Virus record (IMG/VR): IMGVR_UViG_3300010882_000010
Direction: 5' to 3' (one strand)
Source of the DNA: a virus
Taxonomy: Duplodnaviria > Heunggongvirae > Uroviricota > Caudoviricetes
Length of the DNA: 64,000 nucleotides
The notes below the pieces were generated by a model. That model had not been told where the DNA came from. It saw nothing but the letters and a program-made list of their open reading frames with translations, and made no database searches. Numbering within the stretch: position 1 is the stretch's first letter; each line of letters opens with the position of its first letter. Of the stretch, positions 1-64,000 are shown piece by piece. Both the position numbers and the translations under genes were made by a program.

Positions 1-2
1 AT

Positions 3-1514
3 ACGTTTACGAACATATTAAGTAATCATACTGTAACTGCATACTTTGGACAGAATTTAGGAACCTTAGTATTTGATACGACGTTAGCAACAGAAGGAAC
101 GGTTGAATATAGTTACACAAGTGGAGGTCCTTACATTACAGTTCCTCCAAACGCAATAACACAAGTAAAAGCCTCTCCGGGAACATTGGTTTACAATCGA
201 GTATCGCCAAACTCTGGCTATATTTTAACAACAATTTTAACGGGAAGTACATTAAACGGTACTGACATTTTACCTCAACATGGTCCTTATCTTGCACATG
301 GTCCCGTTGCAGTTGCAAATATAACTATTCCAGGCACAAACCAAGTGCGGTATGTTAAATATTTGATTGAACAAAGATTCAGTAATACAACGTTTATCCC
401 TGACCCCATTTTTTTAATTGACTTTAAAGATAATAATGATACGATAAACAATGTGGTGCTAACTTGTAAAAATCCGAGTACAAATGTAGTATCTAAGTTT
501 AATTTAGTTCCTGACAGTCTTATTACAACACAAAACAGTTATGCAACCGATATGAGTGGTGATTTGAAACAATGTTTTCCGAATGTGTTAAAAGTGAATA
601 CAATAGGGTTCGACTACAAAAATCCTAATTGGAGCGCAATGAGAACAGCAATGGGTGAATTTAATCCAAGTAATATATCTCATACTGTTATCGTATTTTC
701 TACAAAAACGCCAAGAACTACGCACATCATCGATAATTCCGGTATCTGTGGAATAGATGGAGTTGGAACTATTGCAGGAGAGGCACATTCTACTATAGAA
801 CGAGGGATTTTTACTAATTTAGGGGGTATGGTAAGATATCCTGGTATTCATAATATGACATATCAGGCACATGGATTAACTTATGGTATTTTGGTTACTT
901 TTTACGATGCATCAAATTGGCGTGCTGATCACATTGTAATGACTGGAATGACATATAATGCAATAGAACAAAATGAGTTTGAAAAAGTAAAAGGTTGGGG
1001 TAATCAATCATATGAATTTCATAGTAAATTTATTGTACCCACACCTCTTAGTTATTCGCAACCTCTTGGGATTGTTCAAACGTTAGCAGGTAACGGAATT
1101 TTAAGTTTATTAAAGTCAAATGGATGTTTTGCGAAAGCAGACATGAAAATTGCCGGACTTGCAATCTATAACGGCGTTCTTACTGATGATCAGCTTCGTA
1201 AAATTTATACGACGAGAACACTTTTAGAGTTCAATTCACCTTTGCGTAACCCTACAATAACTGCAACCTGTTCCGATGGCACCGTGACTACACCAACCAG
1301 TACAATTGCACCCGATGGAAAAATTACAGTTCCAGTAGGCAGTACAATAACCTTTACTTTTACAAGGACAAATCCATTTCATGCACTTAATGCTTTTTAC
1401 ATTGATGGTGTTTTAGGAGATCCTGATACACTAAGTCCAGCAGTAACTTATACTTTCACGAATGTTACGTCAGACCACACAGTGCACGCAGTGTTTGGTA
1501 TGCCAATGAAATGA
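3..1514 (+). CDS. C-terminal part of a tail-fibre or other structural protein with a LamG/concanavalin-like lectin domain; the 5' end lies outside the window.
   Basis: The frame is open from nt 3 with no stop. The motif IAGLAIYNGVLTDDQLRKIY is typical of Laminin_G_3 domains. Thr/Asn-rich repeats such as ...HTVTAYFG and ...HTVHAVFG are present. The 186 start in the ORF track is a TTG inside a longer open frame. Confidence 0.6.
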   Translation, partial: TFTNILSNHTVTAYFGQNLGTLVFDTTLATEGTVEYSYTSGGPYITVPPNAITQVKASPGTLVYNRVSPNSGYILTTILTGSTLNGTDILPQHGPYLAHGPVAVANITIPGTNQVRYVKYLIEQRFSNTTFIPDPIFLIDFKDNNDTINNVVLTCKNPSTNVVSKFNLVPDSLITTQNSYATDMSGDLKQCFPNVLKVNTIGFDYKNPNWSAMRTAMGEFNPSNISHTVIVFSTKTPRTTHIIDNSGICGIDGVGTIAGEAHSTIERGIFTNLGGMVRYPGIHNMTYQAHGLTYGILVTFYDASNWRADHIVMTGMTYNAIEQNEFEKVKGWGNQSYEFHSKFIVPTPLSYSQPLGIVQTLAGNGILSLLKSNGCFAKADMKIAGLAIYNGVLTDDQLRKIYTTRTLLEFNSPLRNPTITATCSDGTVTTPTSTIAPDGKITVPVGSTITFTFTRTNPFHALNAFYIDGVLGDPDTLSPAVTYTFTNVTSDHTVHAVFGMPMK

Positions 1515-1590
1515 TAATACAAAATTTAAATTTAATAAAGTTCTAAAACTTTTTTCATTATTCGAGTAATAATAATAAATTTAAAACAAA

Positions 1591-2856
1591 ATGAATTATT
1601 ACTTAGATACAGAGTTTTATGAATATCATAAAGATATTTTAGTTGGTTTTAGAAATGTTAAGATTCCCACAATTGATTTAATTTCAATAGGAATTGTTTC
1701 AGATGATAATAGAGAGTATTATGCTCTTTGTAGTGAATGTGATATAGACGATGCATGGAATAATAAATGGTTACAGGATAATGTTTTTCGTCCTATTTTT
1801 GATGAACGTCGTCAAAATTGGTTAAAAGATAATCATCTTCCTTACGGTTTAGATAAGTTTTGTAAAAAGACAATAAAGAAAATTTTTAATACTTTTGGAT
1901 TTTCTCGTAAAGAAATTGCAAATCAAATTATACAGTTTGTTTATCCAGAAAAGTACATTGAAAGAGCAGGTTTTGATGTTGGTTGGAATTTTATACCATC
2001 TGATACACTTAATTATGTAAAGTTGGCAAAGGATCTTTGTCAGAATTTAGATTATCCCGTTTTTTATGGTTATTATGCTGATTATGATTGGGTTGTATTT
2101 GCACAGCTTTTTGGTAAGATGATAGATCTTCCTATTGGTTTTCCAATGTATTGTAGAGATTTAAAGCAGATGAAAGATGAAAGAATATTAGAAATTAAAT
2201 CTTTACATGGTAATGGAATTGGTAGATTATTAGGAGATAAAGATGTTACAAATTTAAGTTACGAGTATAATAAGACATGTGAATCTATTCGCCTAGAATT
2301 AGATGAATTACCAAGTTATCCGAAGCAAGAAAATGAGCATAATGCTTTAGCAGATGCAAGATGGAATAGAGAACTTTTTCATTGGCTTATGAAAATTAAG
2401 CCTGAATTTGAAAAACCGAGTACTGAAAATCATGGTAAATGGGAAAAGATTGCAGAAGAGATAGATACTTATTATGAGAAAACAAGACAAGCAGGACATA
2501 CTATAGCAACTTTCGCAAAATCAAAGGAAAAGAGTGGTGTTTATAATCCGGTTAGTGGTGAAATAGAACCAATAGAAGATAGAAAATTTTTTGCATTGGT
2601 ACCAAATAATGCAGATGTGTATGCAACTTTGTTGAATGTACCAATGAAAAATGTTATAACTTTAGAAACATTGCAAAAATTAAAAGGTAGTAGAAAGCCA
2701 ATTGTAATAGATCACACAGTTTTTCAAATGATAATGAGAGGATTATCAGGTGAACTTTATGGATTAAGAGAAATTATCAAAGATAAAGATTTGAAAATTA
2801 AGAAGTTGGAAGATACTATTGAACATGCAAAAGGAATTTTAGAACACTATTGCTAA
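1591..2856 (+). CDS. DEDDh-family 3'-5' exonuclease (DnaQ/RNase T-like) with a C-terminal extension.
   Basis: Exo I motif LDTEF near the N terminus, an Exo II-like YADYDWVVF, and Exo III HNALADARW (H-x-A-x-x-D-A). Confidence 0.75.
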   Translation: MNYYLDTEFYEYHKDILVGFRNVKIPTIDLISIGIVSDDNREYYALCSECDIDDAWNNKWLQDNVFRPIFDERRQNWLKDNHLPYGLDKFCKKTIKKIFNTFGFSRKEIANQIIQFVYPEKYIERAGFDVGWNFIPSDTLNYVKLAKDLCQNLDYPVFYGYYADYDWVVFAQLFGKMIDLPIGFPMYCRDLKQMKDERILEIKSLHGNGIGRLLGDKDVTNLSYEYNKTCESIRLELDELPSYPKQENEHNALADARWNRELFHWLMKIKPEFEKPSTENHGKWEKIAEEIDTYYEKTRQAGHTIATFAKSKEKSGVYNPVSGEIEPIEDRKFFALVPNNADVYATLLNVPMKNVITLETLQKLKGSRKPIVIDHTVFQMIMRGLSGELYGLREIIKDKDLKIKKLEDTIEHAKGILEHYC

Positions 2857-3290
2857 TGAAAACATGTTGGTATTCTTTTTGGCAAGGAGTTAGAAATTTA
2901 ATCCGATATTTTAAGATAGTTTGGAATCATAGAGAATGGGATTATGGTTTTGTATTAAGAATGTTAAAATTTCAGTTAACTGATTTAGGCAATTGTATAG
3001 CAAATGGACATGAAGAAGAAAAAAGTAGAGATAAAAAAGTAAAGAATATCCAAAGAGTTTGTGAAATTCTTGTAAATATCGAGAAAGATGACTACTTAGA
3101 AAGAAGTGGATGGATTCCCGGAAATGTTGAGTTCGTAAGAAAAGATGATAATATTTTTGAAACAAAGTTTGATAATAGACAAAGCGAAGAAGAGATAAAT
3201 CGAATTTTTAAGAAAGCACGGATTTTAGAAGATGGAGAATTTGAAGAGATGTTAGAATTGTTAAAAGGAATGAAAGGTTGGTGGGATTAA
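2850..3290 (+). CDS. Hypothetical protein.
   Basis: 146-aa ORF whose ATG overlaps the stop of the upstream gene (ATGA-type junction). Confidence 0.5.
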   Translation: MLMKTCWYSFWQGVRNLIRYFKIVWNHREWDYGFVLRMLKFQLTDLGNCIANGHEEEKSRDKKVKNIQRVCEILVNIEKDDYLERSGWIPGNVEFVRKDDNIFETKFDNRQSEEEINRIFKKARILEDGEFEEMLELLKGMKGWWD

Positions 3291-3460
3291 AAGATGGAAC
3301 GTAAAGAATTAGAAAGAATTGGGATAAAATTTTATAGTTAAACTAAAATGACATTTGTAATGGTAGATAAACCCGTTGTTATGAATAAATGTAATAAGGA
3401 ATTTTTAGAAAGAAAAGTTGATGGTAAGTATTATCAAGAAATTAAAATAAGTGAAGATTA

Positions 3461-3667
3461 ATGAAACTAGAAATTGAATTGTTAACTTTTGAGGAAGCGC
3501 CAGAATCTCTTAAAGAAAGAGTTTTAGAACATCCATGTAAAGAAAGGATGATGAAAAGTTGGTTTTTAACAAATGAAGAGAATACTACTTTTGTTGCAAT
3601 AGAAGAACCAACACAAGAGGGTTTAGTTGATACTTTTGGTAAGATAATGACATCAAGAGGATTTTAA
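3461..3667 (+). CDS. Hypothetical small acidic protein.
   Basis: 68-aa ORF in the + strand gene train. Confidence 0.4.
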   Translation: MKLEIELLTFEEAPESLKERVLEHPCKERMMKSWFLTNEENTTFVAIEEPTQEGLVDTFGKIMTSRGF

Positions 3668-3684
3668 AATTACAGAGATGAGAA

Positions 3685-4146
3685 GTGGGATTGTTACAAT
3701 TAGCAGGAATTTTGAATTGTCCTGATTTAGATGCAATTTCGGCTCCAGAATCGAGAGGATTAAGAGGTTGTATTGGTATGCAAGGAGTTAGAGGATGTAC
3801 TGGTTTACAAGGATCTCCGGGAATAGTTTTAGGACCAAGAGGAAGTACTGGTATTACAAAAGATTATCTTGAATTAAGAGAAGAGTACTTGGAAAGAAGT
3901 AAAGAATGGATAAGAAAACAAGAAGAGTATTGGAGAGATTGTCCAAAGGGAGATAAAGGTCCAAGAGGTATGATGGGTGTTGAAGATAAAGTTGAAGATA
4001 TTATTAAGGAATATCATGCAAAGAGAAAAGTAGATCATTGTGCCGGCGAAATGTGTCTTGATACTTTTAAAGAAGATTTTGATGTTTTGATTAAAGATTT
4101 ACAGAAGTATTACAATCAACTTTACAATAAGAAGAAAATTGACTAA
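3685..4146 (+). CDS. Collagen-like repeat protein.
   Basis: GTG start. About 11 consecutive G-X-Y triplets (GLRGCIGMQGVRGCTGLQGSPGIVLGPRGSTGI) and a second KGDKGPRGMMGV stretch. Confidence 0.55.
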   Translation: MGLLQLAGILNCPDLDAISAPESRGLRGCIGMQGVRGCTGLQGSPGIVLGPRGSTGITKDYLELREEYLERSKEWIRKQEEYWRDCPKGDKGPRGMMGVEDKVEDIIKEYHAKRKVDHCAGEMCLDTFKEDFDVLIKDLQKYYNQLYNKKKID

Positions 4147-4516
4147 AATGAGAAGACCTGATTATCTATTGATAATGGAAGATTTTAAATTTCCTAGAAC
4201 TATGGAAGATAATTTGTCTATGCAAGCAATTCAAAAGGTTCTTACAACCAACATAATTTCAAAAGATTTTGAAATTGAAGTAGATTTTAGAGATATTTGG
4301 AAAACAAGAGCAATAGAAGAAGGTTTTGATAAAATAGTAGGTTGTATTGAGACTTCTAAAACAGAAGAACAGTTTTTAGCAACAAAGAGGATGATTAAGA
4401 ATTATGATAGGTTGCATGAGTTTGAAAAATTAACAGAATTTTTGCAAATGATTTGTCATTTTTACGAAAGGGGAATTCAGAAGTTAGTAGCAAAAGGAGT
4501 TTTAACAGAATGGTAA
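4139..4516 (+). CDS. Hypothetical protein.
   Basis: 125-aa ORF whose start overlaps the upstream stop. Confidence 0.5.
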   Translation: MTKMRRPDYLLIMEDFKFPRTMEDNLSMQAIQKVLTTNIISKDFEIEVDFRDIWKTRAIEEGFDKIVGCIETSKTEEQFLATKRMIKNYDRLHEFEKLTEFLQMICHFYERGIQKLVAKGVLTEW

Positions 4517-4517
4517 G

Positions 4518-4736
4518 ATGGAAAAGAATTGTAATTTAGGATTATTTTCACACTTTGGATTTAAAGGAAATCCTAAAATTGAGTACAAAACAATAGAGAA
4601 AGCACAGAGGGCAGCAGAAATAATGAAGAAAAGACATGAAATTGAATTTGTACCATATTATTGTCCGCTTTGTCAAAACTACCATATTGGAAAAGATATC
4701 ATAGGAATTAAAGATGACAAAGAAAAGGAAGAGTAG
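4518..4736 (+). CDS. Small Cys-containing protein, paralogue 1 of a tandem triplet (shared C-terminal motif FVPYYCxxCxxYHIGK).
   Basis: 72-aa ORF. Its C terminus VPYYCPLCQNYHIGKD is shared with the next two loci. Confidence 0.55.
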   Translation: MEKNCNLGLFSHFGFKGNPKIEYKTIEKAQRAAEIMKKRHEIEFVPYYCPLCQNYHIGKDIIGIKDDKEKEE

Positions 4737-4914
4737 TAGGGGAATTTTTGGACATGTTAACCATAAAACTAAATTACCAAAAGTAGAATATCCAAATTTA
4801 GTAGAAGCAAGGAAAGTAGCGGAAAAGATGAAAGAAGAAACGGGAATGAATTTTGTACCATATTAGTGTGAATATTGTGGATTTTATCATATTGGAAAGA
4901 ATTACGAATTTTAG
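4714..4914 (+). pseudogene. Paralogue 2 of the small Cys-protein triplet, interrupted by an in-frame TAG (4864-4866) at the conserved Tyr position. Either a pseudogene or a read-through gene.
   Basis: Frame +1 reads MTKKRKSSRGIFGHVNHKTKLPKVEYPNLVEARKVAEKMKEETGMNFVPY*CEYCGFYHIGKNYEF*. The TAG replaces the TAT seen in paralogue 1 (a single T-to-G change). Conservation continues downstream of the TAG. Confidence 0.5.
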
Positions 4915-4916
4915 AA

Positions 4917-5192
4917 ATGAGAACAAGTTTTAAGAGAGTTTTAAAAGGAATTAAACATCAATTACCATTGAAAAGATTGTTTAGAAATTTTTTCATAACA
5001 GGTAATGCATGGGGAATGTTTTCTAAAAATTCTCACATAGTAAGTTCTACAGGTAAAGAAAAAGTTGGTTACAATACAAAAGAAAGTGCTAGAAAAGCAG
5101 CAGATTCAATGCAAAGAAAGTATGGCAATTATTATGCAATTTACTATTGCATATTTTGTGGAAAATATCACATCGGTAAAAATTTAAAGTAA
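4917..5192 (+). CDS. Small Cys-containing protein, paralogue 3 of the triplet.
   Basis: C terminus YYAIYYCIFCGKYHIGKN. The alternative upstream ATG at 4875 overlaps the tail of paralogue 2, so the start is ambiguous. Confidence 0.5.
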   Translation: MRTSFKRVLKGIKHQLPLKRLFRNFFITGNAWGMFSKNSHIVSSTGKEKVGYNTKESARKAADSMQRKYGNYYAIYYCIFCGKYHIGKNLK

Positions 5193-5193
5193 G

Positions 5194-5388
5194 ATGGACG
5201 GAAAAATTAAAGATTGGAAAGGATGGGTAATAGATCCTCCAACGGGTTGGAAGTATGGATTTCCAAAGAAAGTAATGGAAACATGTACTAATTTAGAAAC
5301 TTGGTTGTTAGAAAATGGCTATCCGCAATTTGAAATTGATGCTGGTATGGCTAATTATCTTAGAATGTGGAATGATGAAGAAAACTAG
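5194..5388 (+). CDS. Hypothetical protein.
   Basis: 64-aa ORF directly abutting the previous stop. Confidence 0.45.
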   Translation: MDGKIKDWKGWVIDPPTGWKYGFPKKVMETCTNLETWLLENGYPQFEIDAGMANYLRMWNDEEN

Positions 5389-5391
5389 ATT

Positions 5392-5883
5392 ATGGGATTA
5401 GAAATTGAAAGGAAGTTTTTAGTAGACAGTATAAAATGGTGGAATGAAGATTGGATTCACAAGTTTCATCCACAAGTAATTAAACAAGGTTACGTTACTT
5501 TGGGTGAGATTTTAATTAGATTCAGAACAGTAGACAATAAAGGAGTTGTTGGTTACAAACAAACGAGGGAAGATAATTTGTTGTCAAGAAAAGAGTTTGA
5601 ACAAGAAATTTCTAATAAAGATGCAGAACACTGTTTAGAAAATTTTTGTCACTCTAAAATTGAAAAAAGAAGATACAGAATTTTTCAATGTGAGAAATGG
5701 TGGGAAGTAGATGTTTTTGACGGAGAAAATTCCGGTTTAATAATTGCAGAAATTGAATTAGAGTCAGAAGATGAAAAATTTGAAATTCCTTGGTTTGCTA
5801 AAAAAGAAGTAACAGGAGACAAAAGATATTATAATGAATATCTTGTAATAAATCCTTTTAAAAAATGGAAAGTTGTTACTTAA
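5392..5883 (+). CDS. Hypothetical protein.
   Basis: 163-aa ORF. Confidence 0.55.
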   Translation: MGLEIERKFLVDSIKWWNEDWIHKFHPQVIKQGYVTLGEILIRFRTVDNKGVVGYKQTREDNLLSRKEFEQEISNKDAEHCLENFCHSKIEKRRYRIFQCEKWWEVDVFDGENSGLIIAEIELESEDEKFEIPWFAKKEVTGDKRYYNEYLVINPFKKWKVVT

Positions 5884-5913
5884 TAAAAATAGCTAATAAC
5901 TTCAAAAAATTTT

Positions 5914-5930
5914 GGAATAAATAGTAAAAG
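5914..5930 (+). promoter_or_regulatory. Copy 1 of the conserved 17-nt upstream motif GGAATAAATAGTAAAAG.
   Basis: Exact 17-mer, 15 nt upstream of the tnpB GTG start. Confidence 0.5.
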
Positions 5931-5945
5931 GATATTATTAATAAA

Positions 5946-7301
5946 GTGAAAATATCAAACATAGAAAAGAATCTTCAAATAGCAAAAACTCTTAATCAAA
6001 CAAGATTAAAGAGGAAGAATCAGATTTGTAAAGTTTTTACTGTAAAAATTCAAGAAGATGCTTTAAAACCACAACAGAAAGAGTTTCTTCAAATGGTTTT
6101 CTTAGAAGCAAAGTGGTTGGTTAATCATATCCTTAATTGGAGTCAAGAAAGTGAAGAGAACAAGATATGGGAGTTTAAAGTAGATGGATTAAAGAAAGTT
6201 CAAAGAAAATTAAGAGATGGTTCTTTTGTAGAACAGGAATTGAAGTTTTTAAAAAGTCAAATAAAACAAGAAATTTGTGCAGGAATAGTTGAAGATATTA
6301 AATCATTATTAAAGAAAAAAGAAAAAGGACAAAAAGTTGGTAAGTTAAAGTTTAGAAAAGAAATTACATCAATTGATTTAGTACAATTTGGAATAACTTG
6401 GAAATATTATGATATTACACATGTTGGTATTCAAGGAATGAGTGGTAAAAGAGGAAAGAAATCTAAACTCAAAGTTAATGGCTTATCTCAAATCCCTTCA
6501 AATGCTGAATTCGCAAATGCAAAATTACTTAAAAAACCTTCAGGATACTATCTTGCTATAACAACCTATCTACCTAAAGAATCAAAACAAACTAAACAAT
6601 ACAAAGCCCCTATCGGAATTGATATGGGTTGCCAAACATCATTAACTTTATCAACAGGTGAAAAGATTAATGTTTCGATTAAAGAAAGTGAACGCTTAAA
6701 AAGATTACAGAGAAAACATGCTCGTCAGTATTTGATGAATCCTAAAGGTTCTAATAATCGAAAGAAAACTTTACATCTAATTAAAATTGAGTATGAAAAA
6801 CAAACCAACAAGAAAAACGATCTCGCAAACAAAGTAATTAAGGATCTTTTAGAACATGAAATTATTTTTATGCAAAATGAGAATCTTAAAGGATGGAAGA
6901 AAAAGAAAAGAACTAAAAAAGGAAAGAAACTTAATCATCTTTCTTTTGGTAGACAGATCCAATCTTCAATCCTTGGAAGAGTTAAATCAAAACTTAAAGG
7001 ACATGAAAGAGTAGTTGTAGTAAATCAATTTGAACCTACTTCAAAAACATGTTTACAATGTGGATTTAAGAATGAAGATTTAAAACTTTCAGATAGAAAT
7101 TTTAAGTGTTCTCAATGTGGTTTTGAAATGGATAGGGATATCCATGCAGCTCAAAACATGATTAAGTTTGGTAAGAAACAATTAATAGGGCAGGGACTGT
7201 CCAAATTAACGCCTATAGAGATTGAAGCTCTACATGAAAATTCTTTAAGAAATTTTAATGCAACTTTGGTCGGTGAAGTAGGAACTCAAATAAAAATTTG
7301 A
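5946..7301 (+). CDS. tnpB: TnpB/OrfB-family RuvC-like nuclease (IS200/IS605 accessory protein; an RNA-guided OMEGA nuclease family).
   Basis: RuvC-I APIGIDMGCQT, C4 zinc finger TCLQCG...CSQCG, and RuvC-III DRDIHAAQNM. GTG start 15 nt after a copy of the GGAATAAATAGTAAAAG motif. Confidence 0.85.
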   Translation: MKISNIEKNLQIAKTLNQTRLKRKNQICKVFTVKIQEDALKPQQKEFLQMVFLEAKWLVNHILNWSQESEENKIWEFKVDGLKKVQRKLRDGSFVEQELKFLKSQIKQEICAGIVEDIKSLLKKKEKGQKVGKLKFRKEITSIDLVQFGITWKYYDITHVGIQGMSGKRGKKSKLKVNGLSQIPSNAEFANAKLLKKPSGYYLAITTYLPKESKQTKQYKAPIGIDMGCQTSLTLSTGEKINVSIKESERLKRLQRKHARQYLMNPKGSNNRKKTLHLIKIEYEKQTNKKNDLANKVIKDLLEHEIIFMQNENLKGWKKKKRTKKGKKLNHLSFGRQIQSSILGRVKSKLKGHERVVVVNQFEPTSKTCLQCGFKNEDLKLSDRNFKCSQCGFEMDRDIHAAQNMIKFGKKQLIGQGLSKLTPIEIEALHENSLRNFNATLVGEVGTQIKI

Positions 7302-7367
7302 GAGTTCATAATGAACACTTAAGCACTTGCCCATACAATAAATGGGAGAACAAAAATTAGAAGTAAA

Positions 7368-7817
7368 ATGAAAGGTTTGGATTTAATTGAGTTAGGTTTA
7401 GAAGAGAATACAATAGATGTTGAGATTCCATTTGACAGATTAGAATGTTTGGGACCGATTCAAGAGTATTATCAGTATTTAGTAGACAGAATAGTGTATG
7501 GAAATTCAGAAAGTAAAGACCATTATTCTCAGTGTGTAGAAATGATAGAAGATTTTCAACGGATACATGGTTGTTGGGAACTTACGGATAAACTATGGGA
7601 AATTATGATGTTGAAGTTTAAATTTGGAGATTGTTGGAAAGAAGACTATGAAGAGTTTAAAAGAAGGATTAAAGAAATGCACAAGGAATGGAAGAGTGGT
7701 AAGATGATGAGAGATTTATTGGAAAATTCAGAAGATTTAGATCCTGAAATAGTAGAAATGGTAAATGAAAATTTTTGGAAATTAATCGGGAATGATGAAG
7801 AAATTAGTGAAAATTAG
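7368..7817 (+). CDS. Hypothetical acidic protein.
   Basis: 149-aa ORF. Confidence 0.55.
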   Translation: MKGLDLIELGLEENTIDVEIPFDRLECLGPIQEYYQYLVDRIVYGNSESKDHYSQCVEMIEDFQRIHGCWELTDKLWEIMMLKFKFGDCWKEDYEEFKRRIKEMHKEWKSGKMMRDLLENSEDLDPEIVEMVNENFWKLIGNDEEISEN

Positions 7818-8076
7818 CAAACAAGATTTAGAATACTTGTGGGAGTTTTCTAAGAATGATCCTGGATATTTTTGTGAAGAAAAGCCGGCAGAATACAGAA
7901 AACATCGTAAGATAAAAAAGAGTTGTCCTAATTGTAACAAGTCTTTTGATTTAGCACGTTTACTTTTAGAAGTAGGCGGAGGATATTGGATAGAGAAATT
8001 ATTGGTTTCGGATGAATGTCCAATTTGGCCATGTGAAAAATGTAATGAGTTAATTTGGGTAGTTCAAGAAAGTTAA
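7792..8076 (+). CDS. Hypothetical zinc-ribbon protein.
   Basis: CPNC ... CEKC cysteine pairs. Overlaps the upstream gene. Confidence 0.45.
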   Translation: MMKKLVKISKQDLEYLWEFSKNDPGYFCEEKPAEYRKHRKIKKSCPNCNKSFDLARLLLEVGGGYWIEKLLVSDECPIWPCEKCNELIWVVQES

Positions 8077-8091
8077 AATTAGTTAAAAGAG

Positions 8092-8316
8092 ATGAGAACA
8101 GTTACAGTAACATATGAAACAAGACAAGGAGAACCGGGTTGGGGAGATGGAAGTATGCCACTTTGTGGATTTTACATGTGGGATTCTGATGTTGTAGGAG
8201 ACGGTTGGTGCTCAATTCAAAGCCATAAAACAGGCAATGGTTCAATTGATTTCAAAAAAGATTGCGATAATTGTCATGTTTTAAGAGAAAAAATCAGAGA
8301 ACAAAATGAAGGATAA
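8092..8316 (+). CDS. Hypothetical protein.
   Basis: 74-aa ORF. Confidence 0.4.
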   Translation: MRTVTVTYETRQGEPGWGDGSMPLCGFYMWDSDVVGDGWCSIQSHKTGNGSIDFKKDCDNCHVLREKIREQNEG

Positions 8317-9400
8317 AAGAGGTATTACACCTGGCAAATGGCATGCTATTGCTTGTATTGGTGCTAATAGAGAATTGGGTAAAGATGGTAAATTAATTTG
8401 GAATTTTCCTGAAGATATGAAACAGTTTAAGAAATTAACCGAAGGAAATGTTGTAATTATGGGAAGAAAAACTTGGGATAGTTTACCGAAAAAATTTAGA
8501 CCATTACCTAATCGTAAGAATATCATATTAACACGAAATTTGGATATAGCAGACCAGGAGTCAATTAGTGCGGGTGCTTTTTTTACAACATGTCCCATAA
8601 TAGCAGAAGAACTTGCAGAGGCTCATGCTGAAAGAGAAAATTGTGAAATTTTTGTTATTGGTGGCGCAGAAATTTATCGAATGTTTTGGAATTATGTTGA
8701 TTTTTTACATCTAACTTTAGTAGAAGATGCACATGGTGGTGCAGATACTTTTTTTCCTGAGTATGAAAAACAATTTCAATTTGAGTGTTGTCATGGTAAT
8801 TTAAAAGTTGATGAGTTTAATGGTTTGCAAATTCCAGGTGGTTTGGGTTTTTCATTTCAAAGATTTCACAGAGTTTCTAAAGAAGAACAAATTTTGAATG
8901 AGACTCTTAGAGAATTAGAAAGTGGAGATGAAATTTATCCGGTTTACGTTCCTGTAATGGAAAAACTTTATGATTTTGAAACAATTAAAAAAGCCATAGA
9001 TGATGAAATAGTAGATCATGATACTGTAATTGATTTAATGATAGACAGAAATTTGGGTAAACTTAGAAATTGGATTAGAAGATATCTTAAATTTCAGATA
9101 AGAGAATATCCAAAACCAAATTATCCTAATGGTTGTGTTGGGATTAGAGACAGTCAAGATCCTATTGGAATAAGTGCGCCGGAATATTACAAACAATTAA
9201 TTCGTGATGGTAAGTTTAGACAAGCAGAGCAGATGAAAAAGTACTGTAAACCAGCACCAGGATATGAAATTTGGGGTACTAAAGGTTTTTCAAGACAAGG
9301 ATGTTGTGATGGGGTTAAAGTGGAAGAAAAGAGAATGAAACATGCTTTGGATTACAATTGGGAAGAAATTAGAAATTTAATTCATCCAAAATTAGATTAA
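8306..9400 (+). CDS. Dihydrofolate reductase (N-terminal ~180 aa) fused to a C-terminal domain of unknown function (~180 aa).
   Basis: N terminus AIACIGANRELGKDGKLIWNFPEDMKQFKKLTEGNVVIMGRKTWDSLP...LPNRKNIILTR...IGGAEIY matches the FolA/DHFR signature. At 364 aa it is about twice DHFR length. Confidence 0.8.
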   Translation: MKDKRGITPGKWHAIACIGANRELGKDGKLIWNFPEDMKQFKKLTEGNVVIMGRKTWDSLPKKFRPLPNRKNIILTRNLDIADQESISAGAFFTTCPIIAEELAEAHAERENCEIFVIGGAEIYRMFWNYVDFLHLTLVEDAHGGADTFFPEYEKQFQFECCHGNLKVDEFNGLQIPGGLGFSFQRFHRVSKEEQILNETLRELESGDEIYPVYVPVMEKLYDFETIKKAIDDEIVDHDTVIDLMIDRNLGKLRNWIRRYLKFQIREYPKPNYPNGCVGIRDSQDPIGISAPEYYKQLIRDGKFRQAEQMKKYCKPAPGYEIWGTKGFSRQGCCDGVKVEEKRMKHALDYNWEEIRNLIHPKLD

Positions 9401-9419
9401 AAAGTGAGTTACTAGCATA

Positions 9420-9496
9420 AATTGTTAGTAACTTTTTTGATTTAAAGAGTTTCGTATCAGTATTTTTAGTATTTTTACAGTATCAAAACAATCAAA
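9420..9496 (+). promoter_or_regulatory. Intergenic promoter element copy A: AATTGTTAGTAAC box, then a ~45 bp spacer, then a Bacteroidetes-type -7 element.
   Basis: aattgttagtaactttttt...cgtatcagtatttttagtatttttacag, ending 1 nt before the ATG at 9497. Copies A and E share an almost identical 60 bp. Confidence 0.55.
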
Positions 9497-10234
9497 ATGA
9501 AACTCATCGGATTTGCTAGCCAATATTACACGCTTTGGAACGTTGAAGAAGAAACGATTTATCAAGCAGATGCCTATGGAAAACAGTGGCCATCTAATCA
9601 TATTACGAAGTACTTCTACATCAAGAATGTGAGTATGGATATTGAGAAAGTAAAGAGTCTTTATCCTGACCTTGCAATTGACGAGTCTCTTAAAGGGCAA
9701 TATCGTGATTTTCAAGTTTCTAAGAGATTACCAGGATTACCAATTAATTTCTTTAATTTTGGAAAGTATTCAGGTCATTCTATTGAAGAAGTTGCTGAGT
9801 TGGATTTTCCTTACTTACTTTGGTGTCTTAATGACTATTGTGGAAGTGCTGATTTCAGGGAAAAAGTAAAAGAGTTACCAAAAATTGTTGAACACTTTGC
9901 TGAAATTAAAAGACGTCAAGAAATGGAAATTGCTGAAAGAATGTCTGAAATTAAGCCCCTAGAATCTGGTGTTTATCGTTTATTGGTTGAAAGTAATCCA
10001 AGAGAAAAGCAAGTTTGGGTTCAAATCTCAGAATTTCACAATGTAGTTTTACAGTTTGATGAAGTTGAAAATTTGAACTATAACGGTTTTTGGTATGAGG
10101 TTCCGGTTTTTAACAATAAAATCAAAAGAATTAAGAACAAAGAACTTGCCTACAATCTTGAAATTTTAAGTTCAGAAATCTTACCAGAAGGAATTTGCAA
10201 CCAAGTAGCAAGAGTAATTTCAATAGAAAAATAG
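9497..10234 (+). CDS. Hypothetical protein.
   Basis: 245-aa ORF immediately downstream of promoter element copy A. Confidence 0.6.
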   Translation: MKLIGFASQYYTLWNVEEETIYQADAYGKQWPSNHITKYFYIKNVSMDIEKVKSLYPDLAIDESLKGQYRDFQVSKRLPGLPINFFNFGKYSGHSIEEVAELDFPYLLWCLNDYCGSADFREKVKELPKIVEHFAEIKRRQEMEIAERMSEIKPLESGVYRLLVESNPREKQVWVQISEFHNVVLQFDEVENLNYNGFWYEVPVFNNKIKRIKNKELAYNLEILSSEILPEGICNQVARVISIEK

Positions 10235-10278
10235 TTGTACCTAACTAAAACTTTTTGTCTTTTTCGTGTTTAAAAAAC

Positions 10279-10803
10279 ATGAGAAAGATAATTTTAATTT
10301 TAGCACTTTTGGTTCCATTTTTGGTTTTTGGTGGATCATTCGTAGATTCAACATCAGTAAAGAAAACTAAGCATACAAAAGGAGATTTAGGAATTTCACT
10401 TAATGTTAGTGCTTTTTCCGCGGATTGGGGATTTAAACCTGATGCAACACGAGATATTAATGCTGGTATTGGTTTTAACTACGTTTTTGTAGATAATTTT
10501 TCTTTTAATGTTTCAATTAATGGAGGATATCAACATCAAGAATCTTCTGAAACATCGGGTGGAAATTTAGGATTTTCTGCCGGAGTTCGATATCATCCAA
10601 AACTTTTTCTTTTGGGTGTTACTTACAATGGAGGAACTAATGATTTTAAGACCTATTCTCAAAGTTTAAGATTTGATTTTGGGTACACTTTTTTCATTAC
10701 TAAGATGTTTTCAATAGAACCGAGTTTGTACTACAAGAAATCAATCGGGAATACGAGTATTAATAGAATTGGTGCAGCAGTTGGATTTGGAATTAATTTT
10801 TAA
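10279..10803 (+). CDS. Secreted small outer-membrane beta-barrel protein (Ail/Lom/OmpX-like).
   Basis: Signal peptide MRKIILILALLVPFLVFG, alternating amphipathic beta-strands, and a C-terminal ...GFGINF ending in Phe, the usual OMP barrel terminus. About 175 aa, which fits an 8-strand barrel. Confidence 0.55.
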   Translation: MRKIILILALLVPFLVFGGSFVDSTSVKKTKHTKGDLGISLNVSAFSADWGFKPDATRDINAGIGFNYVFVDNFSFNVSINGGYQHQESSETSGGNLGFSAGVRYHPKLFLLGVTYNGGTNDFKTYSQSLRFDFGYTFFITKMFSIEPSLYYKKSIGNTSINRIGAAVGFGINF

Positions 10804-11102
10804 AAAATAGTAGCACATGTGTTTAAAAAGAAAAGCGAAAGTAACTTTCACAATAGAAGAGGTTGAAATAATGACTCAACTTTTAATAGACAAGTACAAT
10901 GATCTTCAAGCCAATATTAACAGAAATGATAGTTACAAAGGTAATTACATGCACAAACAGGCAGAAGTAATGAAAATTATTAAGAAATTGTAATGGGTAA
11001 AGAAAGAGAAAAGTTAGTTTTACATGATACTTTTTGGATGCCATTAGCATGTGGTGCTATTTTTGGTTTGCTTTTAGTTTTAATGATAGTTTTGATGCAG
11101 TC

Positions 11103-11507
11103 ATGTTAAAAGTAGAAACTTACCTTGATAAAAGTTCAATTCACGGAATTGGATGTTTTGCAAATAGAGATATTAAGCAAGATGAAATAGTTTGGCTTTT
11201 TGATGTCAGGTTTGATATTAAAGCACCTAAGAGTGTAATTGATTATCAACAAGAGGGTGTACTTTATGATTTTTTAATGATGAATGGTTGGTGGGTAAAC
11301 GAAAGAGATGAAATTTTCTTGATTTGTTGTGCAGATAATGCAAGATTTATCAACCACTCAAAAAATCCTAATGTAACAGGCGATTACATGCTTATTGCAA
11401 CTAAAGATATTGAAGCAGGGGAGGAGATATTACAGAATTATGAAGAGATGGGTGTAATAATAGAGAAAAAGAAAGATGGAAGTTTAAAATTTAAATCAAG
11501 ATACTAA
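11103..11507 (+). CDS. SET-domain protein (putative lysine methyltransferase-like).
   Basis: GIGCFA near the N terminus, ARFINHSKNPNV (the SET NHSCxPN motif with Cys replaced by Lys), and a post-SET-like GEEILQNYEE. Confidence 0.55.
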   Translation: MLKVETYLDKSSIHGIGCFANRDIKQDEIVWLFDVRFDIKAPKSVIDYQQEGVLYDFLMMNGWWVNERDEIFLICCADNARFINHSKNPNVTGDYMLIATKDIEAGEEILQNYEEMGVIIEKKKDGSLKFKSRY

Positions 11508-12415
11508 TGAAAAGAAAATTGCAAAATTGGTGGTGGAAAATTAGAACCGGTAAAAAATGGTACCGATTTGAGAGAAAAGTACTCATAGTTTGGTATTGGA
11601 TTACTAGACCTTATTGGAGGTGGAAACATGATAATTTTGATGGTACTAAAATTGGACCGGCAGATGATATTTCTGTTACAATAAATGGTAAGCCATTAGA
11701 ATTTACAAAGTACACAATGAATCCAGAACAATGGCTTAAAAAATTAGATTACTATTTAAAGAGTATTGGCGGTGTAGAAAATGGATACTTTGGAGATTGG
11801 AGACCTAGAATTTACGGAAGTTGGATGTTTAGTTCAGCTCCGGGTTGGAACATGTTAGTTTACGAACTCACTAAAGAGATAGTAGAAATGGGTTGGAATC
11901 GTCAGATTTGTCAAGTTAAAGAAAAGTTCGGTGGCTTAAGATATTATCCAAATGCTTGTAGTAATGAAGTTTGGGAAAAAATTTACAAAGCAGAGCAAGA
12001 AAGTTACACTATTTGTCAACACTGTGGAAATTACAACGCTGTTGCTTGTACTTATGGAGGAAATCCTTACGGTTGGATTGTAACACTTTGTGAAGACTGT
12101 AGGAAGACTAAAGATGGTGAGAATTACAAACCAATTCAAAATGAAGAAGATGTTTGTGATAAGGATATTGACTGTAAAGATTGTGTAGAAAAGGAATGTT
12201 TTGAAAAAGAAAGTACTGGAAAACTACCATTTAAAAGTTTGACTGTTTATTATGATGAGGAAGGAGTTGTAGGAGTTGACGGTTGTAAAGAAAATGAAGT
12301 AGTAGAGTTTAAAGAAGAGAACATACCAGAATTTGAAAGAAATTGCGATTGTAGCTTACCAAGTTGTGATGGATGTGAAAATTTAGAATTTAATCCTAAT
12401 TTGAAAGTAAACTAA
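11507..12415 (+). CDS. Cys-rich hypothetical protein.
   Basis: 302-aa ORF containing CQHCGNY, CEDCRK and multiple CxxC/CDC clusters. Confidence 0.55.
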   Translation: MKRKLQNWWWKIRTGKKWYRFERKVLIVWYWITRPYWRWKHDNFDGTKIGPADDISVTINGKPLEFTKYTMNPEQWLKKLDYYLKSIGGVENGYFGDWRPRIYGSWMFSSAPGWNMLVYELTKEIVEMGWNRQICQVKEKFGGLRYYPNACSNEVWEKIYKAEQESYTICQHCGNYNAVACTYGGNPYGWIVTLCEDCRKTKDGENYKPIQNEEDVCDKDIDCKDCVEKECFEKESTGKLPFKSLTVYYDEEGVVGVDGCKENEVVEFKEENIPEFERNCDCSLPSCDGCENLEFNPNLKVN

Positions 12416-12416
12416 G

Positions 12417-12590
12417 ATGGAATCGGGAGAATTTTATGCTATCATAATCTTGCTTGTACTTTTGAGTTTGTATGCTCTAATGGCACATTTGAATTACGCA
12501 AAGCAAAAACCTAAATTAGAAGAAGTATGGGCAGGACCAGATGAAGATGAAGAAACTTTAATAGAAATGAAAGGAGATAATAATGAGTGA
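12417..12590 (+). CDS. Small membrane protein.
   Basis: 57-aa ORF with one hydrophobic helix (AIIILLVLLSLYALM). Below the ORF-track length cutoff. Confidence 0.3.
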   Translation: MESGEFYAIIILLVLLSLYALMAHLNYAKQKPKLEEVWAGPDEDEETLIEMKGDNNE

Positions 12591-12822
12591 TAAATTTTAC
12601 GAGCTTTACGAAATAACTCGAGATGATTGGAGTTGGTTTGTAGTTGACTATTTTGGAAAGGGTTCTATGGATAAATTAGATGAACTTGCAGAACAAAAAG
12701 ATCCGAGTCTCTATTCACATCTTAATGATGTTTGGTATCATTTACCAGATAATCAGTTTAATATCAGAGAAAATCCTTCAGGATGGAGTGAGTTTTTGAG
12801 ATTGTTAGAATTTGAAGATTAA
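12583..12822 (+). CDS. Hypothetical protein.
   Basis: 79-aa ORF. Confidence 0.45.
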   Translation: MSDKFYELYEITRDDWSWFVVDYFGKGSMDKLDELAEQKDPSLYSHLNDVWYHLPDNQFNIRENPSGWSEFLRLLEFED

Positions 12823-12835
12823 AAAGAACAAGCAT

Positions 12836-13045
12836 ATGAAAAGGAAATTATTATTGACAAGTGCATTAGATGACGATGATAAAATTTTAGTTAATCTTGA
12901 TTTTGTAGTTGCTATAGAATGGGATTCAGCAAATGAACAATCTACTGTTATTATGAATGGTCAAGATGATTATGAAGTAAAAGAATCAGCAGTAGAGATT
13001 GACAAAATGATTAACAAGTTGAATGATAGTTTAATTAAAAAGTAA
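12836..13045 (+). CDS. Hypothetical protein.
   Basis: ORF 12812..13045; the internal ATG at 12836 is the more likely start. Confidence 0.4.
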   Translation: MKRKLLLTSALDDDDKILVNLDFVVAIEWDSANEQSTVIMNGQDDYEVKESAVEIDKMINKLNDSLIKK

Positions 13046-13051
13046 AGAGTT

Positions 13052-13474
13052 ATGGCAGAAATTAAAAATTACAAAAAGTTTGGTGATTTGCAAACAGGTA
13101 AGACCTACGTTTTACAATGTGATCAGCATGCAAGTTTGCATGAAATTCAAGTTTTAGAAAAAAGAAAAAATTCTCTTTGTGTTGTTTGGAATCCAAAAAC
13201 GGGTAATGCAACTTGTTGGGAAAAAGCTGATAAGGAAATTTGGGCTATTTTTGATGAGTGGGATACTTTTGTGCTTAGAACACAACCAATTGCAGTTCCA
13301 ATACCATCAAGATGTCCATATACTGGAGATTTAATACCATATCCATATTGGAATGGTGATCATTTTCCTCCTGGTTGGGAACACTGGTACACAACTTGCA
13401 GTTCTCAAACAGTACTACGAGGAGATACAGGAACCGTTTGTCAAGATGAAAATGGTAAATTAATTAAGTCCTAG
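13052..13474 (+). CDS. Hypothetical protein.
   Basis: 140-aa ORF. Confidence 0.55.
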   Translation: MAEIKNYKKFGDLQTGKTYVLQCDQHASLHEIQVLEKRKNSLCVVWNPKTGNATCWEKADKEIWAIFDEWDTFVLRTQPIAVPIPSRCPYTGDLIPYPYWNGDHFPPGWEHWYTTCSSQTVLRGDTGTVCQDENGKLIKS

Positions 13475-13524
13475 CAATAGGGCTTTTTTTCTATTAGATA
13501 GTTAGAAATCTCTTAAAAGAATCT

Positions 13525-13541
13525 GGAATAAATAGTAAAAG
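13525..13541 (+). promoter_or_regulatory. Copy 2 of the GGAATAAATAGTAAAAG motif.
   Basis: Exact copy; the ATG at 13581 lies downstream. Confidence 0.5.
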
Positions 13542-13580
13542 CAAATTACCGATTAGGTAAGATTAAAAAATTGAGATAAA

Positions 13581-13832
13581 ATGAACAGTAGAATCCCAAC
13601 TTTTCAAGATTTCATTCTTGAAAGAGAATTTTCAGATGAAGAACGTCAAAAACTTGCAGATGAAGGAAAAGCAATGAAAGATGGTAGTTTTCCAATTGAA
13701 ACAGAACAAGATTTGAAAAATGCAATTAAAGCGCACGGAAGAGCAAGTGATCCAGAAGAAGCTAAGAAGTGGATAATCAAAAGAGCAAAAGAAATGGGAA
13801 AAGCCGATATTCTCCCGGAAGATTGGCAATAA
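13581..13832 (+). CDS. Hypothetical small protein.
   Basis: 83-aa ORF about 40 nt downstream of a GGAATAAATAGTAAAAG motif copy. Confidence 0.5.
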   Translation: MNSRIPTFQDFILEREFSDEERQKLADEGKAMKDGSFPIETEQDLKNAIKAHGRASDPEEAKKWIIKRAKEMGKADILPEDWQ

Positions 13833-13835
13833 AGA

Positions 13836-14018
13836 TTGATGTGGCCACGCAAGTTCGAAGCACCAAAAGACTGTATTCTTTGTGGTAAGCCACTTGAGAT
13901 GGATTTTGAGTTTGAAGATTGGGTTTGCGAAGATTGTCAGTTAAAATTAAAATTTAAAGATCTTAAACCATATGAACAAAGTATTAACACCGAGCCAAAT
14001 GTTGGAAAAAACTCTTGA
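13836..14018 (+). CDS. Hypothetical zinc-ribbon protein.
   Basis: CILCG...CEDC motifs. Confidence 0.4.
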   Translation: MMWPRKFEAPKDCILCGKPLEMDFEFEDWVCEDCQLKLKFKDLKPYEQSINTEPNVGKNS

Positions 14019-14184
14019 TTACAGTTCACAAGCATACGAATTTAATCAGGAAGTTTTGAAATTGGGTACAAGAGATAATCTTTTTGATAAGTTCATGAAA
14101 AAGAACAAATTACCGGCGGATGATCTTTCAGATTTTATGCAGGCTGTAATTGATGATATTAAAAAGAGGTTTTATCTTTCATGA
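13972..14184 (+). CDS. Hypothetical protein.
   Basis: 70-aa ORF overlapping its neighbours. Confidence 0.4.
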   Translation: MNKVLTPSQMLEKTLDYSSQAYEFNQEVLKLGTRDNLFDKFMKKNKLPADDLSDFMQAVIDDIKKRFYLS

Positions 14185-15026
14185 AACAGTACATCCAAGA
14201 TTTTAACAATTTCTTAATAGAAGCAAAAGAACAGATAGATTTTGAAAAGTATGGTTATGATATTAGAAAATCTAGAGGTGGTATTTCTATTGATAAAAAA
14301 GTTTATGGTCATTGGACATTCATGTTACAGGTAAGTTCAAGGAAAGCAGCAGTAGAATGGATTAAAAAGGATATGGAAAAGAATGGAATAGTAATGGAGT
14401 CTTTTAGAATTGAATCGGGTTCTTCGGCAGATGTTTACATCGACAAAGGAGTTGTAGTAAAATTCACAAAAGATGAGTCAGAATTTCTTGCATGGTGTAA
14501 ACTTAGAGAAGCGGGTATTTTTCAAGTTTTAAAGAAATTTCCAGGAACTCCAAGAATTTACGAGTTGTTTTTAGATGAAACAAGAGATAAGAAGTTTATC
14601 ATTATAATGGAAGAAATTAATGAAATTCCAGATGATAAAGCAACTAAAATTGAAAAGTTCTTAATGAACAAATGGAGAACTACTTATCTTGAAAAAGTTT
14701 TATCATTTAAAGATGAGTTAACTAGGTTTAAAACTCTGGAAGAAGGTCTTACATGGGGTTTGTTAGATTTTTGTGCGAATTGGAAACAGTATTGTCAAAG
14801 TATTGGAATTAACATGAAAGAAATGGAAATTCAGAATATTGGACTAAAAAATGGTGAGTATGGATTTTTTGACATGGGAGAATCTAAAGTTTCAACCACA
14901 CTTAATGCAATGAAAAGATATTACATTAATGAACAAAGTTACTTTAGTTCAAAATTTAGAAATTTTGAAGAGAACAAATTAACCGATAAAGAATATGCCC
15001 AAAATTTGATTAATTATTACACATGA
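14181..15026 (+). CDS. Putative capsid-packaged internal protein carrying the N-terminal capsid-targeting-like sequence.
   Basis: N terminus MKQYIQDFNNFLIEAK fits the shared consensus MK(Q/R)(Y/R)I..F(E/D)(E/D)F(L/V).E.K. Confidence 0.6.
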   Translation: MKQYIQDFNNFLIEAKEQIDFEKYGYDIRKSRGGISIDKKVYGHWTFMLQVSSRKAAVEWIKKDMEKNGIVMESFRIESGSSADVYIDKGVVVKFTKDESEFLAWCKLREAGIFQVLKKFPGTPRIYELFLDETRDKKFIIIMEEINEIPDDKATKIEKFLMNKWRTTYLEKVLSFKDELTRFKTLEEGLTWGLLDFCANWKQYCQSIGINMKEMEIQNIGLKNGEYGFFDMGESKVSTTLNAMKRYYINEQSYFSSKFRNFEENKLTDKEYAQNLINYYT

Positions 15027-16069
15027 AAAGAATACTAAAGATTGAAAAAGTAAAACAATGCAAATTTTGTAAAGAAGATTTTGTGCCCAAAAATCCAGCA
15101 CAGATTTATTGTTCAGATGAATGCAAAAAAGAATCAAAATTCAAAGTAAAAAATTGTGAATTTTGTAGAAAAGAGTTTAAAACTAAAAGAAAGACAACAA
15201 GATTTTGTTCGGCATATTGTCGTTCTATGGTAGTAAACACAACAGAAGAATATCGAGAAATTATGTCAAATAGTCTTAAAAGCAGTCAAAAAGTTAAAGA
15301 GGGTAGAGTTAGACAAGCTGAAACAATGAAAGAAGTTCATCGACGTCCTGGATATAAAGAAAATCAATCATTAAAAATTTCTAAAGCAAAAAATTGTCCG
15401 GAATCAAAAGAAAAAACTTCAAAAAGTTCAAAAGAAGTTTGGCAAAGAGACGATTTTAAAGAAAAAATGATAATAATACGAAATGAACAATGGACTCCCG
15501 AATTAAGAAAAGCGAGGGGGATTTTAACTAAAAATAGTTGGCAAAATTTAGATTATCTTGAAAAAATGGAAAAAAGAAACAAAGAAAATTTAGAAAGATT
15601 TAAAAATGATGAATGGAGAAATTATTTTTGTCAACAAGTTTCAAAAGCATGTAATACACAAGAGAAAAAAGATTTACAATCAATAATTGCTACAAGTTTA
15701 TGGCAAATTCCAGAATATGTTGAAAAAGTAATGAATTCAAGTAGTCAATTTAAAGATTTTGTGATGCCATCTGGTAAAATGGTAAAATTACAAGGATATG
15801 AGCCTAAAGTTTTAACTGAATTATTAAAAACTTATCCAGAAGAAGATATCTTAACACAAAATGAAATTATCAGATATTTAGGACCAATTCTTTACATTGG
15901 AATAGATGGTAAAGAACACTCATACAGACCAGATTTTTACATCAAATCAGAAAACAAAATTGTAGAAGTTAAAGGAAAAAGATGGTATATCATGCATGAA
16001 GAAACATGCAAATTAAAAGAAAAAGCTTGTCTAAAAATGGGATTAAATTACGAAATTATCATATTATGA
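15023..16069 (+). CDS. Homing endonuclease-like protein: N-terminal zinc ribbon, NUMOD3-like repeats, and a C-terminal PD-(D/E)xK nuclease domain.
   Basis: CKFCKEDF...CSDEC; several S.ETK..EVH-type NUMOD-like repeats; C-terminal PDFYI...IVEVK (PD...E-x-K). Paralogous to 18624..19376. Confidence 0.65.
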   Translation: MKRILKIEKVKQCKFCKEDFVPKNPAQIYCSDECKKESKFKVKNCEFCRKEFKTKRKTTRFCSAYCRSMVVNTTEEYREIMSNSLKSSQKVKEGRVRQAETMKEVHRRPGYKENQSLKISKAKNCPESKEKTSKSSKEVWQRDDFKEKMIIIRNEQWTPELRKARGILTKNSWQNLDYLEKMEKRNKENLERFKNDEWRNYFCQQVSKACNTQEKKDLQSIIATSLWQIPEYVEKVMNSSSQFKDFVMPSGKMVKLQGYEPKVLTELLKTYPEEDILTQNEIIRYLGPILYIGIDGKEHSYRPDFYIKSENKIVEVKGKRWYIMHEETCKLKEKACLKMGLNYEIIIL

Positions 16070-17244
16070 AACAATTTATTGCAAATTTTAACATGTTTTT
16101 AAATGAGAGAAAAGCACAAGAAATTCCTCATAAAAAAAATCAGTGGGTTGAAATTAATCCAGCTGATTATGAAGATTTAAAAGATGATTTTTTTGAATTA
16201 GTTAAAATTGCATATGAGTCGATAGGAGGTAATCTTCAAGTTAAAAAACCGGCCGATTTATTTGATCAAGGAATTTCAGTTTTTAAAGCTGTGGATGTAG
16301 ATGGTGATAAGGATTTTGATGTAATGAAAGGATACAAAGAAACTCCATATGGGAAAAAATCAATTTTAATGGGAAGAGATGAATCTAAAGAAGCAAAAAA
16401 AAGTTATCTCGATAAGATGGGTGAAGAACTTAACAAGAAAGGATACTATGTGGAAGTTTCTCACAAACTTGCTGAAATCTTGATGAACAAGTATCATGTT
16501 CATGTAGTTACTAATCCAAAAGCAATAGAGACTGTTTTAGGAAAGCATATTGAGTTTCATGGTGAACATCCTACTGATAAGAATGCAACAGGAAATGGTT
16601 GGTATACAAGGAAGATTGGAGATAATAATGCAGTTAAAATCTTAGTAGGTAGACCATTAGTAAAGGAAAGTGTGGTTGAAGGTCTTAAAGCAATGAGTTA
16701 TGAAGTACAACCAAAACTTTTGATTTTACATGGTTACGAATCGAGTCATAATCCACCAAGAGTAGAAATTCTTAGAGATTTGGGTTTTAAAGTTTTTGCA
16801 GAAAAAATTGATTATGATTCAAGAAGTAGTGCAATTTTTAACAAGTACTTGAACTTGATTAGAGAGGAAAAAATTGATCTTATTGTAGGGTCTTCAATGG
16901 GTGGATATTTAGGATTTTACCTTGCAAAAGCAACAGGAGTTCCAGCAATAGTTTTTAATCCCGCACTAATTGAAACATCCAGCGGAGCGCCGAAACCTAT
17001 TGTAAATGTGAATGGTAGTCAAAAGCCCAAAATTATTGTAGTTACAGGATTAGAAGATGATGTAGTAAATTCTGAAAATTTGATAGAATGGTTAAAAGAG
17101 AATACAGGAAGTAATGTAAAGATAGAAAAAGAGAGAATAGGACATAGAATACCAGACAAACTTTACATCGACTACATTTTAGGTGAAGGTTTGTTAGAAG
17201 AGTACAAAGGAAAAAAAGACAAAAAATTAACACACTATTGGTAA
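16066..17244 (+). CDS. Alpha/beta-hydrolase (esterase/lipase-like) with the N-terminal capsid-targeting-like sequence.
   Basis: N terminus MKQFIANFNMFLNERK. The nucleophile elbow GSSMGG (GxSxG) lies in IDLIVGSSMGGYLGFYLAKATG. The ATG overlaps the upstream TGA (ATGA). Confidence 0.65.
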   Translation: MKQFIANFNMFLNERKAQEIPHKKNQWVEINPADYEDLKDDFFELVKIAYESIGGNLQVKKPADLFDQGISVFKAVDVDGDKDFDVMKGYKETPYGKKSILMGRDESKEAKKSYLDKMGEELNKKGYYVEVSHKLAEILMNKYHVHVVTNPKAIETVLGKHIEFHGEHPTDKNATGNGWYTRKIGDNNAVKILVGRPLVKESVVEGLKAMSYEVQPKLLILHGYESSHNPPRVEILRDLGFKVFAEKIDYDSRSSAIFNKYLNLIREEKIDLIVGSSMGGYLGFYLAKATGVPAIVFNPALIETSSGAPKPIVNVNGSQKPKIIVVTGLEDDVVNSENLIEWLKENTGSNVKIEKERIGHRIPDKLYIDYILGEGLLEEYKGKKDKKLTHYW

Positions 17245-17658
17245 ATGGAAAAAAGAATTGGAAATTTTGAAGAGTTTCTTAATGAAATGAAGTATGCTGA
17301 TCAAGGAGAAATTAAAATGCAGACTTTGGTAAATAAAGATATCTCTTGGGATGGATATCTTAGTACTTTCTTTAGAGATGCAATTTTGAAGTATTTTTTG
17401 GGACTTGATCCGAGAAAAGAATGGTATTCAAGATTAGACAAGAAGTATGCTAATTTGGATGTTGAATGGACACAAGATAATAATGTAATTAAGACTTTGG
17501 ATAGAAGAACTACTTTAGATAGTGCTGCTAATAGAAGAGGCGGTTATGTTACAGTTTATCAAATGAGACCTAATTATGTTGGGATTTTAGTAGAAGATAA
17601 TGATAGTATGGGATATCAAATTCTTTACGGATTTGATACTAATGATGTACTAAAATAA
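17245..17658 (+). CDS. Putative packaged internal protein (CTS-like N terminus).
   Basis: N terminus MEKRIGNFEEFLNEMK. Confidence 0.55.
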   Translation: MEKRIGNFEEFLNEMKYADQGEIKMQTLVNKDISWDGYLSTFFRDAILKYFLGLDPRKEWYSRLDKKYANLDVEWTQDNNVIKTLDRRTTLDSAANRRGGYVTVYQMRPNYVGILVEDNDSMGYQILYGFDTNDVLK

Positions 17659-17672
17659 AAAGAAGACAAGAT

Positions 17673-18131
17673 ATGAAACAAAGAATAGGAACTTTAGAAG
17701 ATTTCATTACAGAAAGTAAGAAAGATTTTGCAATTCGTTATCAGATGTTTAAGGGTAAAGACGGTGAAGTTGTAACAAAAGAGAAGTTTTTTCCATCTAA
17801 AGAAAAGTTAGATGCTTTTGTTGATAAAATAGTTGATGATAATAATTTTAAAGAAATTTTAGCTTTTTCAGATGGAGTTGAAGATACTTTTAATGAAAGT
17901 GCTGGATCACAAACAATAACAATGAGTGCTTTTGCAGAAGACTATTCAGAAAAAGCTTGGAAATTTTTGTTTGGTAGAAATCAGTTTGAGTTTGTTCCTA
18001 AATCTCAAGCTATTTTTGTTGAATCAGCAAAGAAGGGTGAAGAGTTTGATAATGGGGGTTCAAATTATTTTGAAATTCCATTATGGCTTTTCAAAAAATT
18101 AAAAGGAACAGAATTTTACGGAACAATTTAA
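17673..18131 (+). CDS. Putative packaged internal protein (CTS-like N terminus).
   Basis: N terminus MKQRIGTLEDFITESK. Confidence 0.55.
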   Translation: MKQRIGTLEDFITESKKDFAIRYQMFKGKDGEVVTKEKFFPSKEKLDAFVDKIVDDNNFKEILAFSDGVEDTFNESAGSQTITMSAFAEDYSEKAWKFLFGRNQFEFVPKSQAIFVESAKKGEEFDNGGSNYFEIPLWLFKKLKGTEFYGTI

Positions 18132-18147
18132 AAAAAATGATAAGAAC

Positions 18148-18624
18148 ATGGAAAAAAGAATTGGAACTTTTGATAATTTTCTAACAGAAGGAAAATTGAA
18201 TGAAGGTGTAATATCAAACTTTTTTAAGAATCCAAAAAATAGTAGTAAAACAGTTTTCTTTATTACAGATGATGAACACAAACCTGGATATTACAAAATT
18301 GCAAGTGCTACTAAAGTAACTTGGGATAAACCTGGTGAATGGGAAAATGAGGCAGAAGGTTTAACATACCAACAAGCAATAAAAGAAGCCACAAGTGGTA
18401 AGTTTGAATCTAAATGGGGAATGGAATACATCGGATCAATTGAAAATCCTAAAACGGGTATGTCTATTAAAGAAGGTGAAGATTTGGGAGAATTATTGGT
18501 AAAAATAGTAGGTAAAGTAGCTGGTGAAGTTAAGAAAGTTTTAGATAAAGGAGCAAAGGATTTAGAACTTGAAACTAAGGATATTATTGATGTTGTTTTC
18601 AAATTGATAAAATCAAAACTTTAA
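18148..18624 (+). CDS. Putative packaged internal protein (CTS-like N terminus).
   Basis: N terminus MEKRIGTFDNFLTEGK. Confidence 0.55.
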   Translation: MEKRIGTFDNFLTEGKLNEGVISNFFKNPKNSSKTVFFITDDEHKPGYYKIASATKVTWDKPGEWENEAEGLTYQQAIKEATSGKFESKWGMEYIGSIENPKTGMSIKEGEDLGELLVKIVGKVAGEVKKVLDKGAKDLELETKDIIDVVFKLIKSKL

Positions 18625-19376
18625 TGGAAAAACCAAAAAAGTTAATTGTTCTTGTAACTAAGATTTGTGAATATTGTAATACTGAATTTAAAACTTCTAA
18701 TAAAGATAAAAAATTTTGTACGAGAATTTGTCAAAATCAATCTTATTGGACAGAAAAACGCAGAAAAGAAAGATCAATTAAAAGTAAAGAAATTTGGAAT
18801 CGTCCTAATTTTTTAGAGAAAATGTCAGAAATTTCAAGTTTTAATCAAAACAAGATTGAATACAAAGAAAAACGTTCTAAAATTGCTAAAGAAATTAATA
18901 GTAGACCGGAAGTAATAGAACAACATCGAAATAATACTATAAAATTATGGCAACAAGAAGAATACAGAACAAAAAATTTAAATAGTAGAATAGAATTTTG
19001 GAAAGATAAAGAAAAAAGTGAAGAATATATTAAATCTTGTTTAAAGTACAAAGATTTTATTATGCCATCTGGAAAAATAGTTAAGATACAAGGATATGAA
19101 CCACAATTTTTAACAGAACTCTTAAAAACTTATCAAGAAGATGATATTATAATAAGAAAAAGAATTCATTATCAATTTAAAGAAAAAGAACATAATTATT
19201 TTCCTGATTTTTTTATTAAATCAAAAAATTGGATTATTGAAGTTAAAAGTGAATGGACTTTTAAACAACATGAAGAGCAAAATTTAGCAAAAAGAAAAGC
19301 ATGTTTAAAACAAGGATATAATTTTAGTTTTGTAATTTTTAACAAAAGAGGTACAATATGGAGATACTTAGAATAA
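18624..19376 (+). CDS. Homing endonuclease-like protein (zinc ribbon, NUMOD3-like repeats, PD-(D/E)xK domain); paralogue of 15023..16069.
   Basis: CEYCNTEF...CTRIC; C terminus DFIMPSGKIVKIQGYEPQFLTELLKTY...PDFFIKSKNWIIEVK aligns with the other copy. Confidence 0.65.
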   Translation: MEKPKKLIVLVTKICEYCNTEFKTSNKDKKFCTRICQNQSYWTEKRRKERSIKSKEIWNRPNFLEKMSEISSFNQNKIEYKEKRSKIAKEINSRPEVIEQHRNNTIKLWQQEEYRTKNLNSRIEFWKDKEKSEEYIKSCLKYKDFIMPSGKIVKIQGYEPQFLTELLKTYQEDDIIIRKRIHYQFKEKEHNYFPDFFIKSKNWIIEVKSEWTFKQHEEQNLAKRKACLKQGYNFSFVIFNKRGTIWRYLE

Positions 19377-20137
19377 ATTCAAAAGGAACATTAGTGAAAA
19401 AGTTACAAGAAATTCTTAATTTATTGGGATTTAAGTTAATAATTGATGGACAATTTGGAAAAGGAACAGAAAATGCAGTAAAAAGTTTTCAGTCCAAAAA
19501 CAAAATTTTAGCAGATGGAATTTGTGGTATGAAAACATGGGAATTACTTAATAAAGCAGTTATGGCTTTGAAACCAATTGTAGAAACAGTTAAAACTGTT
19601 AAGGTTCAATTTGATGCAGGTCTTGAAGGTCATGATATGATTGCAAAAGATTTGTTAGATTTACTTTTAGTTGCGGGTAAGGATTCAAAAAATGATATTG
19701 TTTTTGTTACCTCTTTACATCGTCCGCCAATTAGACAAGCAAATGCCATGTACAATAATCTTGCAAATGGAATAGTAGTTAGTTATGCTGAGCCAGGAAA
19801 AATAGTAACAAAATTAATCCAAGATGAGATTAAAAAGAAAACTAATCCGTCAACTATTGTAAAAATGGCAGAAGCTAAGATAATTGAATTAGCAGGTCAA
19901 GGTAAGTTGGTTTCTCGTCATTGTCAAACTGAAGCAGCATACAGAAAACTTAATGTGATTGATGTTACTAAAACAAGGATGAAAAATTACATCGAGTTTG
20001 TTAATAGTCTTTTGAAATCAAAGAAAATTTCAAGGATTATTACACCATTTGGAACTTTAGCAAATTACAATAATGATAAGAGAATTTTAGTTGACAAGAA
20101 TGAAAGTGCAGTGCATATTGAATATCAAGTGAGCTAA
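19358..20137 (+). CDS. Protein with an N-terminal peptidoglycan-binding domain (PG_binding_1-like); candidate cell-wall hydrolase or endolysin.
   Basis: LVKKLQEILNLLGFKLIIDGQFGKGTENAVKSFQSKNKILADGICGMKTWELL matches the PG_binding_1 pattern. The C-terminal ~170 aa are unassigned. Confidence 0.5.
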   Translation: MEILRINSKGTLVKKLQEILNLLGFKLIIDGQFGKGTENAVKSFQSKNKILADGICGMKTWELLNKAVMALKPIVETVKTVKVQFDAGLEGHDMIAKDLLDLLLVAGKDSKNDIVFVTSLHRPPIRQANAMYNNLANGIVVSYAEPGKIVTKLIQDEIKKKTNPSTIVKMAEAKIIELAGQGKLVSRHCQTEAAYRKLNVIDVTKTRMKNYIEFVNSLLKSKKISRIITPFGTLANYNNDKRILVDKNESAVHIEYQVS

Positions 20138-20144
20138 AATAATT

Positions 20145-20161
20145 GGAATAAATAGTAAAAG
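20145..20161 (+). promoter_or_regulatory. Copy 3 of the GGAATAAATAGTAAAAG motif.
   Basis: Exact copy, 12 nt upstream of the ATG at 20174. Confidence 0.5.
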
Positions 20162-20173
20162 GTAAATAGAGAA

Positions 20174-20917
20174 ATGTTAATTTTTGAAATTCAAGGAAAG
20201 AAAGGTTTTAGTGGAGTTGTTAAAATTCAGATTGATGATGAAGGTGTAATTCAAGGAAGTGTACATACAAAGTTTGATCCAAAGGTGAAAGAATTTAGCG
20301 GTACTACTAAGAATTTACCAGGGATGTTTGAATGGTTTTTAGAAAACATGCAATCTGATGAATTTAGTGCAAATCAAAGTTATCATGCTGTTAAAAGGTT
20401 GGTAGATAAAATGATGGATGATGTTATTTTTTATGCCAATAGAAAAGGAAGTGAAATCTACACTAAACAAAGAAAAGACATTTTAATAAAAGAGAATACC
20501 AATATGGAAAAAAGAATCGGAACACTTGCAGATTTTATAAATGAGTCTATAGAATTAGGAAAGCATATCGTTTTTGATTATGAAAAAGAACGATACATCA
20601 AAGAAAATTATCCAAAATTAATCCAACTTTTGCGAAAAATAATAGGTAAAGATTTTGTTTTGGTTCAAGATAGTACAACGCACTATATTGGTGATATTAT
20701 AGAATCACCTGTAGAATATGGAACAGAAGGAGATTTTGTTTATACTGAAGAAGGTGGTAAAAAAGTTTCGGTACTACCATACTTTTGGGGTAAATCTCCA
20801 ATTTATGCAGCAGTTGTAATTAAAGATGAGTTTTATGGTTTTGCGGTTCCTACTAAGAATTTGAAAGCAACATACAAAGTACAGATTCTTAGAGATATTA
20901 CCAATTTTGAAAATTAA
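20174..20917 (+). CDS. Two-part ORF: an N-terminal ~110 aa of unknown function, then a CTS-like motif at the internal Met (nt 20504) followed by ~138 aa.
   Basis: Internal NMEKRIGTLADFINESIEL matches the CTS consensus. No stop separates the two parts. A GGAATAAATAGTAAAAG copy lies at 20145-20161. Confidence 0.5.
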   Translation: MLIFEIQGKKGFSGVVKIQIDDEGVIQGSVHTKFDPKVKEFSGTTKNLPGMFEWFLENMQSDEFSANQSYHAVKRLVDKMMDDVIFYANRKGSEIYTKQRKDILIKENTNMEKRIGTLADFINESIELGKHIVFDYEKERYIKENYPKLIQLLRKIIGKDFVLVQDSTTHYIGDIIESPVEYGTEGDFVYTEEGGKKVSVLPYFWGKSPIYAAVVIKDEFYGFAVPTKNLKATYKVQILRDITNFEN

Positions 20918-20932
20918 AAAGAGATAATAATA

Positions 20933-22588
20933 ATGAAAAATTTTATCCCAAATTTTGAGAGTTTTTTAAATGAGTCTAAAGTAGCAGATGCTATTTTGGA
21001 TTTAATTATCAAAGTACATCAAAATCCAAATGATACAAAATCCTTACATCAGCTTGCTGAAATGTTAGGTCTTAATCCACAAGAAAAGAAAGAGTTAGAA
21101 AAGGTTAAGAAAATTATCAAGAATGCAGAAGATGCTTATGCAGCTTTTGATTTGCTTTTAGATTCAAGTAATGAGTCTGTTGTAGTTGAAGGTAATCTTT
21201 ACACGGGTGCAACTCCAATTAGAAATTTAGAACAGTTTTCTCATAAAGAGAATAATTTCATTTTAGACTATTTTCCAAGTGGAGATATCTTATGGTTAAT
21301 TTGGGGTATGAGAGGATTTAATGATATCTTTAAAGCTAAAGCAAAATGGAGAGTTTTGAGAACATATCAAGATGATCAGTACAGAATTATTGCATACAAA
21401 ACTAAATTCCGTGGAGATATTGTTTTAGGTGCTATTCTTAAATCAGATTTAGATGCAGGTAATGAAGAACTTACTGAATTTTTGATGGGAAAAAGAGTAT
21501 TACAAGAAAAATTACAAGGACCAGGAAAAGATACAGAATGGACTCAAATGAAGTTCGATGATGTTGTAGACAAACTTGAAGATATGGTTGAAGCTGCAGA
21601 AAAAACAGGAAATTATGATGCTATTGCACAATTTTGTGATTTGAAAGTAAAAGAAGTTAAAAAACTTTTTTTTGGTAATTATTCAGAAGGTGAAATAGTA
21701 CAAAAGATAATTGATATGATGGAGTCTGTTAAAACTCCCGAAGGTAAGAAAGTTAATGAAGTAAGAACTTGGTCAACAAATTATGGTAAAGTTACTTATT
21801 TTGAAGATTATAATGAGTTTCTAGATTTCTTTTCAATAAAGAGAAATATCACAAGAAAACCAGAATTTTCGGAAGTTGCTTTTTTGAATGATAGAAAAGG
21901 TAATACTAACAGATTAGTAAGAAATTGGTTTGGTGTAGAAGATCCTCATGGAGACTTTTTGATGGTAACAAATTTTCCAATTAAAAATGAAGTTTCATTT
22001 TATGATGTGGGCGGAAATTATATTGAAACAGATTTAGTTAAGAAGTTTAAACTCGATGATTATGCTAAAAATTATGAAAAAGGACTTTTTGAGTCTAAGA
22101 AAATTGATGAAAAACTTTCAATAGATACTAAAGTAGAGTTGGATTACTTAATTCAAAAAGCTTTAACAGAAGAAAGTTCAAAAGATGCTTATGCTGGTAT
22201 TGCTTTTATTATGAGAATGAAAGTTGATAAAGTTGCAGAAATTTTTCAGAAACATGGAAACAAAGAAAAAGCAATTTGGGATGAAATTATGGGAATTTTG
22301 AAAGAATCTGTTTTGAATGAAGATTTTTCTACGGATTGGGTAAAACCGGGTATTTTGATGCCATTAGGCGGAAAAACAGTAAAAGTAATTACAATAGATG
22401 ATTTTCAGAATGGAATAGTTTGGAGAATTAAAGTAAAGGACATGAATACTGGTAATTTCTATAAAGCAGTATGGAATGGTCAGATGTTTATCATGGGTGA
22501 ACAAATTGAAGCACCAATTTGCGATGAACCGGAAACTTTAGAAGATCCTGAAATAGAGTACAATGCACCTCTTCAATGGAGAGCTTAA
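20933..22588 (+). CDS. Large putative packaged internal protein (CTS-like N terminus), 551 aa.
   Basis: N terminus MKNFIPNFESFLNESK. Confidence 0.6.
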   Translation: MKNFIPNFESFLNESKVADAILDLIIKVHQNPNDTKSLHQLAEMLGLNPQEKKELEKVKKIIKNAEDAYAAFDLLLDSSNESVVVEGNLYTGATPIRNLEQFSHKENNFILDYFPSGDILWLIWGMRGFNDIFKAKAKWRVLRTYQDDQYRIIAYKTKFRGDIVLGAILKSDLDAGNEELTEFLMGKRVLQEKLQGPGKDTEWTQMKFDDVVDKLEDMVEAAEKTGNYDAIAQFCDLKVKEVKKLFFGNYSEGEIVQKIIDMMESVKTPEGKKVNEVRTWSTNYGKVTYFEDYNEFLDFFSIKRNITRKPEFSEVAFLNDRKGNTNRLVRNWFGVEDPHGDFLMVTNFPIKNEVSFYDVGGNYIETDLVKKFKLDDYAKNYEKGLFESKKIDEKLSIDTKVELDYLIQKALTEESSKDAYAGIAFIMRMKVDKVAEIFQKHGNKEKAIWDEIMGILKESVLNEDFSTDWVKPGILMPLGGKTVKVITIDDFQNGIVWRIKVKDMNTGNFYKAVWNGQMFIMGEQIEAPICDEPETLEDPEIEYNAPLQWRA

Positions 22589-22604
22589 AATTTAGAAAAT
22601 AATA

Positions 22605-23405
22605 ATGAAGCAATACATCGCAAAATTTGATGAGTTTGTTAGTGAAGCAAAAATAGTAGAGATGCCATTTAGAATGAGTTTGGATTCTTCAAAATCGGAT
22701 CCTGAATTTGGTGGAGCACAGATGTACATGACACCGGAAGCAGAGAATTTGGTTCGTAAGTACTTAGGTAATGATTTCTATGGTCTTAGATTTGATGGAG
22801 AATACAGACACAAGAATTTTAAGTACTTGCAGAAAAAAGTTAACTCTTGGAAAAAAGTTACAGAAAAGTATGCTAAAGTAGTCGATAAAGCAGATGAAGG
22901 AAAACCATTACAATACGTAGTTTTTCAATCTCCTGATAGACAAGATTTTATTATTGAAGTTTCATGGAAAGATTTTAATGCGGATGAAAGCACAAGAATA
23001 GTATTAGCATATTGGGCGAGTAAAGAATTTTTACTCGAAAATGAAGATAATGAAAGTATTACTTTGATGAGACTTAATGAAAAGGAAGATGTTGATTACA
23101 AAAAAGAGTTTGCAAATGTTCATGTAGAATTAAAGAAATTTTTTAATAATCCAAAGAATGCTGAAAAGATAGCTTGGTTTGTAACTAATGATATTGAAGC
23201 ACAATCAAAAGGAAAGTATTGGTTGCTTTATGCAAGTAAAGAGACCTATGATAATCCACAAGTTGGAACTCCAAATGCTTGGCAATATTATGGAGGTAAT
23301 ACTGAAATGACAAAAGCAGAAGCCATTAAAAGAGGTAAAAAGTACGTAACCGAATTTAGAAATGCAGGTGAGCAAGATGAATTCATTGGCGTAATTGAAG
23401 CATAA
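22605..23405 (+). CDS. Putative packaged internal protein (CTS-like N terminus).
   Basis: N terminus MKQYIAKFDEFVSEAK. Confidence 0.6.
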   Translation: MKQYIAKFDEFVSEAKIVEMPFRMSLDSSKSDPEFGGAQMYMTPEAENLVRKYLGNDFYGLRFDGEYRHKNFKYLQKKVNSWKKVTEKYAKVVDKADEGKPLQYVVFQSPDRQDFIIEVSWKDFNADESTRIVLAYWASKEFLLENEDNESITLMRLNEKEDVDYKKEFANVHVELKKFFNNPKNAEKIAWFVTNDIEAQSKGKYWLLYASKETYDNPQVGTPNAWQYYGGNTEMTKAEAIKRGKKYVTEFRNAGEQDEFIGVIEA

Positions 23406-23417
23406 AATTAAGATAGA

Positions 23418-26226
23418 AATGAAAAGATACATCCCATTATTTGAAGATTTTGTAGTAGAAAAGGTTGAATATCCAATTCCAGATTATAATGCAAAACAAT
23501 TAAAATCAACTTTTGAATTATCTTCAAAAGAATCTGAGGATATTTTTCAGTTTTTAAAAACTGATGCTTACAATATCTTAACACAAGATAAAACAGGTAG
23601 AAATCAATGGAAAATTATTGCCAATGAGATACACCAAAAAATTATCAAAGGTAAAGGAAAAGTAGATGGTATTGAAGGAAAATTAGAATTTTACACCTTA
23701 GGAAATGGTAATAGAGTAGTTGCAATTGATGATGATGGAATTGTTTTTATTATTCCAAATTGGACACTTTCTCTTTATGAAGCAAGAGGGCTTTCAGGAT
23801 TACATGCTAAAGGTGAAAAAGTTTTTACAGTAAGAGGAAACCTCAAAGATGCTATTAAGAAGATTAACTTTGGTAAGTACGTGGAGATTTTGTTTAGAGA
23901 TGGAGAGAAAGTAAGAGGAAAATTGGTAGATACTAATTTAGGATTGTACAGTATTACAATTGAAGATGATAAGAATACTTTTGAGTTTAATATCGACAAT
24001 ATTCAGGATATTAGAGTAATACGAGGGATGAATGATTACTCTTCAGATTTTGCAAATGAGTCAGAAGAACAGATTGATGAAGCAAAGAAAGAGTATTGGA
24101 TGCTAAAAGGTAAGCATACTTCAAAAAGAGGATATTCAGAAACAGAATACTTTGTTTATCTCTATCCATTTGATTCTAAAAAAGCAGCAAGTTGGAGTCG
24201 AGGACCAGCAGAAAGAAGGACAGATTTAACACAGACTTTTAACACAAAACAAGAATTAGAAGATGAAGGAAAGGATTTAGAAAAAGATGGTTATATCGTA
24301 AATTGGATTACTGAGTCAGAACAAATTAATGAAGGTGATGATATAGTAATGAAAAGATATTGGCTTGCTACAGAAGAAGATAAAGAGGAATTTTTGAAAT
24401 TTTTGAGAAAACTAAAGAAAGCAGAGAAAAAACCTAATTTCATATCATTTCTTTTTAGTGATATGGGTAAAGCAATGTACCAAGTAACAAAAGGAAAGGA
24501 TGGAAAAGAGGTATCAAGATACAATCAATGGGAAGTAGATGTTACGGCTTTTGATCCAAGTGTAATTCAAAAGGTTGAAAAATTTGGAAAGCTTTTAGAG
24601 TCAGAATCTGAATTTGAATCTTCAGAATTAATTAATGAAATTCAGATGTCTATTATTCCATTCAATAAAATTAGAACAGGAATGACTGTTTACACAGATG
24701 ATGGAGATGTTGTAGGTAAAATAGTTGATTTAGGTTCTGGTTGGAAAGGTCTTGCACATGCTATCAAAGTTCACAATACTTTTCAAGATAATGTGCCCGA
24801 TGAAATGTTAAATCCAAGTTCAGCTAATACTTTCAAATGGGTAATAGTAGATACTGGTATGGACAGAGAAGCATGGTTGTATGATAGTAAAAAATATCAA
24901 AGTGTGCAGGTTTTTGAATGTGAAGAAATTACAGAACAACTTAATGAAGCAGGTGAACAATGTTACTACAAAATTTTAGTTAATACTGTTTTGAAACAAA
25001 AGCATACTGGAAATGATTGGAAAGAATTGGTAAGAGGAACACATCAAATCATGGATATTTGCAAAAAGATTGGAATTATTACTAATGTAGAGGTTAATGG
25101 ACCTAATGTTAAATTGGTTTTAATTAAATCTGGTAAAGTAAACAATACTAGGTTGTATGATGAAATTTCGGAGAGATTCTGGAAAATTTGGGAAGATGAT
25201 AATTCACTTTTTCAAATTTCACAAAACTATGCTACAATAGAATTGAAAATGAAAGAGATAAAATCAATTGATGAAAGCAGAGCAGATACATATGAAGAGT
25301 TAATTGACAAATTAGATAATGAAGCGCACAATTTAATGGGTGTTGTAACAGGATGGACAGATGACGAAAAGATTTACAGTGCTTTTAATAGTGAGTTTGA
25401 TATGAAACATGCTATTAAAACTCTTGAAAAATGGGGATTTAAAAAAGGTGATATTATAATTCACAAGAAAGAGAAAAATCTGAGTCCAAGTTTTGACAAA
25501 ACTTTTCCATTTGTAATTAGTCTTGCTTTGTACCTTGATGAGAATTTGCAATTACAAGAAGCAATTAAAACAGTTCCAACACAATCAACAGAAGTGCATA
25601 AAGCTTATGCTGGTGGACAAAAGATTAAAGTTCATGAAGTAGTAGGTTTGACGGCTTATGGTCCGGATGGAAAAATTGGTGATATTATGCAAGTAGGTCA
25701 AGGAGTTAAAGATCTTAAAAAATTCAGAGCTTTACCTGGAATAGTAGACAAAACACCAGAAGGATTTAATGAAGATACCGTAATTGTACAAATTAAGAAT
25801 CATTATACTAAGGATATTGAACTTTGGATTTATTACACACCAGAACTCGATGATACTAGAAATTCTGTTTTAGTTTGGGAATCGGTTCAAAATAGTGGTG
25901 AACAATTAGATGAAGCACTTAATTACAAAAGAAAACAACCCGGATATGCAAGATTTCATCCGAAAAATCAAGGTAAAATAGAAGCTAAAATTACATCAAT
26001 AGACCAACTTAATAGAAAAGATGTCTACATGATAGCACTTAAACGTAATGATATCTTAGAATGGACAGATGATTGGAAACTACAAAAAGAATGGGATAAT
26101 GGAGAGGGGATGTATATGTACTTGTTTAAAACGACTAATGGCTATCTTTTTAAAGATACTTTAGAAATTGATTTAATAGGTTTAGAGTTAATGGTAAAAG
26201 ATAAAGAAATTGCAATTCAAAAATAG
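23418..26226 (+). CDS. Very large putative packaged internal or ejected protein (~935 aa) with a CTS-like N terminus.
   Basis: Likely start MKRYIPLFEDFVVEK at 23418; the ORF track starts at an upstream ATG (23395). Confidence 0.6.
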
Positions 26227-26253
26227 TAAAACAAACATAAAATACAGTTAATA

Positions 26254-26925
26254 ATGAAAAGAATGATAGAAAGCTTTAATGAGTTTGTTGATAAACAGAC
26301 AGTTAATGAAAAAGATACAAGCGCAGTACAATATTCTAAGCCATTTCATTTGATGAAAATTCGTGATAATGTTTTTGATCCCGTTGGTAATAAGATTGGG
26401 ATTGTTTTTGATTTTGGTAGAGGTGAAAAAGAATTAGATCAAACTGTTAAGAGATTTGGTCTTATTGATGAAATTCCAAAAGAAAAGAAAGTTGGTAATT
26501 TTCCATGGGTTGCTATTGATTATGGTGGTGCAGACGATAAAAAAGTTTTTGCATATGATAGAAATCGAGATATGGAATTTAGAGTTTTTGAGTCAGAACA
26601 ACTTAATGAAAATTTTTCAATTGGTGTAGGTGAAGTAAAATTGGGTACTTTGGAAGAATTTGTGAGATTTGTGAATTTTGGTACAAAGCATATCATGAAA
26701 TCAGAAATTAAAAGATGGTTTGAGTCATCAATGGGATTTAAAAATAGTCAAGAATCTGTGGATCTTTATGAAGGATTTAAAAATGAAACACTTGCTTTTA
26801 GAGGTTATTGGGCAGATCCAAAGATTAACAAAATGTTTAATAGAGAAGAGTTAGTAGAAATAGAATATCAACTTGGAAAAGATTTGAAAGGAAAACCAAG
26901 AGTGATTTACACCTATATTGAATAA
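26254..26925 (+). CDS. Putative packaged internal protein (CTS-like N terminus).
   Basis: N terminus MKRMIESFNEFVDKQ. Confidence 0.55.
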   Translation: MKRMIESFNEFVDKQTVNEKDTSAVQYSKPFHLMKIRDNVFDPVGNKIGIVFDFGRGEKELDQTVKRFGLIDEIPKEKKVGNFPWVAIDYGGADDKKVFAYDRNRDMEFRVFESEQLNENFSIGVGEVKLGTLEEFVRFVNFGTKHIMKSEIKRWFESSMGFKNSQESVDLYEGFKNETLAFRGYWADPKINKMFNREELVEIEYQLGKDLKGKPRVIYTYIE

Positions 26926-26960
26926 TTGAAGTAGGATGTTTGATGGATTGAGTTACTGAC

Positions 26961-27051
26961 AATTGTTAGTAACTTTTTTCTTTTTAAAGATGTTAGTAAA
27001 GATTTTTTCATTATTTTTGCTTTAGATTAAGAAAAATTAAAATTCAAGAAA
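26961..27051 (+). promoter_or_regulatory. Promoter element copy B.
   Basis: aattgttagtaacttttttc ... cattatttttg (TAtTTTTG at 27012-27019) upstream of the ATG at 27052. Confidence 0.55.
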
Positions 27052-27336
27052 ATGGAAAAACTTTTTATCGTAAGAAACACAAGAGGCGAAACATCAGATA
27101 TGTGGGGAAGTTATGCAATTGCAGCAGATGTAGACAAGTTGAATTATTTTAAAAAATCTAATTCAACATCTTGGCTTGGACCAGATATGAAAAATGAAGA
27201 AATTTGGGTACCAGAATGTAACGGTTTAGATTACTTAGTTGGTGATATTAAGAATAGTTGTAGTGAAGTAATGTTAATTGCATCTTTGAATTACTTGAAA
27301 AATTACTACAAAATTGAAATTTTTGCAAAACTTTAA
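27052..27336 (+). CDS. Hypothetical protein.
   Basis: 94-aa ORF downstream of promoter element copy B. Confidence 0.45.
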   Translation: MEKLFIVRNTRGETSDMWGSYAIAADVDKLNYFKKSNSTSWLGPDMKNEEIWVPECNGLDYLVGDIKNSCSEVMLIASLNYLKNYYKIEIFAKL

Positions 27337-27348
27337 ATTAAGATAGAA

Positions 27349-27690
27349 ATGAAAACACTTTATTGTTGCTCAATTACTGAGTATGAAGAAGGCTGGGGAA
27401 GTAGACCAGATGGTTATTATCTTTCAACATCAATGGAAGAATTAAAAAAGTACATCCAATTGTATGGAAATTCAGGCGAGTATGCTATGTTTTGGAGATG
27501 TGGAACTCCATATGAAGTTTTTGTAGAGGAGTGTGAAGCGGTTGAAAAATTAGTAGAAACAATCGAAACACCAAAACAGGAAATTGATGAAAATGGAGTT
27601 CAATACAATGTTCAAAATGGTAGAGGTGCTATGAAAGTACTTTGGGTTAGACATCTTGAAGATATTGGAATTGAATTTTTTAAAAAGTAG
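27349..27690 (+). CDS. Hypothetical protein.
   Basis: 113-aa ORF. Confidence 0.45.
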   Translation: MKTLYCCSITEYEEGWGSRPDGYYLSTSMEELKKYIQLYGNSGEYAMFWRCGTPYEVFVEECEAVEKLVETIETPKQEIDENGVQYNVQNGRGAMKVLWVRHLEDIGIEFFKK

Positions 27691-27711
27691 AAATCATTAA
27701 AATTCAAAGAT

Positions 27712-28071
27712 ATGACAAAGAAAGAAATTCATGACATCATTTATCCTCTTGGACTATTTTGCATGTTTGTAGGAGGGATGATTTTTGGAACTGGAGATTA
27801 CTTAATAGGTGGTTTGGTTTTAGGTGCCGGATTAGTTTGTTTTGGTATTTCCATTTTTATTGATCCAAAAAGAGAACCTAAGTGGACTGGAAAATGTGAA
27901 AGATGTGATAAAATTTTAATTAGAGATTATCAAAAATGGTTAGAAGTAAAAGATACTTTGGGAGAAAATGATTGGGATTTTCCACGATTAGAAGGACAAA
28001 AATGGTATTGTGAAACTTGTTTTCAAGAAAGGTTTAAAGAAATAGTAAAAGACGGAAGTAATGAAAGCTAA
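27712..28071 (+). CDS. Membrane protein with two transmembrane helices and a C-terminal zinc ribbon.
   Basis: LGLFCMFVGGMIFGTGDYLIGGLVLGAGLVCFGISIFI, then CERCDK...CETC. Confidence 0.45.
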   Translation: MTKKEIHDIIYPLGLFCMFVGGMIFGTGDYLIGGLVLGAGLVCFGISIFIDPKREPKWTGKCERCDKILIRDYQKWLEVKDTLGENDWDFPRLEGQKWYCETCFQERFKEIVKDGSNES

Positions 28072-28372
28072 GCAAATAACAAAATTACGATTAAAGATAG
28101 CTAATTACAAAAAGTATTGGATAGAAGATACAGACAGACTTTTTGGAAGTTTTGGTATTTGGGGATTGAGTGATATTGAAAATCATGCAAAATACAATAC
28201 TAAAGCAAGTTCTCATGAACAAGCACTTAGAAGATATCTTAGATGGTACAAGGAAAAGTACAAAGAGAGACATGAACATGATGATGTTTTTGATTCTCAT
28301 GGAGAAACAGTAAGAAATTGGGCACACTTTGTTGTAATAGATGAAAATGGATACAAAAAATTTTACCAATGA
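28061..28372 (+). CDS. Hypothetical basic protein.
   Basis: 103-aa ORF. Confidence 0.45.
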   Translation: MKAKQITKLRLKIANYKKYWIEDTDRLFGSFGIWGLSDIENHAKYNTKASSHEQALRRYLRWYKEKYKERHEHDDVFDSHGETVRNWAHFVVIDENGYKKFYQ

Positions 28373-28698
28373 AAAAGAAAACTACAAAATCTAAAGTTGA
28401 CGTAAGTGAGATTAAGTTGCTTACCTATGATGAAATTGAAAGAGGCTTTAAAGTTTCTAAAGAAGACATCCAAAAATTTCTGAAAGCTAAAAACAGTGAT
28501 ACTAATTATTATTATCCAGGCTTGACTTTTGATGAGAAAATAACAAGGGAAATAGTAAAACTTTTTGTTATGGCTTTTCCCGGTATTGATGTTTTAGACA
28601 AATCAAAAAATCATCAGTATATCGAGATTTTTCTGAATACAATGGAACGTCATGTTTTCAGGTATTCAGTTGAAAAACATTTCAAGAGGAATTGTTAG
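28369..28698 (+). CDS. Hypothetical protein; its last codons and stop (AAT TGT TAG) lie inside promoter element copy C.
   Basis: 109-aa ORF. Confidence 0.45.
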   Translation: MKKKTTKSKVDVSEIKLLTYDEIERGFKVSKEDIQKFLKAKNSDTNYYYPGLTFDEKITREIVKLFVMAFPGIDVLDKSKNHQYIEIFLNTMERHVFRYSVEKHFKRNC

Positions 28699-28778
28699 TA
28701 ACTTTTTGAGAAATCTTGAAATTGGTAAAGATTTTTTCCGTATTTTTGCTGTATCAAAATTAATCAAAATTCAATAGT
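28690..28778 (+). promoter_or_regulatory. Promoter element copy C; overlaps the stop codon of the upstream gene.
   Basis: aattgttagtaactttttga ... ccgtatttttg (28741-28748); ATG at 28779. Confidence 0.55.
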
Positions 28779-29087
28779 ATGAAAAGAACAGAACAACAAC
28801 TTTACTTTTTGGACAAACTTTTTCGTTGTATTAAGGGAGGAAAAGTTAATTTTAATACTGATGTAACTTTTGTCGCTACAGACATGTTCATGAGTATGTG
28901 TGATTATTTCGGCTGTAATTCAGCAGATAATGTGAAAAAAGGTGTCTACGTTTTTCAAAATGTTTTGACACAAAAGAGTCTTTTTGACTTTTACTTACCA
29001 AATGCAACTTTTCATTGCTATGAAACAGATCAAAAATTGTACTTTTTTGATTTAGATAATATCCAAGAAGTAGAAGAAACCAATTAA
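28779..29087 (+). CDS. Hypothetical protein.
   Basis: 102-aa ORF. Confidence 0.45.
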
Positions 29088-29101
29088 AATTCAAGCAAGA
29101 T

Positions 29102-29317
29102 ATGAAACAAGAAAACATGCAATTTTCTGGAATTGTAGTCGAGTCTTTACCGAATGCAATGTTTAGAGTAGAATTAGACAATGGACACAAGGTCCTTGCA
29201 ACACTCTCAGGAAAGATGAGAGTACACTATATCAAAGTATTAGAAGGAGACCGAGTAGATTTAGAAGTTTCTCCTTATGATTTAAACAAAGGTCGAATCA
29301 CTAAAAGATTAAAATAA
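29102..29317 (+). CDS. infA: Translation initiation factor IF-1 homologue (S1-like OB fold).
   Basis: [61 protein letters not shown] aligns along its full length with bacterial IF-1 (...GTV.E.LPN.MFRVEL.NGH.V.AHISGKMR...I..GD.V..E..PYDL.KGRI). Confidence 0.8.
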
Positions 29318-29637
29318 TGAGAACAGTTGATTACATCATTTCACTCGCCGGTATTTTTACTGTTATTTTCATAATGATGGTTTCTTGTGTAGGAACCGAT
29401 TTCGAATCTGAAGGTTCAAAAGGTCGTAGACTTTATGGAGACTACAAATTTAGAGTAAAAGAGTTTCCAAAAGCACCAAAATCTTACTTTCAAGAACATT
29501 GGATTTATTGTGATAGTATGCAACAAATTGGACCAAAAGAAATTGAAGTTTGGGTAGATGGTATTAAGATAAGAAAGTTAACAAATGGAGAATTCGTAAT
29601 TGTATCAAATCCTTACTATTCATCTAAAGAAGATTAA
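29317..29637 (+). CDS. Small membrane-anchored protein.
   Basis: N-terminal hydrophobic helix IISLAGIFTVIFIMMVSCVG. Confidence 0.45.
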   Translation: MRTVDYIISLAGIFTVIFIMMVSCVGTDFESEGSKGRRLYGDYKFRVKEFPKAPKSYFQEHWIYCDSMQQIGPKEIEVWVDGIKIRKLTNGEFVIVSNPYYSSKED

Positions 29638-29640
29638 GAT

Positions 29641-30399
29641 ATGGAAAGAGAAGTATGGCTATGCCCATTTTGTAAAACAGAATTAGAATATTGGGAAACA
29701 ATGGTGGTTGAAACTTTAGTAGACCATGTTTGTGATCCTAATGGTCCAGGAAGTGCACAAAGTATGGTAAAATGTTCTAATCCTGAATGTTATTCTAATC
29801 AAGAAGAAGTTCAAATGAGATGGGATACTTATGGAGATTCTTACACTTTTGGTACTAAGTATGAAGTAAGAGAAGATAAAGCAATAGGAAAGAATGTTGG
29901 ACCATTTGGAAGTGTTGCAAGAAAATCGGGGGTTGAAATTTACCGAAATGGAGTTAAAAAAGAAACATGGTTTAAGATTAATCCTTGTTGGTTAACTTTT
30001 AATTTAGGAATTTTTGGTGAATATCAATATCAAGCCGATTATGATGGTAATGTTTTGAAAAAATCTATCAAATGGAAAAGAGTAAAGAAAGAAAAAGATG
30101 GTGCTATAATTTTGTATCCAACTATTTTTCATGATATTTGTCAAAAATTAAAATGGTTTTATTCTGATAGAAGATACTTTTTTAAAGATCCTAAGGGATC
30201 TTTTAGTCAAGATGAATTGTTAAAACATTATGAAGCAAAGTTGCCAGAATGGGATACAAGATTTTATCGTAAATTTTGCAAATGGTGGGTTAACACTTTT
30301 TACATCAAAACTTTCCGGAAATTACAGTTTGCTATGGGTAAACATAGTATTGCAGTTCAATGGGCTGTAGATGATTTAAAAGGAAAGAAGAGTAACTAA
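29641..30399 (+). CDS. Cys-rich hypothetical protein.
   Basis: 252-aa ORF with CPFCKTEL...CDPNG...CSNPEC. Confidence 0.55.
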   Translation: MEREVWLCPFCKTELEYWETMVVETLVDHVCDPNGPGSAQSMVKCSNPECYSNQEEVQMRWDTYGDSYTFGTKYEVREDKAIGKNVGPFGSVARKSGVEIYRNGVKKETWFKINPCWLTFNLGIFGEYQYQADYDGNVLKKSIKWKRVKKEKDGAIILYPTIFHDICQKLKWFYSDRRYFFKDPKGSFSQDELLKHYEAKLPEWDTRFYRKFCKWWVNTFYIKTFRKLQFAMGKHSIAVQWAVDDLKGKKSN

Positions 30400-30580
30400 T
30401 TACTCAAAATTAAAATTTTTCAAAAACATAGAGACAATCAACTTTTAGTGAGTTGAATTGTAACATCAATCAAAAACTCAAAAAATTCTCAAATTGTTAA
30501 CAACTTTTTGAAACTAATCCAAAGTTTTGAATAGTAGTAACAAGTGAAGTAGATGAAATTATTAACTAAACAATAACAAA

Positions 30581-31144
30581 ATGTTACAAAGTACAATTTT
30601 CTTTTGGCTTGCAATAGCCATTTCAACAATTTTCGTATTCCAATTTTTACTATCATTATTGGGAGCCGATTCAGATCATAGTGTAGAATTAGATTCTCCA
30701 GGAGGATTTGCACATGATGCTTTTTCATTTAAGGGTGCTATCCATTTTATCTTAGGATTTTCTTGGTTCATGTATCTAATTGACGTTTACACTTTAGCCA
30801 GCTATGGAATGGGGATTGGTGTAGGACTTGTTTTTGTCTTCGTACTCTTCTTCTTTTACAAAGGGGTCTATTCCTTGAGAAATGAGATTCCGAAAGAATC
30901 TGGACAAGATTTGGTAGGTAGAATTGCAACCATCTACAGTGCTTTAGAGAATGGAGATTATCTTGTTACAGTAGAAATTAATGGTGCAGGAAAACAAATC
31001 CAAGTTACACCAGATCCAGGAATTGTAGAAAAATTAAAAACCGGTTCAATGGTACAAATTGGATCCTATATGGGTGGAGTTTACTATATCATAGATTCAA
31101 TGTGGGGAGTGAATGCTAAAAATGAAATTAAAGAACAAAATTAA
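30581..31144 (+). CDS. NfeD-like membrane protein (YuaF/YqiJ-type partner of SPFH proteins).
   Basis: Three hydrophobic helices followed by a soluble beta-rich C-terminal domain. Sits immediately upstream of the flotillin gene, as in yuaF-floT and yqiJ-yqiK operons. Confidence 0.6.
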   Translation: MLQSTIFFWLAIAISTIFVFQFLLSLLGADSDHSVELDSPGGFAHDAFSFKGAIHFILGFSWFMYLIDVYTLASYGMGIGVGLVFVFVLFFFYKGVYSLRNEIPKESGQDLVGRIATIYSALENGDYLVTVEINGAGKQIQVTPDPGIVEKLKTGSMVQIGSYMGGVYYIIDSMWGVNAKNEIKEQN

Positions 31145-31175
31145 CAATTAATTACTAACTAAATTTTTTAAAACT

Positions 31176-32852
31176 ATGGAAAACGTTTCAAGTTTGTTCA
31201 GCAATGGTGCTGTGTACGGATGGATGATTGGAATTCTCGCCGTACTAATGTTTATCACGTTTATCGCTATTGTAAAGCGGTACAAAAAATGTCCATCTAA
31301 CAAGGTGCTTGTTGTGTATGGAAAAACAAGAGGTAAAAAGAGTGCAAAAATGTACCACGGTGGTGCGGCGTTCATTTGGCCTATCATTCAATCTTTCGAA
31401 TTTTTGGACTTAGAGCCGATGAATGTTAAGTGTGACTTGGCAGATGTTCTTTCTGGTCAAATGATTCGTGTATCCGTTCCGATTAATCTTACTGTCGGTA
31501 TTTCAACAGATGAGACTATTATGCAAAATGCAGCAGAACGTCTTTTAGGTATGAAACAACCGGACATCGAGAAGTTAATTAAGGAAGTATCTCATGGTCA
31601 AATGCGTTTGGTAATTGCCAGTATGCAAATTGAAGACATGAATTCTGACAGAGACAAATTCTTAAGTGAAGTTAAAACTAAAGTAGATCTTGAATTAAAC
31701 AAACTCGGTTTATCTCTTATCAATATCAACATGTCAGACATCCAAGACAATGCAGAATATCTTTTGAATTTGTCTCGTGAAGCTGAATCTAAAGCACGTA
31801 ATGAAGCTCTTGCAAGTATTGAAGAACAAAACAAAATTGGTGCTATTAAAATTGCTGCTCAGGTTAGAGAAAAAGAAATTAAAACATCTGAGCAAAACAA
31901 AGATAAAGAAATTCAAGTAGCTGAAATTAAGAAAGAAGAAGCTACAAAAGTTTCTGAGGCAGATAAATTGAAAGCTATTGCAGTTGCTGAAAACAAATCC
32001 ATTGAGGATTCAAAAGTAGCAGCAGCAGAAGCACAAGCTGTTGAAAATGTTACACAAGCTAATACCGAAAGGGACTCTAAAGTTGCAGAATACAATGCGC
32101 AATTACAAAAACGTCAAGCAAAAGCAAATCAAGATGGACAGTTAGCAGAAAACTTGGCACAAGAAGAAATTGCAAAATCTGGTGCTAAATTGAATGTTAC
32201 AAAAGCTGAAGCAAAACAAAAATCGGGTGAAGCATTTGAAATAGCAGAAGCCGGTATCAAACAAAAGAAAGAAGAAGCAGCTAAAGCAGTTGAAGAAGCA
32301 AGAGCAAGAAAAGTAGAGGCACAATTGCAAGCAGATAATATTGTACCAGCAGAACAGGCTAAGAAAGAAAAAGTAATTCAAGCCGCAGCAATTGGAGATG
32401 CAGCCAAAACTCAAGCAGAAGGTGAAGGTGAAGCAGAATTAATTCGTGCTAAAAAAGCTGCAGAAGCACTTAGACTTAAAGGTCAAGCAGAAGGTGATGC
32501 AAAGAAAGCTGTATTACTTGCAGAAGCAGAAGGTGTTAAAGCTAAAGCTCTTGCAGAAGCAGAAGGTTTTAGTGCTATGATGGAAGCTGCCCAACAAAAT
32601 TCTGAAATCGCAGTTCAGTACAAAATGATTGAACAATGGAAAGAAATTGCAGGTGAACAAGTTAAAGCATTTGAAAACATCAAATTAGGAGAAATTACTG
32701 TTTTTGATGGTGGAAATGCAACAGGTAATTTCTTAAACAATATTGTGAAAACAGTAGCACCGGCTTTGAACATCATGGATCAATTGCCAATAGGTGAAAC
32801 ATTCAAAGGAATCTTAAAACCTGGTACAAAAACCGAAGTTAAGAAAGACTAA
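31176..32852 (+). CDS. Flotillin-like SPFH/band-7 protein (FloT/YqiK-like).
   Basis: N-terminal TM helix, an SPFH-like region, and a long coiled coil with Ala/Glu-rich EA repeats (...KAKALAEAEGFSAMMEAAQQN) typical of flotillins. Confidence 0.8.
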   Translation: MENVSSLFSNGAVYGWMIGILAVLMFITFIAIVKRYKKCPSNKVLVVYGKTRGKKSAKMYHGGAAFIWPIIQSFEFLDLEPMNVKCDLADVLSGQMIRVSVPINLTVGISTDETIMQNAAERLLGMKQPDIEKLIKEVSHGQMRLVIASMQIEDMNSDRDKFLSEVKTKVDLELNKLGLSLININMSDIQDNAEYLLNLSREAESKARNEALASIEEQNKIGAIKIAAQVREKEIKTSEQNKDKEIQVAEIKKEEATKVSEADKLKAIAVAENKSIEDSKVAAAEAQAVENVTQANTERDSKVAEYNAQLQKRQAKANQDGQLAENLAQEEIAKSGAKLNVTKAEAKQKSGEAFEIAEAGIKQKKEEAAKAVEEARARKVEAQLQADNIVPAEQAKKEKVIQAAAIGDAAKTQAEGEGEAELIRAKKAAEALRLKGQAEGDAKKAVLLAEAEGVKAKALAEAEGFSAMMEAAQQNSEIAVQYKMIEQWKEIAGEQVKAFENIKLGEITVFDGGNATGNFLNNIVKTVAPALNIMDQLPIGETFKGILKPGTKTEVKKD

Positions 32853-32895
32853 ACAAACTGAAACGTCTTAGACGTAGACTACCTTAAACACGGAA

Positions 32896-32944
32896 TCTCT
32901 CAAGTTTGGACTTTGTAATCCGAGTTCGAGTCTCGGTGAGAGAT
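32896..32944 (+). ncRNA. tRNA-like minihelix with a 7-bp acceptor stem and a canonical T arm but no D or anticodon arm.
   Basis: tctctca-agtttggactttgtaa-tccgag/ttcgagt/ctcgg-tgagaga-t. The 7-bp stem is perfect and the T stem-loop is CCGAG-TTCGAGT-CTCGG. Confidence 0.4.
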
Positions 32945-32958
32945 CAAAAACAAAAACA

Positions 32959-33120
32959 ATGAAAGAATTTAAAGTTCAAGAAATTGAAGTTGATAAAGAT
33001 TTAATGAGAGCATATCAAAATTGGGATGACATGTGTGGTGGTTGTGCACCAGCATATGATGAGAATGATGAAACTCCTGATTTGGTAATTTTGAAACCAA
33101 AAGAAATTAAAAAGCAATAA
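32959..33120 (+). CDS. Small hypothetical protein (53 aa).
   Basis: ATG ORF MKEFKVQEIEVDKDLMRAYQNWDDMCGGCAPAYDE... Below the ORF-track cutoff. Confidence 0.3.
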   Translation: MKEFKVQEIEVDKDLMRAYQNWDDMCGGCAPAYDENDETPDLVILKPKEIKKQ

Positions 33121-33121
33121 C

Positions 33122-33472
33122 ATGAAAAGATTTTTACTATTATTAGGATTCTTAGTTGTACTTTCTACAGTAAGTTTTAGTTGTAAACAGACACCTGAAC
33201 AACAAAGAAAATCAGCCGAAAGAAAAGAACAAAGAGAAAGGGAACAGAAAGCAAGAGAAGCAGTTTACAATGCTGGTAAAGTTGTTTCAGCAAAAGATGC
33301 TCCTATTGAAAACAGATTTTCAGCTACTGACTATTTTTGGGGAGAAGGTAGTGTAACTAAATCGACTACAGTTTACTATCTTTATTCAGAAGATGGTTAC
33401 AGTTTGGAAGTAGACAGAAAAGTTTATCATCAAACAAAAATTGGAGATAGAGTAAAAGGTCATTGGCAGTAG
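33122..33472 (+). CDS. Putative lipoprotein.
   Basis: Signal peptide MKRFLLLLGFLVVLSTVSFSC with a lipobox-like ...FSC. Confidence 0.5.
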   Translation: MKRFLLLLGFLVVLSTVSFSCKQTPEQQRKSAERKEQREREQKAREAVYNAGKVVSAKDAPIENRFSATDYFWGEGSVTKSTTVYYLYSEDGYSLEVDRKVYHQTKIGDRVKGHWQ

Positions 33473-33723
33473 AGATGAGACATATTCGAATTTTAAGAGA
33501 CCGAAAAGAAGTAGGCAATGTTTTACTTGATGCAAGAATCAAGGGAATTACAGACTCAGATGAAGAAATTTTGAGTAATTGGGATGAAGCTTTTAAGCTG
33601 TATGATCAAATTGCTTATTGTGTAGAAACAGGAGATTTTTTAGCTGTTGTAGACAAGCAAGGATATCTTCAAGTTGTTCTACCAGAACATCGTACTATTA
33701 ATCCAGGAGTTGCTTTAAAATGA
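33463..33723 (+). CDS. Hypothetical protein.
   Basis: 86-aa ORF. Confidence 0.45.
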   Translation: MAVEMRHIRILRDRKEVGNVLLDARIKGITDSDEEILSNWDEAFKLYDQIAYCVETGDFLAVVDKQGYLQVVLPEHRTINPGVALK

Positions 33724-34109
33724 AAAAGGAAAAGTTAAAGGATGTTACTGATGTAATTTTTGTGGTTTGTCCAAACAGAGAATGCAAGAAGTATTATGAT
33801 GAACCAAGAAGACCAAAAATTGATGAAATACCTGATAATTTTGTAGCATGGGATTGTGATGGAGGATGTCCTTGGGATTGTCAGCACTATATCATTTGTC
33901 CAGCATGTCATCATAAAATTTTCTTTGATCCTAAAAACAATTCAAGATGGGCAAGAGAAACTTGTCCTCATGTTACTGAAATTTTAGGAGCCGGAAGAGA
34001 TACTTGGAGATGTGATGGTTACAGTTTTGCTAAAATGAGTAATTGTTTTCTATTAAAATTTAAAGATGAAGAAAATGGAAGAGAAGATGAAAAAGTTTAC
34101 AGTCTCTGA
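33720..34109 (+). CDS. Cys/His-rich zinc-binding hypothetical protein.
   Basis: CPNREC...CDGGCPWDCQHY..CPACHH...CPH. Confidence 0.5.
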   Translation: MKKEKLKDVTDVIFVVCPNRECKKYYDEPRRPKIDEIPDNFVAWDCDGGCPWDCQHYIICPACHHKIFFDPKNNSRWARETCPHVTEILGAGRDTWRCDGYSFAKMSNCFLLKFKDEENGREDEKVYSL

Positions 34110-34500
34110 TGGAGATGAAATAGTAATAACAAGTTGCTATTTTCAAATTGAAGATTGGTCAGAAGGTTCACCGGTTGTAATTTTAGAACCATGTTTAGTT
34201 TATCGAGAAGATGTTTCATGTGAAAGTGTGATTGAAGATTTTCTTGAAGATTTAGTTTGTTGTAATGGTGTAGATGTAGGGGATGAAGAAATTGTAGATG
34301 AAGATTTAAGATGGGCAGGAAAATCTTTGAAATCTGTTAAAGATAAAGTTAAGAAAGGATTAAAAGAAGGTAAGAAACCATACAAAGGTACTTACTCTGA
34401 AATAGTACAAAAGAAAGTACAATTTTTCATGAATCCAAATTGTGCTTGGTCGGGTGAAGAAGGTTTGGATTACAAAGTAATGTGGACACTAACAATTTAA
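34066..34500 (+). CDS. Hypothetical acidic protein.
   Basis: 144-aa ORF; an alternative ATG lies at 34078. Confidence 0.45.
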   Translation: MKKMEEKMKKFTVSDGDEIVITSCYFQIEDWSEGSPVVILEPCLVYREDVSCESVIEDFLEDLVCCNGVDVGDEEIVDEDLRWAGKSLKSVKDKVKKGLKEGKKPYKGTYSEIVQKKVQFFMNPNCAWSGEEGLDYKVMWTLTI

Positions 34501-34503
34501 CAG

Positions 34504-34884
34504 ATGACAATTTTTGAAACTTTTGCTAGTAAAATTGAGTTTCTTGAAAAATTAGGAGCCAAGAAGTACAATTTGCAAATGACCGATTTTCATTACAGAC
34601 CATATTGCTGGAGACACAATAATGGTAAAGCAGAAGATACATCATTTCTTACGATTGATTACAGACGTAAGGATGTTTGGTTTACTTTAGATTTTTATTG
34701 GAACGAGGATCAAGAAATTAAATTGTTAATTCATGTTAGAATAGTTACTGATGTAATTTTTAATCGTTCTGAATATCATAATTTTGATCTTTTTCATCAA
34801 TGGGATAAAACTGAAACTTTTGAAGAAAACTTGATAAAAATAATGGGAAAAGTTAACAATACAATAATAGGATTAAAGAAATGA
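34504..34884 (+). CDS. Hypothetical protein.
   Basis: 126-aa ORF. Confidence 0.45.
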   Translation: MTIFETFASKIEFLEKLGAKKYNLQMTDFHYRPYCWRHNNGKAEDTSFLTIDYRRKDVWFTLDFYWNEDQEIKLLIHVRIVTDVIFNRSEYHNFDLFHQWDKTETFEENLIKIMGKVNNTIIGLKK

Positions 34885-35327
34885 AACAACAAGACTTAAA
34901 GGGGTACACAATAGCAGTAGATTTTGATGGTACAATTACAATGGGTTCAAATTATCCAGATATTGGAGAAATGAGACCATTGATTAATGTTTGCATAGAA
35001 CAACTTTGGAATAGAGGTGCGGAGATTATTATTTGGACTTGTCGTCATGACCATGGAACTCCTGAAACACATGCAGCATATCAAGCAATGATTGATTTTC
35101 TTAAAGAGCACGATATTAAGCATGATGCTATTAACAAAAATTTAGTAGAATTAGCACCTAATCCAGGACCTAAAATCTATGCTGATTTGTACTTAGATGA
35201 CAAAACTTTATGCTGGAATCCAGAATGTAATGGACATCAGCTTTATGGAAAAATTGACGAGTATTTTAAGAAAAATCCGAAATCAATTAAAGAAACCTAT
35301 CATTTAGAAGGAGGAACTAAGATATGA
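34881..35327 (+). CDS. HAD-superfamily phosphatase-like protein.
   Basis: Motif I YTIAVDFDGTIT (DxDGT). Confidence 0.55.
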   Translation: MKQQDLKGYTIAVDFDGTITMGSNYPDIGEMRPLINVCIEQLWNRGAEIIIWTCRHDHGTPETHAAYQAMIDFLKEHDIKHDAINKNLVELAPNPGPKIYADLYLDDKTLCWNPECNGHQLYGKIDEYFKKNPKSIKETYHLEGGTKI

Positions 35328-35524
35328 GAATAATTAAAGAAGGGGTATTACCAATAAGAGCAATTGATGCAACTTGTCAGAATTGTAAGTGTGAATTTGA
35401 AGTGGATATTGATGTAGATGATATTATTTTCGAGTACAGTCAAGATTTTGGTTCAGATGTTTACAGTTTTGATTGTCCATGTTGTAGTAAAAAATGTTGG
35501 GGTTCAGAAAGAAGTAGATACTAA
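35324..35524 (+). CDS. Small zinc-ribbon protein.
   Basis: CQNCKC...CPCCSKKC. Confidence 0.4.
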   Translation: MRIIKEGVLPIRAIDATCQNCKCEFEVDIDVDDIIFEYSQDFGSDVYSFDCPCCSKKCWGSERSRY

Positions 35525-35600
35525 TTGTTAGTAACTATTTTTAATAATTGGAGATTTGTGTCAAAATTTTCAGTATTTTTGTGTTTAAAATTAAAATAGA
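35523..35600 (+). promoter_or_regulatory. Promoter element copy D.
   Basis: aattgttagtaactattttt ... cagtatttttg (35574-35581); ATG at 35601. Confidence 0.55.
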
Positions 35601-36041
35601 ATGAAGAGTTTAATCGTTTTAAGAGGATTACCTGGTGCAGGAAAATCAACTTTAGCAGAAGTACTTTCAGCTGGAATACATCCAATTGCTTGTGCTGATG
35701 ATTATTTTATGGTAGATGGGGAGTACAAGTTTGATGCAAGAAAATTGGGTGAAGCACATGCTAATTGTAGAAATAGAGTAGAAGTTGCAATGCAAACATC
35801 ATGGCTTAATTCTTTGAAGTTTGATTACAATATCAATGAAGATCCATATCGTACAATAATTGTAGCCAATACTAACACAGTTTCAAGTGAATGGTATGAT
35901 TTCTATTCAGAACTTGCAGAAAAGTATGGTTATCAAATCCATTCTGTAATAGTAGAGAATAGACATGGAAACAAAAGTATTCACAATGTGCCAGAGGAAA
36001 CTATGGAAAGAATGAGAAACAGATTTGAAGTAAAACTATAG
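35601..36041 (+). CDS. P-loop NTPase kinase (polynucleotide kinase / nucleoside-monophosphate kinase-like).
   Basis: Walker A LRGLPGAGKSTLAEVL at the N terminus and small size, comparable to the T4 Pnk kinase domain. Sits downstream of promoter element copy D. Confidence 0.6.
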   Translation: MKSLIVLRGLPGAGKSTLAEVLSAGIHPIACADDYFMVDGEYKFDARKLGEAHANCRNRVEVAMQTSWLNSLKFDYNINEDPYRTIIVANTNTVSSEWYDFYSELAEKYGYQIHSVIVENRHGNKSIHNVPEETMERMRNRFEVKL

Positions 36042-36046
36042 TAGAA

Positions 36047-36667
36047 ATGAAAGTTTGGTTGCAAGTAACTTCAGGAAGAGGACCAGTAGAATGTTGTAGA
36101 GTTGTTGTAGAAGTATGTTCAGAGATAATTTGTGAAGGAAGTGAACAAGGATTAGAGGTTGAATTTTTAGCGGGTGAATCAGGTCCGGTAAAGAGAACTT
36201 GGTATTCTTCAATAATAACAGTAGAAGGAGATGAAAAACAGGTAGAAGATTTTGTTAAATCATGGGAGGGTACAGTACTTTGGATAACAAACAGTCCATA
36301 CCGATTACATCACAAAAGAAAGAATTGGTTTGTTGGTGTGAAAAGATTGGAAGTTGCAAAGGTTCAAGATTTTAAGGAAAATGAAGTTGAGTTTACTACA
36401 ACAAGATCTTCAGGACCTGGTGGACAACATGTGAACAAAACAGAATCTTGTGTAGTTGCAATACACTTACCAACAGGAATTAAAGTTACATCAAGCAATA
36501 GAAGTTCGCAATTTCAAAACAAGCAGATTGCAATAGAATTACTTAAAGCTAAATTAGCAACTTTAGAAGCAGAAAAAGAACTTAAAGTAGAACAAACTAA
36601 TTGGCAAAATCATAATGAATTGGAAAGAGGAAATCCAGTTAGAACTTTTAAAAGAAGATTAACATGA
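36047..36667 (+). CDS. prfH: PrfH-like peptidyl-tRNA hydrolase / release factor H (a GGQ-domain protein lacking RF domain 1).
   Basis: TTRSSGPGGQHVNKTESCVVAIHLPTGIKVTSSNRSSQFQNKQIAIELLKAKL is the class-I release-factor GGQ domain. At 206 aa with the motifs GPVECC, SPYRLHHKRKNWFVG and C-terminal ERGNPVRTF, the layout fits PrfH, not RF1/RF2 or ArfB. Confidence 0.8.
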   Translation: MKVWLQVTSGRGPVECCRVVVEVCSEIICEGSEQGLEVEFLAGESGPVKRTWYSSIITVEGDEKQVEDFVKSWEGTVLWITNSPYRLHHKRKNWFVGVKRLEVAKVQDFKENEVEFTTTRSSGPGGQHVNKTESCVVAIHLPTGIKVTSSNRSSQFQNKQIAIELLKAKLATLEAEKELKVEQTNWQNHNELERGNPVRTFKRRLT

Positions 36668-37218
36668 GTAAGAGAACAATGGAAGAGTACTTAAGACCGA
36701 GTTTAAAATCAAACAAACCGATTTGTTTTTGTGATATGGATGGATGTGTTGCAGATTATGATAAAAGAGTACAAGAAAATAGGGTAGCAGGTATTAAGGA
36801 ACATGAATTAACAAGAGCAAAAAATGCTTACAAAGATTTGGAGTTAATTCCTGGTGCTTATGATGCTGTACAATGGTTATCAGAACATTTTGATTTCTAT
36901 CTTGCAAGTACCTCTCCATGGAGTTGTCCAGATGCTTGGATGCAAAAGAGAATCTGGGCAGAAGAATATCTTGGAAAAGTTGTTAAAAAGCGTTTGATTT
37001 TAACACACAATAAAGGACTTTTAAAAGGAGATCTTTTGATAGATGATAGAATTGCAAATGGTGTAGCCGATTTTGAGGGTACTTTCATTCATTTTGGTTC
37101 TCTTCAATTTCCGGATTGGGATACAACTATCGAATGGTTGAAAAATGGAGATGGTCAGAAGATTTTTGAAAGGTTTGAAGTCAGACAAAGAATCTTAAAA
37201 TCAAAATGTTACCGATAA
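36664..37218 (+). CDS. HAD-family 5'(3')-deoxyribonucleotidase-like phosphatase (NT5C family).
   Basis: ICFCDMDGCVADYDKR matches the NT5C motif I (DMDGVLAD); a downstream ...LLIDD motif is also present. Confidence 0.6.
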   Translation: MSKRTMEEYLRPSLKSNKPICFCDMDGCVADYDKRVQENRVAGIKEHELTRAKNAYKDLELIPGAYDAVQWLSEHFDFYLASTSPWSCPDAWMQKRIWAEEYLGKVVKKRLILTHNKGLLKGDLLIDDRIANGVADFEGTFIHFGSLQFPDWDTTIEWLKNGDGQKIFERFEVRQRILKSKCYR

Positions 37219-37233
37219 TTAAAACACAAAATA

Positions 37234-37461
37234 ATGAGTAAGTACGAAACACTTTCAAGATTAGATGAACTTAGAGAAGAAGAAAAATGGCCAGTGGTAG
37301 AAATGGAATTATGGGATGGTCAAGTTTTGCATGGTCTTTACAGAGGTATGGATGGAGATGATACTTTAATGTTGAAAAACATGGAAAGAACATCCACACT
37401 TGGTTGGCATGTTGAAACTATTAAGAACATTACACTTTTAAAAGAAGATCAAAATGACTAA
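37234..37461 (+). CDS. Hypothetical protein.
   Basis: 75-aa ORF. Confidence 0.4.
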   Translation: MSKYETLSRLDELREEEKWPVVEMELWDGQVLHGLYRGMDGDDTLMLKNMERTSTLGWHVETIKNITLLKEDQND

Positions 37462-37699
37462 AGAAGAACAAGTTATTATTAAAACATCTTCATACACCGA
37501 GACTTTTCCGGAATCTTCTTGTAAAGTTAAAGTTGCTATTAGAGCAGTTGGATGGGATAAAAATGATTGTTTCAAAACTTACGTCTATGAAGATGCCATC
37601 TATGATGGTGGATTTGTTACTATTCCAGAAAAGAAACAGTCCTACCTTGCTTTTAATTTTCTCTTTCACAAGTTGAAACGTGAAGATTTAAAGAACTAA
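37454..37699 (+). CDS. Hypothetical protein.
   Basis: 81-aa ORF. Confidence 0.4.
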   Translation: MTKEEQVIIKTSSYTETFPESSCKVKVAIRAVGWDKNDCFKTYVYEDAIYDGGFVTIPEKKQSYLAFNFLFHKLKREDLKN

Positions 37700-37714
37700 A
37701 AAAGACTAAAAACA

Positions 37715-38473
37715 ATGAGTTTGATTAATGTTCTTAAACGAGCAAAACAATACAGTAATGTTATTGCTGTTGGTGATATTCATGGTCAGACATCTGAGTT
37801 AGGTTACAGGATTAAAAAGCGTTACAATATTGAGAATAGTGTTATTATTCTTTGCGGTGATATTGGAGTTGGTTTTCACAAGTTTAACTACCATAAAGAT
37901 GACTTTGCACGGTTAGATACTATTGCTAAATCTAGCAAAAATTTGATTATTGTAGTACGTGGAAATCATGATGATCCTACTTATTTTGATGGAAGTTTTA
38001 ACATGTTTACCAATATTGCTTTTGTACCAGATTACACAGTAGTAGAGACAAAAAACCAAAGAATACTTTGTGTAGGTGGTGGTGTTTCTATTGATAGGAC
38101 AGATCGAAAATTGGGAAGTTCTTATTGGGGTGATGCGGAGTTACCTGTTTATGATGAAGAGTTGTTAAAATCAGCAGGAGAAATTGATGTAATCTGTGCA
38201 CATGGAGCACCATCTTGGTGTGAACCGAGTAATAAAGATGGAATTGACTATTGGATTTCAAAAGATTCAGAATTAAGCAAGGACATCGACTATGAACGAA
38301 AAGTGATGGATCAGATTTTTAATTACTTAGAGAAAAACACAAAGAGTTTGAATTTTTGGGTTTATGGTCATTATCACATGTCAAAATCTCAAAATTATGA
38401 TGGGATGCGATATCGTGCTATTGATTGTATGGAATTTTTTCCAATTCCAGACCTTGATAGAAAATCGGAATAG
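37715..38473 (+). CDS. Calcineurin-like metallophosphoesterase (Ser/Thr phosphatase / ApaH / RNA-repair phosphoesterase family).
   Basis: IAVGDIHGQ (GDxHG), CGDIGVG (GDxxDRG-like) and VRGNHDD (GNHE/D). Confidence 0.7.
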   Translation: MSLINVLKRAKQYSNVIAVGDIHGQTSELGYRIKKRYNIENSVIILCGDIGVGFHKFNYHKDDFARLDTIAKSSKNLIIVVRGNHDDPTYFDGSFNMFTNIAFVPDYTVVETKNQRILCVGGGVSIDRTDRKLGSSYWGDAELPVYDEELLKSAGEIDVICAHGAPSWCEPSNKDGIDYWISKDSELSKDIDYERKVMDQIFNYLEKNTKSLNFWVYGHYHMSKSQNYDGMRYRAIDCMEFFPIPDLDRKSE

Positions 38474-38484
38474 ATAGTAAAAGG
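38467..38484 (+). promoter_or_regulatory. Copy 4 of the motif (GGAATAGATAGTAAAAGG).
   Basis: One mismatch (A to G); 11 nt upstream of the ATG at 38496. Confidence 0.5.
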
Positions 38485-38495
38485 AATAGTAAGAA

Positions 38496-39491
38496 ATGAC
38501 AGGTCATACAGTTTACCTTAAAGATACAGAAGAAAATCAATCACCTCTTTATACTAAAGAATTTTTTGATTATTCTAAAAACACAAGCGCACAATTTGAA
38601 GCATACATCAGTGGTCAGAATTATTGGAATAAGCCGTTAAGTAGACTTGATATTCATGGAGTTTACTATATTGGAAGTGGTTCACAATATGAAGGACAAT
38701 CTGGGGGTATTTCAGGAATACTTTTAGTGCATCATGAACCCGGGACTGTAAAAGAAGAGTTTGCACCATTAGATATTAAGTTAGACCAATTATTGCAAAC
38801 TGAAATTACTAACTTAGGACAAATTTTAAATGTTAGATTAACTCAAGATTCAGAATGCCCGCCTGTTGATATGAGAGAATTTGGTATTGAAAATTCAGCA
38901 GGAGAAATAGCATCACTTTACATCAACGAGAAAAAACAATTCAGATTTTTTAGTCATCATATTGGAAGACCAATTTTGGATATGGAAGGAGAGCGAGAAG
39001 AAAACAAATGGTTTACAATTACAAGACTTAATCAAAGTGCAACATCTGGATTTGATAGTCGTGAATTAAAATCATCCATGAATCCGATAGCAGATAATGA
39101 TACTAAAAAATATCGGTTGATTTTTTGGGATTTGACAAAGCGTTGTATGCTTTATGTTTACAAAGCACCGGCAAATCTTGGAGATGTAGGCGAGTTCTAT
39201 GAAAATTTGGAATTGATAGCAAAAACTGTAACTAACAAAGGATTTGATTTGGCGGCTGATGTTACTTTGGGATTTGGTACTTACTTTATCAGATTGAGAA
39301 TAATTGAAGATGGTTGTACTAAATTTAATCTTGATTTAAGAGAAATTGGTACTAATAGTGGAGAAATCGGATTTGAGTTTGAAAATCCATTTAGCAATAC
39401 AATAATAATGCCAATTACAGGAGATGGTCCTCCTACAGGAGAAACAGGAACAACAGGTTCTACCGGAAGTACCGGGGTTACAACAAGATAA
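38496..39491 (+). CDS. Probable structural (tail or fibre) protein with a C-terminal collagen-like G-X-T repeat tail.
   Basis: The C terminus is GDGPPTGETGTTGSTGSTGVTT. An immediately upstream GGAATAGATAGTAAAAG copy lies at 38467-38484. Confidence 0.5.
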   Translation: MTGHTVYLKDTEENQSPLYTKEFFDYSKNTSAQFEAYISGQNYWNKPLSRLDIHGVYYIGSGSQYEGQSGGISGILLVHHEPGTVKEEFAPLDIKLDQLLQTEITNLGQILNVRLTQDSECPPVDMREFGIENSAGEIASLYINEKKQFRFFSHHIGRPILDMEGEREENKWFTITRLNQSATSGFDSRELKSSMNPIADNDTKKYRLIFWDLTKRCMLYVYKAPANLGDVGEFYENLELIAKTVTNKGFDLAADVTLGFGTYFIRLRIIEDGCTKFNLDLREIGTNSGEIGFEFENPFSNTIIMPITGDGPPTGETGTTGSTGSTGVTTR

Positions 39492-39527
39492 AACAAAAAA
39501 TTTTGCTTTTTTAGTTACTATCGAGAA

Positions 39528-39615
39528 ATTGTTAGTAACTTTTTTCTTTTAAAGACGTTTCGTATCAGTATTTTTAGTATTTTTACAGTATCAAAACAAT
39601 CAAAATTCAATCAAA
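39528..39615 (+). promoter_or_regulatory. Promoter element copy E (near-duplicate of copy A).
   Basis: aattgttagtaacttttttcttttaaagacgtttcgtatcagtatttttagtatttttacagtatcaaaacaatcaaaat. Confidence 0.55.
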
Positions 39616-39972
39616 ATGTCACAAGAAAAATTAACAAAAGAACACATCCAACTGAAGCTGGAAACTGACATCCGTTGGTTAGAAAGAGCAGTTGTAGCAA
39701 TTTGGGAATTCCAAACTGAACAAGAAAAATCTTACCAATCTACTTTAGAGTTTAATGGTGTAGGTTTTAATGGTTCAGATGCTCCATTTTTAACGAGTAT
39801 TGCCAATCATCTTAACAAAGGAAGACATCTTACTGAAAAGCAAATCCCTTACGTTCGTAAGAAAATGAAAAAGTATGCTGGTCAACTTTTGAGAATTGCA
39901 AATGCTAAAGCAGTAGCTAAAGCACAGAGAGAAGAAAATCAATCAAATTATCAACTTAAAATCAATTACTAA
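39616..39972 (+). CDS. Hypothetical protein.
   Basis: 118-aa ORF downstream of promoter element copy E. Confidence 0.45.
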   Translation: MSQEKLTKEHIQLKLETDIRWLERAVVAIWEFQTEQEKSYQSTLEFNGVGFNGSDAPFLTSIANHLNKGRHLTEKQIPYVRKKMKKYAGQLLRIANAKAVAKAQREENQSNYQLKINY

Positions 39973-39973
39973 G

Positions 39974-40165
39974 ATGAACACAATTAGAATTTCCATGTCA
40001 ATAATGTCCTATCTTTCAGATGCACAAGCAATGATAGAATTAGGTATGCTTAAAGAAGCAAATGCCAGAATTAACTGTGCAAAATCAATTTTGTTAGATT
40101 TTCCGAATACTAATGAGGAAGTAGACAAAAGAGCAATTTACGAATCAATTAAAGAATGGTTGTAA
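39974..40165 (+). CDS. Hypothetical protein.
   Basis: 63-aa ORF. Confidence 0.4.
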   Translation: MNTIRISMSIMSYLSDAQAMIELGMLKEANARINCAKSILLDFPNTNEEVDKRAIYESIKEWL

Positions 40166-41430
40166 TGGAAGGAATAGTAATAATTAACAATGCACAGACA
40201 CAAGCAGGTAAGATTTTATTGGAACTTGAATGTGAACGAATAGTAAACCAAGAACCATTCATTACAAATCTTATTGCAATAGGTGGAAAGCCATATTATG
40301 TTGGCGGTTTTGTAAGGGACTATTTAATGGGTAGACCTAATAAAGATATTGACATCATAGTTGAAGGGCTTAATATTGAACAGATTAGAAAATCTTTGAC
40401 TTACTTTGGTAAAGTAGATGTTGTTGGAGAAAGTTTTGCGGTTGTAAAGTTTAAATCTTCAGATACCGGAATTGAGTATGATATTGCAGCACCAAGAATC
40501 GACAAGAAAGTTGCAGAAGGTCACAAAGGGTTTGAAGTTGTTTCAGGAAGTGAAGTAACTTTAGAAGAGGATCTTTTGCGTAGAGATTTCAGAATTAATA
40601 GTATTGCAGTTGACATCCAAACAGGGAAAATAGTGGATCCATTTAATGGAATTGCTGATATTGAAAAACGTAGAATTACAATGACAAATCCTCAAGCTTT
40701 TCTTGATGATCCATTGAGAATTTTAAGGGCTGTTCAATTTTCTATTCGGTTTGATTTTTCAATAACAGATGGAACTTTCCAATTGATGAGAGAACATATG
40801 AAGTTGATTAAAGAAATTCCTGGCGAGAGAATACATGAAGAGTTTGTTAAAATTGCTATGAAAAATGGCAGTGCTATTAAGACTTACCAATTATTAAGAC
40901 AGTTGAATTTTCATCAATACTTTAATAGTAGTATGCAATGGGTAATTAATTCAGTTCAAGATCTTAAGATTGGAAGATTAAAGACAGGAATTTACGAGTA
41001 CAATACAATGGGTGAGTTTTTTACTATCATTTGCGGTTGTCATTCTAAAGCACCGGAATTTTATCAAGAAGTTTTGAAGGGTGAAACAAGCACATATAAA
41101 CAGATGAAAGCCATTCTATTTTACAAGAAAAACAGGTTTGAACATCCGGGAATTTTGGCAAGTAAAATGGTGAAGATTACGAATGATAGTTTTAGTTTTA
41201 CTAAAAATGTTGTGCCAGATGATGAAGTAAGAAGGTACTTGCATGATATGAGAGATGAGATATTGCCGGCATACGTAAAGGATTTGAAAATTAATGGTAA
41301 TGATGCAATAGAAGCAGGATATGAAGGTAAAAGAATTGGAGATATCTTGCAACGACTTTACGAAGGGGTAATAATGGGATGGTTTCCAAATGAACGTGAA
41401 AAATTGTTAGAACTTTTAAAATTAAAGTAA
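40156..41430 (+). CDS. tRNA nucleotidyltransferase (CCA-adding enzyme / poly(A) polymerase family, class II).
   Basis: Head-domain signature GGKPYYVGGFVRDYLMGRPNKDIDIIVEG (GGxVRD ... DxD). Confidence 0.75.
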   Translation: MVVMEGIVIINNAQTQAGKILLELECERIVNQEPFITNLIAIGGKPYYVGGFVRDYLMGRPNKDIDIIVEGLNIEQIRKSLTYFGKVDVVGESFAVVKFKSSDTGIEYDIAAPRIDKKVAEGHKGFEVVSGSEVTLEEDLLRRDFRINSIAVDIQTGKIVDPFNGIADIEKRRITMTNPQAFLDDPLRILRAVQFSIRFDFSITDGTFQLMREHMKLIKEIPGERIHEEFVKIAMKNGSAIKTYQLLRQLNFHQYFNSSMQWVINSVQDLKIGRLKTGIYEYNTMGEFFTIICGCHSKAPEFYQEVLKGETSTYKQMKAILFYKKNRFEHPGILASKMVKITNDSFSFTKNVVPDDEVRRYLHDMRDEILPAYVKDLKINGNDAIEAGYEGKRIGDILQRLYEGVIMGWFPNEREKLLELLKLK

Positions 41431-41609
41431 TGAATCCGGTATTTAAAAATAACATGAATCTTAGTTTAAAAATGGAAAATCTAAGATTACAAAGAGAATT
41501 AGAAAAAATTAAACAACAAGAACAAGTAGATGAAGAATCTTTGTATGTGGTTTTGATTTGTACTGTGGTTTTTGTTTTTGGAATTTTAATCGGTTGTTCA
41601 ATTTTCTAA
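41430..41609 (+). CDS. Small membrane protein (59 aa) with a coiled-coil N terminus and a C-terminal TM helix.
   Basis: MNPVFKNNMNLSLKMENLRLQRELEKIKQQ...LYVVLICTVVFVFGILIGCSIF. Below the ORF-track cutoff. Confidence 0.3.
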   Translation: MNPVFKNNMNLSLKMENLRLQRELEKIKQQEQVDEESLYVVLICTVVFVFGILIGCSIF

Positions 41610-41652
41610 AACTATTGGGAAAATTCGTGTTTAAATTAAAAAGATTTGAGTA

Positions 41653-41925
41653 ATGGAAGATATCAAAATATTAAAAGAAGGGAATCTTTATACTATTATT
41701 TTAGATGATCAGACTATTAAAACTAAAGTAACGGAACAATTTTTAGAGGATTTTAAACTTTTGGGTATTCTTCCTGAAGAAGGAACAGAAGAAGAAATTC
41801 AACAAGCACTTGAAAATTACTTAATTCAAGGCGCTAAACAATACGTAGAGAAAGGTTTAAACAAACCAAAAACTCTAAGACAAGAATTAGAACAAGAAGA
41901 TTTAGAAGAACTAGAAAATTACTAA
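41653..41925 (+). CDS. Hypothetical acidic protein.
   Basis: 90-aa ORF. Confidence 0.4.
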   Translation: MEDIKILKEGNLYTIILDDQTIKTKVTEQFLEDFKLLGILPEEGTEEEIQQALENYLIQGAKQYVEKGLNKPKTLRQELEQEDLEELENY

Positions 41926-41930
41926 ACAAT

Positions 41931-42188
41931 ATGGCTGAAAAGAAACTTGAAAAATTACATCTTGAAAATCTTTGGATTCGATATTCAGATTATGGTAAAA
42001 CATACTCGGGTTCAATTGAATTTGCAAACAAGAAAGTAGAGTTCAAATTACAATTTGGAGATGAAATGGCAAAACGTCTTATTGCTTTACTTGCTAATGA
42101 AATCCAAGAAGCAAAAGATACTCTTGCACAAGAAATGGTTAAAGCTATTGAAGAAACAACAGAAGAAAAAATTGAAGAAACAGTATGA
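41931..42188 (+). CDS. Hypothetical protein.
   Basis: 85-aa ORF. Confidence 0.4.
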   Translation: MAEKKLEKLHLENLWIRYSDYGKTYSGSIEFANKKVEFKLQFGDEMAKRLIALLANEIQEAKDTLAQEMVKAIEETTEEKIEETV

Positions 42189-42571
42189 TTGAACAAAGAG
42201 AAATAATGAAAATTTTATGGCTTATCATTAAAGAACAAATTGTTATTAATAAAAAACTGGAAGATAGATTAAGAAGTGTAGAAAGAAAGAATAAGAAGAT
42301 AGGACCTAGCACCGGACTTAATGAAAGTAGTGGAATTAAGAGAGGTTTGGATAAAATGGAATACTTGCACAAAAATTTAACAAAATCTTTTGTTGCTAAA
42401 AATCCAAATCAAAGTGATGAAGAAGTTGAAAAGATGATGGCGGAGTATGAAGAACAATATTATCCGACTATTGAAGAAGAAAAAGATTTTTTTCCAAAAA
42501 TTGAAGAGTTGGTAAAGCATGTGCAAAATTTAAATCTTCAAAATAAAGCATGGGAACAATTAAACAGTTAG
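42185..42571 (+). CDS. Hypothetical protein.
   Basis: 128-aa ORF. Confidence 0.45.
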   Translation: MIEQREIMKILWLIIKEQIVINKKLEDRLRSVERKNKKIGPSTGLNESSGIKRGLDKMEYLHKNLTKSFVAKNPNQSDEEVEKMMAEYEEQYYPTIEEEKDFFPKIEELVKHVQNLNLQNKAWEQLNS

Positions 42572-42577
42572 AGAATT

Positions 42578-43039
42578 ATGGAAATTGAAAAATTAGGTGA
42601 GTCATTACAGTTAGTTTCTTTTGAACAAGCTTTAGAATTAAAAGATGTAGGTTTTAATTGGTTTTGTGAAAGATACTATCATGTTGATGGTGGTTGGTTA
42701 GATGACGATGGAGATAAGTATGCTTACAATTGGAATACAACCAACAATGAAGATTTATCAGAAAGACTTTTTGATGGAGATGAAGTTGTTAATGTTTGTT
42801 CAGCACCTCCGGTAGATTTAGTTTTCCGGTGGTTTTATCAAGTTCATGAAATTCATCCGGTTGTTCACATGTACTTTGATACAAAAACAGGTGCAGAATT
42901 TTTTGGTGCTTTTCAAGATATCAATTCAACAGAAAAAAGAACACATCACTATACTAACAAAAATTACAAAGACAAAGACGAAGCAGCACTAGAATTAGTG
43001 AGTAGAATAATCAGTTACATGCAAAGCAAATTAAATTAA
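42578..43039 (+). CDS. Hypothetical protein.
   Basis: 153-aa ORF. Confidence 0.5.
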   Translation: MEIEKLGESLQLVSFEQALELKDVGFNWFCERYYHVDGGWLDDDGDKYAYNWNTTNNEDLSERLFDGDEVVNVCSAPPVDLVFRWFYQVHEIHPVVHMYFDTKTGAEFFGAFQDINSTEKRTHHYTNKNYKDKDEAALELVSRIISYMQSKLN

Positions 43040-43506
43040 TGAAAAAGTACACCATTTACTTAGATTTTGACGGAACAGTAGTAGAACATGACTATCTTAG
43101 AATGGGTAGACCTAATTATGGTTTTGTAGAACCATTGATGAAGTTACAAAATGCAGGTCATGAAATTATTCTCAATACTACAAGAATTGAATTAAGTAAA
43201 GAGTCTTTTGATGATAGTATAGAATTTTTTGATAGTGCTTGGATGTTTATTACGGATAGAAACAGAATTAATGATGAAGAGTATATTAATAGTATTAATA
43301 TCAAGATAGACAAGCATACTGATAAAAAATTGACACCATGGCCTTGGGATTGGAAATTATTTCATGAAAAGAATACAATTTTCATTGATGATTGGTGTTC
43401 AAAAATACCACTAAAACAAACAGGTTATGATTGTGGAATGATGGTAAATTGGGATGAACTTGATAAACAATTTGAAAAAGAAGGACTCTATGAAAACATT
43501 GCCTAA
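43039..43506 (+). CDS. HAD-superfamily phosphatase-like protein.
   Basis: Motif I YTIYLDFDGTVVEHD (DxDGT). Confidence 0.55.
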   Translation: MKKYTIYLDFDGTVVEHDYLRMGRPNYGFVEPLMKLQNAGHEIILNTTRIELSKESFDDSIEFFDSAWMFITDRNRINDEEYINSINIKIDKHTDKKLTPWPWDWKLFHEKNTIFIDDWCSKIPLKQTGYDCGMMVNWDELDKQFEKEGLYENIA

Positions 43507-43729
43507 TTTTTGTCCTTATTGCGGGACTAAGGTTTTAATTCACTATGATAATGGTAAGATAAAATGTCATGAGTGTGAAAAGGTTTTTACAGTAAAGTTA
43601 ATTGAGAAGAAAATTTTACCATCTCCTCAAATTGATAAGGATGTTACTTTGATAAAGAAAACAGAGGTGCCAGCAATTAGAAGAACAATAGCAACATCAT
43701 ACATTAAGAACGGTTACACTTTTAATTAG
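43490..43729 (+). CDS. Small zinc-ribbon protein.
   Basis: CPYCGTKV...CHECEK. The likely ATG at 43490 lies within the 43454 ORF. Confidence 0.4.
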   Translation: MKTLPNFCPYCGTKVLIHYDNGKIKCHECEKVFTVKLIEKKILPSPQIDKDVTLIKKTEVPAIRRTIATSYIKNGYTFN

Positions 43730-43735
43730 AATATT

Positions 43736-44281
43736 ATGGAAGGATTTGTTACAAATGAACAAGCTAAGCAATTAAAGAAATTAGGATTTCCACAAAGTTG
43801 GTCAGAAGATAATCTTTTTGATAGAAGTGAACCTAATTGTAAAGATTGCATATCATTAAGAAGTGATAAAAAGAGTAAAGATGAAATTTTTAGAACATCT
43901 TGGAATAAAGCTTGTTACTATGATTGTATTGAATTTTCCGGAGATGATTCAGAAAGATGGGTGCTTGCAAGAACATCAAAGAAAAGAGCAGAAAGTTGTA
44001 GAGATTTTGCAAGAGAACAGTGGACAATACCATCAATTTCTGAAGCAATATCTTGGTTTAGAAATAATCTAGATTTTAAGATTAAGTGTGGTGTTGGTGT
44101 AGGAGTGGATGATGTTTTAATGGAGCCAACATATGAATGGACTTTTGATGTTGGAGTTGGTTTAATTCATGCAAAAACAGGCTATTATTCTTACGAAGTT
44201 GCAGAAAAAGCTTTATTAGAACATATTCTGGAAGGTTTTGAAAAATGGGAATCTTTGATTAAAAAGAAGATACCAAACTAA
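43736..44281 (+). CDS. Hypothetical protein.
   Basis: 181-aa ORF. Confidence 0.5.
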   Translation: MEGFVTNEQAKQLKKLGFPQSWSEDNLFDRSEPNCKDCISLRSDKKSKDEIFRTSWNKACYYDCIEFSGDDSERWVLARTSKKRAESCRDFAREQWTIPSISEAISWFRNNLDFKIKCGVGVGVDDVLMEPTYEWTFDVGVGLIHAKTGYYSYEVAEKALLEHILEGFEKWESLIKKKIPN

Positions 44282-44287
44282 AACTTT

Positions 44288-44761
44288 TTGAACTTTCAGC
44301 ATATTAAAACTAAGCAGAGTTTTAAAAAAGAATTAAAATTACTACAAAATACTATGAGACATGAAATTGAACGCGCGGAAAATGGCGTGATATGGAGAGA
44401 TATCTGGGGTCCTCAAGAATGGGATGATACAGATAATGAAAAAATTGATACTACAGTTTTTGAAATGCCTACTTTCGTAGATGGTTGGCATGAATTTGAT
44501 GAAGAAGAAATTGGAAAAATACGCGGATTTCTTTGGACTGTTCTTGATAAATTAGGTCTTGATTGGAACAAGTACCGTAAGAACAATATCTCTATTACAA
44601 CAGATCATGGTGATCACTATGAATTTCAAGAATACGATAGAGATTTTATTTTGGAAAAAATTAAAGAACATCAATTTGAACTTGAATGTTGGGAAGAACA
44701 ATTGGGATATCTCGACGAAGCCAAGAAAGAGAAAGAAGAAAAGCAAACTAAGAACGACTAA
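44288..44761 (+). CDS. Hypothetical acidic protein.
   Basis: 157-aa ORF. Confidence 0.5.
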   Translation: MNFQHIKTKQSFKKELKLLQNTMRHEIERAENGVIWRDIWGPQEWDDTDNEKIDTTVFEMPTFVDGWHEFDEEEIGKIRGFLWTVLDKLGLDWNKYRKNNISITTDHGDHYEFQEYDRDFILEKIKEHQFELECWEEQLGYLDEAKKEKEEKQTKND

Positions 44762-44771
44762 AATACTACTA

Positions 44772-45392
44772 ATGAAAAGAGAAGATTGTCCATTCTGTAA
44801 TGTTGCAGAATTGGGTCATGAAATTATCATAGAAACAGAAAATTGTGTTTCGTTTTACAACAAGTTTCCAATTTGCAAAGGTCATGCACTTGTTGTTTGT
44901 AAAGATCACCGAGGATTAAAATCAAAGTGGTACAATGAGTATTGGCAATTGATTGAAGATACAGTTAAAATTTTAGAAGTAAAGTTCCATCCTGATGGTA
45001 TGAACATCGGAATGAATCGAGGTTTTTATGCTGGTCAATCAGTAGAGCATGAACATATGCACTTAATTCCGAGATACAAAGGAGATGTTGAAAATCCTAT
45101 CGGAGGGGTTTGCAATATTGTACCACATCTTCCGAGTTATTACAAAAATGAAGAAAATGAAACTTGCCATTTACCAGCAAATTTAAAGCCCGGTGAAGCA
45201 ATGAAGTATGGAAATTTTGCTATTACATGCTTGGATTTTACTAAAATAGAAACAAAAGAATCAATGCCTGTTCCTTGTGAGTATTGTGATTTGCAATATC
45301 ATGATGTTTTCAATCAATGTCAAAATTTTGTTGATTGTGATCTTTCAGGTGATACAACAGTTTACAGAGTAACTAACTTAATGAAAGAATAA
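44772..45392 (+). CDS. HIT-family (histidine triad) nucleotide hydrolase with a Cys-rich C-terminal extension.
   Basis: N-terminal CPFCNV, the histidine triad EHEHMHLIPR (HxHxHxx), and a C-terminal CEYCDLQYHDVFNQCQNFVDCD cluster. The start is set at the ATG at 44772; the track's upstream start overlaps the previous gene. Confidence 0.7.
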   Translation: MKREDCPFCNVAELGHEIIIETENCVSFYNKFPICKGHALVVCKDHRGLKSKWYNEYWQLIEDTVKILEVKFHPDGMNIGMNRGFYAGQSVEHEHMHLIPRYKGDVENPIGGVCNIVPHLPSYYKNEENETCHLPANLKPGEAMKYGNFAITCLDFTKIETKESMPVPCEYCDLQYHDVFNQCQNFVDCDLSGDTTVYRVTNLMKE

Positions 45393-46339
45393 TGAGAATT
45401 TTAGTTTTTGGTTCAACTGGTCAATTGGGACAGTGTTTCAAGGAGATTCACAAGAATTATCCAGAACATGATTTTGTTTTCTTGACAAGACATGAGCTTG
45501 ATTTAATGAAATGTTGTCTTGAAGATAAGACTAGACTTTCAAATTATTTTAGGTTAACACATCCTGATATTGTAATTAATTGTGCTGGTTACACAGATGT
45601 AGAAAAAGCAGAGTATGATACTTTAAATTGTTTTACTTTAAATGCTTTAGTTCCACAGGAAATGGCACTTAGATGTAAAGAGCAAAATATCAAGTTTATC
45701 CATTTTTCAACAGATTACGTTTTTAATGGAACTAAGAAAGGTGAGTATGTTGAAGGAGATGATATTGTGTTTCAAAGAGCAACCAATTTCTATGGTTTTT
45801 CAAAACAATTGGGCGAGCAATACGTACTACATGAAAATCCGGTAGGTTTTATCATTAGAATTTCAGGATTAGTTTCTACTTATGGTAAGAACTTTGTGAA
45901 AACTATGATTAAAAAATTTCAAGATAATGCAAATTTCAAAGATCTTAAAGTAGTTAGAGATCAATGGACTAAGTTAACATCCGGACATGATTTAGCAGAA
46001 TTTGTGATGCACTTGATTAATGACTATGAATGCAAGCCACAATGTATGATTAAAGGTCCTATTCAAGGAATTGACATCTTACACTATGGAAATGCGCCAT
46101 CTAATTCTTGGTATTATTTTGCAAGATTAATTCAAGAAAAGATGATAGAACTTGAAATTCCTAATGAATGCACTTTAATACCGGTTGATACAGATAAAGA
46201 ATCTACAATAGCCAAAAGACCACAAAATTCAGTACTTAATAATCTAAAGACAATAATCCAATACAATGATACTCCGGGATTGATAGATGATACTATTAAA
46301 AGAATTATCCAATCTGAGTTAAAAGAAAATTGTTCGTAA
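45392..46339 (+). CDS. NAD(P)-dependent epimerase/reductase (RmlD-like short-chain Rossmann protein).
   Basis: N-terminal MRILVFGSTGQLGQ glycine-rich dinucleotide-binding motif and ~315 aa length. The last codons and stop (AAT TGT TCG TAA) lie in promoter element copy H. Confidence 0.65.
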   Translation: MRILVFGSTGQLGQCFKEIHKNYPEHDFVFLTRHELDLMKCCLEDKTRLSNYFRLTHPDIVINCAGYTDVEKAEYDTLNCFTLNALVPQEMALRCKEQNIKFIHFSTDYVFNGTKKGEYVEGDDIVFQRATNFYGFSKQLGEQYVLHENPVGFIIRISGLVSTYGKNFVKTMIKKFQDNANFKDLKVVRDQWTKLTSGHDLAEFVMHLINDYECKPQCMIKGPIQGIDILHYGNAPSNSWYYFARLIQEKMIELEIPNECTLIPVDTDKESTIAKRPQNSVLNNLKTIIQYNDTPGLIDDTIKRIIQSELKENCS

Positions 46340-46408
46340 CTTTTGACAAAGAACTAAAGAACGTAAACTAATTTTCACTATTTTTACCAACTTTTAAACA
46401 CTAACACG
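46328..46408 (+). promoter_or_regulatory. Promoter element copy H, a variant (TTGTTCGTAAC) upstream of the sigma-factor gene.
   Basis: aattgttcgtaacttttgacaaag ... cactatttttacc; ATG at 46409. Confidence 0.45.
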
Positions 46409-47116
46409 ATGGCAACGAAAAAAACAAAAGAAGCTAAAGAACAACGAAACACTAAAGATATTCAATTGCTTGCAACTGAATTTATCAATACTAAATCAGA
46501 AGAAGCATACACTCAAATTGTGAAGAGATTAACACCGGGTTTGCACAAGCATATCATGGAAATTGAACCTAACCAAGAAAAAAGAAAAGAAATCATCAAT
46601 GATGTTTTTGTTAAAGTTTGGACAAAAATCCATCAATATAATCCAGAATTTGGTGCTTTTTCAACTTGGATCTACAAAATAGCATACAATGACGTTTTAC
46701 TTTCAAAAAGAAACAGTTTTAGAACAACTTCTATTGATGGTGGAAATGAAGACACAACAAACGTAACTTTATCTCCTCTTAACTCTATTCAATATTCCTA
46801 CAAAATGAATGAGGAGTTTGATACTTACAAAGATAACAATGTTATTGATGAATTGTATGGAATGGTTAAAACAATGATTTTGAATTTTCCAGAATCAGAG
46901 AAGTACAAAAATTGGAAAACAGCTTTCTTGCTTAAAGATATTGAGGGATACCAATTTAATGAAGTTGCTGAATTAATGAATGAAAATGAAAACACAGTAA
47001 AAGGATGGGTTTGTAAAGCTCGTAGACACTTAGCAAAAATGACCAATAAAGAAGATCAAAATTTGGTTGAAGATTACTTTGCTTATCGCTACGAGTATGA
47101 AAACAATCCGTATTAA
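46409..47116 (+). CDS. Sigma-70-family (ECF-like) RNA polymerase sigma factor.
   Basis: Region-2-like FSTWIYKIAYNDVL and a region-4 helix-turn-helix YQFNEVAELMNENENTVKGWVCKARRHLAK. Confidence 0.75.
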   Translation: MATKKTKEAKEQRNTKDIQLLATEFINTKSEEAYTQIVKRLTPGLHKHIMEIEPNQEKRKEIINDVFVKVWTKIHQYNPEFGAFSTWIYKIAYNDVLLSKRNSFRTTSIDGGNEDTTNVTLSPLNSIQYSYKMNEEFDTYKDNNVIDELYGMVKTMILNFPESEKYKNWKTAFLLKDIEGYQFNEVAELMNENENTVKGWVCKARRHLAKMTNKEDQNLVEDYFAYRYEYENNPY

Positions 47117-47131
47117 AAATACTACACTATA

Positions 47132-47539
47132 ATGACTACATTTGGACTATATTGGAGAGAGATACTTTATTATTTCTACATCCGAAGAACTATCAAAAAA
47201 GAGAAAAAGAAAGGTGATATATGGAATACTTTGAGATTAAGAGCAGATTGGGTTGGTAGAATCTACACTGTAATTAATCTTAGAAAAGAAGATGTAGGCG
47301 AAGAAGACCTTGTTAAACGTGCAAAAATTGCAGATAAAATTAAGCCAATTAATGATTACCTTGTTTCTCTTGATATGACTGAAATTGTTTTTCCGGCAAT
47401 TCAGCAACTTTCAGATCAATCATTTCTTATTGTTTACTCACCGATTTTTCGGAAGTTCACTTGGATAAGAACAATTTGGTACTTAATTGTATTAGGTGCT
47501 ATTATTACAGGAGCAATTTACGGAATCAAACTACTTTAA
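47132..47539 (+). CDS. Membrane protein.
   Basis: C-terminal TM helix WYLIVLGAIITGAIYGI. Confidence 0.45.
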   Translation: MTTFGLYWREILYYFYIRRTIKKEKKKGDIWNTLRLRADWVGRIYTVINLRKEDVGEEDLVKRAKIADKIKPINDYLVSLDMTEIVFPAIQQLSDQSFLIVYSPIFRKFTWIRTIWYLIVLGAIITGAIYGIKLL

Positions 47540-47540
47540 T

Positions 47541-47787
47541 TATGAAACCAAAAGAATCACAAAAAGAAGGACCTTACATCAATTGTCCAGAATTACTAAA
47601 ATTTCAAAAGTACACACTCGATAAAGGAAGAACAACTGAGTGTGAGGTAATTTTGTTAAATTTTGGAAAAATCTATGGTGAGGTTTGCTTACCATATTGT
47701 GGATTACTTGAAGATAAACCTAAATCAATGCAAGTTATGCTTAATCGTTTGACAAAAATTAACACTAATTGGCATGAAGGAAATTAG
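47541..47787 (+). CDS. Hypothetical Cys-containing protein.
   Basis: ATG at 47541 directly after the upstream stop; the track's 47461 start overlaps the previous gene. Confidence 0.4.
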
Positions 47788-48538
47788 AGGAACAAGAGAA
47801 TACGGATTTTACACTATTGATTATGAAGCTGATTGTTACAGATTCCCATCTGTTACATCGGTTCTTAGTCATATCAAAGATCCGGATTTAGAAGAGTTGA
47901 AAGAATTATTAGGACCTGAAAAGTTTGCAGAAGTTTCTAAAAATGGTGCAGATAGAGGAACTATTATGCATGGATTTCTTGAGAATTATTGTAAAGCAAT
48001 GAAACATTTTAAGGATAAAGATAAAGCATTACAATACATGCAACAGAAAACACCAAAACAATTTGAAGAGTTTTTTCCTAAGACTATGATAGATACTGCA
48101 AGAGATATGGCTTACAGTATTTTGAATGGTGGATTTGAAGAAGAGTTAAAAATGCCATTTTTAATTGAAGGATTAATGGCAAATTTTGATTTAGGTTATG
48201 CTGGTAGAACCGACATCATTTTTGTTAATCAAAAGAATGAACTCATTTTAGGCGACTACAAATCTTCTTCAAAAAAGTTAGATCCATGTTGTAATAAAGT
48301 TTTGAAGTACAAGTTACAACTTTCCGCTTATTGGGTTGCTTTTGAGAAATTTTACGAAAAGAAAATTAAAGAGGGTGTAATTTTTGTAGCATATCCAGAT
48401 GCAAATCAAGGATTTCAAAAGATAACACTTTCAGAGTTTGAAAAAGAGATTTACTATGCTTACTTTGAGAAGATTTTTAGGGATTGTTACGAGTTCATAG
48501 AAGGAAAGTACAAAGTAGGAATGATTTGCCCGTTTTAA
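47774..48538 (+). CDS. PD-(D/E)xK nuclease (RecB/Cas4/YqaJ-exonuclease-like).
   Basis: GRTDIIFV...ELILGDYKSS carries the D ... E-x ... D-Y-K motif arrangement of RecB-family nucleases. C-terminal cysteines CPF. Confidence 0.6.
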   Translation: MKEIRGTREYGFYTIDYEADCYRFPSVTSVLSHIKDPDLEELKELLGPEKFAEVSKNGADRGTIMHGFLENYCKAMKHFKDKDKALQYMQQKTPKQFEEFFPKTMIDTARDMAYSILNGGFEEELKMPFLIEGLMANFDLGYAGRTDIIFVNQKNELILGDYKSSSKKLDPCCNKVLKYKLQLSAYWVAFEKFYEKKIKEGVIFVAYPDANQGFQKITLSEFEKEIYYAYFEKIFRDCYEFIEGKYKVGMICPF

Positions 48539-48561
48539 GAAAAAATTAGGCCAAAATTTTT

Positions 48562-48578
48562 GGAATAGATAGTAAAGG
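48562..48578 (+). promoter_or_regulatory. Copy 5 of the motif (GGAATAGATAGTAAAGG).
   Basis: 8 nt upstream of the ATG at 48587. Confidence 0.5.
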
Positions 48579-48586
48579 AAGATATT

Positions 48587-49195
48587 ATGGAAATGTTTAA
48601 AGAATTTTGTGAAAAATCATTATTGGATAATTTTGTTGAAAAATTGTTTGAAATGGAATTTTCATTATTTGTTGATGATTCTAATGATGTTGATATTAAA
48701 GAAATTGATTTAAAATCAGCACTATTAAAAATCAGAGAAATTAAAAACCATACTATTAAAAAGGGTAATTTAGGAGATAGTCTCTACATTAAAGTAAAGA
48801 AAAACAAGAAAATTGTTTTCATAATAAGAATTTCTTATCATAAGCCATTATCAACTTTTGGTATGAAAAAAGGAGAAGAGGATGTTATTAATGTACTTTG
48901 TCTTGATATTTTATCTTGGGCTGATGAAATTAAAGTACACAAAATACGAACAGAAAATTATCCATCTGAATTAAATGATTCTGGATTAAAAGATAAAGAA
49001 GAACACAAAGGGGTAGTTTTTAAAAAAATTAAACCATTTTTTCCAAATTTAAAATTCATGGATTTAGAAGATGATAATTATTCTAAAGTAAAAAATGCTA
49101 TTAAAATGTTTTTACAGGAAAATGGTTTTGAAGTTTTAGAAAACATGAATTTAGAAGAGTACACTTTAGAGTATGAGATTATTAATGAAGATTAA
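48587..49195 (+). CDS. Hypothetical protein.
   Basis: 202-aa ORF 8 nt downstream of GGAATAGATAGTAAAGG (48562-48578). Confidence 0.5.
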   Translation: MEMFKEFCEKSLLDNFVEKLFEMEFSLFVDDSNDVDIKEIDLKSALLKIREIKNHTIKKGNLGDSLYIKVKKNKKIVFIIRISYHKPLSTFGMKKGEEDVINVLCLDILSWADEIKVHKIRTENYPSELNDSGLKDKEEHKGVVFKKIKPFFPNLKFMDLEDDNYSKVKNAIKMFLQENGFEVLENMNLEEYTLEYEIINED

Positions 49196-49219
49196 AACAA
49201 TAAAAAGAAAAACTAAGAG

Positions 49220-49729
49220 ATGAAAAAAGAAGAAAATGTTACAGTAGAAAAAGTAACAACTGAAAAAGAACTAAAGAAAGAACAAAACAAAAAATTGTTA
49301 GAAGAGTTAACTAAAAAACTTGAAGATCTACAGAAAGATCTTGATGTGAAAAGGTTTTTAGTGGATGGTGGTACAGAATCGGCTAAGAAATTTTTGAATT
49401 TTGTAGAAACTAAAGCAAAATGGAAATTTACTGAGGTACTTGGTATTGTTGAATTACAAAGAGTTTTTAAAGATTTCTTAAAAGGTGGAAAAAGTAAAGA
49501 ATTTTTAATGGGACCTATCGAAATTGAAGCACTTTACTACTTTTTATCAAAAGAAGAAGGAATTGGTACAGAAGGAACTATAGAATACAATGAATTACTG
49601 AAATTAATTAACACTCCGAAATCTAAAATGGATGCTATGCGAAAAGAATTTGAACAACTACAATTTAGAATGGCATCAGTAGAAAATGGCATAGATCCAG
49701 ATCAGGTTGAGGAAGAACTGAAAAAATAG
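49220..49729 (+). CDS. Hypothetical coiled-coil protein.
   Basis: 169-aa ORF. Confidence 0.5.
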   Translation: MKKEENVTVEKVTTEKELKKEQNKKLLEELTKKLEDLQKDLDVKRFLVDGGTESAKKFLNFVETKAKWKFTEVLGIVELQRVFKDFLKGGKSKEFLMGPIEIEALYYFLSKEEGIGTEGTIEYNELLKLINTPKSKMDAMRKEFEQLQFRMASVENGIDPDQVEEELKK

Positions 49730-49736
49730 GACAATA

Positions 49737-50087
49737 ATGGACGAAATCAAAAAAATCCAGGAAGTACTAAAAAACATCCAAATCTACGTTTGGATTGGTT
49801 TTGTAACACTTTTCTTGATGTCAATGATGAGTACTTGTAATAGTTGTACATCTAAAAATGATGTTAAAAAAGTTCAAAAAGAAATGCAAGTGCAAATAGT
49901 TGAAAAGGATTCAACAATTAATGCACAGTCTTTTTACATCATCGAACTTGAAAGAGAAAAAGCTGCACTTGGTGCACAAGTTACTGTATTACAAGCAGAA
50001 AATGATAAAAAAACAGGATTAGTTACTAAATCATTGGAAAAGCCCACAAACGTAACAGTGAAAGTTTCTGAGACTGATAAGAAGTAA
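49737..50087 (+). CDS. Membrane-anchored coiled-coil protein.
   Basis: TM helix IQIYVWIGFVTLFLMSMMS followed by a coiled coil. Confidence 0.45.
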   Translation: MDEIKKIQEVLKNIQIYVWIGFVTLFLMSMMSTCNSCTSKNDVKKVQKEMQVQIVEKDSTINAQSFYIIELEREKAALGAQVTVLQAENDKKTGLVTKSLEKPTNVTVKVSETDKK

Positions 50088-50089
50088 AG

Positions 50090-50896
50090 ATGGATTCAAG
50101 AAAAAACAAAATCATCCATTGGTTCATACTTTGTACTATGGCGGGTTTGTATTGTTTTGTGAGTGTAATTTCAATGTTACATGTTATTGAGTTTTTTGAA
50201 CTTAGTAATACACGAGGCATGGCAATAGCACTTGCAATAGCATTTGAGTTAGGTGCTATGGCCTCACTTTGTAGTATACTTATCATGGATAAAATGAAAG
50301 CTTGGATTGTTTGGGGTTTGTTTATTATTCTTACAATTTATCAAGCGGCAGGAAATACCTATTTTGCTTTTGCACACTTAGAAAATTATCAAGGGTGGAT
50401 AGAATTGTTTGGACTTGCAGATTTAGAAATAATTACACAGAAAAGAATTTTAGCAATAGTTTCCGGTGCTATTCTTCCAATAGTTGCGCTTGGCTTTATC
50501 AAAACTTTAGTAGATTACATCCGACCTGAAAAACAGGAAACCGGTGCGATACTTGCAAATCAACGATATGACTCATATGGTTTACCAAATTTGCAAGATG
50601 AAAAATCATTAGAATTTTTGTTAAACAAACCATTAACTATTGGTGAAACGCAACCTATTGTAGAAGAGTTGGTTCCTGATGATCTAGAAAATCTGAATAC
50701 AGAAATAATACCCGATGAAATAATTGAAGAATTTAAAGTAGGCGAAAAGGATAATTTTGCAAAGGTAATGGATGAGTATATCGAAAAAGCTGAAATGGAA
50801 AAACCATTAGAATCTGAAAAACAAACTGAAACAATAACTAAAGTAATTGGTAATAATCCTGATGTGCATCCTCATATAATTCCGGGTATTGGATAA
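50090..50896 (+). CDS. Integral membrane protein with 4 or more TM helices.
   Basis: Multiple hydrophobic helices in the N-terminal 150 aa and an acidic C-terminal tail. Confidence 0.55.
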   Translation: MDSRKNKIIHWFILCTMAGLYCFVSVISMLHVIEFFELSNTRGMAIALAIAFELGAMASLCSILIMDKMKAWIVWGLFIILTIYQAAGNTYFAFAHLENYQGWIELFGLADLEIITQKRILAIVSGAILPIVALGFIKTLVDYIRPEKQETGAILANQRYDSYGLPNLQDEKSLEFLLNKPLTIGETQPIVEELVPDDLENLNTEIIPDEIIEEFKVGEKDNFAKVMDEYIEKAEMEKPLESEKQTETITKVIGNNPDVHPHIIPGIG

Positions 50897-50915
50897 AAGA
50901 GTTCAAAAATAATCT

Positions 50916-50932
50916 GGAATAAATAGTGAAAG
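50916..50932 (+). promoter_or_regulatory. Copy 6 of the motif (GGAATAAATAGTGAAAG).
   Basis: Upstream of the GIY-YIG endonuclease gene. Confidence 0.45.
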
Positions 50933-50980
50933 ATAACTATTTATGCATGAATAATTATCTTTAAAATTTGTGAAATTTAG

Positions 50981-51433
50981 ATGTACATCTACAAAACTAC
51001 ATGTAAAATTAATGGAATGATTTACGTTGGACAGTCTTCAAAGACACCAAACGAATCAAAGAGATATTTGGGTTCTGGAGCTGGACATTTTAATAATGCA
51101 CTTAAAAAGTATGGAAAAAATGCTTTTGGAAAGGAAATTTTAGAAGATAACATACAGTCTAAAGAAGAACTTAATAATCGAGAAATTTACTGGATTGCTC
51201 ATTACAAAGATTTGTATCCAGAATTGGTTTACAATATTGCAAAGGGTGGACAAGGTGGAAATTTTGGTGAAGATGTTAATAAGAAGATTTCTAAAGCATT
51301 AAAAGGAAAAAAGCATACACCTGAACATATTGCTAAAACTCGAGTAGAATTTACAGAAGAAGTAAGAAAAAAATTGAGCAAAGCTCAACTTGAAAGATTT
51401 GAAAAAAAAATCCAACATCAACCAAAACAATAG
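50981..51433 (+). CDS. GIY-YIG homing endonuclease (I-TevI-like), catalytic domain plus a first NUMOD3-like repeat.
   Basis: MYIYKTTCKINGMIYVGQS...YLGSG...REIYWIAHY (GIY...YVG...E) and ISKALKGKKHTPEHIAKT (NUMOD3-like). The frame ends just after an A9 run at 51402-51410. Confidence 0.75.
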   Translation: MYIYKTTCKINGMIYVGQSSKTPNESKRYLGSGAGHFNNALKKYGKNAFGKEILEDNIQSKEELNNREIYWIAHYKDLYPELVYNIAKGGQGGNFGEDVNKKISKALKGKKHTPEHIAKTRVEFTEEVRKKLSKAQLERFEKKIQHQPKQ

Positions 51434-51498
51434 AAAAATGGATTAAATCAAGAAAAGAAAATGGTTGGTATAAAGAGCCAGAAACAACTAAGCAAAAA

Positions 51499-51717
51499 AT
51501 GAGCGCAAAGGGTAAGGGGAGAAAAGCATCTTTAGAAACAAGAGAATTGCAATCTAAACAAAGAAGAGGAACGCAAACAGGTAAAGATAATCCTATGTTT
51601 GGTAGATGTGCATATGATATTTGGGTAGAAAAGTATGGAATAGAAGAAGCAGATAGAAAAAGAGAACAGCAAGTTAGGAAGAGTATTGAGACAAAAAAAA
51701 ATTGTAATGTTAACTAA
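51499..51717 (+). CDS. NUMOD3-like DNA-binding segment, probably the C-terminal part of the GIY-YIG endonuclease reached through a frame change at the A9 run.
   Basis: The +1 frame opens at 51403, immediately at the A9 run, and reads ...TIEKWIKSRKENGWYKEPETTKQKMSAKGKGRKASLETRELQSKQRRGTQTGKDNPMFGR, which has NUMOD-type repeats. Confidence 0.45.
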   Translation: MSAKGKGRKASLETRELQSKQRRGTQTGKDNPMFGRCAYDIWVEKYGIEEADRKREQQVRKSIETKKNCNVN

Positions 51718-51814
51718 CAATCTCGGACTTCAGTGTCCAACACTTTGTAATAATAAAATTTTACTACAATTCTTAGATCCTATGAAGTTTGGAATTATTT
51801 TTGGTTCTTAAACT

Positions 51815-52702
51815 TTGGGATCTTTTTCTTTAGCAGGTTTTTTTGAAACTATTGAGAGACACTTAATTACAACAGTTACAGTAAGACCTGGTGAAATTAC
51901 AAGAATTGAGTTAGGTAATATTGGATCAAGAGGAGAGCGTAGAGATATTAGACGAGTTGAAATACCTGAATCCTTACTTGAAGAGAATCGACCTGTAATG
52001 GTAATGACCGGAATTAAAGGACAAGAAAATGCTATTGAGTTTACATCATCTTCAAGTTTTGTTACTTTGATGCAAAATTTTAGAACAGAACTCAAAAAAA
52101 GTTGTTGTCTTAGTTCAAATGTTGAAATTATCAATATCGACAATAGTACAAGAACTTTTGAAATAGCAACTATTAATTTTGGAGTTGAGTTAGCATGGTT
52201 AATGACTATTAATAATGTTCAAATACCAGCAATTCAGATACAAAATCCAATTCGTTATCCTAATGGTCGTTGTAAGTTCATGTTTTTAATGCCAAATTTT
52301 GGTGATATTACAGGAAATGTTACAATGCCAGGAATGATGACAGGTGGTAATAGAATACCAGGAACTAATGTCAATGTTTTACCGTTTGGAATTTCGCCAC
52401 AAATGGCATCTATGAGTGCTTTTATGCCAATGGGTAATAATTGTGGATCGGGTGCAGGCGGGGGAACTGGTAGTATTCCAGGGTCGAATCAAAAACATTT
52501 AGAGTATGCTTTTGATGATGAGTATCAAGAACATGCAAAAACAGGTCATTGGGAACTAATTAATTGGCGTAGAATGGGTAAGATGTTTGTACTAAGTTCA
52601 GATTCAGATGTAACAGAACAGGATATGAATTTGAATGAAACAATTTGGATTAAAAATCCTCAAAATTACATGATTTCAGTTCAAGTAATGATAGCAACTT
52701 AA
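51815..52702 (+). CDS. Hypothetical Asn/Gly-rich protein.
   Basis: 295-aa ORF. Confidence 0.55.
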   Translation: MGSFSLAGFFETIERHLITTVTVRPGEITRIELGNIGSRGERRDIRRVEIPESLLEENRPVMVMTGIKGQENAIEFTSSSSFVTLMQNFRTELKKSCCLSSNVEIINIDNSTRTFEIATINFGVELAWLMTINNVQIPAIQIQNPIRYPNGRCKFMFLMPNFGDITGNVTMPGMMTGGNRIPGTNVNVLPFGISPQMASMSAFMPMGNNCGSGAGGGTGSIPGSNQKHLEYAFDDEYQEHAKTGHWELINWRRMGKMFVLSSDSDVTEQDMNLNETIWIKNPQNYMISVQVMIAT

Positions 52703-52717
52703 AATTAAGAATACAGA

Positions 52718-53203
52718 ATGAAACAAAGAGTTGAAACAAAATTAGGTGATTACATTAATTCTATTAATGAGGCATTTTACGTTAATGGATACAATAAAGA
52801 GGGACAATGTGAGATAGAAGAAGAATTTAAAACAAGAGCCAAAGCCGAAGCATTTTTCAGCAAGAAAGCAAGAGAAAATGGAACTTTAGATTTTTTCTTG
52901 ATGGATGAAGATGGTAATAATTTAAGAGAATTGTTTCAGTCTAAATCAAAGAAAAATGAAAATCTTAAAGAAGGGTTTGTGAACGGAGAAGGAACGGCAG
53001 AACATTATGCATATGAATTTGCAAGTAGCATGATGCACAGTAATGGTAAGTTTAATTTAGAACCAGCAAGAGCATGGACTATGCTTTTTATGAAACAACA
53101 TCCTGATGTTAAGTTTGATCAAAATTGGAAGGAAGAAGCTTTTTCATACTTAGAACAATGGGATGCCAAGTTTACTTTAAAAGAATTTCTTAAAATTTTC
53201 TAA
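52718..53203 (+). CDS. Hypothetical protein with only a weak CTS-like N terminus.
   Basis: N terminus MKQRVETKLGDYINSINEAFY. Confidence 0.5.
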   Translation: MKQRVETKLGDYINSINEAFYVNGYNKEGQCEIEEEFKTRAKAEAFFSKKARENGTLDFFLMDEDGNNLRELFQSKSKKNENLKEGFVNGEGTAEHYAYEFASSMMHSNGKFNLEPARAWTMLFMKQHPDVKFDQNWKEEAFSYLEQWDAKFTLKEFLKIF

Positions 53204-53207
53204 AGAT

Positions 53208-53888
53208 ATGAAGAGAGTTCAAACATTAGATGAGTTTGTTACTAACGAAACAAGTAAAGTTCCATATGGAATTAATAGTTCAGGTGGAATTGAAGCTATG
53301 ATGAAATTGAAGGGGATTGTAGAAAGATACCATAAGAATTGGGAGACTGAAGTTAGAAATGAACTTGATGATATGGTAGTTATTGATGGATATGGAGATA
53401 CAATTGCAAGGATGTACTATGCAATAGGTTGGAAAATGTGGAGAGTTGATGTAGTTGCAAATTATGATGTAAATCCTTCAAAAAGATTAGAATTTGAAAA
53501 GTTTGTCGATCAAATTATTGCAACTCCAGGATTGAATGTAGAAGAAATTTCAAACAAAGAATTTCAGAAAAAATTAGTTGAGTCTGATAATTCTGAACAA
53601 CTTTCTGAATCAATGTTAGGTCTTAATCTTAATTCTGAACAGAAAAAAGAATTAAAAGATTTTGTTTTTAATAATGCAGAAAAAATTTTGACTGAAAGAG
53701 GTGTTAGAAATGTTGTTAAAGTTTTGGAAGTAAATGCGCCTGGTGATAGTGTTAATATTGTTTATCGAAATGATAAGGGGGTTAGAATGAGTAAAAGTTT
53801 TAGTCAAGATGGTGATCCAACAATGGGTGTTCATGGATTAGGATCAAGTGATATAATTAGAGAATTTTCTAAGAAGTACAAAAAGTAA
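53208..53888 (+). CDS. Putative packaged internal protein (CTS-like N terminus).
   Basis: N terminus MKRVQTLDEFVTNETSK. Confidence 0.55.
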   Translation: MKRVQTLDEFVTNETSKVPYGINSSGGIEAMMKLKGIVERYHKNWETEVRNELDDMVVIDGYGDTIARMYYAIGWKMWRVDVVANYDVNPSKRLEFEKFVDQIIATPGLNVEEISNKEFQKKLVESDNSEQLSESMLGLNLNSEQKKELKDFVFNNAEKILTERGVRNVVKVLEVNAPGDSVNIVYRNDKGVRMSKSFSQDGDPTMGVHGLGSSDIIREFSKKYKK

Positions 53889-53902
53889 AATTAAGACCAA
53901 CA

Positions 53903-54232
53903 ATGAAAAGATTAGAAACATTAGAAGAGTTTGTTACTGAAGCAAAAAGTTTAGATTGGGTTGATGTAGATCCTAAAAAAATTGCAAAAGAAATTGTGAA
54001 AGTTTTTGGTAATAATGGAACCTTAGCAACAGAAAAAGGAAAAACTGGAATTTCATTAGAACAATGGGTTGATAATTACAAAGTAGAAAAGTTAGGAAAG
54101 GCTGAAAATCAGATGTGTCATGTAGATTGGGAATGGACTGATAAAGTTTGGGATGAAATTGAAAAGTTGTTGCCGAAAAATAGAGTGAGTGGTGATGAAT
54201 TAGGTGAAATTTTCATGAGACATATCGACTAA
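53903..54232 (+). CDS. Putative packaged internal protein (CTS-like N terminus).
   Basis: N terminus MKRLETLEEFVTEAKSL. Confidence 0.5.
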   Translation: MKRLETLEEFVTEAKSLDWVDVDPKKIAKEIVKVFGNNGTLATEKGKTGISLEQWVDNYKVEKLGKAENQMCHVDWEWTDKVWDEIEKLLPKNRVSGDELGEIFMRHID

Positions 54233-54284
54233 AATTGCAAAAAATTACTAAAAATTAAAAAGTGGAAAAACTTTTTTAAAAATC

Positions 54285-54300
54285 GGAATAGATAGTAAAG
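54285..54300 (+). promoter_or_regulatory. Copy 7 of the motif (GGAATAGATAGTAAAG).
   Basis: Upstream of the small lipoprotein ORF at 54330. Confidence 0.45.
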
Positions 54301-54329
54301 AAAAGAGATTAAAAAATTAAAACAATAAC

Positions 54330-54500
54330 ATGAAAAAATTAGTAGGACTATTACTTAGTATTATCTTAGTAGCAACAGCTTGTTCATACGGGCATAAAGT
54401 AAACAATGAAACAATTGAAATTGATTCTTTGGAATTTGTTGTAGATACAGTAAATTATGATATAGATACAACTTTTGTAGAAATTGATACTTTAAACTAA
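54330..54500 (+). CDS. Small putative lipoprotein (56 aa).
   Basis: MKKLVGLLLSIILVATACSYGH... is a signal peptide plus Cys. Preceded by GGAATAGATAGTAAAG at 54285-54300. Below the ORF-track cutoff. Confidence 0.35.
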   Translation: MKKLVGLLLSIILVATACSYGHKVNNETIEIDSLEFVVDTVNYDIDTTFVEIDTLN

Positions 54501-54691
54501 AACTTTTTATAACTCGCGCATAATAATTAAAACAATAAAATTACAATAATGAAACTTCAAGCAATTAATTTTAGAAAGAATTGGGAAAACATAGTGGATT
54601 TTATCATTGAGAGAATGGATGATAAAGTTGATTGTGATATGGGTTTTTATTGTAGTAGATGAAGTAAGTGAGATAATTAAGAAACAATGAA

Positions 54692-54722
54692 AGCCCGAAT
54701 CCAAAAAAGTTCGGGTTTTTTT
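54692..54722 (+). terminator. Rho-independent terminator.
   Basis: GC-rich hairpin cccgaa-tccaaaaaag-ttcggg followed by tttttttgtttt. Confidence 0.6.
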
Positions 54723-54741
54723 GTTTTAAGAGAAATGATGA

Positions 54742-54810
54742 AATTGTTAGTAACTTTCTGAACTAACTGAAAAATCAGAAAGAAAAAAGTGCTATTTTTG
54801 TGTTTCAAAA
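54742..54810 (+). promoter_or_regulatory. Promoter element copy F, at the 5' edge of the tRNA array.
   Basis: aattgttagtaactttctg ... gctatttttgtg (54793-54800), followed by the aaaatgc x3 repeat. Confidence 0.5.
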
Positions 54811-54831
54811 ATGCAAAATGCAAAATGCAAA
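54809..54831 (+). repeat. Short tandem repeat (AAAATGC)x3.
   Basis: aaaatgcaaaatgcaaaatgcaaat lies directly downstream of promoter copy F. Confidence 0.5.
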
Positions 54832-54866
54832 TAGCATAGAGTACTTTGAAAAAGTGAAAAATTTTA

Positions 54867-54941
54867 CCGTTTTCGTGGTGTAATGGCGTGCATAACTCCC
54901 TGTCACGGAGTAGGTCGGAGTTCGAACCTCCCGGGGACGGC
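54867..54941 (+). tRNA. Putative tRNA-Asp (anticodon GTC); weak acceptor and D stems.
   Basis: Anticodon arm actcc-CTGTCAC-ggagt and T arm ggag-ttcgaac-ctcc. The acceptor ccgtttt/gggacgg needs 3 G-U pairs. Confidence 0.4.
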
Positions 54942-54965
54942 AAAACAAAAAGAGCAAAAAACTAA

Positions 54966-55030
54966 AATTGTTAGTAACTTTTTCCAACTATTAGAAGTTG
55001 GTATTGAAATTTTTAGTATTTTTGTACTGT
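54966..55030 (+). promoter_or_regulatory. Promoter element copy G, upstream of the main tRNA array.
   Basis: aattgttagtaactttttcc ... tagtatttttgtac (55017-55024). Confidence 0.5.
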
Positions 55031-55145
55031 TCTTTGACATCTTGAATGAAAAAGTAAAGTAAAAAAGCAGATTCACTTTACTACCATGAACGAGGGATCC
55101 TATGGGTAAACTCTTAAAATGGAATTGTAATGGATTTGCTATTAT

Positions 55146-55218
55146 GCTCCTGTCATCTAAGGGTTTAGGATAAGTGATTTTCGATCACTAAATCGGGGTT
55201 CGAATCCCCGTGGGAGTA
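55146..55218 (+). tRNA. tRNA-Glu (anticodon TTC).
   Basis: Acceptor gctcctg/tgggagt, D stem atct/ggat, anticodon arm agtga-TTTTCGA-tcact, T arm cgggg-ttcgaat-ccccg. No encoded CCA. Confidence 0.7.
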
Positions 55219-55624
55219 CAAAGTTGTTAAAAGACGTTTTAATAACCTGGAGAGTTCGAAATCTCCGATCGAGCATAGTTTAGAGGGAACAGCCTGTCTG
55301 TGTAGGTCTAATTGACCGATAAGACGGGCGGGTGTAAGGTTCGAATCCTTATGGTTTGGCAGAATTTTGATTTGAAATTATCATTAGAGGTGTTAGTCCA
55401 TGTAGATTAACACCTCAGTGGTTAGGAAATCAAAGAAAAAACAACAACAGAATACTAAACATTGCGATGAGGGTCTGCAATATGGTACTAGTAAAACATC
55501 TCCCAAGGTGAATTAGAGGCGGGTTCCGCGGCATGTTAAACCTTAAAACATTGAAGTTTGGTAATTCTGTTTTTTTAATTAGGTACAATAGTTAAAATGA
55601 AAAGGCAATAAGCCCAATAAAAAT

Positions 55625-55644
55625 AGAGATACATAGTAAAAAGA
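55625..55644 (+). promoter_or_regulatory. Copy 8 of the motif, degenerate (GAGATACATAGTAAAAAG).
   Basis: Upstream of the ATG at 55653 (Vsr-like endonuclease). Confidence 0.35.
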
Positions 55645-55652
55645 AGATTACT

Positions 55653-56471
55653 ATGCCTCGAAAAATTATTGATACTTTAAGAAATTGTGAAAATTGTGAA
55701 ATTGAATTTTTTGGACATACAAGGTTTTGTTCATTAAGTTGTAAAGGAAAGTATCTTGCCAAACGTTCATTAGAAGTACGAAAAGAATTGGGTGTATCTA
55801 TCGGAGCTAAAGTAGGTAGAAAAAACAAGAATGCACTTGGAAATTGGAAATGTGAAATTTGTGAAGAAGTTTTTAGAACAAGAAGAGAATTACAAGATCA
55901 TAAAAAAGTTCATGGAACAAGCATAGAACGAAACAAAGAAAAATTAAAAAAGGAGTACACTTGTCAATATTGTGGTAGATTGAAAATAACTACAAAAGAA
56001 GGTGCAACTAATCACGAAAGAGTTTGTAAAGAAAATCCTAATAGACAAAAAACATCACAAGAAGGAAAATCATTAACAGTAGAACACAAACAAAATGTTT
56101 CTAGAGGAATGAAAAAAGCACACGAAGAAGGACGAGCTTGGAATATTGGAAAAAGTAGATGGAATAATGAACCTTCTTATCCTGAAAAATGGTTTATGCA
56201 AGTAATAGAAAATGAGTTTAATGATAAATTGTATGAAAGAGAGTATTCTTGTAGTATTTACTCAATTGATTTTGCATGGGTGCATAAAATGAAAGGTATT
56301 GAAATTGATGGTTCACAACATCAAAGATTTAAAGAATATCAAGAAAGAGATGAGAGAAAAATGAAAAAGTGTACTGAATTTGGATGGAAAATTTTAAGAA
56401 TATCGTGGAAAGAATGTTTTAATAATCCAAAACAATGGATTAAAATAGCAAAAGAATTCATTGAAAATTAA
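55653..56471 (+). CDS. Homing endonuclease-like protein: C2H2/zinc-ribbon motifs, a NUMOD3-like segment, and a C-terminal DUF559/Vsr-like PD-(D/E)xK domain.
   Basis: CENCEIEF..CSLSC; CEICEEVFRTRRELQDHKKVH; NUMOD3-like LTVEHKQNVSRGMKKAHEEGR; C-terminal YSIDFAWVHKMKGIEIDGSQHQ...ERDERKMKKCTEFGWKILRISWKE. Inserted inside the tRNA array. Confidence 0.65.
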   Translation: MPRKIIDTLRNCENCEIEFFGHTRFCSLSCKGKYLAKRSLEVRKELGVSIGAKVGRKNKNALGNWKCEICEEVFRTRRELQDHKKVHGTSIERNKEKLKKEYTCQYCGRLKITTKEGATNHERVCKENPNRQKTSQEGKSLTVEHKQNVSRGMKKAHEEGRAWNIGKSRWNNEPSYPEKWFMQVIENEFNDKLYEREYSCSIYSIDFAWVHKMKGIEIDGSQHQRFKEYQERDERKMKKCTEFGWKILRISWKECFNNPKQWIKIAKEFIEN

Positions 56472-56472
56472 A

Positions 56473-56544
56473 GGGCTGGTAGCTCCAATGTAGAGCGGAA
56501 TCCTGTTAAGATTATGGTTGGTGGTTCAAGTCCACCCCAGCCCG
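56473..56544 (+). tRNA. tRNA-Asn (anticodon GTT).
   Basis: Acceptor gggctgg/ccagccc (perfect), D arm gctc-caatgta-gagc, anticodon arm gaatc-CTGTTAA-gatta, T arm ggtgg-ttcaagt-ccacc. Starts 2 nt after the upstream stop codon. Confidence 0.85.
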
Positions 56545-56745
56545 CAAAAAAATCAACAAACTGGATCCGACGTAATACAGAAGAAAAAACGGGGAAACAG
56601 AATTGCAATTAGATTGCTAATTTTGCTAATCATTTAGCTCATCCACAGTAGTCAGTTTGTTTTTAAAGAAATAGTGCGGGATAGACTGGAGGTGGTTCCA
56701 GCTCGGTCTCAATAAAGTATCCAACTTACTGTTAATTAGTTGGTT

Positions 56746-56791
56746 ACCGGAAAATAGTTGGAATATTAGGGTTCGAATCCTTATTCCGGTA
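56746..56791 (+). ncRNA. tRNA-like minihelix (acceptor stem plus T arm only).
   Basis: accggaa-aatagttggaatat-taggg/ttcgaat/cctta-ttccggt-a, with a perfect 7-bp acceptor-like stem. Confidence 0.4.
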
Positions 56792-56843
56792 CTAAGCCGA
56801 ACTACGTGGGTTCGACTCCCACTCCCGCTACAAAGTTTGATAC

Positions 56844-56897
56844 TTTTGATTTTTTGGGAAAAATCCGGATAGGTGAGTTCGAATCTCACATCAAAAG
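56844..56897 (+). ncRNA. tRNA-like minihelix (acceptor stem plus T arm only).
   Basis: ttttgat-tttttgggaaaaatccggatag-gtgag/ttcgaat/ctcac-atcaaaa-g, with a perfect 7-bp stem. Confidence 0.4.
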
Positions 56898-57119
56898 TAA
56901 AGAACCTAAAAGATAGGTTGTTAAGTGACTGAGCCTGAACGTATTCACTCTATGTACTCGGCTTTAACATGAAAGTAAAGGAAATTCCTGGGTGAACTAG
57001 CAGGTGGTAAAACTAGAACGAAGTAAGATGCTCTGTTTGAAGAATGAAACATCATCTGGCAACGGGGTTGTGTAGCCAAAGTTGACAACCAAGATCAACA
57101 CTTACTATCTTTTTCTCAT

Positions 57120-57192
57120 AGTGCTGAGGTCAAACGGTTAAGATGTCGCCCTGTCACGGCGTACGGAGCGGGTTCAACTCCCGTCAGCACTG
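57120..57192 (+). tRNA. tRNA-Asp (anticodon GTC).
   Basis: Acceptor agtgctg/cagcact (perfect), anticodon arm cgcc-CTGTCAC-ggcg, T arm gcggg-ttcaact-cccgt. Confidence 0.7.
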
Positions 57193-57600
57193 CATAATTA
57201 TCTAAAAAGATGCGGATTGAGTACTTTTGGTGAAACATGTGGAGAAACCAAAAGGATTAGCAAATTCAAGAAGGTGTTTTTAGGATTATGGCTTATTTGG
57301 ACTGCTATTCAAGTAGGTTGCAATAATTTCTAACTATTGGTGTAATTAGGTAACACGCTCTTCGAGGAGGAGGGAATTGAGAGTTCGAGTCTTTCATAGT
57401 AAGAAAGGTTTGCGTAGGTATTGCATAGCATTAAGGTTTAATGTGCTGGGAGGAAATCCCGGAGAATGGGTTCGAATCTCAACAATATCACAAAATGGCG
57501 AAGTACGCCCGTAATTGGTACACGGGGTCAATCTGAAAATTAAAAGATTGAATACTGCAAAGATTTCATTGTAAGTTCGATTCTTTCCTTCGCCGCAAAT

Positions 57601-57730
57601 TAGGGTGTAGCTCAGTGGTTAGAGCGCGTAAAATTCAACAACTAAAATCTGATAGTCAAAGGTTTTATGCAGCAAAAAATTAGAAATTGCATTCAGGAGC
57701 ACGATGTCGGTGGTTCGAATCCATCCACCC
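57601..57730 (+). tRNA. tRNA-like gene with a ~55-60 nt insertion in the anticodon region (candidate intron-containing or otherwise atypical tRNA).
   Basis: Canonical 5' half tagggtg-ta-gctc-agtggtta-gagc-g and 3' end ggtgg-ttcgaat-ccatc-cacccta (perfect 7-bp acceptor), but about 83 nt lie between the D stem and the T stem where about 22 are expected. Confidence 0.4.
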
Positions 57731-57817
57731 TAACTTTTTAAGTGCTTGTAGCAAAACGGCTTCGCCGCTGGCTTTTAACCAGCAGAAGGAGGTTCGACTC
57801 CTCCCAGGCACACTTAG

Positions 57818-57890
57818 GCTCTTATGGCGCAATTGGTAGCGCTGCTGGTTCTTACCCAGTAGGTTGGTGGTTCGAATCCATCTAGGAGTA
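57818..57890 (+). tRNA. tRNA-Lys (anticodon CTT).
   Basis: Acceptor gctctta/taggagt, D arm gcgc-aattggta-gcgc, anticodon arm gctgg-TTCTTAC-ccagt, T arm ggtgg-ttcgaat-ccatc. Confidence 0.7.
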
Positions 57891-58080
57891 CACAAAGGTT
57901 TCTTACAGCAACTTTTAGGACTCAACTTTTAATTGAACATTCTGAATGAAACCTGAAATTTTACATCCACAGTTTAATGGTTAAATACCTGAGATGCATG
58001 TCATGAAACTTGGGAGTTTGTCAGTTCGAGTCTGACTGGATGTGCTAAAAATCTTAACAAAATGGAAAACTTTAAGTAAT

Positions 58081-58156
58081 GGCCGAGTAGCTGCAATTGG
58101 TACAGCGCGGGTGTGAAGTACCCGGACTCTTGTAGGTTCGACTCCTACCTTGGCCA
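58081..58156 (+). tRNA. tRNA-Phe (anticodon GAA).
   Basis: Acceptor ggccgag/cttggcc, D arm gctg-caattggta-cagc, anticodon arm cgggt-GTGAAGT-acccg, T arm gtagg-ttcgact-cctac. Confidence 0.8.
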
Positions 58157-58165
58157 CAAAATCAT

Positions 58166-58241
58166 TGACCTCTAGCGAAATTGGTTTAATGCAGCGCGCT
58201 CATAACGCGAAGATGTACAGGTTCGAGTCCTGTGGGGTCAA
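58166..58241 (+). tRNA. tRNA with anticodon CAT (Met, initiator, or a lysidine-Ile tRNA).
   Basis: Acceptor tgacctc/ggggtca, anticodon arm gcgc-CTCATAA-gcgc, T arm acagg-ttcgagt-cctgt. Confidence 0.65.
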
Positions 58242-58247
58242 CAATAT

Positions 58248-58318
58248 TGGAGATTGTTGTAACAGTAGCGATTTGGTTTTACATACCAACAGAGGCGGGG
58301 CAGCACCGTCATCTCCAA
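58248..58318 (+). tRNA. tRNA-Val (anticodon TAC).
   Basis: Acceptor tggagat/atctcca (perfect), anticodon arm ttggt-TTTACAT-accaa, and a non-canonical T loop (ggcgg-ggcagca-ccgtc). Confidence 0.6.
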
Positions 58319-58327
58319 CAAACTTAT

Positions 58328-58399
58328 TGCCTGCTAGCTCAGAAGTAGAGCAATCGGCTGATATCCGATAGGTGCGAGGAGCATTACCTCGGCAGGCAA
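58328..58399 (+). tRNA. tRNA-Ile (anticodon GAT).
   Basis: Acceptor tgcctgc/gcaggca (perfect), D arm gctc-agaagta-gagc, anticodon arm atcgg-CTGATAT-ccgat, T arm cgagg-agcatta-cctcg (non-canonical loop). Confidence 0.7.
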
Positions 58400-58508
58400 C
58401 TAATCATAAAACACTTATGGATGCAATTCTTATCTATTGTTATCGTGGTAAGTTGCAGAATTTTTAAGTCGACTATGGAATTTTAAGTGCCCTTTGATGA
58501 TTCTTTAT

Positions 58509-58578
58509 TGCAATGTAGATAATGATAGTCATACGGTTTCATGAACCGGAAGTCTTGGTTTGAATCCAAGCATTGCAA
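58509..58578 (+). tRNA. Second tRNA with anticodon CAT (Met, fMet or Ile2); degenerate D arm.
   Basis: Acceptor tgcaatg/cattgca (perfect), anticodon arm cggt-TTCATGA-accg, T arm cttgg-tttgaat-ccaag. Confidence 0.5.
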
Positions 58579-58585
58579 CAATTAA

Positions 58586-58658
58586 GCCTCTGTAGTTCAA
58601 TTGGATAGAACAAGAGATTTCTAATCTCTAAATCGGGAATCATGCTCCTGTGGAGGTA
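58586..58658 (+). tRNA. tRNA-Arg (anticodon TCT).
   Basis: Acceptor gcctctg/tggaggt (3 G-U pairs), D arm gttc-aattggata-gaac, anticodon arm agaga-TTTCTAA-tctct, T arm cggga-atcatgc-tcctg. Confidence 0.65.
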
Positions 58659-58686
58659 CTAAATTTTAGTTTTCAAAAAATTACTT

Positions 58687-58703
58687 GGAATAGATAGAGA
58701 AAA
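58687..58703 (+). promoter_or_regulatory. Copy 9 of the motif, degenerate (GGAATAGATAGAGAAAA).
   Basis: Upstream of the HD-domain gene at 58707. Confidence 0.35.
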
Positions 58704-58706
58704 CAC

Positions 58707-59207
58707 TTGCCTATGGTAAGAAAATCTAATCAGGAAATAGTGGACCTAGCGGCACAACTCGCAAAAGAAATTCATGGTTCACAAGCTGATAAACAAGGTG
58801 TTAACTATTTTCAAGGTCATTTGACAGAAGTAGCAAGTCATTGTCGAGAATGGAAAGAAAAAATCATTGCATATTTGCATGATGTTAGTAAGTTCACAGA
58901 CATTTCAGAGTCTGAATTGGTAATGATTTTGCAAGATCGTTCAAATGGTAGATTAACAGACAAAATTGCAATAAAATTAAAGAAAGCACTTTGGCTTTTA
59001 GATCCAAAGAATTCAAAAACAAGAGAAGATTACATCGAGGGGATTAAAACTAATTATCTTGCAACAAAAGTAAAATTATGGGATTTGCAAGATAACATGA
59101 ACCTTGTTAAGATGAAAAATCCAAAACAGAAAGATTTTTTGAGAATACAAAAATACTATAAAGAGTATGCTAATTTGATTAATCTTTCTCATTACAAAGT
59201 ATTATAA
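58707..59207 (+). CDS. HD-domain phosphohydrolase-like protein.
   Basis: H ... HD arrangement: IHGSQADKQGVNYFQGHLTEVASH...IIAYLHDVSK. Preceded by a degenerate GGAATAGATAGAGAAAAC motif (58687-58703). Confidence 0.55.
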   Translation: MPMVRKSNQEIVDLAAQLAKEIHGSQADKQGVNYFQGHLTEVASHCREWKEKIIAYLHDVSKFTDISESELVMILQDRSNGRLTDKIAIKLKKALWLLDPKNSKTREDYIEGIKTNYLATKVKLWDLQDNMNLVKMKNPKQKDFLRIQKYYKEYANLINLSHYKVL

Positions 59208-59343
59208 TACAGGTCTTACCCAATGGATAGGGGGAATCGGTTACAACCCGATTAAAAATGTGCATTCGAATCGTCAAAGACCTGCTATTAAAAAAATCAA
59301 TAAAACTAAAACTTTTTTCATTCAAGGTATAATAATATTAAAT

Positions 59344-59473
59344 TGAAGGGTGGTGGAATTGGTATGCACCGGAGTCGAAAGGTTTTCTGAGATAAAAGAA
59401 AGTATGTAGTAATTATCGAATGGTAAAACCGGCGCTTAAAAAGCAATTGTAGGTTCAAGTCCTACCTCTTCAA
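59344..59473 (+). tRNA. tRNA-like gene with intact acceptor, D and T arms but a ~55 nt expanded central region.
   Basis: Acceptor tgaaggg/ctcttca, D arm ggtg-(g)aattggtatg-cacc, T arm gtagg-ttcaagt-cctac; total 130 nt. Confidence 0.35.
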
Positions 59474-60142
59474 CAAAATTAAAGGTTCCATACGGCAACT
59501 AATTCCAATTTGACTGTTACTCAAACTCCAACGGAACCTGAAGAAATCGCGACGGAAAAATGTGAAGTAAAAGGAGTCTCAAAAACCGTAATGGATATGA
59601 GATAGAGGTATGTGGTAGACCATTAATTGTAGGAAACTAGAATTAAAAAGTAATGAAAATTACAATCATAATAAGCAATTTTTCAAACAGTTACTTTAGT
59701 TGGTTCAAATCCAACACCGTCGCCAAAATACGTGATTATCCCGGTTCCCTTCGAGTTGAAAAATTCTAGAACACCGCGCTTAGGATAATCCTTTTTTACT
59801 GAATGGAATGTTAGTTTGGAAGCAGCTATTCATCTAAGGGGTGCGTAACAGCTCACCATTCAGAAGTCTCTAACAACCTCCATATGAATCAAGCCAGATT
59901 TTGTTCATTGTTAGAGTAAAAGCAAGAGTATGGATAGACAGAAATTGCAGGTGCAAAGTTGTGAGTAGTGGCGAGCGAAAACAGAGTGTCAGACATCAAG
60001 AACTTGAAAAGAACTGGCTGCGACAATCAAGTTCTTAATAATAGAGAGTGTTTAGAAATAGGCACTCTTTTTTCATTTTAACAGATTTTTAGCAAAACTT
60101 TTCCTAATTTTTGAGTTTAATTAAAAGCAAAAATTAAAATTA

Positions 60143-60159
60143 AGAATAGATAGTAAAAG
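60143..60159 (+). promoter_or_regulatory. Copy 10 of the motif (AGAATAGATAGTAAAAG).
   Basis: 8 nt upstream of the second TnpB-like gene (ATG at 60168). Confidence 0.45.
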
Positions 60160-60167
60160 TAATTAAC

Positions 60168-61406
60168 ATGATTTTATCAGAACAACACATCATTAAAAAA
60201 TCAAATCCTCTTTATCAAGAGTTAGATATGTTGTGTTTTTTATCTAAAAATCTCTACAATTTAGCTCTTTATTCTGTACGCCAACACTATTTTGAAACAG
60301 GAAAGTTTTTGGGAAAATTTGAGTTAATTAAGAACTTCACAAAGGAGAAACAGAAAGATTTTAAAAAATTAACGCATAGAGTAGCACAACAAATTATTTT
60401 TCAAGTAGAACAAGATATGCGTTCATTTTTTGCTCTTTTAAAGTTAAAACAAAAAGGACAATATCAAGGTAAAGTTAAATTACCTAAGTACAAAGAAAAA
60501 CAAGGTAGGAATGTAGCAATTTTTGAGATAATGGGTATTTCAGGAAAAGAATTAAAGAAAGGAATTATCAAATTTGGTGGAATGGAAATTAACAAAAAGT
60601 TTGTTCCGTTGGTTAAAAGAACCATCAAAACCAAACAATCTAAAGTTCAACAAGTTAGAATAATCCCTAAAAACGGATACTATACTGTAGAAGTGCTTTA
60701 CAAAGTAGAATCAAAACAAAAGAAAGAAGATAATCAAAAGTACTTATCAATTGATTTGGGCATAAACAACTTAGCAACTTTAACTTCTAATGTAACTAAA
60801 CCTATCATAGTAAACGGGAAACCTGTAAAGAGTATTAACCAATTTTACAATAAAACTAAAGCAAAACTCTCTTCACAATTAGAAACAGTAAACAAAACTA
60901 AATCATCAAAAAGAACTCAATCTTTATCCTTAAAGAGAAACAACAAAATTAAAGATTACTTTCACAAGACATCTAGATTCATAGTGAATCACGCAATTTC
61001 TAATGACCTTAATACCATAATTATCGGTAAAAATCAAGGCTGGAAACAAGACACAAATCTAGGTAGAGTTAATAATCAAAAGTTTGTTTCAATTCCGTTT
61101 AACAATTTAATTCAAATGATAAGCTACAAAGCTGAATTACAAGGAATTAAAGTTATTGTAAGAGAAGAAAGTTACACAAGCCAAGCAAGTTTCTTAGATA
61201 ATGATTTCATACCAAAGTATGGGGATAAGGAAATTAAGGAATTTAGCGGGAAAAGGATTAAGAGAGGTCTCTACCAGACTAAAAATGGTAGATTAATTAA
61301 TGCTGATGTTAACGGAAGTTTAAACATCATGAAAAAAGAAGTTCCAAATGCCTTAAATGGATATGGAATAGAGGTGTGCAGCACGCCATTAGTTGTAGGA
61401 TTCTAG
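60168..61406 (+). CDS. TnpB-like RuvC nuclease (IS200/IS605 OrfB family) with no zinc-finger cysteines.
   Basis: RuvC-I YLSIDLGINNLATL, RuvC-II VIVREESYTSQ, RuvC-III ADVNGSLNIMKK. There is no CxxC pair between the RuvC-II and RuvC-III motifs. Preceded by AGAATAGATAGTAAAAG (60143-60159). Confidence 0.75.
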   Translation: MILSEQHIIKKSNPLYQELDMLCFLSKNLYNLALYSVRQHYFETGKFLGKFELIKNFTKEKQKDFKKLTHRVAQQIIFQVEQDMRSFFALLKLKQKGQYQGKVKLPKYKEKQGRNVAIFEIMGISGKELKKGIIKFGGMEINKKFVPLVKRTIKTKQSKVQQVRIIPKNGYYTVEVLYKVESKQKKEDNQKYLSIDLGINNLATLTSNVTKPIIVNGKPVKSINQFYNKTKAKLSSQLETVNKTKSSKRTQSLSLKRNNKIKDYFHKTSRFIVNHAISNDLNTIIIGKNQGWKQDTNLGRVNNQKFVSIPFNNLIQMISYKAELQGIKVIVREESYTSQASFLDNDFIPKYGDKEIKEFSGKRIKRGLYQTKNGRLINADVNGSLNIMKKEVPNALNGYGIEVCSTPLVVGF

Positions 61407-61480
61407 AACTAAGAAAATTTCAGAAAATTAAAACTTTTTGAAAGTTAGTTGTAATAATAGCAATTAAAATTACTAAGAAG

Positions 61481-61810
61481 ATGAAGTATGTTAAAAAACC
61501 TATCCCGGTAGAATGTTACACTTGGGATGAAGTAATCCAAGATTTTCATGAAGAAAAGTTTGTTAAGAATGTTGTTATGCACACGAATGTAAAGGGTGAT
61601 ATCAATGGTGCTACTTTTGAAATTAACAATAGAACTATGAAATGGGATCCAATTAATGGAGTGATGAGAATTGGAACTTTAGAAGGAGAAATGACAATGC
61701 AACGTGCTGACATCCTGATAATTGGGGTTCGGGGGGAATGTTATCCCTGTAGAGGTGATATTTTTGAAGAGACATACGAATTGTATGTTGAAAATCACAA
61801 TTTCAATTAG
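61481..61810 (+). CDS. Hypothetical protein.
   Basis: 109-aa ORF. Confidence 0.5.
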   Translation: MKYVKKPIPVECYTWDEVIQDFHEEKFVKNVVMHTNVKGDINGATFEINNRTMKWDPINGVMRIGTLEGEMTMQRADILIIGVRGECYPCRGDIFEETYELYVENHNFN

Positions 61811-61815
61811 AAACT

Positions 61816-62112
61816 ATGAGCACATCAGAAATTAAAGCATGTCCAAGAACAATAGAGGAAATTTTTCCATTGACTATTGTAATGATGAGATATGGTGGTA
61901 AAATTGTGATTTGCAATACAATAGCTGATAATTCAACAATTCAGGATTTGCAAGAAAGTGAAGAGCCGATGTATGATATTGATGGGTACATAACAAAATG
62001 GAGTTGTTTTGACTATGGATATGGTGATACAATATGGCAAGCTTTTGAAGATTACCAAAAGAGAATTTTAGGAGAATGGCAAGTTCCTGGATTATCAAAA
62101 AGAAAAGACTAA
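61816..62112 (+). CDS. Hypothetical protein.
   Basis: 98-aa ORF. Confidence 0.45.
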   Translation: MSTSEIKACPRTIEEIFPLTIVMMRYGGKIVICNTIADNSTIQDLQESEEPMYDIDGYITKWSCFDYGYGDTIWQAFEDYQKRILGEWQVPGLSKRKD

Positions 62113-62129
62113 AAAGACTAAGAATACTA

Positions 62130-63740
62130 ATGAAACAATACCTTGAATTATGCAAAGAGATAATCCAAGATGGAGAATTAAAAACGCCGGCGAGAAAAAA
62201 CATGCCAGCAACCATAGAACTTTTTAAGAGAGATTTGAGTTTTGATCTCAGAGAAGGTTTTCCGTTATTAACAACAAAAAAAGTTAACTTAAAGAACATC
62301 ATTACTGAATTATTTTGGTTTTTGAATGGTGAGAGTGATGTTAGATTTCTCACCAAACGAGGTTGTAATATCTGGAATGAGGATACTTTCAAGTTTGTTA
62401 AAGCGCAATATGAAAAAGAAAGTGAACCGGTTTTTAAATCACTGGGATTTGATGTGAAATTTCCAACCTATGAAGAGTGGATTAAGATTGGTAAAGGTGA
62501 GATGGAATGGCAATTTACACCAAATGCAGAAGCACCTATTAACAGGTATTTTGAAGGCGGCGAAGTGTATGGAAGACACTGGAGAAACTTTAACAATTTG
62601 ATACTTAATGATATACCTGTAATTAAGGATGGCGCTGATAGAGGATTTACCGATTTAATAATGAACGGAACAGATCAATTTTTGGCTTTAATTAATGGAA
62701 TTTTAACTAATCCCGATTCTCGTTATCATATTGTGAGTGCCTGGAATCCAACTGTTTTAGAAAAGAAAATGGCATGTTTACCAAGTTGTCATATCCTCTA
62801 TCAGTGTTCAATTTCAAAATCACGTTATCTTGATCTTTACATCTATCAAAGGAGTTGTGATTTTCCATTGGGTGTACCATATGATATCGCAAGTTATGCT
62901 ACTTTAATGCACATCATTTGCTATTTGACCGGATATGAACCTGGAATGTTACATTGGACGGGTGGAAGTTGTCATCTTTATGAAAATCAAATTACTACAA
63001 TGAGAGAACAGGTAGAGAGAAATCCAAAAGTACTACCAAAACTAAAGTGTGAATTAAAAGATGTTTTAGAACCAAACACAGAAGGAAGTGAATTAGGTCT
63101 TAAAATTTCTAGGCATATTAATGATAGTACACCATACACCAAAGAAGAACTTGCTGAGATTTTTGTTCCTGAAAGTTGGATTATTGAACTTGAAAATTAT
63201 GATAGTTATCCTGTGATAAATTATCCATTCTCTTCAGGCAAGGACAGATTTTGTAATGTTGCAGCAATAATTACCGTGCAAAATGGTGAAGAATTTACCT
63301 ACAAGCAAAATGTTGAAGAGTGGATGGTACATAATCCGAGAATGTTCAAGAATTTTGCAAAGAATGGAGTTGTTGTAACAGATGAAAATGGAAGAGCTTT
63401 GCTAAGTTCAAGATTAGGAATTGAAAATTGTTACACTTTGATGGAAGGAGACGATCCTAAAGAATTTTTAGAAGAGTTAAGAAAAACACAAGATCAAGTA
63501 GTTTACCTTTTTGGAAACTGGTCTTTGTATGAAAAGTTTTTGAAAGCAAGTTTGGTAGATGTAATTTACGGAACTTTTTGGTGTCAAGCATACGATTATT
63601 CAGATAAGAAATCTGTTAATGTTGATTGGGTAATGGATGATTTTGAAAGTGTATGGAGTTCTAATATCGAAGAAAACGGAAGGAAAAGTTATCAGTACAT
63701 TTGGCACAATAAAGAGTTCATTAAAAAATATCGAAAGTAA
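62130..63740 (+). CDS. Thymidylate-synthase-family enzyme, probably a dCMP hydroxymethylase or methylase (Asp at the ThyA Asn177 position), fused to a ~230 aa C-terminal domain.
   Basis: MKQYLELCKEI...GFPLLTTKKVNLKNIITELFWFLNG; catalytic Cys in LPSCHILYQ; RSCDFPLGVPYDIASYATLMHII, where ThyA has ...PFNIASY. The C-terminal half has a DHFR-like ...VVYLFGNWSLYEKFL segment. Confidence 0.75.
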   Translation: MKQYLELCKEIIQDGELKTPARKNMPATIELFKRDLSFDLREGFPLLTTKKVNLKNIITELFWFLNGESDVRFLTKRGCNIWNEDTFKFVKAQYEKESEPVFKSLGFDVKFPTYEEWIKIGKGEMEWQFTPNAEAPINRYFEGGEVYGRHWRNFNNLILNDIPVIKDGADRGFTDLIMNGTDQFLALINGILTNPDSRYHIVSAWNPTVLEKKMACLPSCHILYQCSISKSRYLDLYIYQRSCDFPLGVPYDIASYATLMHIICYLTGYEPGMLHWTGGSCHLYENQITTMREQVERNPKVLPKLKCELKDVLEPNTEGSELGLKISRHINDSTPYTKEELAEIFVPESWIIELENYDSYPVINYPFSSGKDRFCNVAAIITVQNGEEFTYKQNVEEWMVHNPRMFKNFAKNGVVVTDENGRALLSSRLGIENCYTLMEGDDPKEFLEELRKTQDQVVYLFGNWSLYEKFLKASLVDVIYGTFWCQAYDYSDKKSVNVDWVMDDFESVWSSNIEENGRKSYQYIWHNKEFIKKYRK

Positions 63741-63741
63741 C

Positions 63742-64000
63742 ATGAAAGAAGAGAAAACAATTCAAGAAGAATTAAAATTGCAGCCCGATGGAAGAAGATT
63801 GGGTGAAATGAGTGAAGCAGATTTAGATGTACTTAGAGAGTTAGAAGATAGAGATGAAGATGAAGAGAGGTCGATGATGAAACCTCCTACAGGATTGATG
63901 CCAAAATGGTTGTTAGAAGAAAAGAGAAAAAGTGCTATTAGACAAGCAGTTAATCGTTATTTTATGGCAGGAGGATATCAAATTCCAATAGAATGGATAG
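63742..64000 (+). CDS. Hypothetical acidic protein; the 3' end lies outside the window.
   Basis: ATG ORF open to the end of the window (MKEEKTIQEELKLQPDGRRLGEMSEADLDVLRELEDRDEDEE...). Confidence 0.4.
   Translation, partial: MKEEKTIQEELKLQPDGRRLGEMSEADLDVLRELEDRDEDEERSMMKPPTGLMPKWLLEEKRKSAIRQAVNRYFMAGGYQIPIEWI

What the first reader, a model, noticed from the sequence alone, without database searches (positions are those of the whole stretch)
35601..41430. PrfH-like release factor inside an RNA-repair and translation-rescue gene neighbourhood with no RtcB partner.
ORF 36047-36667 has a class-I release-factor GGQ domain (RSSGPGGQHVNKTESCV...HLPTGI). Its size (~206 aa) and additional motifs (GPVECC, SPYRLHHKRKNWFVG, C-terminal ERGNPVRTF) match PrfH, not RF1/RF2 or ArfB. 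In bacteria prfH is characteristically paired with rtcB2 as a repair system for ribosomes whose 16S rRNA has been cut. No RtcB-like gene is present here.

The neighbours are instead:
- a P-loop kinase (35601),
- an NT5C-type HAD phosphatase (36664),
- a calcineurin-like phosphoesterase (37715),
- a CCA-adding nucleotidyltransferase (40156).

Nearby are also a HIT hydrolase (44772), an IF-1 homologue (29102) and the tRNA array. Together this looks like a phage module for surviving host attacks on the translation apparatus, such as anticodon nucleases, rRNA nucleases or 3'-CCA trimming. Its composition differs from the described PrfH-RtcB or T4 Pnk-Rnl systems.
Basis: partly seen in the sequence, partly recalled or inferred. 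Interest (0 to 1): 0.75.

Follow-up and report, generated by a model that had tools for sequence, protein, structure and literature searches.

The report
Phage PrfH ribosome-rescue gene without RtcB
A very large phage of Bacteroidota carries a genuine PrfH gene (a factor that frees ribosomes whose 16S rRNA has been cut) with no RtcB ligase nearby, placed beside an RNA 5'-kinase in a genome that also has two ATP-dependent RNA ligases, which suggests an undescribed phage route for rescuing and repairing ribosomes.

Summary
ORF 36047-36667 is a true short-form PrfH: NCBIfam TIGR03072 scores 243 bits against a cutoff of 167, and it aligns end to end with both solved PrfH structures. It keeps the GGQ motif and every residue that E. 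coli PrfH uses to hold the cut A1493 3'-phosphate.

The window is part of a phage genome of at least 219 kb with Bacteroidota affinities. No RtcB occurs in the 88.7 kb I could read.

The interpretation needs revision:
- **Transcription unit.** PrfH is the second gene of a 3.9-kb block bounded by promoter-like elements. The block starts with a Pnk-type kinase and also holds a HAD phosphatase and a metallophosphoesterase. In other phages, orthologues of this kinase sit in phosphoesterase-Rnl1-kinase cassettes.
- **Ligases.** The genome is not ligase-free. Just past the window lie an NgrRnl-like nick-sealing RNA ligase (32 kb downstream) and an Rnl1 gene split by an intein (36-39 kb downstream).
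- **CCA enzyme.** It is explained by 11 phage tRNA genes that lack an encoded CCA.
- **NT5C protein.** It looks like nucleotide metabolism.

Best reading: PrfH rescue is coupled to ATP-dependent heal-and-seal repair, or to host RtcB2. This is a new variant of a known system, supported by genomic evidence only.

The parts
35525..35580 (+). Promoter-like bipartite element (TTGTTAGTAACT, then about 35 nt, then TATTTTTG) in the 76-nt gap before the kinase gene. It marks the start of the PrfH transcription unit.
   Evidence: The 11-mer occurs 15 times in the window against 2.0 expected, and none of 100 shuffles reached 15. Eight aligned copies keep fixed spacing to a TATTTTT(G/A) box. The full pattern occurs at 9422, 26963, 28692, 35525, 39529, 54744 and 54968. 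Function as a promoter is inferred.
35601..36041 (+). Small P-loop kinase (146 aa), Pnk-type. It corresponds to the kinase half only, with no fused phosphatase domain.
   Evidence: Pfam AAA_33 E 7.5e-7. phrog_2071 E 5.8e-33; phrog_505 'polynucleotide kinase' E 3.7e-5 over profile positions 1-140 of 295. It is 43-46% identical to kinases that lie directly beside an Rnl1 RNA ligase, with a metallophosphoesterase adjacent or a few genes upstream, in Pseudomonas phages Pyxpy02 and PAK_P1 and Escherichia phage Schickermooser. P-loop GLPGAGKS and DDY are present. No PDB match by sequence.
36047..36667 (+). PrfH, short form (206 aa): a peptidyl-tRNA hydrolase specific for ribosomes cut in the decoding centre.
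   Evidence: TIGR03072 243 bits against a cutoff of 167. PDB CgPrfH E 4.5e-51 and EcPrfH E 1.2e-42. EcPrfH contact residues R83/H85/H86/R88/K89/N90/R189/Q122 correspond to R86/H88/H89/R91/K92/N93/R194/Q127, all conserved (residue roles from PMC9304027). No C-terminal tail. GC3 is 16%, against 21% (sd 4) for window ORFs.
36664..37218 (+). NT5C-type HAD phosphatase (184 aa). Its start overlaps the PrfH stop by 4 nt.
   Evidence: Pfam NT5C E 8.6e-13. DMDG motif present. Closest phage relatives are annotated 5'(3')-deoxyribonucleotidase in KVP40-like Vibrio phages. A role in RNA end healing is not supported by homology.
37234..37699 (+). Two small ORFs of unknown function (75 aa at 37234-37461 and 81 aa at 37454-37699) inside the unit.
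   Evidence: No Pfam match. Gaps of 15 nt or less, or overlaps, with neighbouring genes.
37715..38473 (+). Calcineurin-like metallophosphoesterase (252 aa), a candidate 2',3'-cyclic-phosphate or 3'-phosphate esterase.
   Evidence: Pfam Metallophos E 8e-13. phrog_1649 E 7.6e-20. Motifs GDIHG, GD, GNHD and GHYH present. Relatives occur in Lak megaphages and other huge phages. It is not the same family as the roughly 185-aa phosphoesterase of the Rnl1 cassettes. Substrate unknown.
38496..39491 (+). Orphan ORF (331 aa), last gene of the unit. Function unknown, with no sign of being a ligase.
   Evidence: No Pfam or PHROG match. It finds only itself among 5.8 billion proteins and three distant relatives among 1.84 billion representatives. 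The AlphaFold model is unusable, pLDDT 34. No KxDG motif.
39529..39584 (+). Second copy of the promoter-like element, marking the start of the next unit.
40156..41430 (+). Class II tRNA nucleotidyltransferase (probable CCA-adding enzyme), in the next transcription unit.
   Evidence: PolyA_pol E 3.7e-25 plus PolyA_pol_RNAbd. phrog_2244 E 3.5e-61. Best NCBIfam match is the CCA enzyme PRK13299 at 152 bits, below its cutoff of 290.
54868..58659 (+). Array of 11 tRNA genes, none with an encoded 3' CCA. tRNA-Asp and tRNA-Glu are preceded by the same promoter-like element.
   Evidence: ARAGORN. 3' flanks read directly from the sequence. Motif copies at 54744 and 54968.
29102..29317 (+). IF-1 homologue, in a unit that starts with the same promoter-like element (28692).
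   Evidence: Pfam eIF-1a E 1.2e-24. Motif at 28692.

Best explanation
The window is part of a jumbo phage genome (at least 219 kb) with Bacteroidota affinities. ORF 36047-36667 encodes a working short-form PrfH.

**Proposed mechanism**
1. A host or competitor rRNase cuts 16S rRNA between A1493 and G1494. This is the colicin E3 / CdiA-CT type of damage, and translating ribosomes stall.
2. The phage PrfH enters the empty A site, grips the 3'-phosphorylated A1493 with its conserved pocket, and hydrolyses the peptidyl-tRNA with its GGQ loop. The ribosome can then come apart.
3. Sealing is done by a heal-and-seal route encoded by the phage, not by an adjacent RtcB:
   - the Pnk-type kinase, transcribed just ahead of PrfH, phosphorylates the 5'-OH end;
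   - a phosphoesterase from the same unit removes the 3'-phosphate or cyclic phosphate;
   - an ATP-dependent ligase closes the nick. The candidates are the NgrRnl-like nick-sealing ligase 32 kb downstream and the Rnl1 gene 36-39 kb downstream.

**Shown:** family membership, conservation of the residues, gene order, the shared promoter-like element, the presence of the ligases, and the absence of RtcB in 88.7 kb.

**Inferred:** every substrate assignment, the cooperation between these genes, and the existence of an rRNase attack during infection.
For: **PrfH identity and intact recognition and catalytic residues:**. Residue roles come from PMC9304027.

**One tightly packed unit, 35601-39491:** gaps are 22 nt or less, and copies of an enriched bipartite promoter-like element lie at 35525 and 39529.

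**The kinase is orthologous to kinases of phosphoesterase-Rnl1-kinase cassettes in three phage groups:**

**ATP-dependent ligases on the same contig.** L009 overlaps the window by 12,520 nt with one mismatch.
- The 469-aa ligase matches phrog_968 at E 7e-34.
- Its motifs I, III, IV and V are conserved.
- The AlphaFold model has pLDDT 83.8, and its top 13 Foldseek hits are all Naegleria nick-sealing RNA ligase, at E about 1e-12.
- The same family lies two genes downstream of a polynucleotide kinase in Gordonia phage Trax.
- Two copies of the promoter-like element precede the gene.
- A fractured Rnl1 lies at L197:13953-16546.

**No RtcB from window-equivalent -8,409 to +80,323:**

**Bacteroidales prfH operons can contain an ATP-dependent route as well.** B. 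fragilis has a PF09414 ligase and an HD/AAA_33 kinase, and a Bacteroidales MAG has the PF09414 ligase. Linkage of PrfH to an ATP-dependent route therefore has a cellular precedent.

**PrfH alone does not restore translation:** PMC13166195. Some sealing enzyme is needed.

**The gene's composition has ameliorated to the phage:**
Against: - No experiment exists; everything about substrates is inferred.
- The ligases are 32-39 kb away, not in the PrfH unit.
- The promoter-like element is also used by unrelated genes (the ExoX-like unit, the sigma factor), so sharing it may only reflect a timing class.
- In this genome almost all genes are tightly packed on one strand, so adjacency is weak evidence of functional coupling.
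- The window's metallophosphoesterase is not the family found in Rnl1 cassettes.
- The NT5C protein looks like a deoxyribonucleotidase.
- The kinase-phosphoesterase-ligase set is fully explained by classic T4-style tRNA repair without involving rRNA.
- At least 70 kb of the 160-kb contig, and about 130 kb of the genome, remain unread and could hold an RtcB.
- A relative that shares the promoter system does carry RtcB.
- No anti-phage system that cuts the decoding centre is known to me.
Confidence: 0.45

Rival explanations
1. The rescue function is the same, but sealing is by RtcB, either the host's RtcB2 or a phage RtcB in the unread part of the genome. The phage supplies only extra rescue factor. 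The kinase, phosphoesterases and ATP-dependent ligases do T4-style tRNA repair or nucleotide metabolism, and merely share a promoter class with PrfH.
For: - The five Bacteroidales or closest-homologue prfH loci examined all have rtcB next to or near prfH, so a likely host would bring its own RtcB2.
- PrfH accelerates RtcB2 repair of translating ribosomes (PMC13166195).
- A relative phage with the same promoter element has an RtcB.
- 14 of 19 PrfH-bearing IMG/VR contigs keep RtcB directly upstream.
- The NT5C relatives are deoxyribonucleotidases.
Against: - A kinase and 3'-phosphatase made from the same unit would convert the ends to 5'-P and 3'-OH, which RtcB cannot join.
- No RtcB occurs in 88.7 kb, whereas two ATP-dependent ligases do.
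- The host is not identified, so its RtcB2 is assumed.
Confidence: 0.3
2. The phage PrfH has drifted to a different job, such as general rescue of stalled or non-stop ribosomes during phage-induced mRNA decay, or recognition of another lesion. It would then not be tied to rRNA repair.
For: - It sits on a long branch: 53% median identity to Bacteroidales PrfH, against 64% among them.
- V137 replaces an Arg or Lys that is present in 13 of the 14 aligned sequences.
- It has been decoupled from RtcB.
- A Flavobacteriia PrfH subfamily is known to rescue intact non-stop ribosomes (PMC12829566).
Against: - That dual activity depends on a basic C-terminal tail (proteins of 225-250 aa), which this 206-aa protein lacks.
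- All residues of the A1493-phosphate pocket, and the contacts to helix 18, are conserved.
- The EcPrfH authors find it hard to see how the short form could serve other stalled ribosomes (PMC9304027).
Confidence: 0.12
3. The gene is a passenger picked up from a Bacteroidota host with no adaptive role, or the contig is not a phage at all.
For: - PrfH is rare in phages: there is no PHROG family for it, and only two short unannotated fragments among 50,697 GenBank phage records hold a full-length match.
- No capsid, portal or terminase gene was seen in the 88.7 kb read.
Against: - The ORF is intact with every invariant family residue.
- Its composition is fully ameliorated (GC3 16%, against 27-54% in the five Bacteroidales or closest-homologue prfH genes examined), which argues for long residence under selection.
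- The protein is identical on five contigs.
- Phage character is supported by several features:
  - one-strand gene packing;
  - a tRNA array;
  - a phage RNase H, and RNase H homologues in Cellulophaga phages;
  - a tail-fibre-like 965-aa protein and homing endonucleases;
  - a promoter element shared with an IMG/VR viral contig.
Confidence: 0.06

Closest known systems
E. coli RtcB2-PrfH ribosome rescue-and-repair module (Tian et al. 2022, PMC9304027; PMC13166195)
   Same: Same protein family and size class. The GGQ motif and all residues that recognise the 3'-phosphorylated A1493 and helix 18 are conserved. The predicted first step (peptide release on decoding-centre-cleaved ribosomes) is the same.
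   Different: There is no RtcB next to it, or anywhere within 88.7 kb. It is encoded by a phage and co-transcribed with a kinase and phosphoesterases. The sealing enzyme, if phage-encoded, would be ATP-dependent and would need end healing first.
Bacteroidales prfH operons seen here (B. fragilis: rtcB-prfH-PF09414 ligase-HD/AAA_33 kinase; a Bacteroidales MAG: rtcB ... prfH-PF09414 ligase)
   Same: These are the closest PrfH sequences (50-56% identity). In them PrfH is already linked to an ATP-dependent RNA ligase, and in B. fragilis also to a P-loop kinase.
   Different: RtcB is absent in the phage. The phage kinase is not detectably related to the bacterial HD-kinase. The phage ligases belong to other families and lie 32-39 kb away.
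T4 Pnk-Rnl1 tRNA repair, and the phosphoesterase-Rnl1-kinase cassettes of Pakpunavirus, Pyxpy-like and Phapecoctavirus phages
   Same: The window's kinase is orthologous (43-46% identity) to the cassette kinases. An Rnl1-type ligase and phosphoesterases exist in the same genome. The heal-and-seal logic is the same.
   Different: The kinase has no fused HAD phosphatase domain. In this phage the gene beside the kinase is PrfH, not Rnl1. Rnl1 is distant and interrupted by a split intein. None of those described systems includes a release-factor homologue.
CgPrfH / PrfH-CT subfamily of Flavobacteriia (PMC12829566)
   Same: It is the best-scoring solved structure (E 4.5e-51) and is of Bacteroidota origin.
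   Different: The phage protein lacks the basic C-terminal tail that allows rescue of intact non-stop ribosomes.
Naegleria gruberi / Deinococcus radiodurans nick-sealing RNA ligases (NgrRnl, DraRnl; Rnl5 type). This comparison concerns the ligase just outside the window.
   Same: It has an N-terminal OB-like domain followed by a nucleotidyltransferase domain. The top 13 fold matches are NgrRnl, and motifs I, III, IV and V are conserved.
   Different: Sequence identity is only about 12%. It is 130 residues longer. It scores 17 bits against the TIGR02306 cutoff of 151.

Membership tests
PrfH (peptide chain release factor H, TIGR03072 / IPR017509) | Scores above the curated cutoff of the family model over its full length | tested here: met
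   243.3 bits against a cutoff of 166.65; protein 3-203 against model 1-197 of 200.
PrfH (peptide chain release factor H, TIGR03072 / IPR017509) | About 200 aa, with a GGQ domain and a recognition domain, and no N-terminal RF domain 1 | tested here: met
   206 aa. The RF-1 domain covers 108-195. It aligns end to end with EcPrfH (204 aa).
PrfH (peptide chain release factor H, TIGR03072 / IPR017509) | Catalytic GGQ and the residues that bind A1493-3'-phosphate, helix 18 and C1054 (EcPrfH R83, H85, H86, R88, K89, N90, R189, Q122) | tested here: met
   All are conserved, as R86, H88, H89, R91, K92, N93, R194 and Q127. Residue roles come from PMC9304027.
PrfH (peptide chain release factor H, TIGR03072 / IPR017509) | Operon partner RtcB (RtcB2 type, TIGR03073) next to prfH | tested here: not met
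   No RtcB by Pfam or six-frame tblastn from window-equivalent -8,409 to +80,323. The pairing is typical of the family but is not part of the protein family's definition. Five of 19 viral PrfH loci also lack it.
PrfH (peptide chain release factor H, TIGR03072 / IPR017509) | Peptidyl-tRNA hydrolysis only on ribosomes cut between A1493 and G1494 | not testable with these tools
   This needs peptide-release assays.
PrfH-CT subfamily (dual-activity PrfH) | Conserved basic C-terminal tail; total length 225-250 aa | tested here: not met
   The protein ends 4 residues after ERGNPVRTFK. CgPrfH continues for about 25 more residues.
ArfB | Scores above the family cutoff; a GGQ domain plus a C-terminal tail and no recognition domain | tested here: not met
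   NF006718 scores 37 bits against a cutoff of 100, and only the GGQ region matches.
T4 Pnk-type polynucleotide 5'-kinase | P-loop kinase fold related to Pnk kinase domains | tested here: inconclusive
   phrog_505 'polynucleotide kinase' matches at E 3.7e-5 over profile positions 1-140 of 295. The strongest match is phrog_2071, 'ATPase'. AAA_33 scores just above its cutoff. There is no PDB match by sequence.
T4 Pnk-type polynucleotide 5'-kinase | Genomic linkage to an RNA ligase | tested here: met
   This holds for the orthologues: they lie directly beside Rnl1 in three phage groups. In this phage the ligases are 32-39 kb away.
T4 Pnk-type polynucleotide 5'-kinase | Fused C-terminal HAD 3'-phosphatase domain | tested here: not met
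   The protein is 146 aa, the kinase half only.
NgrRnl/DraRnl-type (Rnl5) nick-sealing RNA ligase (gene at L009:17434-18843, outside the window) | N-terminal OB-like domain plus a nucleotidyltransferase domain with motifs I, III, IV and V | tested here: met
   Foldseek: the top 13 hits are NgrRnl, at E about 1e-12 and target TM 0.62-0.69, using a model with pLDDT 83.8. K209xHGTS, E295, E428G..R433 and K444xK446 are conserved in a three-sequence alignment; K209, E295, E428, G429, K444 and K446 are invariant across 32 homologues.
NgrRnl/DraRnl-type (Rnl5) nick-sealing RNA ligase (gene at L009:17434-18843, outside the window) | Scores above the cutoff of TIGR02306 (RNA ligase, DRB0094 family) | tested here: not met
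   17.2 bits against a cutoff of 151, N-terminal region only. It should be treated as a fold-level relative, not a family member.
CCA-adding tRNA nucleotidyltransferase | Class II head domain and RNA-binding domain; score above an equivalog cutoff | tested here: inconclusive
   The domains are present. The best equivalog, PRK13299, scores 152 bits against a cutoff of 290. CCA-adding, A-adding and poly(A) activity cannot be told apart here.

The most novel reading that the evidence does not exclude
A phage-encoded, RtcB-independent ribosome repair pathway. In this reading, PrfH frees ribosomes cut in the decoding centre. A Pnk-type kinase and a phosphoesterase from the same operon then heal the ends. 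An NgrRnl-like nick-sealing ligase reseals 16S rRNA. This would imply that Bacteroidota hosts use a decoding-centre rRNase as an anti-phage (abortive-infection) weapon, which has not been described.
Probability: 0.2. Interest if true: 0.75.

Novelty: new variant of a known kind. Interest (0 to 1): 0.5.

Why it matters
[quoted passage not shown] It has been studied only as the bacterial partner of RtcB2, in defence against colicin E3 and CdiA toxins.

I found no paper that describes a phage-encoded PrfH, and PHROGs has no family for it. A phage that has kept a fully conserved PrfH under selection implies that decoding-centre cleavage happens during infection. That makes a concrete hypothesis testable: rRNA cleavage at A1493 may be an anti-phage defence.

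The gene's uncoupling from RtcB, and its placement next to a Pnk-type kinase in a genome with two ATP-dependent ligases, also raises a second question: can cut rRNA be repaired by the heal-and-seal route? The PF09414 ligase in two of the Bacteroidales prfH operons examined, with an HD-kinase in one of them, hints that it can, but this has not been examined.

If instead the phage simply relies on host RtcB2, the finding is a modest addition to the list of phage translation-rescue genes.

Tried and rejected
- **Megablast against GenBank phages.** A search with the 5.8-kb region found no match.
- **Single-protein scan of IMG/VR.** This found nothing. The alignment-based scan was needed.
- **PDB sequence searches.** Searches with the kinase, the metallophosphoesterase and the ligase found nothing.
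- **Cryptic ligase in ORF 38496-39491.** I rejected this idea for lack of any support. The ORF has no ligase motifs and is an orphan family. The single-sequence AlphaFold model was unusable, with pLDDT 34.
- **First ligase probes gave a false negative.** My first probes were tblastn with RtcB, PF09414 and three Rnl1 proteins. They covered only the window, L003 and L009, and they missed the NgrRnl-like ligase in L009 because it belongs to another family. For a while I therefore wrongly held that the region had no ligase. A PHROG scan of the flanking ORFs corrected this.
- **P0002 corrected.** I first read the contig of the closest homologue, P0002, as lacking RtcB. Its truncated first ORF is RtcB-like.
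- **Kinase derived from the Bacteroides operon kinase.** I rejected this because there is no detectable similarity.
- **Concatenating small ORFs with Gly-Ser linkers.** This produced spurious Serglycin hits and may have cost some sensitivity; for example, the CYTH domain recorded was not recovered.
- **Reaching more of the genome.**
  - The ThyA look-up failed.
  - No supplements are held for the Jug-phage paper.
  - The link to Jug phages (shared IF-1A and RNase H core genes, about 30% GC) remains an untested lead.
- **Release-factor-like gene in the huge phage LR756502.1.** Although it lies near a homologue of the metallophosphoesterase, it is a truncated RF1/RF2 type with an in-frame stop, not a PrfH.

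Full report
**1.

ORF 36047-36667 (206 aa) is PrfH:
- It scores 243.3 bits on NCBIfam TIGR03072 (release_prfH, cutoff 166.65) across the whole model. The RF2, RF1 and ArfB models fall far below their cutoffs.
- Pfam sees the RF-1 GGQ domain at 108-195.
- The two best matches among solved structures are the only PrfH structures: C. gingivalis PrfH (9mor_A, E 4.5e-51) and E. coli PrfH (7sa4_8, E 1.2e-42). Both align end to end.

The neighbours carry the stated domains:
- AAA_33 kinase, NT5C-type HAD, Metallophos, PolyA_pol-head nucleotidyltransferase and HIT.
- An IF-1 homologue.
- 11 tRNA genes.

**2. What kind of PrfH it is**

At 206 aa it is the short, EcPrfH-like form. It lacks the basic C-terminal tail (proteins of 225-250 aa) that lets the Flavobacteriia PrfH-CT subfamily also rescue intact non-stop ribosomes (PMC12829566).

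I mapped the residues that EcPrfH uses to recognise the damaged ribosome (PMC9304027) onto an alignment. R83, H86 and R88 bind the 3'-phosphate of A1493. R189 stacks on the base. K89 and N90 contact helix 18, and H85 contacts C1054. Q122 is catalytic. All are conserved in the phage protein, as R86, H89, R91, R194, K92, N93, H88 and Q127. The one oddity is V137, where 13 of 14 aligned sequences have Arg or Lys.

The closest homologues (50-57% identity) are Bacteroidales PrfH proteins. On a neighbour-joining tree the phage protein is a long-branch sister to that whole clade. Its median identity to the clade is 53%, against 64% within the clade, and it is separate from the other viral PrfH lineages.

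Its composition matches the phage and not the bacterial genes. GC3 is 16%, against 21% (sd 4) for window ORFs and 27-54% for the five Bacteroidales or closest-homologue prfH genes examined. This indicates an old acquisition kept under selection, not a recent passenger.

**3. The genome**

The window matches ENA contig ERZ27257304:k141_515881 (160,151 bp). Proteins from the unit also occur on a 219-kb contig and on contigs in the 0.2-1 Mb class.

Several features support a phage:
- Genes are packed on one strand.
- There is a tRNA array, two TnpB genes and homing endonucleases.
- There is a phage-type RNase H whose best annotated relatives are in Cellulophaga phages.
- A tail-fibre-like 965-aa protein lies just upstream.

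I take it to be a jumbo phage of a Bacteroidota host. No capsid, portal or terminase gene lay in the part I could read.

**4. Transcription units**

A bipartite element (AATTGTTAGTAACTTTTT, then at fixed spacing about 30 nt downstream (A/C)(G/T)TATTTTT(G/A), which resembles the Bacteroidota -7 box) is strongly enriched. The 11-mer occurs 15 times against 2.0 expected, and none of 100 shuffles reached 15.

It lies in intergenic gaps before 9497, 27052, 28779 (the unit with IF-1), 35601, 39616, 46409 (a sigma factor), tRNA-Asp and tRNA-Glu.

Between the copies at 35525 and 39529, seven ORFs have gaps of 22 nt or less: kinase, PrfH, NT5C-type HAD (4-nt overlap with the PrfH stop), two small ORFs, the metallophosphoesterase, and an orphan 331-aa ORF. 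The CCA-type enzyme and the HIT protein belong to the next unit. The element's function as a promoter is inferred.

**5. The neighbours, one by one**

- **Kinase.** It matches phrog_2071 (E 5.8e-33) and, weakly, the kinase half of the Pnk family phrog_505. Homologues occur in 621 phage records. In Pseudomonas phages Pyxpy02 and PAK_P1 and Escherichia phage Schickermooser, the orthologue (43-46% identity) lies immediately after an Rnl1-type RNA ligase, with a metallophosphoesterase adjacent to the ligase or a few genes upstream of it. That is good contextual evidence for a polynucleotide 5'-kinase. In this phage PrfH, not Rnl1, sits next to it.
- **Metallophosphoesterase.** It has the full set of catalytic motifs. 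It belongs to a different family from the cassette phosphoesterase. Its relatives are in Lak megaphages and other huge phages.
- **NT5C protein.** It resembles the 5'(3')-deoxyribonucleotidases of KVP40-like phages, so nucleotide metabolism is the simpler reading.
- **ORF 38496-39491.** It is an orphan with no ligase motif and no usable structure model.
- **CCA-type enzyme.** None of the 11 tRNA genes encodes CCA, so this enzyme has an ordinary role in maturing phage tRNAs.

**6. RtcB and other ligases**

No RtcB was found by Pfam or by six-frame tblastn. The search covered the window, 8.4 kb upstream and 16.3 kb downstream, 88.7 kb in all.

The genome is not ligase-free, however. L009 overlaps the window by 12,520 nt with one mismatch, so it is the same genome.

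*NgrRnl-like ligase.* L009 carries a 469-aa ORF at window-equivalent 68,914-70,323, which is 32.2 kb downstream of PrfH.
- It matches phrog_968 'RNA ligase' over its full length (E 7e-34).
- Pfam gives weak PHA02142 OB-fold and PF09414 signals. Many homologues carry those domains.
- Motifs I (K209xHGTS), III (E295), IV (E428G..R433) and V (K444xK446) are conserved.
- An AlphaFold model (pLDDT 83.8) has the Naegleria gruberi nick-sealing RNA ligase as its top 13 fold matches (E about 1e-12), followed by T4 Rnl2.
- It does not reach the DraRnl family cutoff (17 bits against 151).
- The same family is annotated as RNA ligase in Gordonia phage Trax, two genes downstream of a polynucleotide kinase.
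- Two copies of the promoter-like element precede it.

*Fractured Rnl1.* Further on, at window-equivalent 72,866-75,459, lies an Rnl1-type gene broken into three ORFs.
- The first ORF is an N-extein that ends at motif I (DKVDG), followed by CLDKET..., the start of an intein.
- The second is a free-standing DUF7487 endonuclease gene.
- The third begins with an intein C-piece (..LLVHN) and continues as SCGISYY..., the rest of the ligase.

**7. Context elsewhere**

In Bacteroidales, prfH lies with rtcB in every locus I examined:
- B. fragilis: rtcB-prfH-PF09414 ligase-HD/AAA_33 kinase.
- A MAG: rtcB, an acetyltransferase, prfH, then a PF09414 ligase.
- Two metagenomic contigs: rtcB close upstream of prfH.
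- The closest homologue, P0002, has a truncated RtcB-like ORF upstream.

In IMG/VR, 19 viral contigs carry PrfH. Fourteen have RtcB directly upstream and five do not. One of those five has a Tpt1/KptA RNA 2'-phosphotransferase two genes upstream, and another has a metallophosphoesterase nearby. None has the window's kinase.

A 146-kb IMG/VR contig with at least 20 copies of the same promoter element carries an RtcB and a PF09414 ligase. No PrfH was detected in it.

**8. Mechanism**

By homology, the phage PrfH should release the nascent peptide from ribosomes cut between A1493 and G1494. Published work shows that PrfH alone does not restore translation; it speeds up ligation of translating ribosomes (PMC13166195). 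A sealing enzyme is therefore required.

Two candidate routes remain:

- **(a) Phage heal-and-seal.** The kinase from the PrfH unit, a phosphoesterase and an ATP-dependent ligase would do the repair. A nick-sealing, NgrRnl-like enzyme would suit a nick within helix 44. This last point is my inference from what I know of that enzyme family.
- **(b) RtcB.** This would be the host's RtcB2 or an unseen phage RtcB.

I favour (a) slightly. A kinase and phosphatase expressed together with PrfH would make the ends unusable by RtcB. The phage demonstrably has two ATP-dependent ligases and no RtcB in 88.7 kb. The margin is small.

**9. Novelty and score**

I found no paper that describes a phage PrfH. 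PHROGs has no family for it. Among GenBank phage records, only two short unannotated fragments hold a full-length match.

The protein itself is a clear member of a known family. The new elements are its phage setting, the loss of the RtcB pairing, and the link to a Pnk-type kinase in a genome equipped for ATP-dependent RNA sealing. I rate it a new variant of a known kind, with interest 0.5. All functional statements rest on sequence and context only.

Noticed in passing
L009:17434-18843 (window-equivalent 68,914-70,323; same contig, outside the window): NgrRnl-like ATP-dependent RNA ligase (469 aa). It has an N-terminal OB-like domain and a nucleotidyltransferase domain with conserved motifs. 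Two copies of the promoter-like element precede it.
   Followed up: yes
L197:13953-16546 (window-equivalent 72,866-75,459): Rnl1-type RNA ligase gene broken at catalytic motif I by a split intein, with a free-standing DUF7487 endonuclease gene between the two halves (a 'fractured gene' arrangement). Whether it is trans-spliced into an active ligase is unknown.
   Followed up: partly
window 9422, 26963, 28692, 35525, 39529, 46330, 54744, 54968; window-equivalent 68463 and 68730: Conserved bipartite promoter-like element (AATTGTTAGTAACTTTTT, about 30 nt, then (A/C)(G/T)TATTTTT(G/A)) in front of units that encode IF-1, kinase-PrfH, the CCA enzyme, a sigma factor, two tRNAs and the RNA ligase. The upstream box may be the site of a phage regulator or of the phage sigma factor at 46409-47116.
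   Followed up: partly
L038, L043, L047, L050, L059-L061, L064, L066 (IMGVR_UViG_3300010167_000014, 146 kb): A viral contig with at least 20 copies of the same promoter element but almost no protein similarity to the window. It encodes a compact 359-aa RtcB (L059:934-2013) and a PF09414 ligase (L043:1973-2659, minus strand) that is 42% identical to the ligase of the B. fragilis prfH operon. No PrfH was detected.
   Followed up: partly
window 54868-58659: None of the 11 tRNA genes encodes a 3' CCA. A DUF559/MTES_1575 endonuclease gene (55653-56471) sits inside the array.
   Followed up: partly
window 36455-36457 (PrfH residue V137): Val replaces an Arg or Lys that is present in 13 of the 14 aligned PrfH sequences (EcPrfH R132), in the SAVRxxH segment of the GGQ domain. 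The consequence is unknown.
   Followed up: no
L019:753-1319 (IMGVR_UViG_3300001598_000045): A Tpt1/KptA RNA 2'-phosphotransferase lies two genes upstream of a viral PrfH that has no RtcB. This is another hint that phage PrfH genes associate with repair chemistry other than RtcB.
   Followed up: no
L005:6647-8469 (B. fragilis CP117955.1) and L034:8630-9439: Bacteroidales prfH operons carry a PF09414 ATP-dependent RNA ligase directly after prfH, and in B. fragilis also an HD + AAA_33 kinase, in addition to rtcB. I did not find this discussed in the PrfH papers I read.
   Followed up: partly
window 5946-7301 and 60168-61406: Two TnpB-like genes (OrfB_IS605 plus the Cas12f1-like TNB domain) in a phage genome.
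   Followed up: no
window 62076-63740 and 8306-9400: The thymidylate synthase ORF is unusually long (554 aa as listed, called as 536 aa on the contig), and the Pfam match is stretched over residues 20-326, which suggests an insertion. The DHFR ORF (364 aa) has a roughly 200-aa C-terminal extension with no domain match.
   Followed up: no
window 58707-59207: An HD-like ORF directly after the tRNA array. It is 32% identical (E 1e-8) to the 'metal-dependent phosphohydrolase' that lies near the phosphoesterase-Rnl1-kinase cassette of Pseudomonas phage PAK_P1.
   Followed up: partly
window 5392-5883, 11034-11507, 31176-32852, 46409-47116: Other unusual cargo: a CYTH domain protein (from the precomputed Pfam annotation), a SET-domain protein, a flotillin/SPFH protein (more Band_7 genes lie downstream), and a sigma-70-family factor.
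   Followed up: no
L193:7337-7756 and 14540-15196 (LR756502.1, 642-kb uncultured phage): A truncated RF1/RF2-type release-factor gene with an in-frame stop (possibly recoded) lies about 7 kb from a homologue of the window's metallophosphoesterase. It is not a PrfH.
   Followed up: partly
window 38496-39491: An orphan 331-aa ORF that closes the PrfH unit. It has only three distant relatives among 1.84 billion representative proteins, and it ends in a Gly/Thr-rich tail.
   Followed up: yes

Follow-up and report, generated by a model that had tools for sequence, protein, structure and literature searches.

A recurrent 17-nt promoter-like motif and an ECF-type sigma factor gene in a large uncultivated phage

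The late promoters of bacteriophage T4 are read by gp55, which acts with gp33 and the gp45 sliding clamp. ECF promoters, such as those of RpoE and SigW, are built differently, with a -35 element (GGAAC/AAC), a spacer of 16-17 nt and a -10 element (CGT/TC), and the gene of the cognate anti-sigma factor usually lies directly after the ECF sigma gene. The T4 late promoter is the sequence TATAAATA, located at -13 to -6 and recognised by gp55, and its first T varies among T4 relatives (PMC1524935). Two types of sigma factor, together with gp33, have been described in the group of jumbo phages considered here (Iyer et al. 2021, PMC7824862).

The DNA compared here with these systems, hereafter the window, is the whole stretch of about 64 kb that was analysed. 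Its G+C content is 31.5%, and its approximately 104 plausible genes are all carried by the + strand. Because a protein identical to the product of its sigma ORF (46409-47116) is encoded by contigs as long as 219,030 bp, the window represents about 64 kb of a jumbo phage; no close relative of it was found in the GenBank phage collection. Its recognisable genes are for the most part early, metabolic or accessory. They include those for RNase H, DHFR, thymidylate synthase, a PD-(D/E)XK nuclease, an RmlD-like reductase and a tRNA nucleotidyltransferase. A cluster of 11-13 tRNA genes occupies 54.8-58.7 kb, and the mobile genes comprise two TnpB genes, a GIY-YIG endonuclease gene and a Vsr/DUF559-like endonuclease gene.

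The ECF-type sigma gene and its surroundings

A preliminary description of this DNA had taken the ORF at 46409-47116 for the gene of an ECF-like phage sigma factor, and family searches bear this out. The product scores above the cut-offs of Pfam Sigma70_r2 (PF04542; E 7.7e-9, 35.7 bits, cut-off 24), Pfam Sigma70_r4_2 (PF08281; E 8.5e-8, 32.2 bits, cut-off 25.7) and the NCBIfam sigma70-ECF model TIGR02937 (53.6 bits, cut-off 42.9), reaches no equivalog model of NCBIfam, and matches phrog_1740, annotated as 'RNA polymerase sigma factor'. The closest solved structures in the PDB are the ECF sigmas SigH, RpoE and SigW. Regions 1.1 and 3 are absent and the overall profile is that of the ECF family; judged on these sequence features, the ORF encodes a genuine ECF-type (group 4) phage sigma factor. 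The helix of its region 4.2, NTVKGWVCKARR, is unchanged across nine homologues, and such strict conservation indicates that the sigma does use a -35 element.

The sigma belongs to a family found in at least 48 IMG/VR phage loci. Its homologues in the loci L019, L023 and L025 are 46-57% identical to it, with invariant recognition helices, and the gene order sigma, small ORF, PD-(D/E)XK nuclease is kept in L019, L023, L025 and L565. In dozens of phages, the tail-tube gene is followed within a few kb by the sigma gene (in 29 loci, at 4.5-9 kb from a homologous tube gene), and a small membrane-type ORF always comes next. In the window, this neighbour is the ORF at 47132-47539, which is 58-61% identical to its counterparts in the relatives (tblastx) and matches no family of Pfam or NCBIfam, anti-sigma families included. 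It may encode a partner of the sigma or an anti-sigma factor.

Upstream, the sigma gene is headed by a host-type ('class A') promoter module, composed of ATTGTTCGTAAC and the -7-box-like sequence TATTTTTA, which suggests that the gene is read by the host RNA polymerase and that the sigma is probably an early product. No copy of the 17-nt motif described below lies upstream of the sigma gene itself, and with its presumed target absent from this position, the sigma shows no sign of autoregulation.

The 17-nt motif and the other promoter classes of the window

At two mismatches or fewer, the 17-mer GGAATARATAGTAAAAG matches eight sites in the window (Table 1), exclusively on the + strand, where 0.15 would be expected by chance; eight matches were not reached in any of 100 shuffles. 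A weaker copy at 58687 and a variant at 55626 bring the total to ten, which is the number of recurrences counted in the preliminary description. Each copy is intergenic, intergenic DNA making up 13.9% of the window, and lies on the gene strand. The placement upstream of start codons noted earlier also stands, with a wider range than the 8-40 nt originally given: the distance from motif end to start codon was measured at 8, 8, 9, 9, 12, 12, 15, 28, 39 and 48 nt. The frequency of the motif inside coding regions, raised earlier as a possible objection, was checked in the window with a 19-nt position weight matrix (PWM): nine intergenic matches score at least 21 bits, whereas coding sequence holds only two matches of at least 14 bits (15899 and 39209), and the minus strand of the window holds none of at least 14 bits. 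The near-copy at 15899 possibly serves as an internal promoter.

The shape of the motif was derived from nine copies aligned with 40 nt upstream and 25 nt downstream. Apart from a weak A-tract at -10 to -4, a single contiguous block, (T/C)T-GGAATARATAGTAAAAG, carries all the information, and no second block or -35 element was found in this profile. The upstream context previously rendered as AAAAT..TT is real in so far as an A-rich/T stretch is present, but its conservation is weak.

Table 1. Coordinates of the sigma gene, its neighbours and the promoter-like elements, numbered along the window
Feature	Position	Strand	Remarks
ECF-type sigma factor gene	46409..47116	+	235 aa; sigma-2 at residues ~38-97, sigma-4.2 at ~170-208
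Host-type ('class A') promoter module before the sigma gene	46329..46386	+	ATTGTTCGTAAC at 46329-46340; -7-box-like TATTTTTA at 46379-46386
Conserved gene 3' of the sigma gene	47132..47539	+	135 aa, hydrophobic C-terminal segment
17-mer, exact copy	5914..5930	+	15 nt ahead of TnpB gene 5946-7301
17-mer, exact copy	13525..13541	+	39 nt ahead of ORF 13581-13832; gene run reaching 20137
17-mer, exact copy	20145..20161	+	12 nt ahead of ORF 20174-20917; five-gene run to 26925
17-mer, exact copy	38467..38483	+	overlaps the stop codon of ORF 37715-38473; 12 nt to ORF 38496-39491
17-mer, 1 mismatch	48562..48578	+	8 nt ahead of ORF 48587-49195 (202 aa)
17-mer, 1 mismatch	50916..50932	+	48 nt ahead of GIY-YIG homing endonuclease gene 50981-51433
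17-mer, 2 mismatches	54285..54301	+	28 nt ahead of 56-aa ORF 54330-54500, upstream of the tRNA array
Variant copy GAGATACATAGTAAAAAG (PTm1-like ATACATAGTAAAA)	55626..55643	+	9 nt ahead of Vsr/DUF559-like endonuclease gene 55653-56471
Weaker copy, 3 mismatches, 21.3 bits	58687..58703	+	9 nt ahead of HD phosphohydrolase gene 58713-59207
17-mer, 1 mismatch	60143..60159	+	8 nt ahead of second TnpB gene 60168-61406
Intragenic near-copy, 19.7 bits	15899..15915	+	90 nt ahead of ORF 16006-17244
Class C two-block motif AAAACTTTTT-N12-WAATAAT	1545..1573	+	others at 54499-54527, 59308-59336 and 61430-61458

The genes behind the motif include both TnpB genes (5946 and 60168), the GIY-YIG gene (50981), the HD phosphohydrolase gene (58713) and the DUF559/Vsr-like gene (55653), all as previously listed; the putative structural gene on the same list could not be confirmed, as none of the genes that the motif heads here is recognisably structural. 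No copy was found between the large structural-looking genes located just upstream of the window. For the other motif-headed genes, no family was detectable in PHROGs, the phage collection or the PDB sequences, and no homologues were detected for the five-gene run behind the copy at 20145 (to 26925).

The 17-mer differs from the two other promoter classes of the window. Class A, ATTGTTAGTAAC(TTTTT)-N~25-35-TATTTTTG/A, contains the Bacteroidota -7 box (TAnnTTTG), precedes many genes including the sigma gene, and is frequently built on a terminator hairpin; the module ATTGTTAGTAAC ... TATTTTTG/A also occurs at 9421, 26962, 28691, 35524, 39528, 54743 and 54967. The preliminary description had already separated the motif from TAnnTTTG, and rightly: the -7-box class is real, and both TAnnTTTG at -7 and TTTG at -33, the marks of Bacteroidota sigma-A promoters, are absent from ten out of ten copies of the 17-mer. 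Class C is a two-block motif with four exact copies against 0.07 expected, intergenic and on the + strand throughout, and class C-like sites are also found in L019, L023 and the phage G introduced below. Its shape fits an ECF-type promoter, with a -35 (AAC) and a -10 element, better than that of the 17-mer does. Three further assignments of the 17-mer were tried and rejected. With GGAATA as the -35 box of an ECF promoter, the -10 box, 16-17 nt further on, would coincide with the ATG or lie beyond it at the copies 48562 and 60143; in a sigma-54 (-24/-12) reading, GG and GC are out of register by eye; and a scan for E. coli-type sigma-70 promoters gave no enrichment (64 found vs 73 expected). 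Altogether, the earlier view is retained that the 17-mer is promoter-like, is not of the host type and marks a transcription class of its own.

Candidate readers of the motif

The 17-mer is interpreted here, with moderate confidence, as a lineage-specific, extended form of the T4-type late promoter that is read by a gp55-type sigma. Its core AATA(A/G)ATA, at positions 3-10 (AATAAATA or AATAGATA), resembles TATAAATA at seven or six of the eight positions, and, as in T4-type late promoters, this core stands without a -35 element. The motif would then be a single -10-region block, equivalent to T4 TATAAATA at -13 to -6, which the host core RNA polymerase would read through a small gp55-type late sigma, with no need for a -35 element and probably with the assistance of gp33 and sliding-clamp helpers. 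The phage would encode this gp55 itself. By analogy with T4, the first transcribed base would be near motif position 16-17, the A/G of ...AAAAG, and leaders would measure about 10-50 nt. The same analogy predicts late timing: in the window, the motif would confer late-type expression on the two TnpB genes, the GIY-YIG and Vsr-like genes, the inserted genes and a few unknown operons.

Much of the comparative information comes from a second phage, called phage G here (IMG/VR 3300010167_000014 = Ga0123354_10000014), of which about 100 kb of non-overlapping sequence from the 146.5-kb contig was covered. In an exact-match scan of IMG/VR, phage G was the only contig on which the 17-mer is repeated, and the covered ~100 kb contain 13 matches at three mismatches or fewer, some of them with the same AAAATAATCT flank. 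A tandem pair precedes the sheath gene, and other copies precede baseplate/sheath-stabiliser-like, tail and large genes. Phage G is T4-like and carries homologues of gp46/47, UvsX, gp41, gp4 and gp2, as well as a gp55-like late sigma of 128 aa (phrog_234, E 2e-10) whose tblastn matches are annotated as cyanophage gp55. Its sheath and tube proteins are 63% and 71% identical to their L019 counterparts, which places phage G in the lineage of the window's relatives. Like the window, phage G has class C sites and class A modules, the latter in at least 18 copies, and almost no proteins are shared in the regions compared. An ECF-like sigma was not found in the ~100 kb of phage G, at the syntenic position or by a pattern scan of IMG/VR. 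None of the ten database-wide homologues of the window's sigma lies on a contig of 146 kb or 181 kb, and the two homologues on small contigs that were checked for their origin come from other samples. It is therefore likely that phage G has no ECF-like sigma.

Tenacibaculum phage PTm1, with a complete genome of 224,680 bp (11% intergenic), was considered as a close relative and set aside, as 3 of 104 window proteins match it. Its complete genome contains a gp55-like ORF (HMM E 1.4e-15) and yielded no ECF-like sigma. The sequence ATACATA occurs 80 times on its + strand (46 of them intergenic) and 28 times on its - strand, and the longer form ATACATA-N2-5-AAA[AG]G is intergenic in ten cases out of ten. 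Motifs of the ATACATA type also precede several genes, including those for head completion, sheath, portal and major capsid, and one copy, ATACATAGTAAAA, is in exact register with the window motif ATAAATAGTAAAA. This upstream motif of PTm1 late genes was derived here, and we know of no published description of it.

The core of the motif extends across the lineage. The relatives' motifs (GAATATATAAA.., containing TATAAATA) have the core in common with the 17-mer and carry different flanks. Of 54 distinct spacers between the sheath and tube genes, 49 have ATA[AT]ATA no more than 60 nt from the tube ATG, compared with 3.3% of random windows; its forms include GATATATA, GATAAATA, TATAAATA and GAATAAATAGAAG. 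Besides phage G and PTm1, gp55 is present in L056 and in further relatives. Moreover, four IMG/VR contigs, 15 Lak phages (megaphages), LR756500 and LR756504 each carry a gp55-like and an ECF-like sigma on a single contig, in agreement with the two sigma types reported for this group (PMC7824862). The ECF-type sigma of the window is best read as a second phage sigma, separate from the gp55-type one.

The preliminary description had instead proposed that the ECF sigma itself reads the 17-mer. In this case, it would act as a -10-only sigma and drive a middle/late class of genes, which we regard as unlikely. The sigma is real and stands behind a host-type (early) promoter, as would suit a switch to a later class, and the 29 syntenic loci in which it lies near the tail-tube gene also have ATAAATA-type motifs. 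It also counts in favour of the ECF sigma that gp55 was not found in the part of this phage that was covered: an HMM built from 120 homologues detected no gp55-like ORF in the window and its 10-kb flanks (80 kb of the 219-kb genome). The same HMM gave no match on L073/L075 and other loci, except L003 and L056. None of the best 120 of 357 matches in a gp55 profile search lies on a contig of 219 kb or 160 kb, and none of the five candidates retrieved with the gp55 of phage G belongs to the contigs of this phage; given the sensitivity of these searches and the number of matches considered, both results are weak evidence. One of the five, on a long contig, was rejected because its phage is another one, whose genes lie on both strands. 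Likewise, a comparison of 30 further small ORFs of the window with PHROGs yielded no gp33-like protein.

Against recognition by the ECF sigma, a single block misfits a protein with a conserved 4.2 helix, and the spacing required for GGAATA as a -35 element fails. Phage G has the identical motif and no detected ECF-like sigma (~100 kb), the motif type also occurs in PTm1, where no such sigma was found, and L019, L023 and L025 combine the same recognition helices with different motif flanks. The sigma gene, as already mentioned, has no motif copy ahead of it. In the 48 IMG/VR loci that carry the sigma, no 17-mer at two mismatches or fewer lies upstream of genes, so that motif and sigma do not co-occur across the genomes compared (48 loci; ~100 kb of phage G). 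The claim that the motif is the cognate site of the ECF sigma is therefore not supported and is probably wrong. A related proposal is that the sigma and the membrane-type protein encoded downstream form a phage-borne sigma/anti-sigma switch with a promoter class of its own, either the 17-mer or AAAACTTTTT-N12-WAATAAT, which we consider doubtful. If such a switch did use the 17-mer, an ECF sigma would be acting on a T4-late-like, -10-only promoter. With either promoter class, this large, uncultivated T4-like lineage of Bacteroidota phages would gain an extra, possibly signal-gated, temporal tier beside gp55.

The remaining readings are less likely. A host factor, i.e., an alternative sigma or a DNA-binding protein, could read the motif, which two phages would then have in common via their host. 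Such a factor would explain why phage G and this phage have three kinds of intergenic motif (classes A, B and C) in common and almost no proteins in the regions compared, but it is quite improbable: the exact 18-mer gave 86 single matches, scattered over unrelated phyla, and no cluster in 185,579 species-representative genomes (GTDB), the core is that of the T4 late element, and PTm1, whose host is of a different genus, carries this motif type ahead of its late genes.

It is very improbable that the motif acts in RNA, through processing of the 5' leader, stability or the start of translation. Its location, always 8-48 nt from a start codon, and its purine- and A-rich composition, like that of Bacteroidota leaders and with a 3' end that is sometimes AAGGA-like, would suit this function. 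However, the distance to the start codon varies six-fold, the motif has no self-complementarity, and the only Rfam matches are tRNAs. The copy at 60143 follows a terminator-like hairpin (60043-60070), which suggests a new transcription start, and both the tandem pair before the sheath gene of phage G and the homology of the core to a known DNA promoter element speak against an RNA signal.

That the motif is part of a mobile element (an IS200/605 end or a homing-endonuclease target) and spread with such elements is barely credible. In its favour, half of the ten copies stand ahead of TnpB, GIY-YIG or Vsr-like genes, and two units of motif and gene are inserted relative to L019/L023. However, the two TnpB proteins are only 27.5% identical, with upstream regions alike in the motif only, other copies precede non-mobile genes and those of phage G tail genes, and the copy at 48562 occupies an ancestral promoter position. 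The insertions are deduced from L019 and L023, which have neither the 202-aa gene at 48587 nor the GIY-YIG cassette (50916-51498), and the ancestral position corresponds to a TATAAA-type motif of L019 (AGAATATATAAAC), located after the PD-(D/E)XK gene and orthologous in position to the 48562 copy. It is more likely that the mobile genes carry or borrow a phage promoter, as the homing-endonuclease genes of T4 do.

Implications and comparison with known systems

If the 17-mer is indeed a late promoter read by a gp55-type sigma, the system would be largely ordinary, i.e., another T4-like phage with a TATAAATA-type late promoter, and its unusual aspects would be the length of 17 nt and the strong conservation of this promoter. 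The motif would serve to recognise transcription units that are late or phage-specific in the Bacteroidota jumbo phages of this large, uncultivated lineage, and would show a route by which homing-endonuclease and TnpB genes gain expression signals. The regulon of the ECF sigma, once defined, would show whether an extra, possibly signal-gated, tier of transcription exists.

Bacteroidota housekeeping promoters (-33 TTTG / -7 TAnnTTTG) form a separate class in the window, and their elements are missing from the 17-mer. With the bacterial ECF systems, the similarity lies in the protein and its neighbourhood, as the sigma ORF has the two-domain sigma-2/sigma-4 organisation and a small membrane-type ORF next to it; the 17-mer, in contrast to ECF promoters, does not have a two-block structure. 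The motif of PTm1 has the register of the 17-mer and an A-rich tail ending in G, it lies 20-45 nt before start codons, and the window variant at 55626 is of the PTm1 type. It differs in its central C instead of A/G, in the missing GG prefix and in the variable spacing to the AAAAG tail.

The T4 late promoter resembles the 17-mer in being a single -10-region block, on the coding strand and directly before genes, and the motif of related phages precedes sheath, tube and baseplate genes. Unlike the T4 element, the 17-mer is conserved over 17-19 nt, with GG upstream, GTAAAAG downstream and a central R, and in this window it precedes accessory and mobile genes. The hosts are Bacteroidota-like, and the gp55-type proteins of this lineage have only 115-128 aa.

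Genes around the sigma factor and inserted genes

The gene immediately behind the ECF-type sigma factor gene (Table) keeps its synteny in all close relatives, and no family match was found for its product. It occupies the usual position of an anti-sigma gene. In the ENA contigs carrying the protein P0133 (L358-L361), the translation of the gp55-like gene, a homologue of the T4-type late sigma factor, differs from the query protein; a possible cause is another start or another genetic code in this unrelated T4-like phage.

Comparison with L019 and L023, two relatives in which the sigma gene lies in conserved synteny, reveals two insertions, the first of which places its orphan gene downstream of a promoter that was already present. 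The two TnpB genes share only 27.5% identity, and each is preceded by a copy of the 17-mer, the intergenic motif read as a T4-type late promoter. No TnpA was recognised among the screened ORFs of the window. One assembly, L076, breaks off within the second TnpB gene. The thymidylate synthase ORF is about twice the usual length; its PHROG match covers residues 16-395 on a 335-position profile, a mismatch in extent that suggests an insertion or extra domain.

Features of the window, with positions in nucleotides
Feature	Position	Description
TnpB genes	5946-7301; 60168-61406	OrfB_IS605 / Cas12f-like TNB
Conserved ORF	47132-47539	135 aa; immediately 3' of sigma gene; hydrophobic C-terminal segment
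Gene insertion 1	48539-49219	202-aa orphan gene; versus syntenic L019, L023
Gene insertion 2	50897-51498	cassette of promoter, GIY-YIG gene and 72-aa ORF; versus syntenic L019, L023
tRNA array	54868-58659	ARAGORN and Rfam
Thymidylate synthase ORF	62076-63740	536-554 aa
Composite early-promoter module	9421, 26962, 28691, 35524, 39528, 46329, 54743, 54967	each about 60-75 nt
AAAACTTTTT-N12-WAATAAT (class C)	1545-1573, 54499-54527, 59308-59336, 61430-61458	+ strand; exact copies, all intergenic
Class C, further sites	44280, 10247

The tRNA array and an ORF-poor stretch

For the array, ARAGORN predicts 11 tRNAs and Rfam gives 11 hits, in sets that differ in part; they include 57120-57192 and a long hit at 57601-57733. 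A Vsr/DUF559-like endonuclease gene (55653-56471) splits the array, and a homologue with 53% identity to it was found on a different metagenomic contig (L175). The roughly 960 nt (59208-60167) that separate the HD gene from the second TnpB gene hold no ORF of at least 50 aa. This stretch has a class C motif at its start (59308), a terminator-like hairpin at its end (60043-60070) and no Rfam match, and it could encode a non-coding RNA.

Promoter-like motifs and their occurrence in phage G

In the long composite early-promoter module, ATTGTTAGTAAC(TTTTT), which frequently forms the 3' arm of a terminator hairpin, lies 25-35 nt upstream of TATTTTTG/A, the Bacteroidota -7 box. The conserved ATTGTTAGTAAC element, positioned about 50 nt 5' of the -7 box, may serve as a site for a regulator or as an UP-like element. 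The two-block class C motif is a candidate third promoter class: its four exact copies compare with 0.07 expected in the window, its -35-like block has an ECF-like 'AAC' shape, and some copies, such as AAACTTTTTGAAAGTTT, are palindromic. In L019 and L023, similar sites lie before the gene for guanylate kinase.

Sites resembling class C also occur in phage G (L216), a related T4-like phage otherwise dissimilar to that of the window; phage G also carries at least 18 copies of the early module. Very few proteins are common to the compared regions; they include two small neighbouring window ORFs, 4518-4736 (72 aa, 47% identity) and 4917-5192 (91 aa, 42%), which match a single phage G ORF. Despite this scarcity of common proteins, all three intergenic motif classes are common to the window and phage G.

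Follow-up and report, generated by a model that had tools for sequence, protein, structure and literature searches.

What fills the three expanded loci of this phage tRNA array, in which tRNA arms enclose far more DNA than an anticodon region requires? The initial annotation of the window (the whole 64,000-nucleotide stretch of DNA analysed here) had put forward four candidates – small introns, insertions, split structures or decayed genes. Our analyses make it probable that the array has been repeatedly invaded by mobile DNA and is partly decaying, and that the expanded loci are DNA-level insertion scars, not introns.

Searches with Rfam RF00005 (gathering or E-value threshold) identified 12 tRNAs at or above threshold within 54.8–58.7 kb, including one of the expanded loci (element A; Table 1). 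The array of the initial annotation is thus borne out, though tRNA-Lys(TTT) and the second tRNA-Asp had been overlooked there. Non-canonical T loops, also remarked on earlier, are present in Ile, Arg and Val, and the Val cloverleaf was called by neither Rfam nor ARAGORN. As first described, none of the tRNA genes in the array encodes CCA, and the phage carries a CCA-adding enzyme. A syntenic relative (L004) has no tRNA array at the corresponding position.

The array also contains broken pieces and protein-coding genes. Beside 12 intact genes, at least eight further loci hold tRNA genes that are damaged or reduced to fragments. Orphan T-arm hairpins, some of which had been seen before, are far more frequent than chance would give: 25 GGTTCRANTCC-like sites were observed against 4.3 expected, and 15 of the 25 lie in the array on the plus strand. 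The endonuclease gene sits inside the array as annotated, with matches to DUF559 and REase_MTES_1575. The parallel drawn with SegB is no more than an analogy: SegB belongs to the GIY-YIG enzymes, and the present protein is DUF559/PD-(D/E)XK-like. A search for relatives of the HD-type phosphohydrolase gave none.

Table 1. Features of the tRNA array, its expanded loci and associated genes (positions in the window).
Feature	Position	Strand	Basis
CCA-adding enzyme, PolyA_pol/CCA-type nucleotidyltransferase	40156–41430		
tRNA-Asp(GTC), canonical	54869–54939	+	Rfam 43.4 bits; ARAGORN
tRNA-Glu(TTC), canonical	55146–55218	+	Rfam 52.7 bits
Free-standing endonuclease gene, DUF559/REase_MTES_1575 domain, weak C2H2 zinc-finger matches	55653–56471	+	Pfam; PHROG 559
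tRNA-Asn(GTT), canonical	56473–56544	+	Rfam 55.6 bits
tRNA fragment: 8-bp acceptor-like stem and T arm, no D or anticodon arm	56746–56791	+	Rfam 22.4 bits, sub-threshold; sequence read
tRNA-Asp(GTC), second, canonical	57120–57192	+	Rfam 51.8 bits
Element D: degenerate class-II-like tRNA, over-long anticodon loop	57497–57595	+	Rfam 26 bits, sub-threshold; fold z −2.7
Element A: complete tRNA, 5' strand of anticodon stem interrupted	57601–57733	+	Rfam 46.1 bits
A insert, 59 nt, AT-rich, between tRNA nt 29 and 30	57630–57688	+	
tRNA-Lys(TTT), canonical	57742–57812	+	Rfam 53.5 bits
tRNA-Lys(CTT), canonical	57818–57890	+	Rfam 64 bits
tRNA-Phe(GAA), canonical	58081–58156	+	Rfam 43.2 bits
tRNA-Met(CAT), canonical	58166–58241	+	Rfam 50.2 bits
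Val (anticodon TAC) cloverleaf, non-canonical D and T loops	58248–58318	+	Fold z −2.6
tRNA-Ile(GAT), non-canonical T loop	58328–58399	+	Rfam 47.3 bits
tRNA-Met(CAT), second copy	58509–58578	+	Rfam 41.7 bits
tRNA-Arg(TCT), non-canonical T loop	58586–58658	+	Rfam 49.7 bits
HD-type phosphohydrolase gene	58713–59207	+	phrog_990, E 2e-23
Element B: class II tRNA interrupted beside anticodon	59344–59473	+	ARAGORN intron mode, lowered threshold
B insert, 47 nt, AT-rich, at about nt 37/38, boundary ambiguous in A run	59381–59427	+	
Element C: acceptor stem (59549–59555 with 59717–59723) and T arm (59699–59715) around orphan omegaRNA scaffold	59549–59724	+	Sequence read
Orphan copy of tnpB 3' end/omegaRNA scaffold/right end inside C	59556–59691	+	
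tnpB gene, OrfB_IS605 and Cas12f-like TNB domain	60168–61406	+	Pfam; PHROG 506
omegaRNA scaffold and right end of neighbouring TnpB	61322–61464	+	Model R1 65.3 bits, E 4e-9; fold z −4.25; family alignment

All three expanded loci of the initial annotation (elements A, B and C) proved real, but their inserts measure 59, 47 and about 140 nt rather than 55–110 nt. Element A has 71 nt where the RF00005 model has 11. Deleting its insert in silico produces a perfect anticodon stem (CGTGC/GCACG) and a 75-nt tRNA with an 8-nt anticodon loop that ARAGORN calls at default settings. The acceptor, D and T stems of A are all perfect, which argues against an old scar, since such stems are unexpected in an old, unselected pseudogene. 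Unmodified element B has no Rfam match, and ARAGORN needs both intron mode and a lowered threshold to call it; once its insert is deleted, default settings suffice for the program to call a class II tRNA-Ser(CGA), which has an A-A mismatch at positions 31–39. Judged from these alignments and in silico deletions, a single contiguous insert splits an otherwise complete tRNA in both A and B.

It is extremely improbable that the expanded loci are artefacts, produced by chance pairing or by halves that belong to distinct, overlapping tRNAs. Relaxed-threshold, intron-mode ARAGORN does give obviously spurious calls in the region. However, Rfam scores A end to end at 46 bits, well above noise, and its halves do not come from overlapping canonical tRNAs – the way in which the initial annotation had supposed its loci might dissolve. 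One deletion turns A and B into default-threshold tRNAs, and C has a 7-bp GC-rich acceptor pairing adjoining a perfect T arm in DNA of 31% GC.

The origin of the expansion is clearest in element C. No tool, Rfam included, calls a tRNA there: about 130–140 nt separate the acceptor 5' strand from the T arm, and neither the D arm nor the 5' half of the anticodon arm remains. The 141-nt filling aligns over its whole length with 61322–61459, in the omegaRNA/right-end region of the neighbouring tnpB (Smith-Waterman score 49 versus a null of 14.5 ± 2.2, 0 of 1000 shuffles). The same match was recovered by blastn (E 1.7e-13), nhmmer (E 1e-5 to 9e-8) and tblastn, which pairs NGYEIEVCGRPLIVG with NGYGIEVCSTPLVVG. 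Both the TnpB identity of this ORF and its omegaRNA/right-end copy in C had been overlooked in the initial annotation. In the closest retrievable relative (L017), a resolvase gene adjoins tnpB, which is the IS607 layout.

We built a covariance model (R1) from 17 other TnpB tails, leaving out the present window; its structure is backed by covariation (0.487 versus 0.22 shuffled, 0 of 500 shuffles). Across the 64 kb, R1 matches significantly in only two places, each time over its full length: at 65 bits in the tnpB tail and at 45 bits in C (E 2.1e-5). Three base pairs differ between the copies by compensatory changes (TTCCA/TGGAA to TCTCA/TGAGA and TTAGTT/AACTAA to TTAATT/AATTAA). The scaffold in C folds less stably than the intact copy (z −1.9 versus −4.25), has one mismatched helix and is 15 nt shorter. 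C contains neither a tnpB ORF nor a left end, and its left junction has the microhomology ACGG(A). These alignments identify the filling of C as the right end of an IS200/IS605–IS607-type TnpB element, copied at full length but orphaned, and comprising the last ~85 nt of a tnpB frame and the downstream end, which jointly encode the omegaRNA scaffold.

Could such a copy have been retained for use? One reading holds that the tRNA frames are scaffolds by which RNAs that do not decode are processed and stabilised, with C a stand-alone TnpB guide RNA gene freed by RNase P and 3' processing, and A and B acting as decoys or carrying a short motif that binds protein. Consistent with this, the scaffold in C is full length with compensatory changes, is the sole orphan scaffold found among 683 kb of related loci, and is framed by a perfect acceptor stem of 7 bp and a canonical T arm, with a guide-like 19 nt from the presumed element end to the T stem; every arm of A is perfect, and the T4 tRNA region also yields small RNAs without known role (PMC3014915). 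We nonetheless consider it quite unlikely. The presumed guide matches nothing else within the window, a search of IMG/VR found no second example, and the array has many plainly broken tRNA fragments. The weakened helix and absent 15 nt also count against it, and ordinary insertion followed by microhomology deletion explains the anatomy of C.

The inserts of A and B are less readily placed. They have AGTC(G)AAAGGTTTT in common, a 13–14-mer with only these two copies in the window (0.02 expected). Neither folds stably by itself (z −0.41 and +0.95), neither matches an intron or ribozyme family in Rfam, and no bulge-helix-bulge motif could be drawn manually. Compared with the transposon, nothing was significant by nhmmer or covariance model. 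A weak resemblance to transposon ends (p about 0.01) is suggested by window-wide nulls: the A insert with the left end (p 0.0095) and the right end (p 0.011), the B insert with the right end (p 0.012). Lak megaphages and the tRNA arrays of other phages carry insertions like those in A and B. No TnpB was found in the DNA fetched around these other arrays' insert-bearing tRNAs, and no tRNA T arm follows TnpB in any of about 90 relatives; the TnpB–insert link therefore does not generalise.

An unlikely alternative is that A and B are functional intron-containing tRNAs resembling those with 'enigmatic introns' in Lak phages, from which some phage or host activity would remove the insert, leaving tRNA-Ser(CGA) from B and, from A, a tRNA that is Leu(CAG)-like or decodes four bases. 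Beyond the single deletion that restores each, the tRNA bodies show no damage and have 3' trailers like those of working tRNAs, and the B insert lies at or beside the canonical 37/38 intron position. Among comparable inserts in other phage arrays, one (L106b) shares the nt 29/30 site and yields a perfect tRNA-Asn upon deletion, and conserved introns have been reported in the tRNAs of Lak phages (PMC6784885). Against this stand the lack of a bulge-helix-bulge, stable structure or Rfam family noted above, the 8-nt loop of restored A, and the finding of no splicing endonuclease or RNA ligase among about 35 ORFs scanned. The codons that the interrupted tRNAs would serve are also seldom used by the phage: at 0.5 (CUG) and 2.2 (UCG) per 1000, they rank with its rarest. 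Small introns among the four original candidates thus lack positive support, and 'insertions' and 'decayed genes' fit best.

Under the insertion-scar reading, each expanded locus would be a tRNA gene broken at the DNA level by one foreign block in the anticodon arm, and the A and B inserts are plausibly shortened remnants of the same element type as C. All three would remain unspliced and thus would not decode. They are probably still transcribed with the array and processed at their ends like tRNAs, with stable tRNA-like RNAs of about 130–175 nt as predicted products. C may still provide a usable omegaRNA, whose guide would be the tRNA sequence after the element end.

Several known systems resemble parts of this locus. 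As in IS200/IS605–IS607 TnpB elements, the neighbouring ORF has OrfB_IS605 and TNB domains and a tail that fits the covarying scaffold common to 17 relatives, which C matches over its full length; unlike them, C lacks the tnpB ORF and left end and lies within a tRNA gene remnant, and about 90 related TnpB loci and IMG/VR offered no other orphan scaffold or tRNA flank. Polycistronic tRNA–guide RNA arrays similarly place a guide RNA scaffold between tRNA elements that, for C, RNase P and 3' enzymes are predicted to recognise, but they are a laboratory design. IStrons, in which a group I intron is joined to an element of the IS200/605 or IS607 type (reviewed in PMC13565253), likewise place a TnpB-type element within a gene, and the transcript of that gene has to accommodate it; Rfam finds no group I ribozyme here, and inserts of 47–140 nt are too small to self-splice. 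In T4, the free-standing homing endonuclease SegB lies in the tRNA cluster (cited in PMC13565253), which also gives the small RNAs RNAC and RNAD (PMC3014915). The present array similarly has an endonuclease gene among its tRNAs and could give rise to small non-tRNA RNAs, although for this DUF559/PD-(D/E)XK-like enzyme homing is only a candidate role. Finally, Devoto et al. (2019, PMC6784885) described 'enigmatic' introns in tRNA genes of Lak megaphages. There, as here, large-phage tRNA genes are recognised only once an internal segment is removed, and neither case has a known mechanism or matching intron family. The Lak introns were reported to be conserved across cohorts, whereas the present loci are without relatives for comparison, and here one insert is demonstrably transposon-derived and two are unstructured.

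The tRNA array occupies 54.8-59.7 kb of the window, with all of its features on the + strand. With the Rfam RF00005 gathering threshold (29 bits) defining a tRNA call, the array contains twelve genes, one of which is an expanded locus that we term element A. The 11 others are canonical and score 41.7-64 bits: two Asp-GTC, Glu-TTC, Asn-GTT, Lys-TTT, Lys-CTT, Phe-GAA, two Met-CAT, Ile-GAT and Arg-TCT. ARAGORN confirms 10 of the twelve; its extra call, Pro-AGG at 57330, is without Rfam support and doubtful. The array described in the initial annotation is thereby borne out, with small corrections to its tRNA list. Val-TAC, included in that list, folds as a clean cloverleaf (z -2.6) and is missed by both tRNA finders. 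As had been noted, every array tRNA lacks an encoded CCA, and the phage encodes a nucleotidyltransferase of the CCA-adding type. The ORF within the array that had been read as a homing endonuclease does carry endonuclease domains.

Partial tRNA genes accompany the complete ones. T-arm-like sites (GGTTCRANTCC) occur 25 times in the window (4.3 expected), with 15 of the 25 inside the array, and several – at 55338, 56770, 56809, 57469 and elsewhere – fall outside any complete tRNA. Two orphan fragments are paralogous (75% identical), each resembling a class II variable-arm hairpin plus T arm with the 5' half missing. A further tRNA-like fold, called by no tool and absent from the initial list, has an 8-bp acceptor stem, a 6-bp anticodon stem, a TTACAAC loop (anticodon ACA) and a degenerate T arm.

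Coordinates of features in the window
Feature	Position	Strand	Remarks
TnpB gene, second	5946-7301	+	TNB domain E 9e-15; OrfB_IS605 E 4e-7
CCA-adding type nucleotidyltransferase	40156-41430		
tRNA fragment	55250-55275	+	
tRNA fragment	55330-55360	+	
Endonuclease-domain ORF	55653-56471	+	DUF559 33.8 bits; REase_MTES_1575 38.9 bits
tRNA fragment	56746-56791	+	
tRNA fragment	56800-56832	+	
Paralogous orphan fragment	56861-56888	+	
Paralogous orphan fragment	57454-57481	+	
Element A	57601-57733	+	insert 57630-57688 (59 nt)
Val-TAC	58248-58318	+	
HD phosphohydrolase gene	58713-59207	+	
tRNA-like fold	59210-59284	+	
Element B	59344-59473	+	insert 59381-59427 (47 nt)
Element C	59549-59724	+	filling 59556-59696 (141 nt)
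Element C acceptor strands	59549-59555, 59717-59723	+	GCGACGG with CCGTCGC, 7 bp
Element C T arm	59699-59715	+	canonical
23S rRNA-like segment	59799-59863	+	65 nt; core 59807-59856
Presumed left end of resident TnpB element	60129-60160		
Resident TnpB gene	60168-61406	+	OrfB_IS605 E 1e-20; TNB domain E 8e-11
Thymidylate synthase	62130-63740	+	536 aa

Elements A and B, which had been described as tRNA-like genes expanded in the anticodon region, are firmly identified as tRNA genes with one insertion each. Element A, whose anticodon arm exceeds the model by 60 nt, scores 46.1 bits against the Rfam tRNA family. Enumeration of single deletions placed its insert between nucleotides 29 and 30, with a one-T boundary ambiguity; removing it yields a perfect stem (CGTGC/GCACG) and an 8-nt anticodon loop, ATTCAGGA, and ARAGORN by default accepts the restored 75 nt as a tRNA whose anticodon has four bases. 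Element B as it stands has no Rfam tRNA match at E <= 10. At default settings ARAGORN recognises it only with the 47 nt removed, as a class II tRNA-Ser(CGA) whose variable arm is long and whose positions 31-39 form an A-A mismatch. The Rfam score of A, together with the ARAGORN calls after deletion, rules out the possibility raised earlier that the expanded loci combine halves of overlapping canonical tRNAs.

The suggestion that the expanded loci contain small introns found little favour. The insertion site in B (~37/38) fits the position of protein-spliced tRNA introns, and that in A (29/30) is non-canonical. No bulge-helix-bulge (3-nt bulge, 4-bp helix, 3-nt bulge) could be drawn by hand at the A or B junctions; no Rfam family of group I/II introns or small self-cleaving ribozymes was matched at E <= 10 over 54500-61700, and none of any kind within the two inserts, which at 47-59 nt have no stable fold (z -0.41 for A, +0.95 for B). 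We consider it unlikely that A and B contain functional introns. ARAGORN found no tmRNA, and the Rfam search gave nothing above noise for one; a Y-RNA-like candidate was discarded (YrlA, which reached 17 of the 69 bits required).

Directly downstream of the array is an ORF that encodes a TnpB, a relationship overlooked in the initial annotation. In TnpB elements, the 3' end of tnpB and the bases past its stop codon encode the omegaRNA scaffold (PMC10278001, PMC13565253). We built a covariance model, R1, from 17 aligned tails of TnpB relatives that share the C-terminal tail of the resident protein, excluding the window. Helix 1 of these tails reaches 95% pairing and shows compensatory changes at five of six pairs, and the covariation score of the common structure is 0.487, compared with 0.22 for shuffles (0/500) and 0.10-0.16 for slid partners. 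An unfiltered R1 search of all 64 kb returned exactly two significant matches, both full length: the resident tnpB tail (65.3 bits, E 4e-9) and a third expanded locus, element C (45 bits, E 2.1e-5, model positions 1-120 of 120). For comparison, R1 gives 37-105 bits to genuine tails attached to tnpB at other loci. The same phage holds a second copy of the element, 88% identical (P0123); a metagenome scan for further copies gave, among the matches listed, relatives at 39-51% identity only. The window also encodes another TnpB, which tblastn with the resident protein did not pick up.

Element C was also recovered by a repeat search, in which 59590-59649 is 78% identical to 61356-61415 – the final tnpB codons and the bases after the stop. 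The entire filling of C aligns with 61322-61459 (Smith-Waterman score 49 against 14.5 +/- 2.2 for dinucleotide shuffles, 0/1000; blastn E 1.7e-13). A remnant of the reading frame in it still translates to NGYEIEVCGRPLIVG, compared with NGYGIEVCSTPLVVGF immediately before the stop at the resident TnpB C-terminus; only this 15-residue remnant is present, with no intact tnpB ORF overlapping the scaffold and no ORF upstream of C. Enclosing the scaffold are an acceptor pairing and a T arm, without a D arm or a 5' anticodon strand. No single deletion was found that restores C to a tRNA, and the locus as it stands has no Rfam tRNA match at E <= 10. We firmly conclude that C is an orphan omegaRNA/right-end copy within a tRNA remnant. 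At its left junction, the acceptor strand and the corresponding point of tnpB have ACGG(A) in common, as would fit a deletion at this microhomology in which the remainder of the tRNA 5' half was lost together with most of the element.

Compared with the neighbouring copy, C shows compensatory double changes in three pairs, which argues that it descends from a working variant and not from random decay of its neighbour. The scaffold is flawed, with an A-G mismatch in one helix and 15 nt absent near the end, and its fold z is -1.9, against -4.25 in the intact copy. That C, along with A and B, represents an exapted tRNA-framed RNA strikes us as distinctly unlikely. The element end within C is at 59679 (…AAGCAAT, compare …ATAGCAAT at 61464) or, by the model alignment, at 59691, and with either end the would-be guide is tRNA sequence. 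Candidate target sequences for TnpB with a C transcript are TTTTCAAACAGTTACTTTAG or TACTTTAGTTGGTTCAAATC; the 20-nt flank after the element end has no further match in the window. We regard as very unlikely a role for C as a natural stand-alone guide RNA gene, whose omegaRNA would be cut out of the array transcript by the enzymes that process tRNAs and would serve the phage TnpB copies in trans.

The inserts of A and B resemble TnpB element ends in ways that are only suggestive. Both contain AGTC(G)AAAGGTTTT, which the rest of the window lacks (0.02 expected), and they align with each other over 35-43 nt, reaching the very end of the A insert. Against a window-wide empirical null, similarity of the left part of A to the presumed element left end stands at 0.0095, and similarity to the right end at 0.011 for A and 0.012 for B. 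Within the inserts, nhmmer found no significant match to transposon ends, R1 gave nothing significant (best 15.8 bits, E 4, within B), and neither insert is similar to the flanks of the second TnpB gene. Similarities of B to C and to the resident tnpB tail (p 0.03-0.05 by shuffling) failed a proper null, and an apparent match of 59292-59337 to the element right end (blastn E 0.003) was rejected on ranking only sixth against the AT-rich background. Our preferred reading, at about even chances, is that both inserts are transposon scars; they may instead be filler unrelated to the transposon.

Expanded tRNAs also occur in other phages. Conserved 'enigmatic' introns were reported in Lak megaphage tRNAs, with no mechanism given (Devoto et al. 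2019, PMC6784885). Scanning IMG/VR for this D arm with a T arm 60-90 nt beyond it, we identified nine further expanded tRNA-like genes in phage tRNA arrays, four of which score 40-56 bits in Rfam. One of them (L106 763-889) has a 54-nt GC-rich insert at nt 29/30, the same site as in A, and becomes a perfect tRNA-Asn(GTT) upon its removal. No TnpB is near these genes in the DNA examined. Short inserts in the anticodon arm are thus a recurrent feature of phage tRNA genes, and TnpB elements account for only some of them. Anticodon-arm inserts of 35-65 nt were seen at L106 476-606 and 763-889, L101 960-1067 (-) and L104 9238-9360, with further cases in L102, L103/L105, L107 and L109. Several GC-rich inserts begin AAAA..CCCGNC, finish GGTTAC(T) and carry GNRA-type hairpins, hinting at a separate conserved insert family. 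The tRNA array of L104, an unrelated phage contig, also contains a GOLLD RNA (8137-8588, 218 bits).

Large gut phages often carry TnpB relatives, and the arrangement seen in C was found in none of those surveyed. No tRNA T arm lies within 400 nt past the tnpB stop in any of ~90 loci, no orphan scaffolds were found in other related loci, and an IMG/VR pattern scan for scaffold plus T arm gave no match. In a 380-kb IMG/VR phage, an array of 13 tRNAs has a TnpB of a different subfamily at its middle (L009 6001-7203, right end …TTTTTAATATCAT), placed between intact tRNAs and inside none. At another locus (L017) a resolvase is directly upstream of tnpB, the IS607 layout. In three phage contigs of 171-414 kb with TnpB relatives (L018, L019, L020), the called genes, when translated with table 11, do not give the recorded proteins, which suggests that these large gut phages use stop-codon recoding.

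The phage itself is ~160-219 kb and is present in several ENA assemblies; GC content in the window is 31.5%. The intact tRNAs decode the commonest codons of the phage (AAA, AAT, GAT, GAA, TTT, ATT and AGA), and the interrupted tRNAs would decode its rarest (CUG 0.5 and UCG 2.2 per 1000), so their loss should cost little. An IMG/VR search with two array-flanking proteins recovered no related phage, no relatives of the HD protein were found, and GenBank phages share only single tRNAs with the array. The sole syntenic relative found, the closest ThyA locus (L004), shares the sigma factor, PD-(D/E)XK nuclease and ThyA; it lacks a tRNA array at this position, which identifies the array as a variable island. 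Taken together, the array is probably an insertion-scarred, decaying one.

Two other features lie downstream of element C. The thymidylate synthase is unusually long, with typical relatives at ~300-340 aa and only one similar form found (P0003, 511 aa, 44% identity). Between C and the resident tnpB, the core of a hairpin-closed segment aligns with positions 1057-1104 of E. coli 23S rRNA, which form the L11-binding GTPase-associated centre (37/49 identical; score 25.5, compared with 13.9 +/- 1.6 for shuffles and a maximum of 17 in other phage windows). Its closing helix differs in sequence from the rRNA and keeps complementarity. The segment is reported neither by Rfam LSU models nor by a blastn comparison with E. 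coli; it may mimic the rRNA domain as a stand-alone unit or be a piece of rDNA that was captured.

These results bear on how interrupted tRNA genes are read. Precise insert bounds for A and B recast the 'enigmatic intron' as a testable question of DNA scar versus RNA intron, and loci such as A, B and C should by default be annotated neither as working tRNAs nor as introns. Element C indicates that an omegaRNA scaffold can persist without a nuclease gene, within tRNA processing signals, and so bears on how guide RNAs separate from transposons. Were C a guide RNA gene, it would parallel in nature the engineered tRNA-guide RNA arrays, and would mark part of the way by which a selfish transposon RNA becomes a programmable nuclease system of a phage. 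Very large phages have been known since 2019 to have unexplained short insertions in their tRNA genes, and C gives a concrete origin for at least one such insertion: the right end of a TnpB transposon. TnpB elements and interrupted phage tRNAs are both already known; the orphan omegaRNA framed by a tRNA is a new variation on them.
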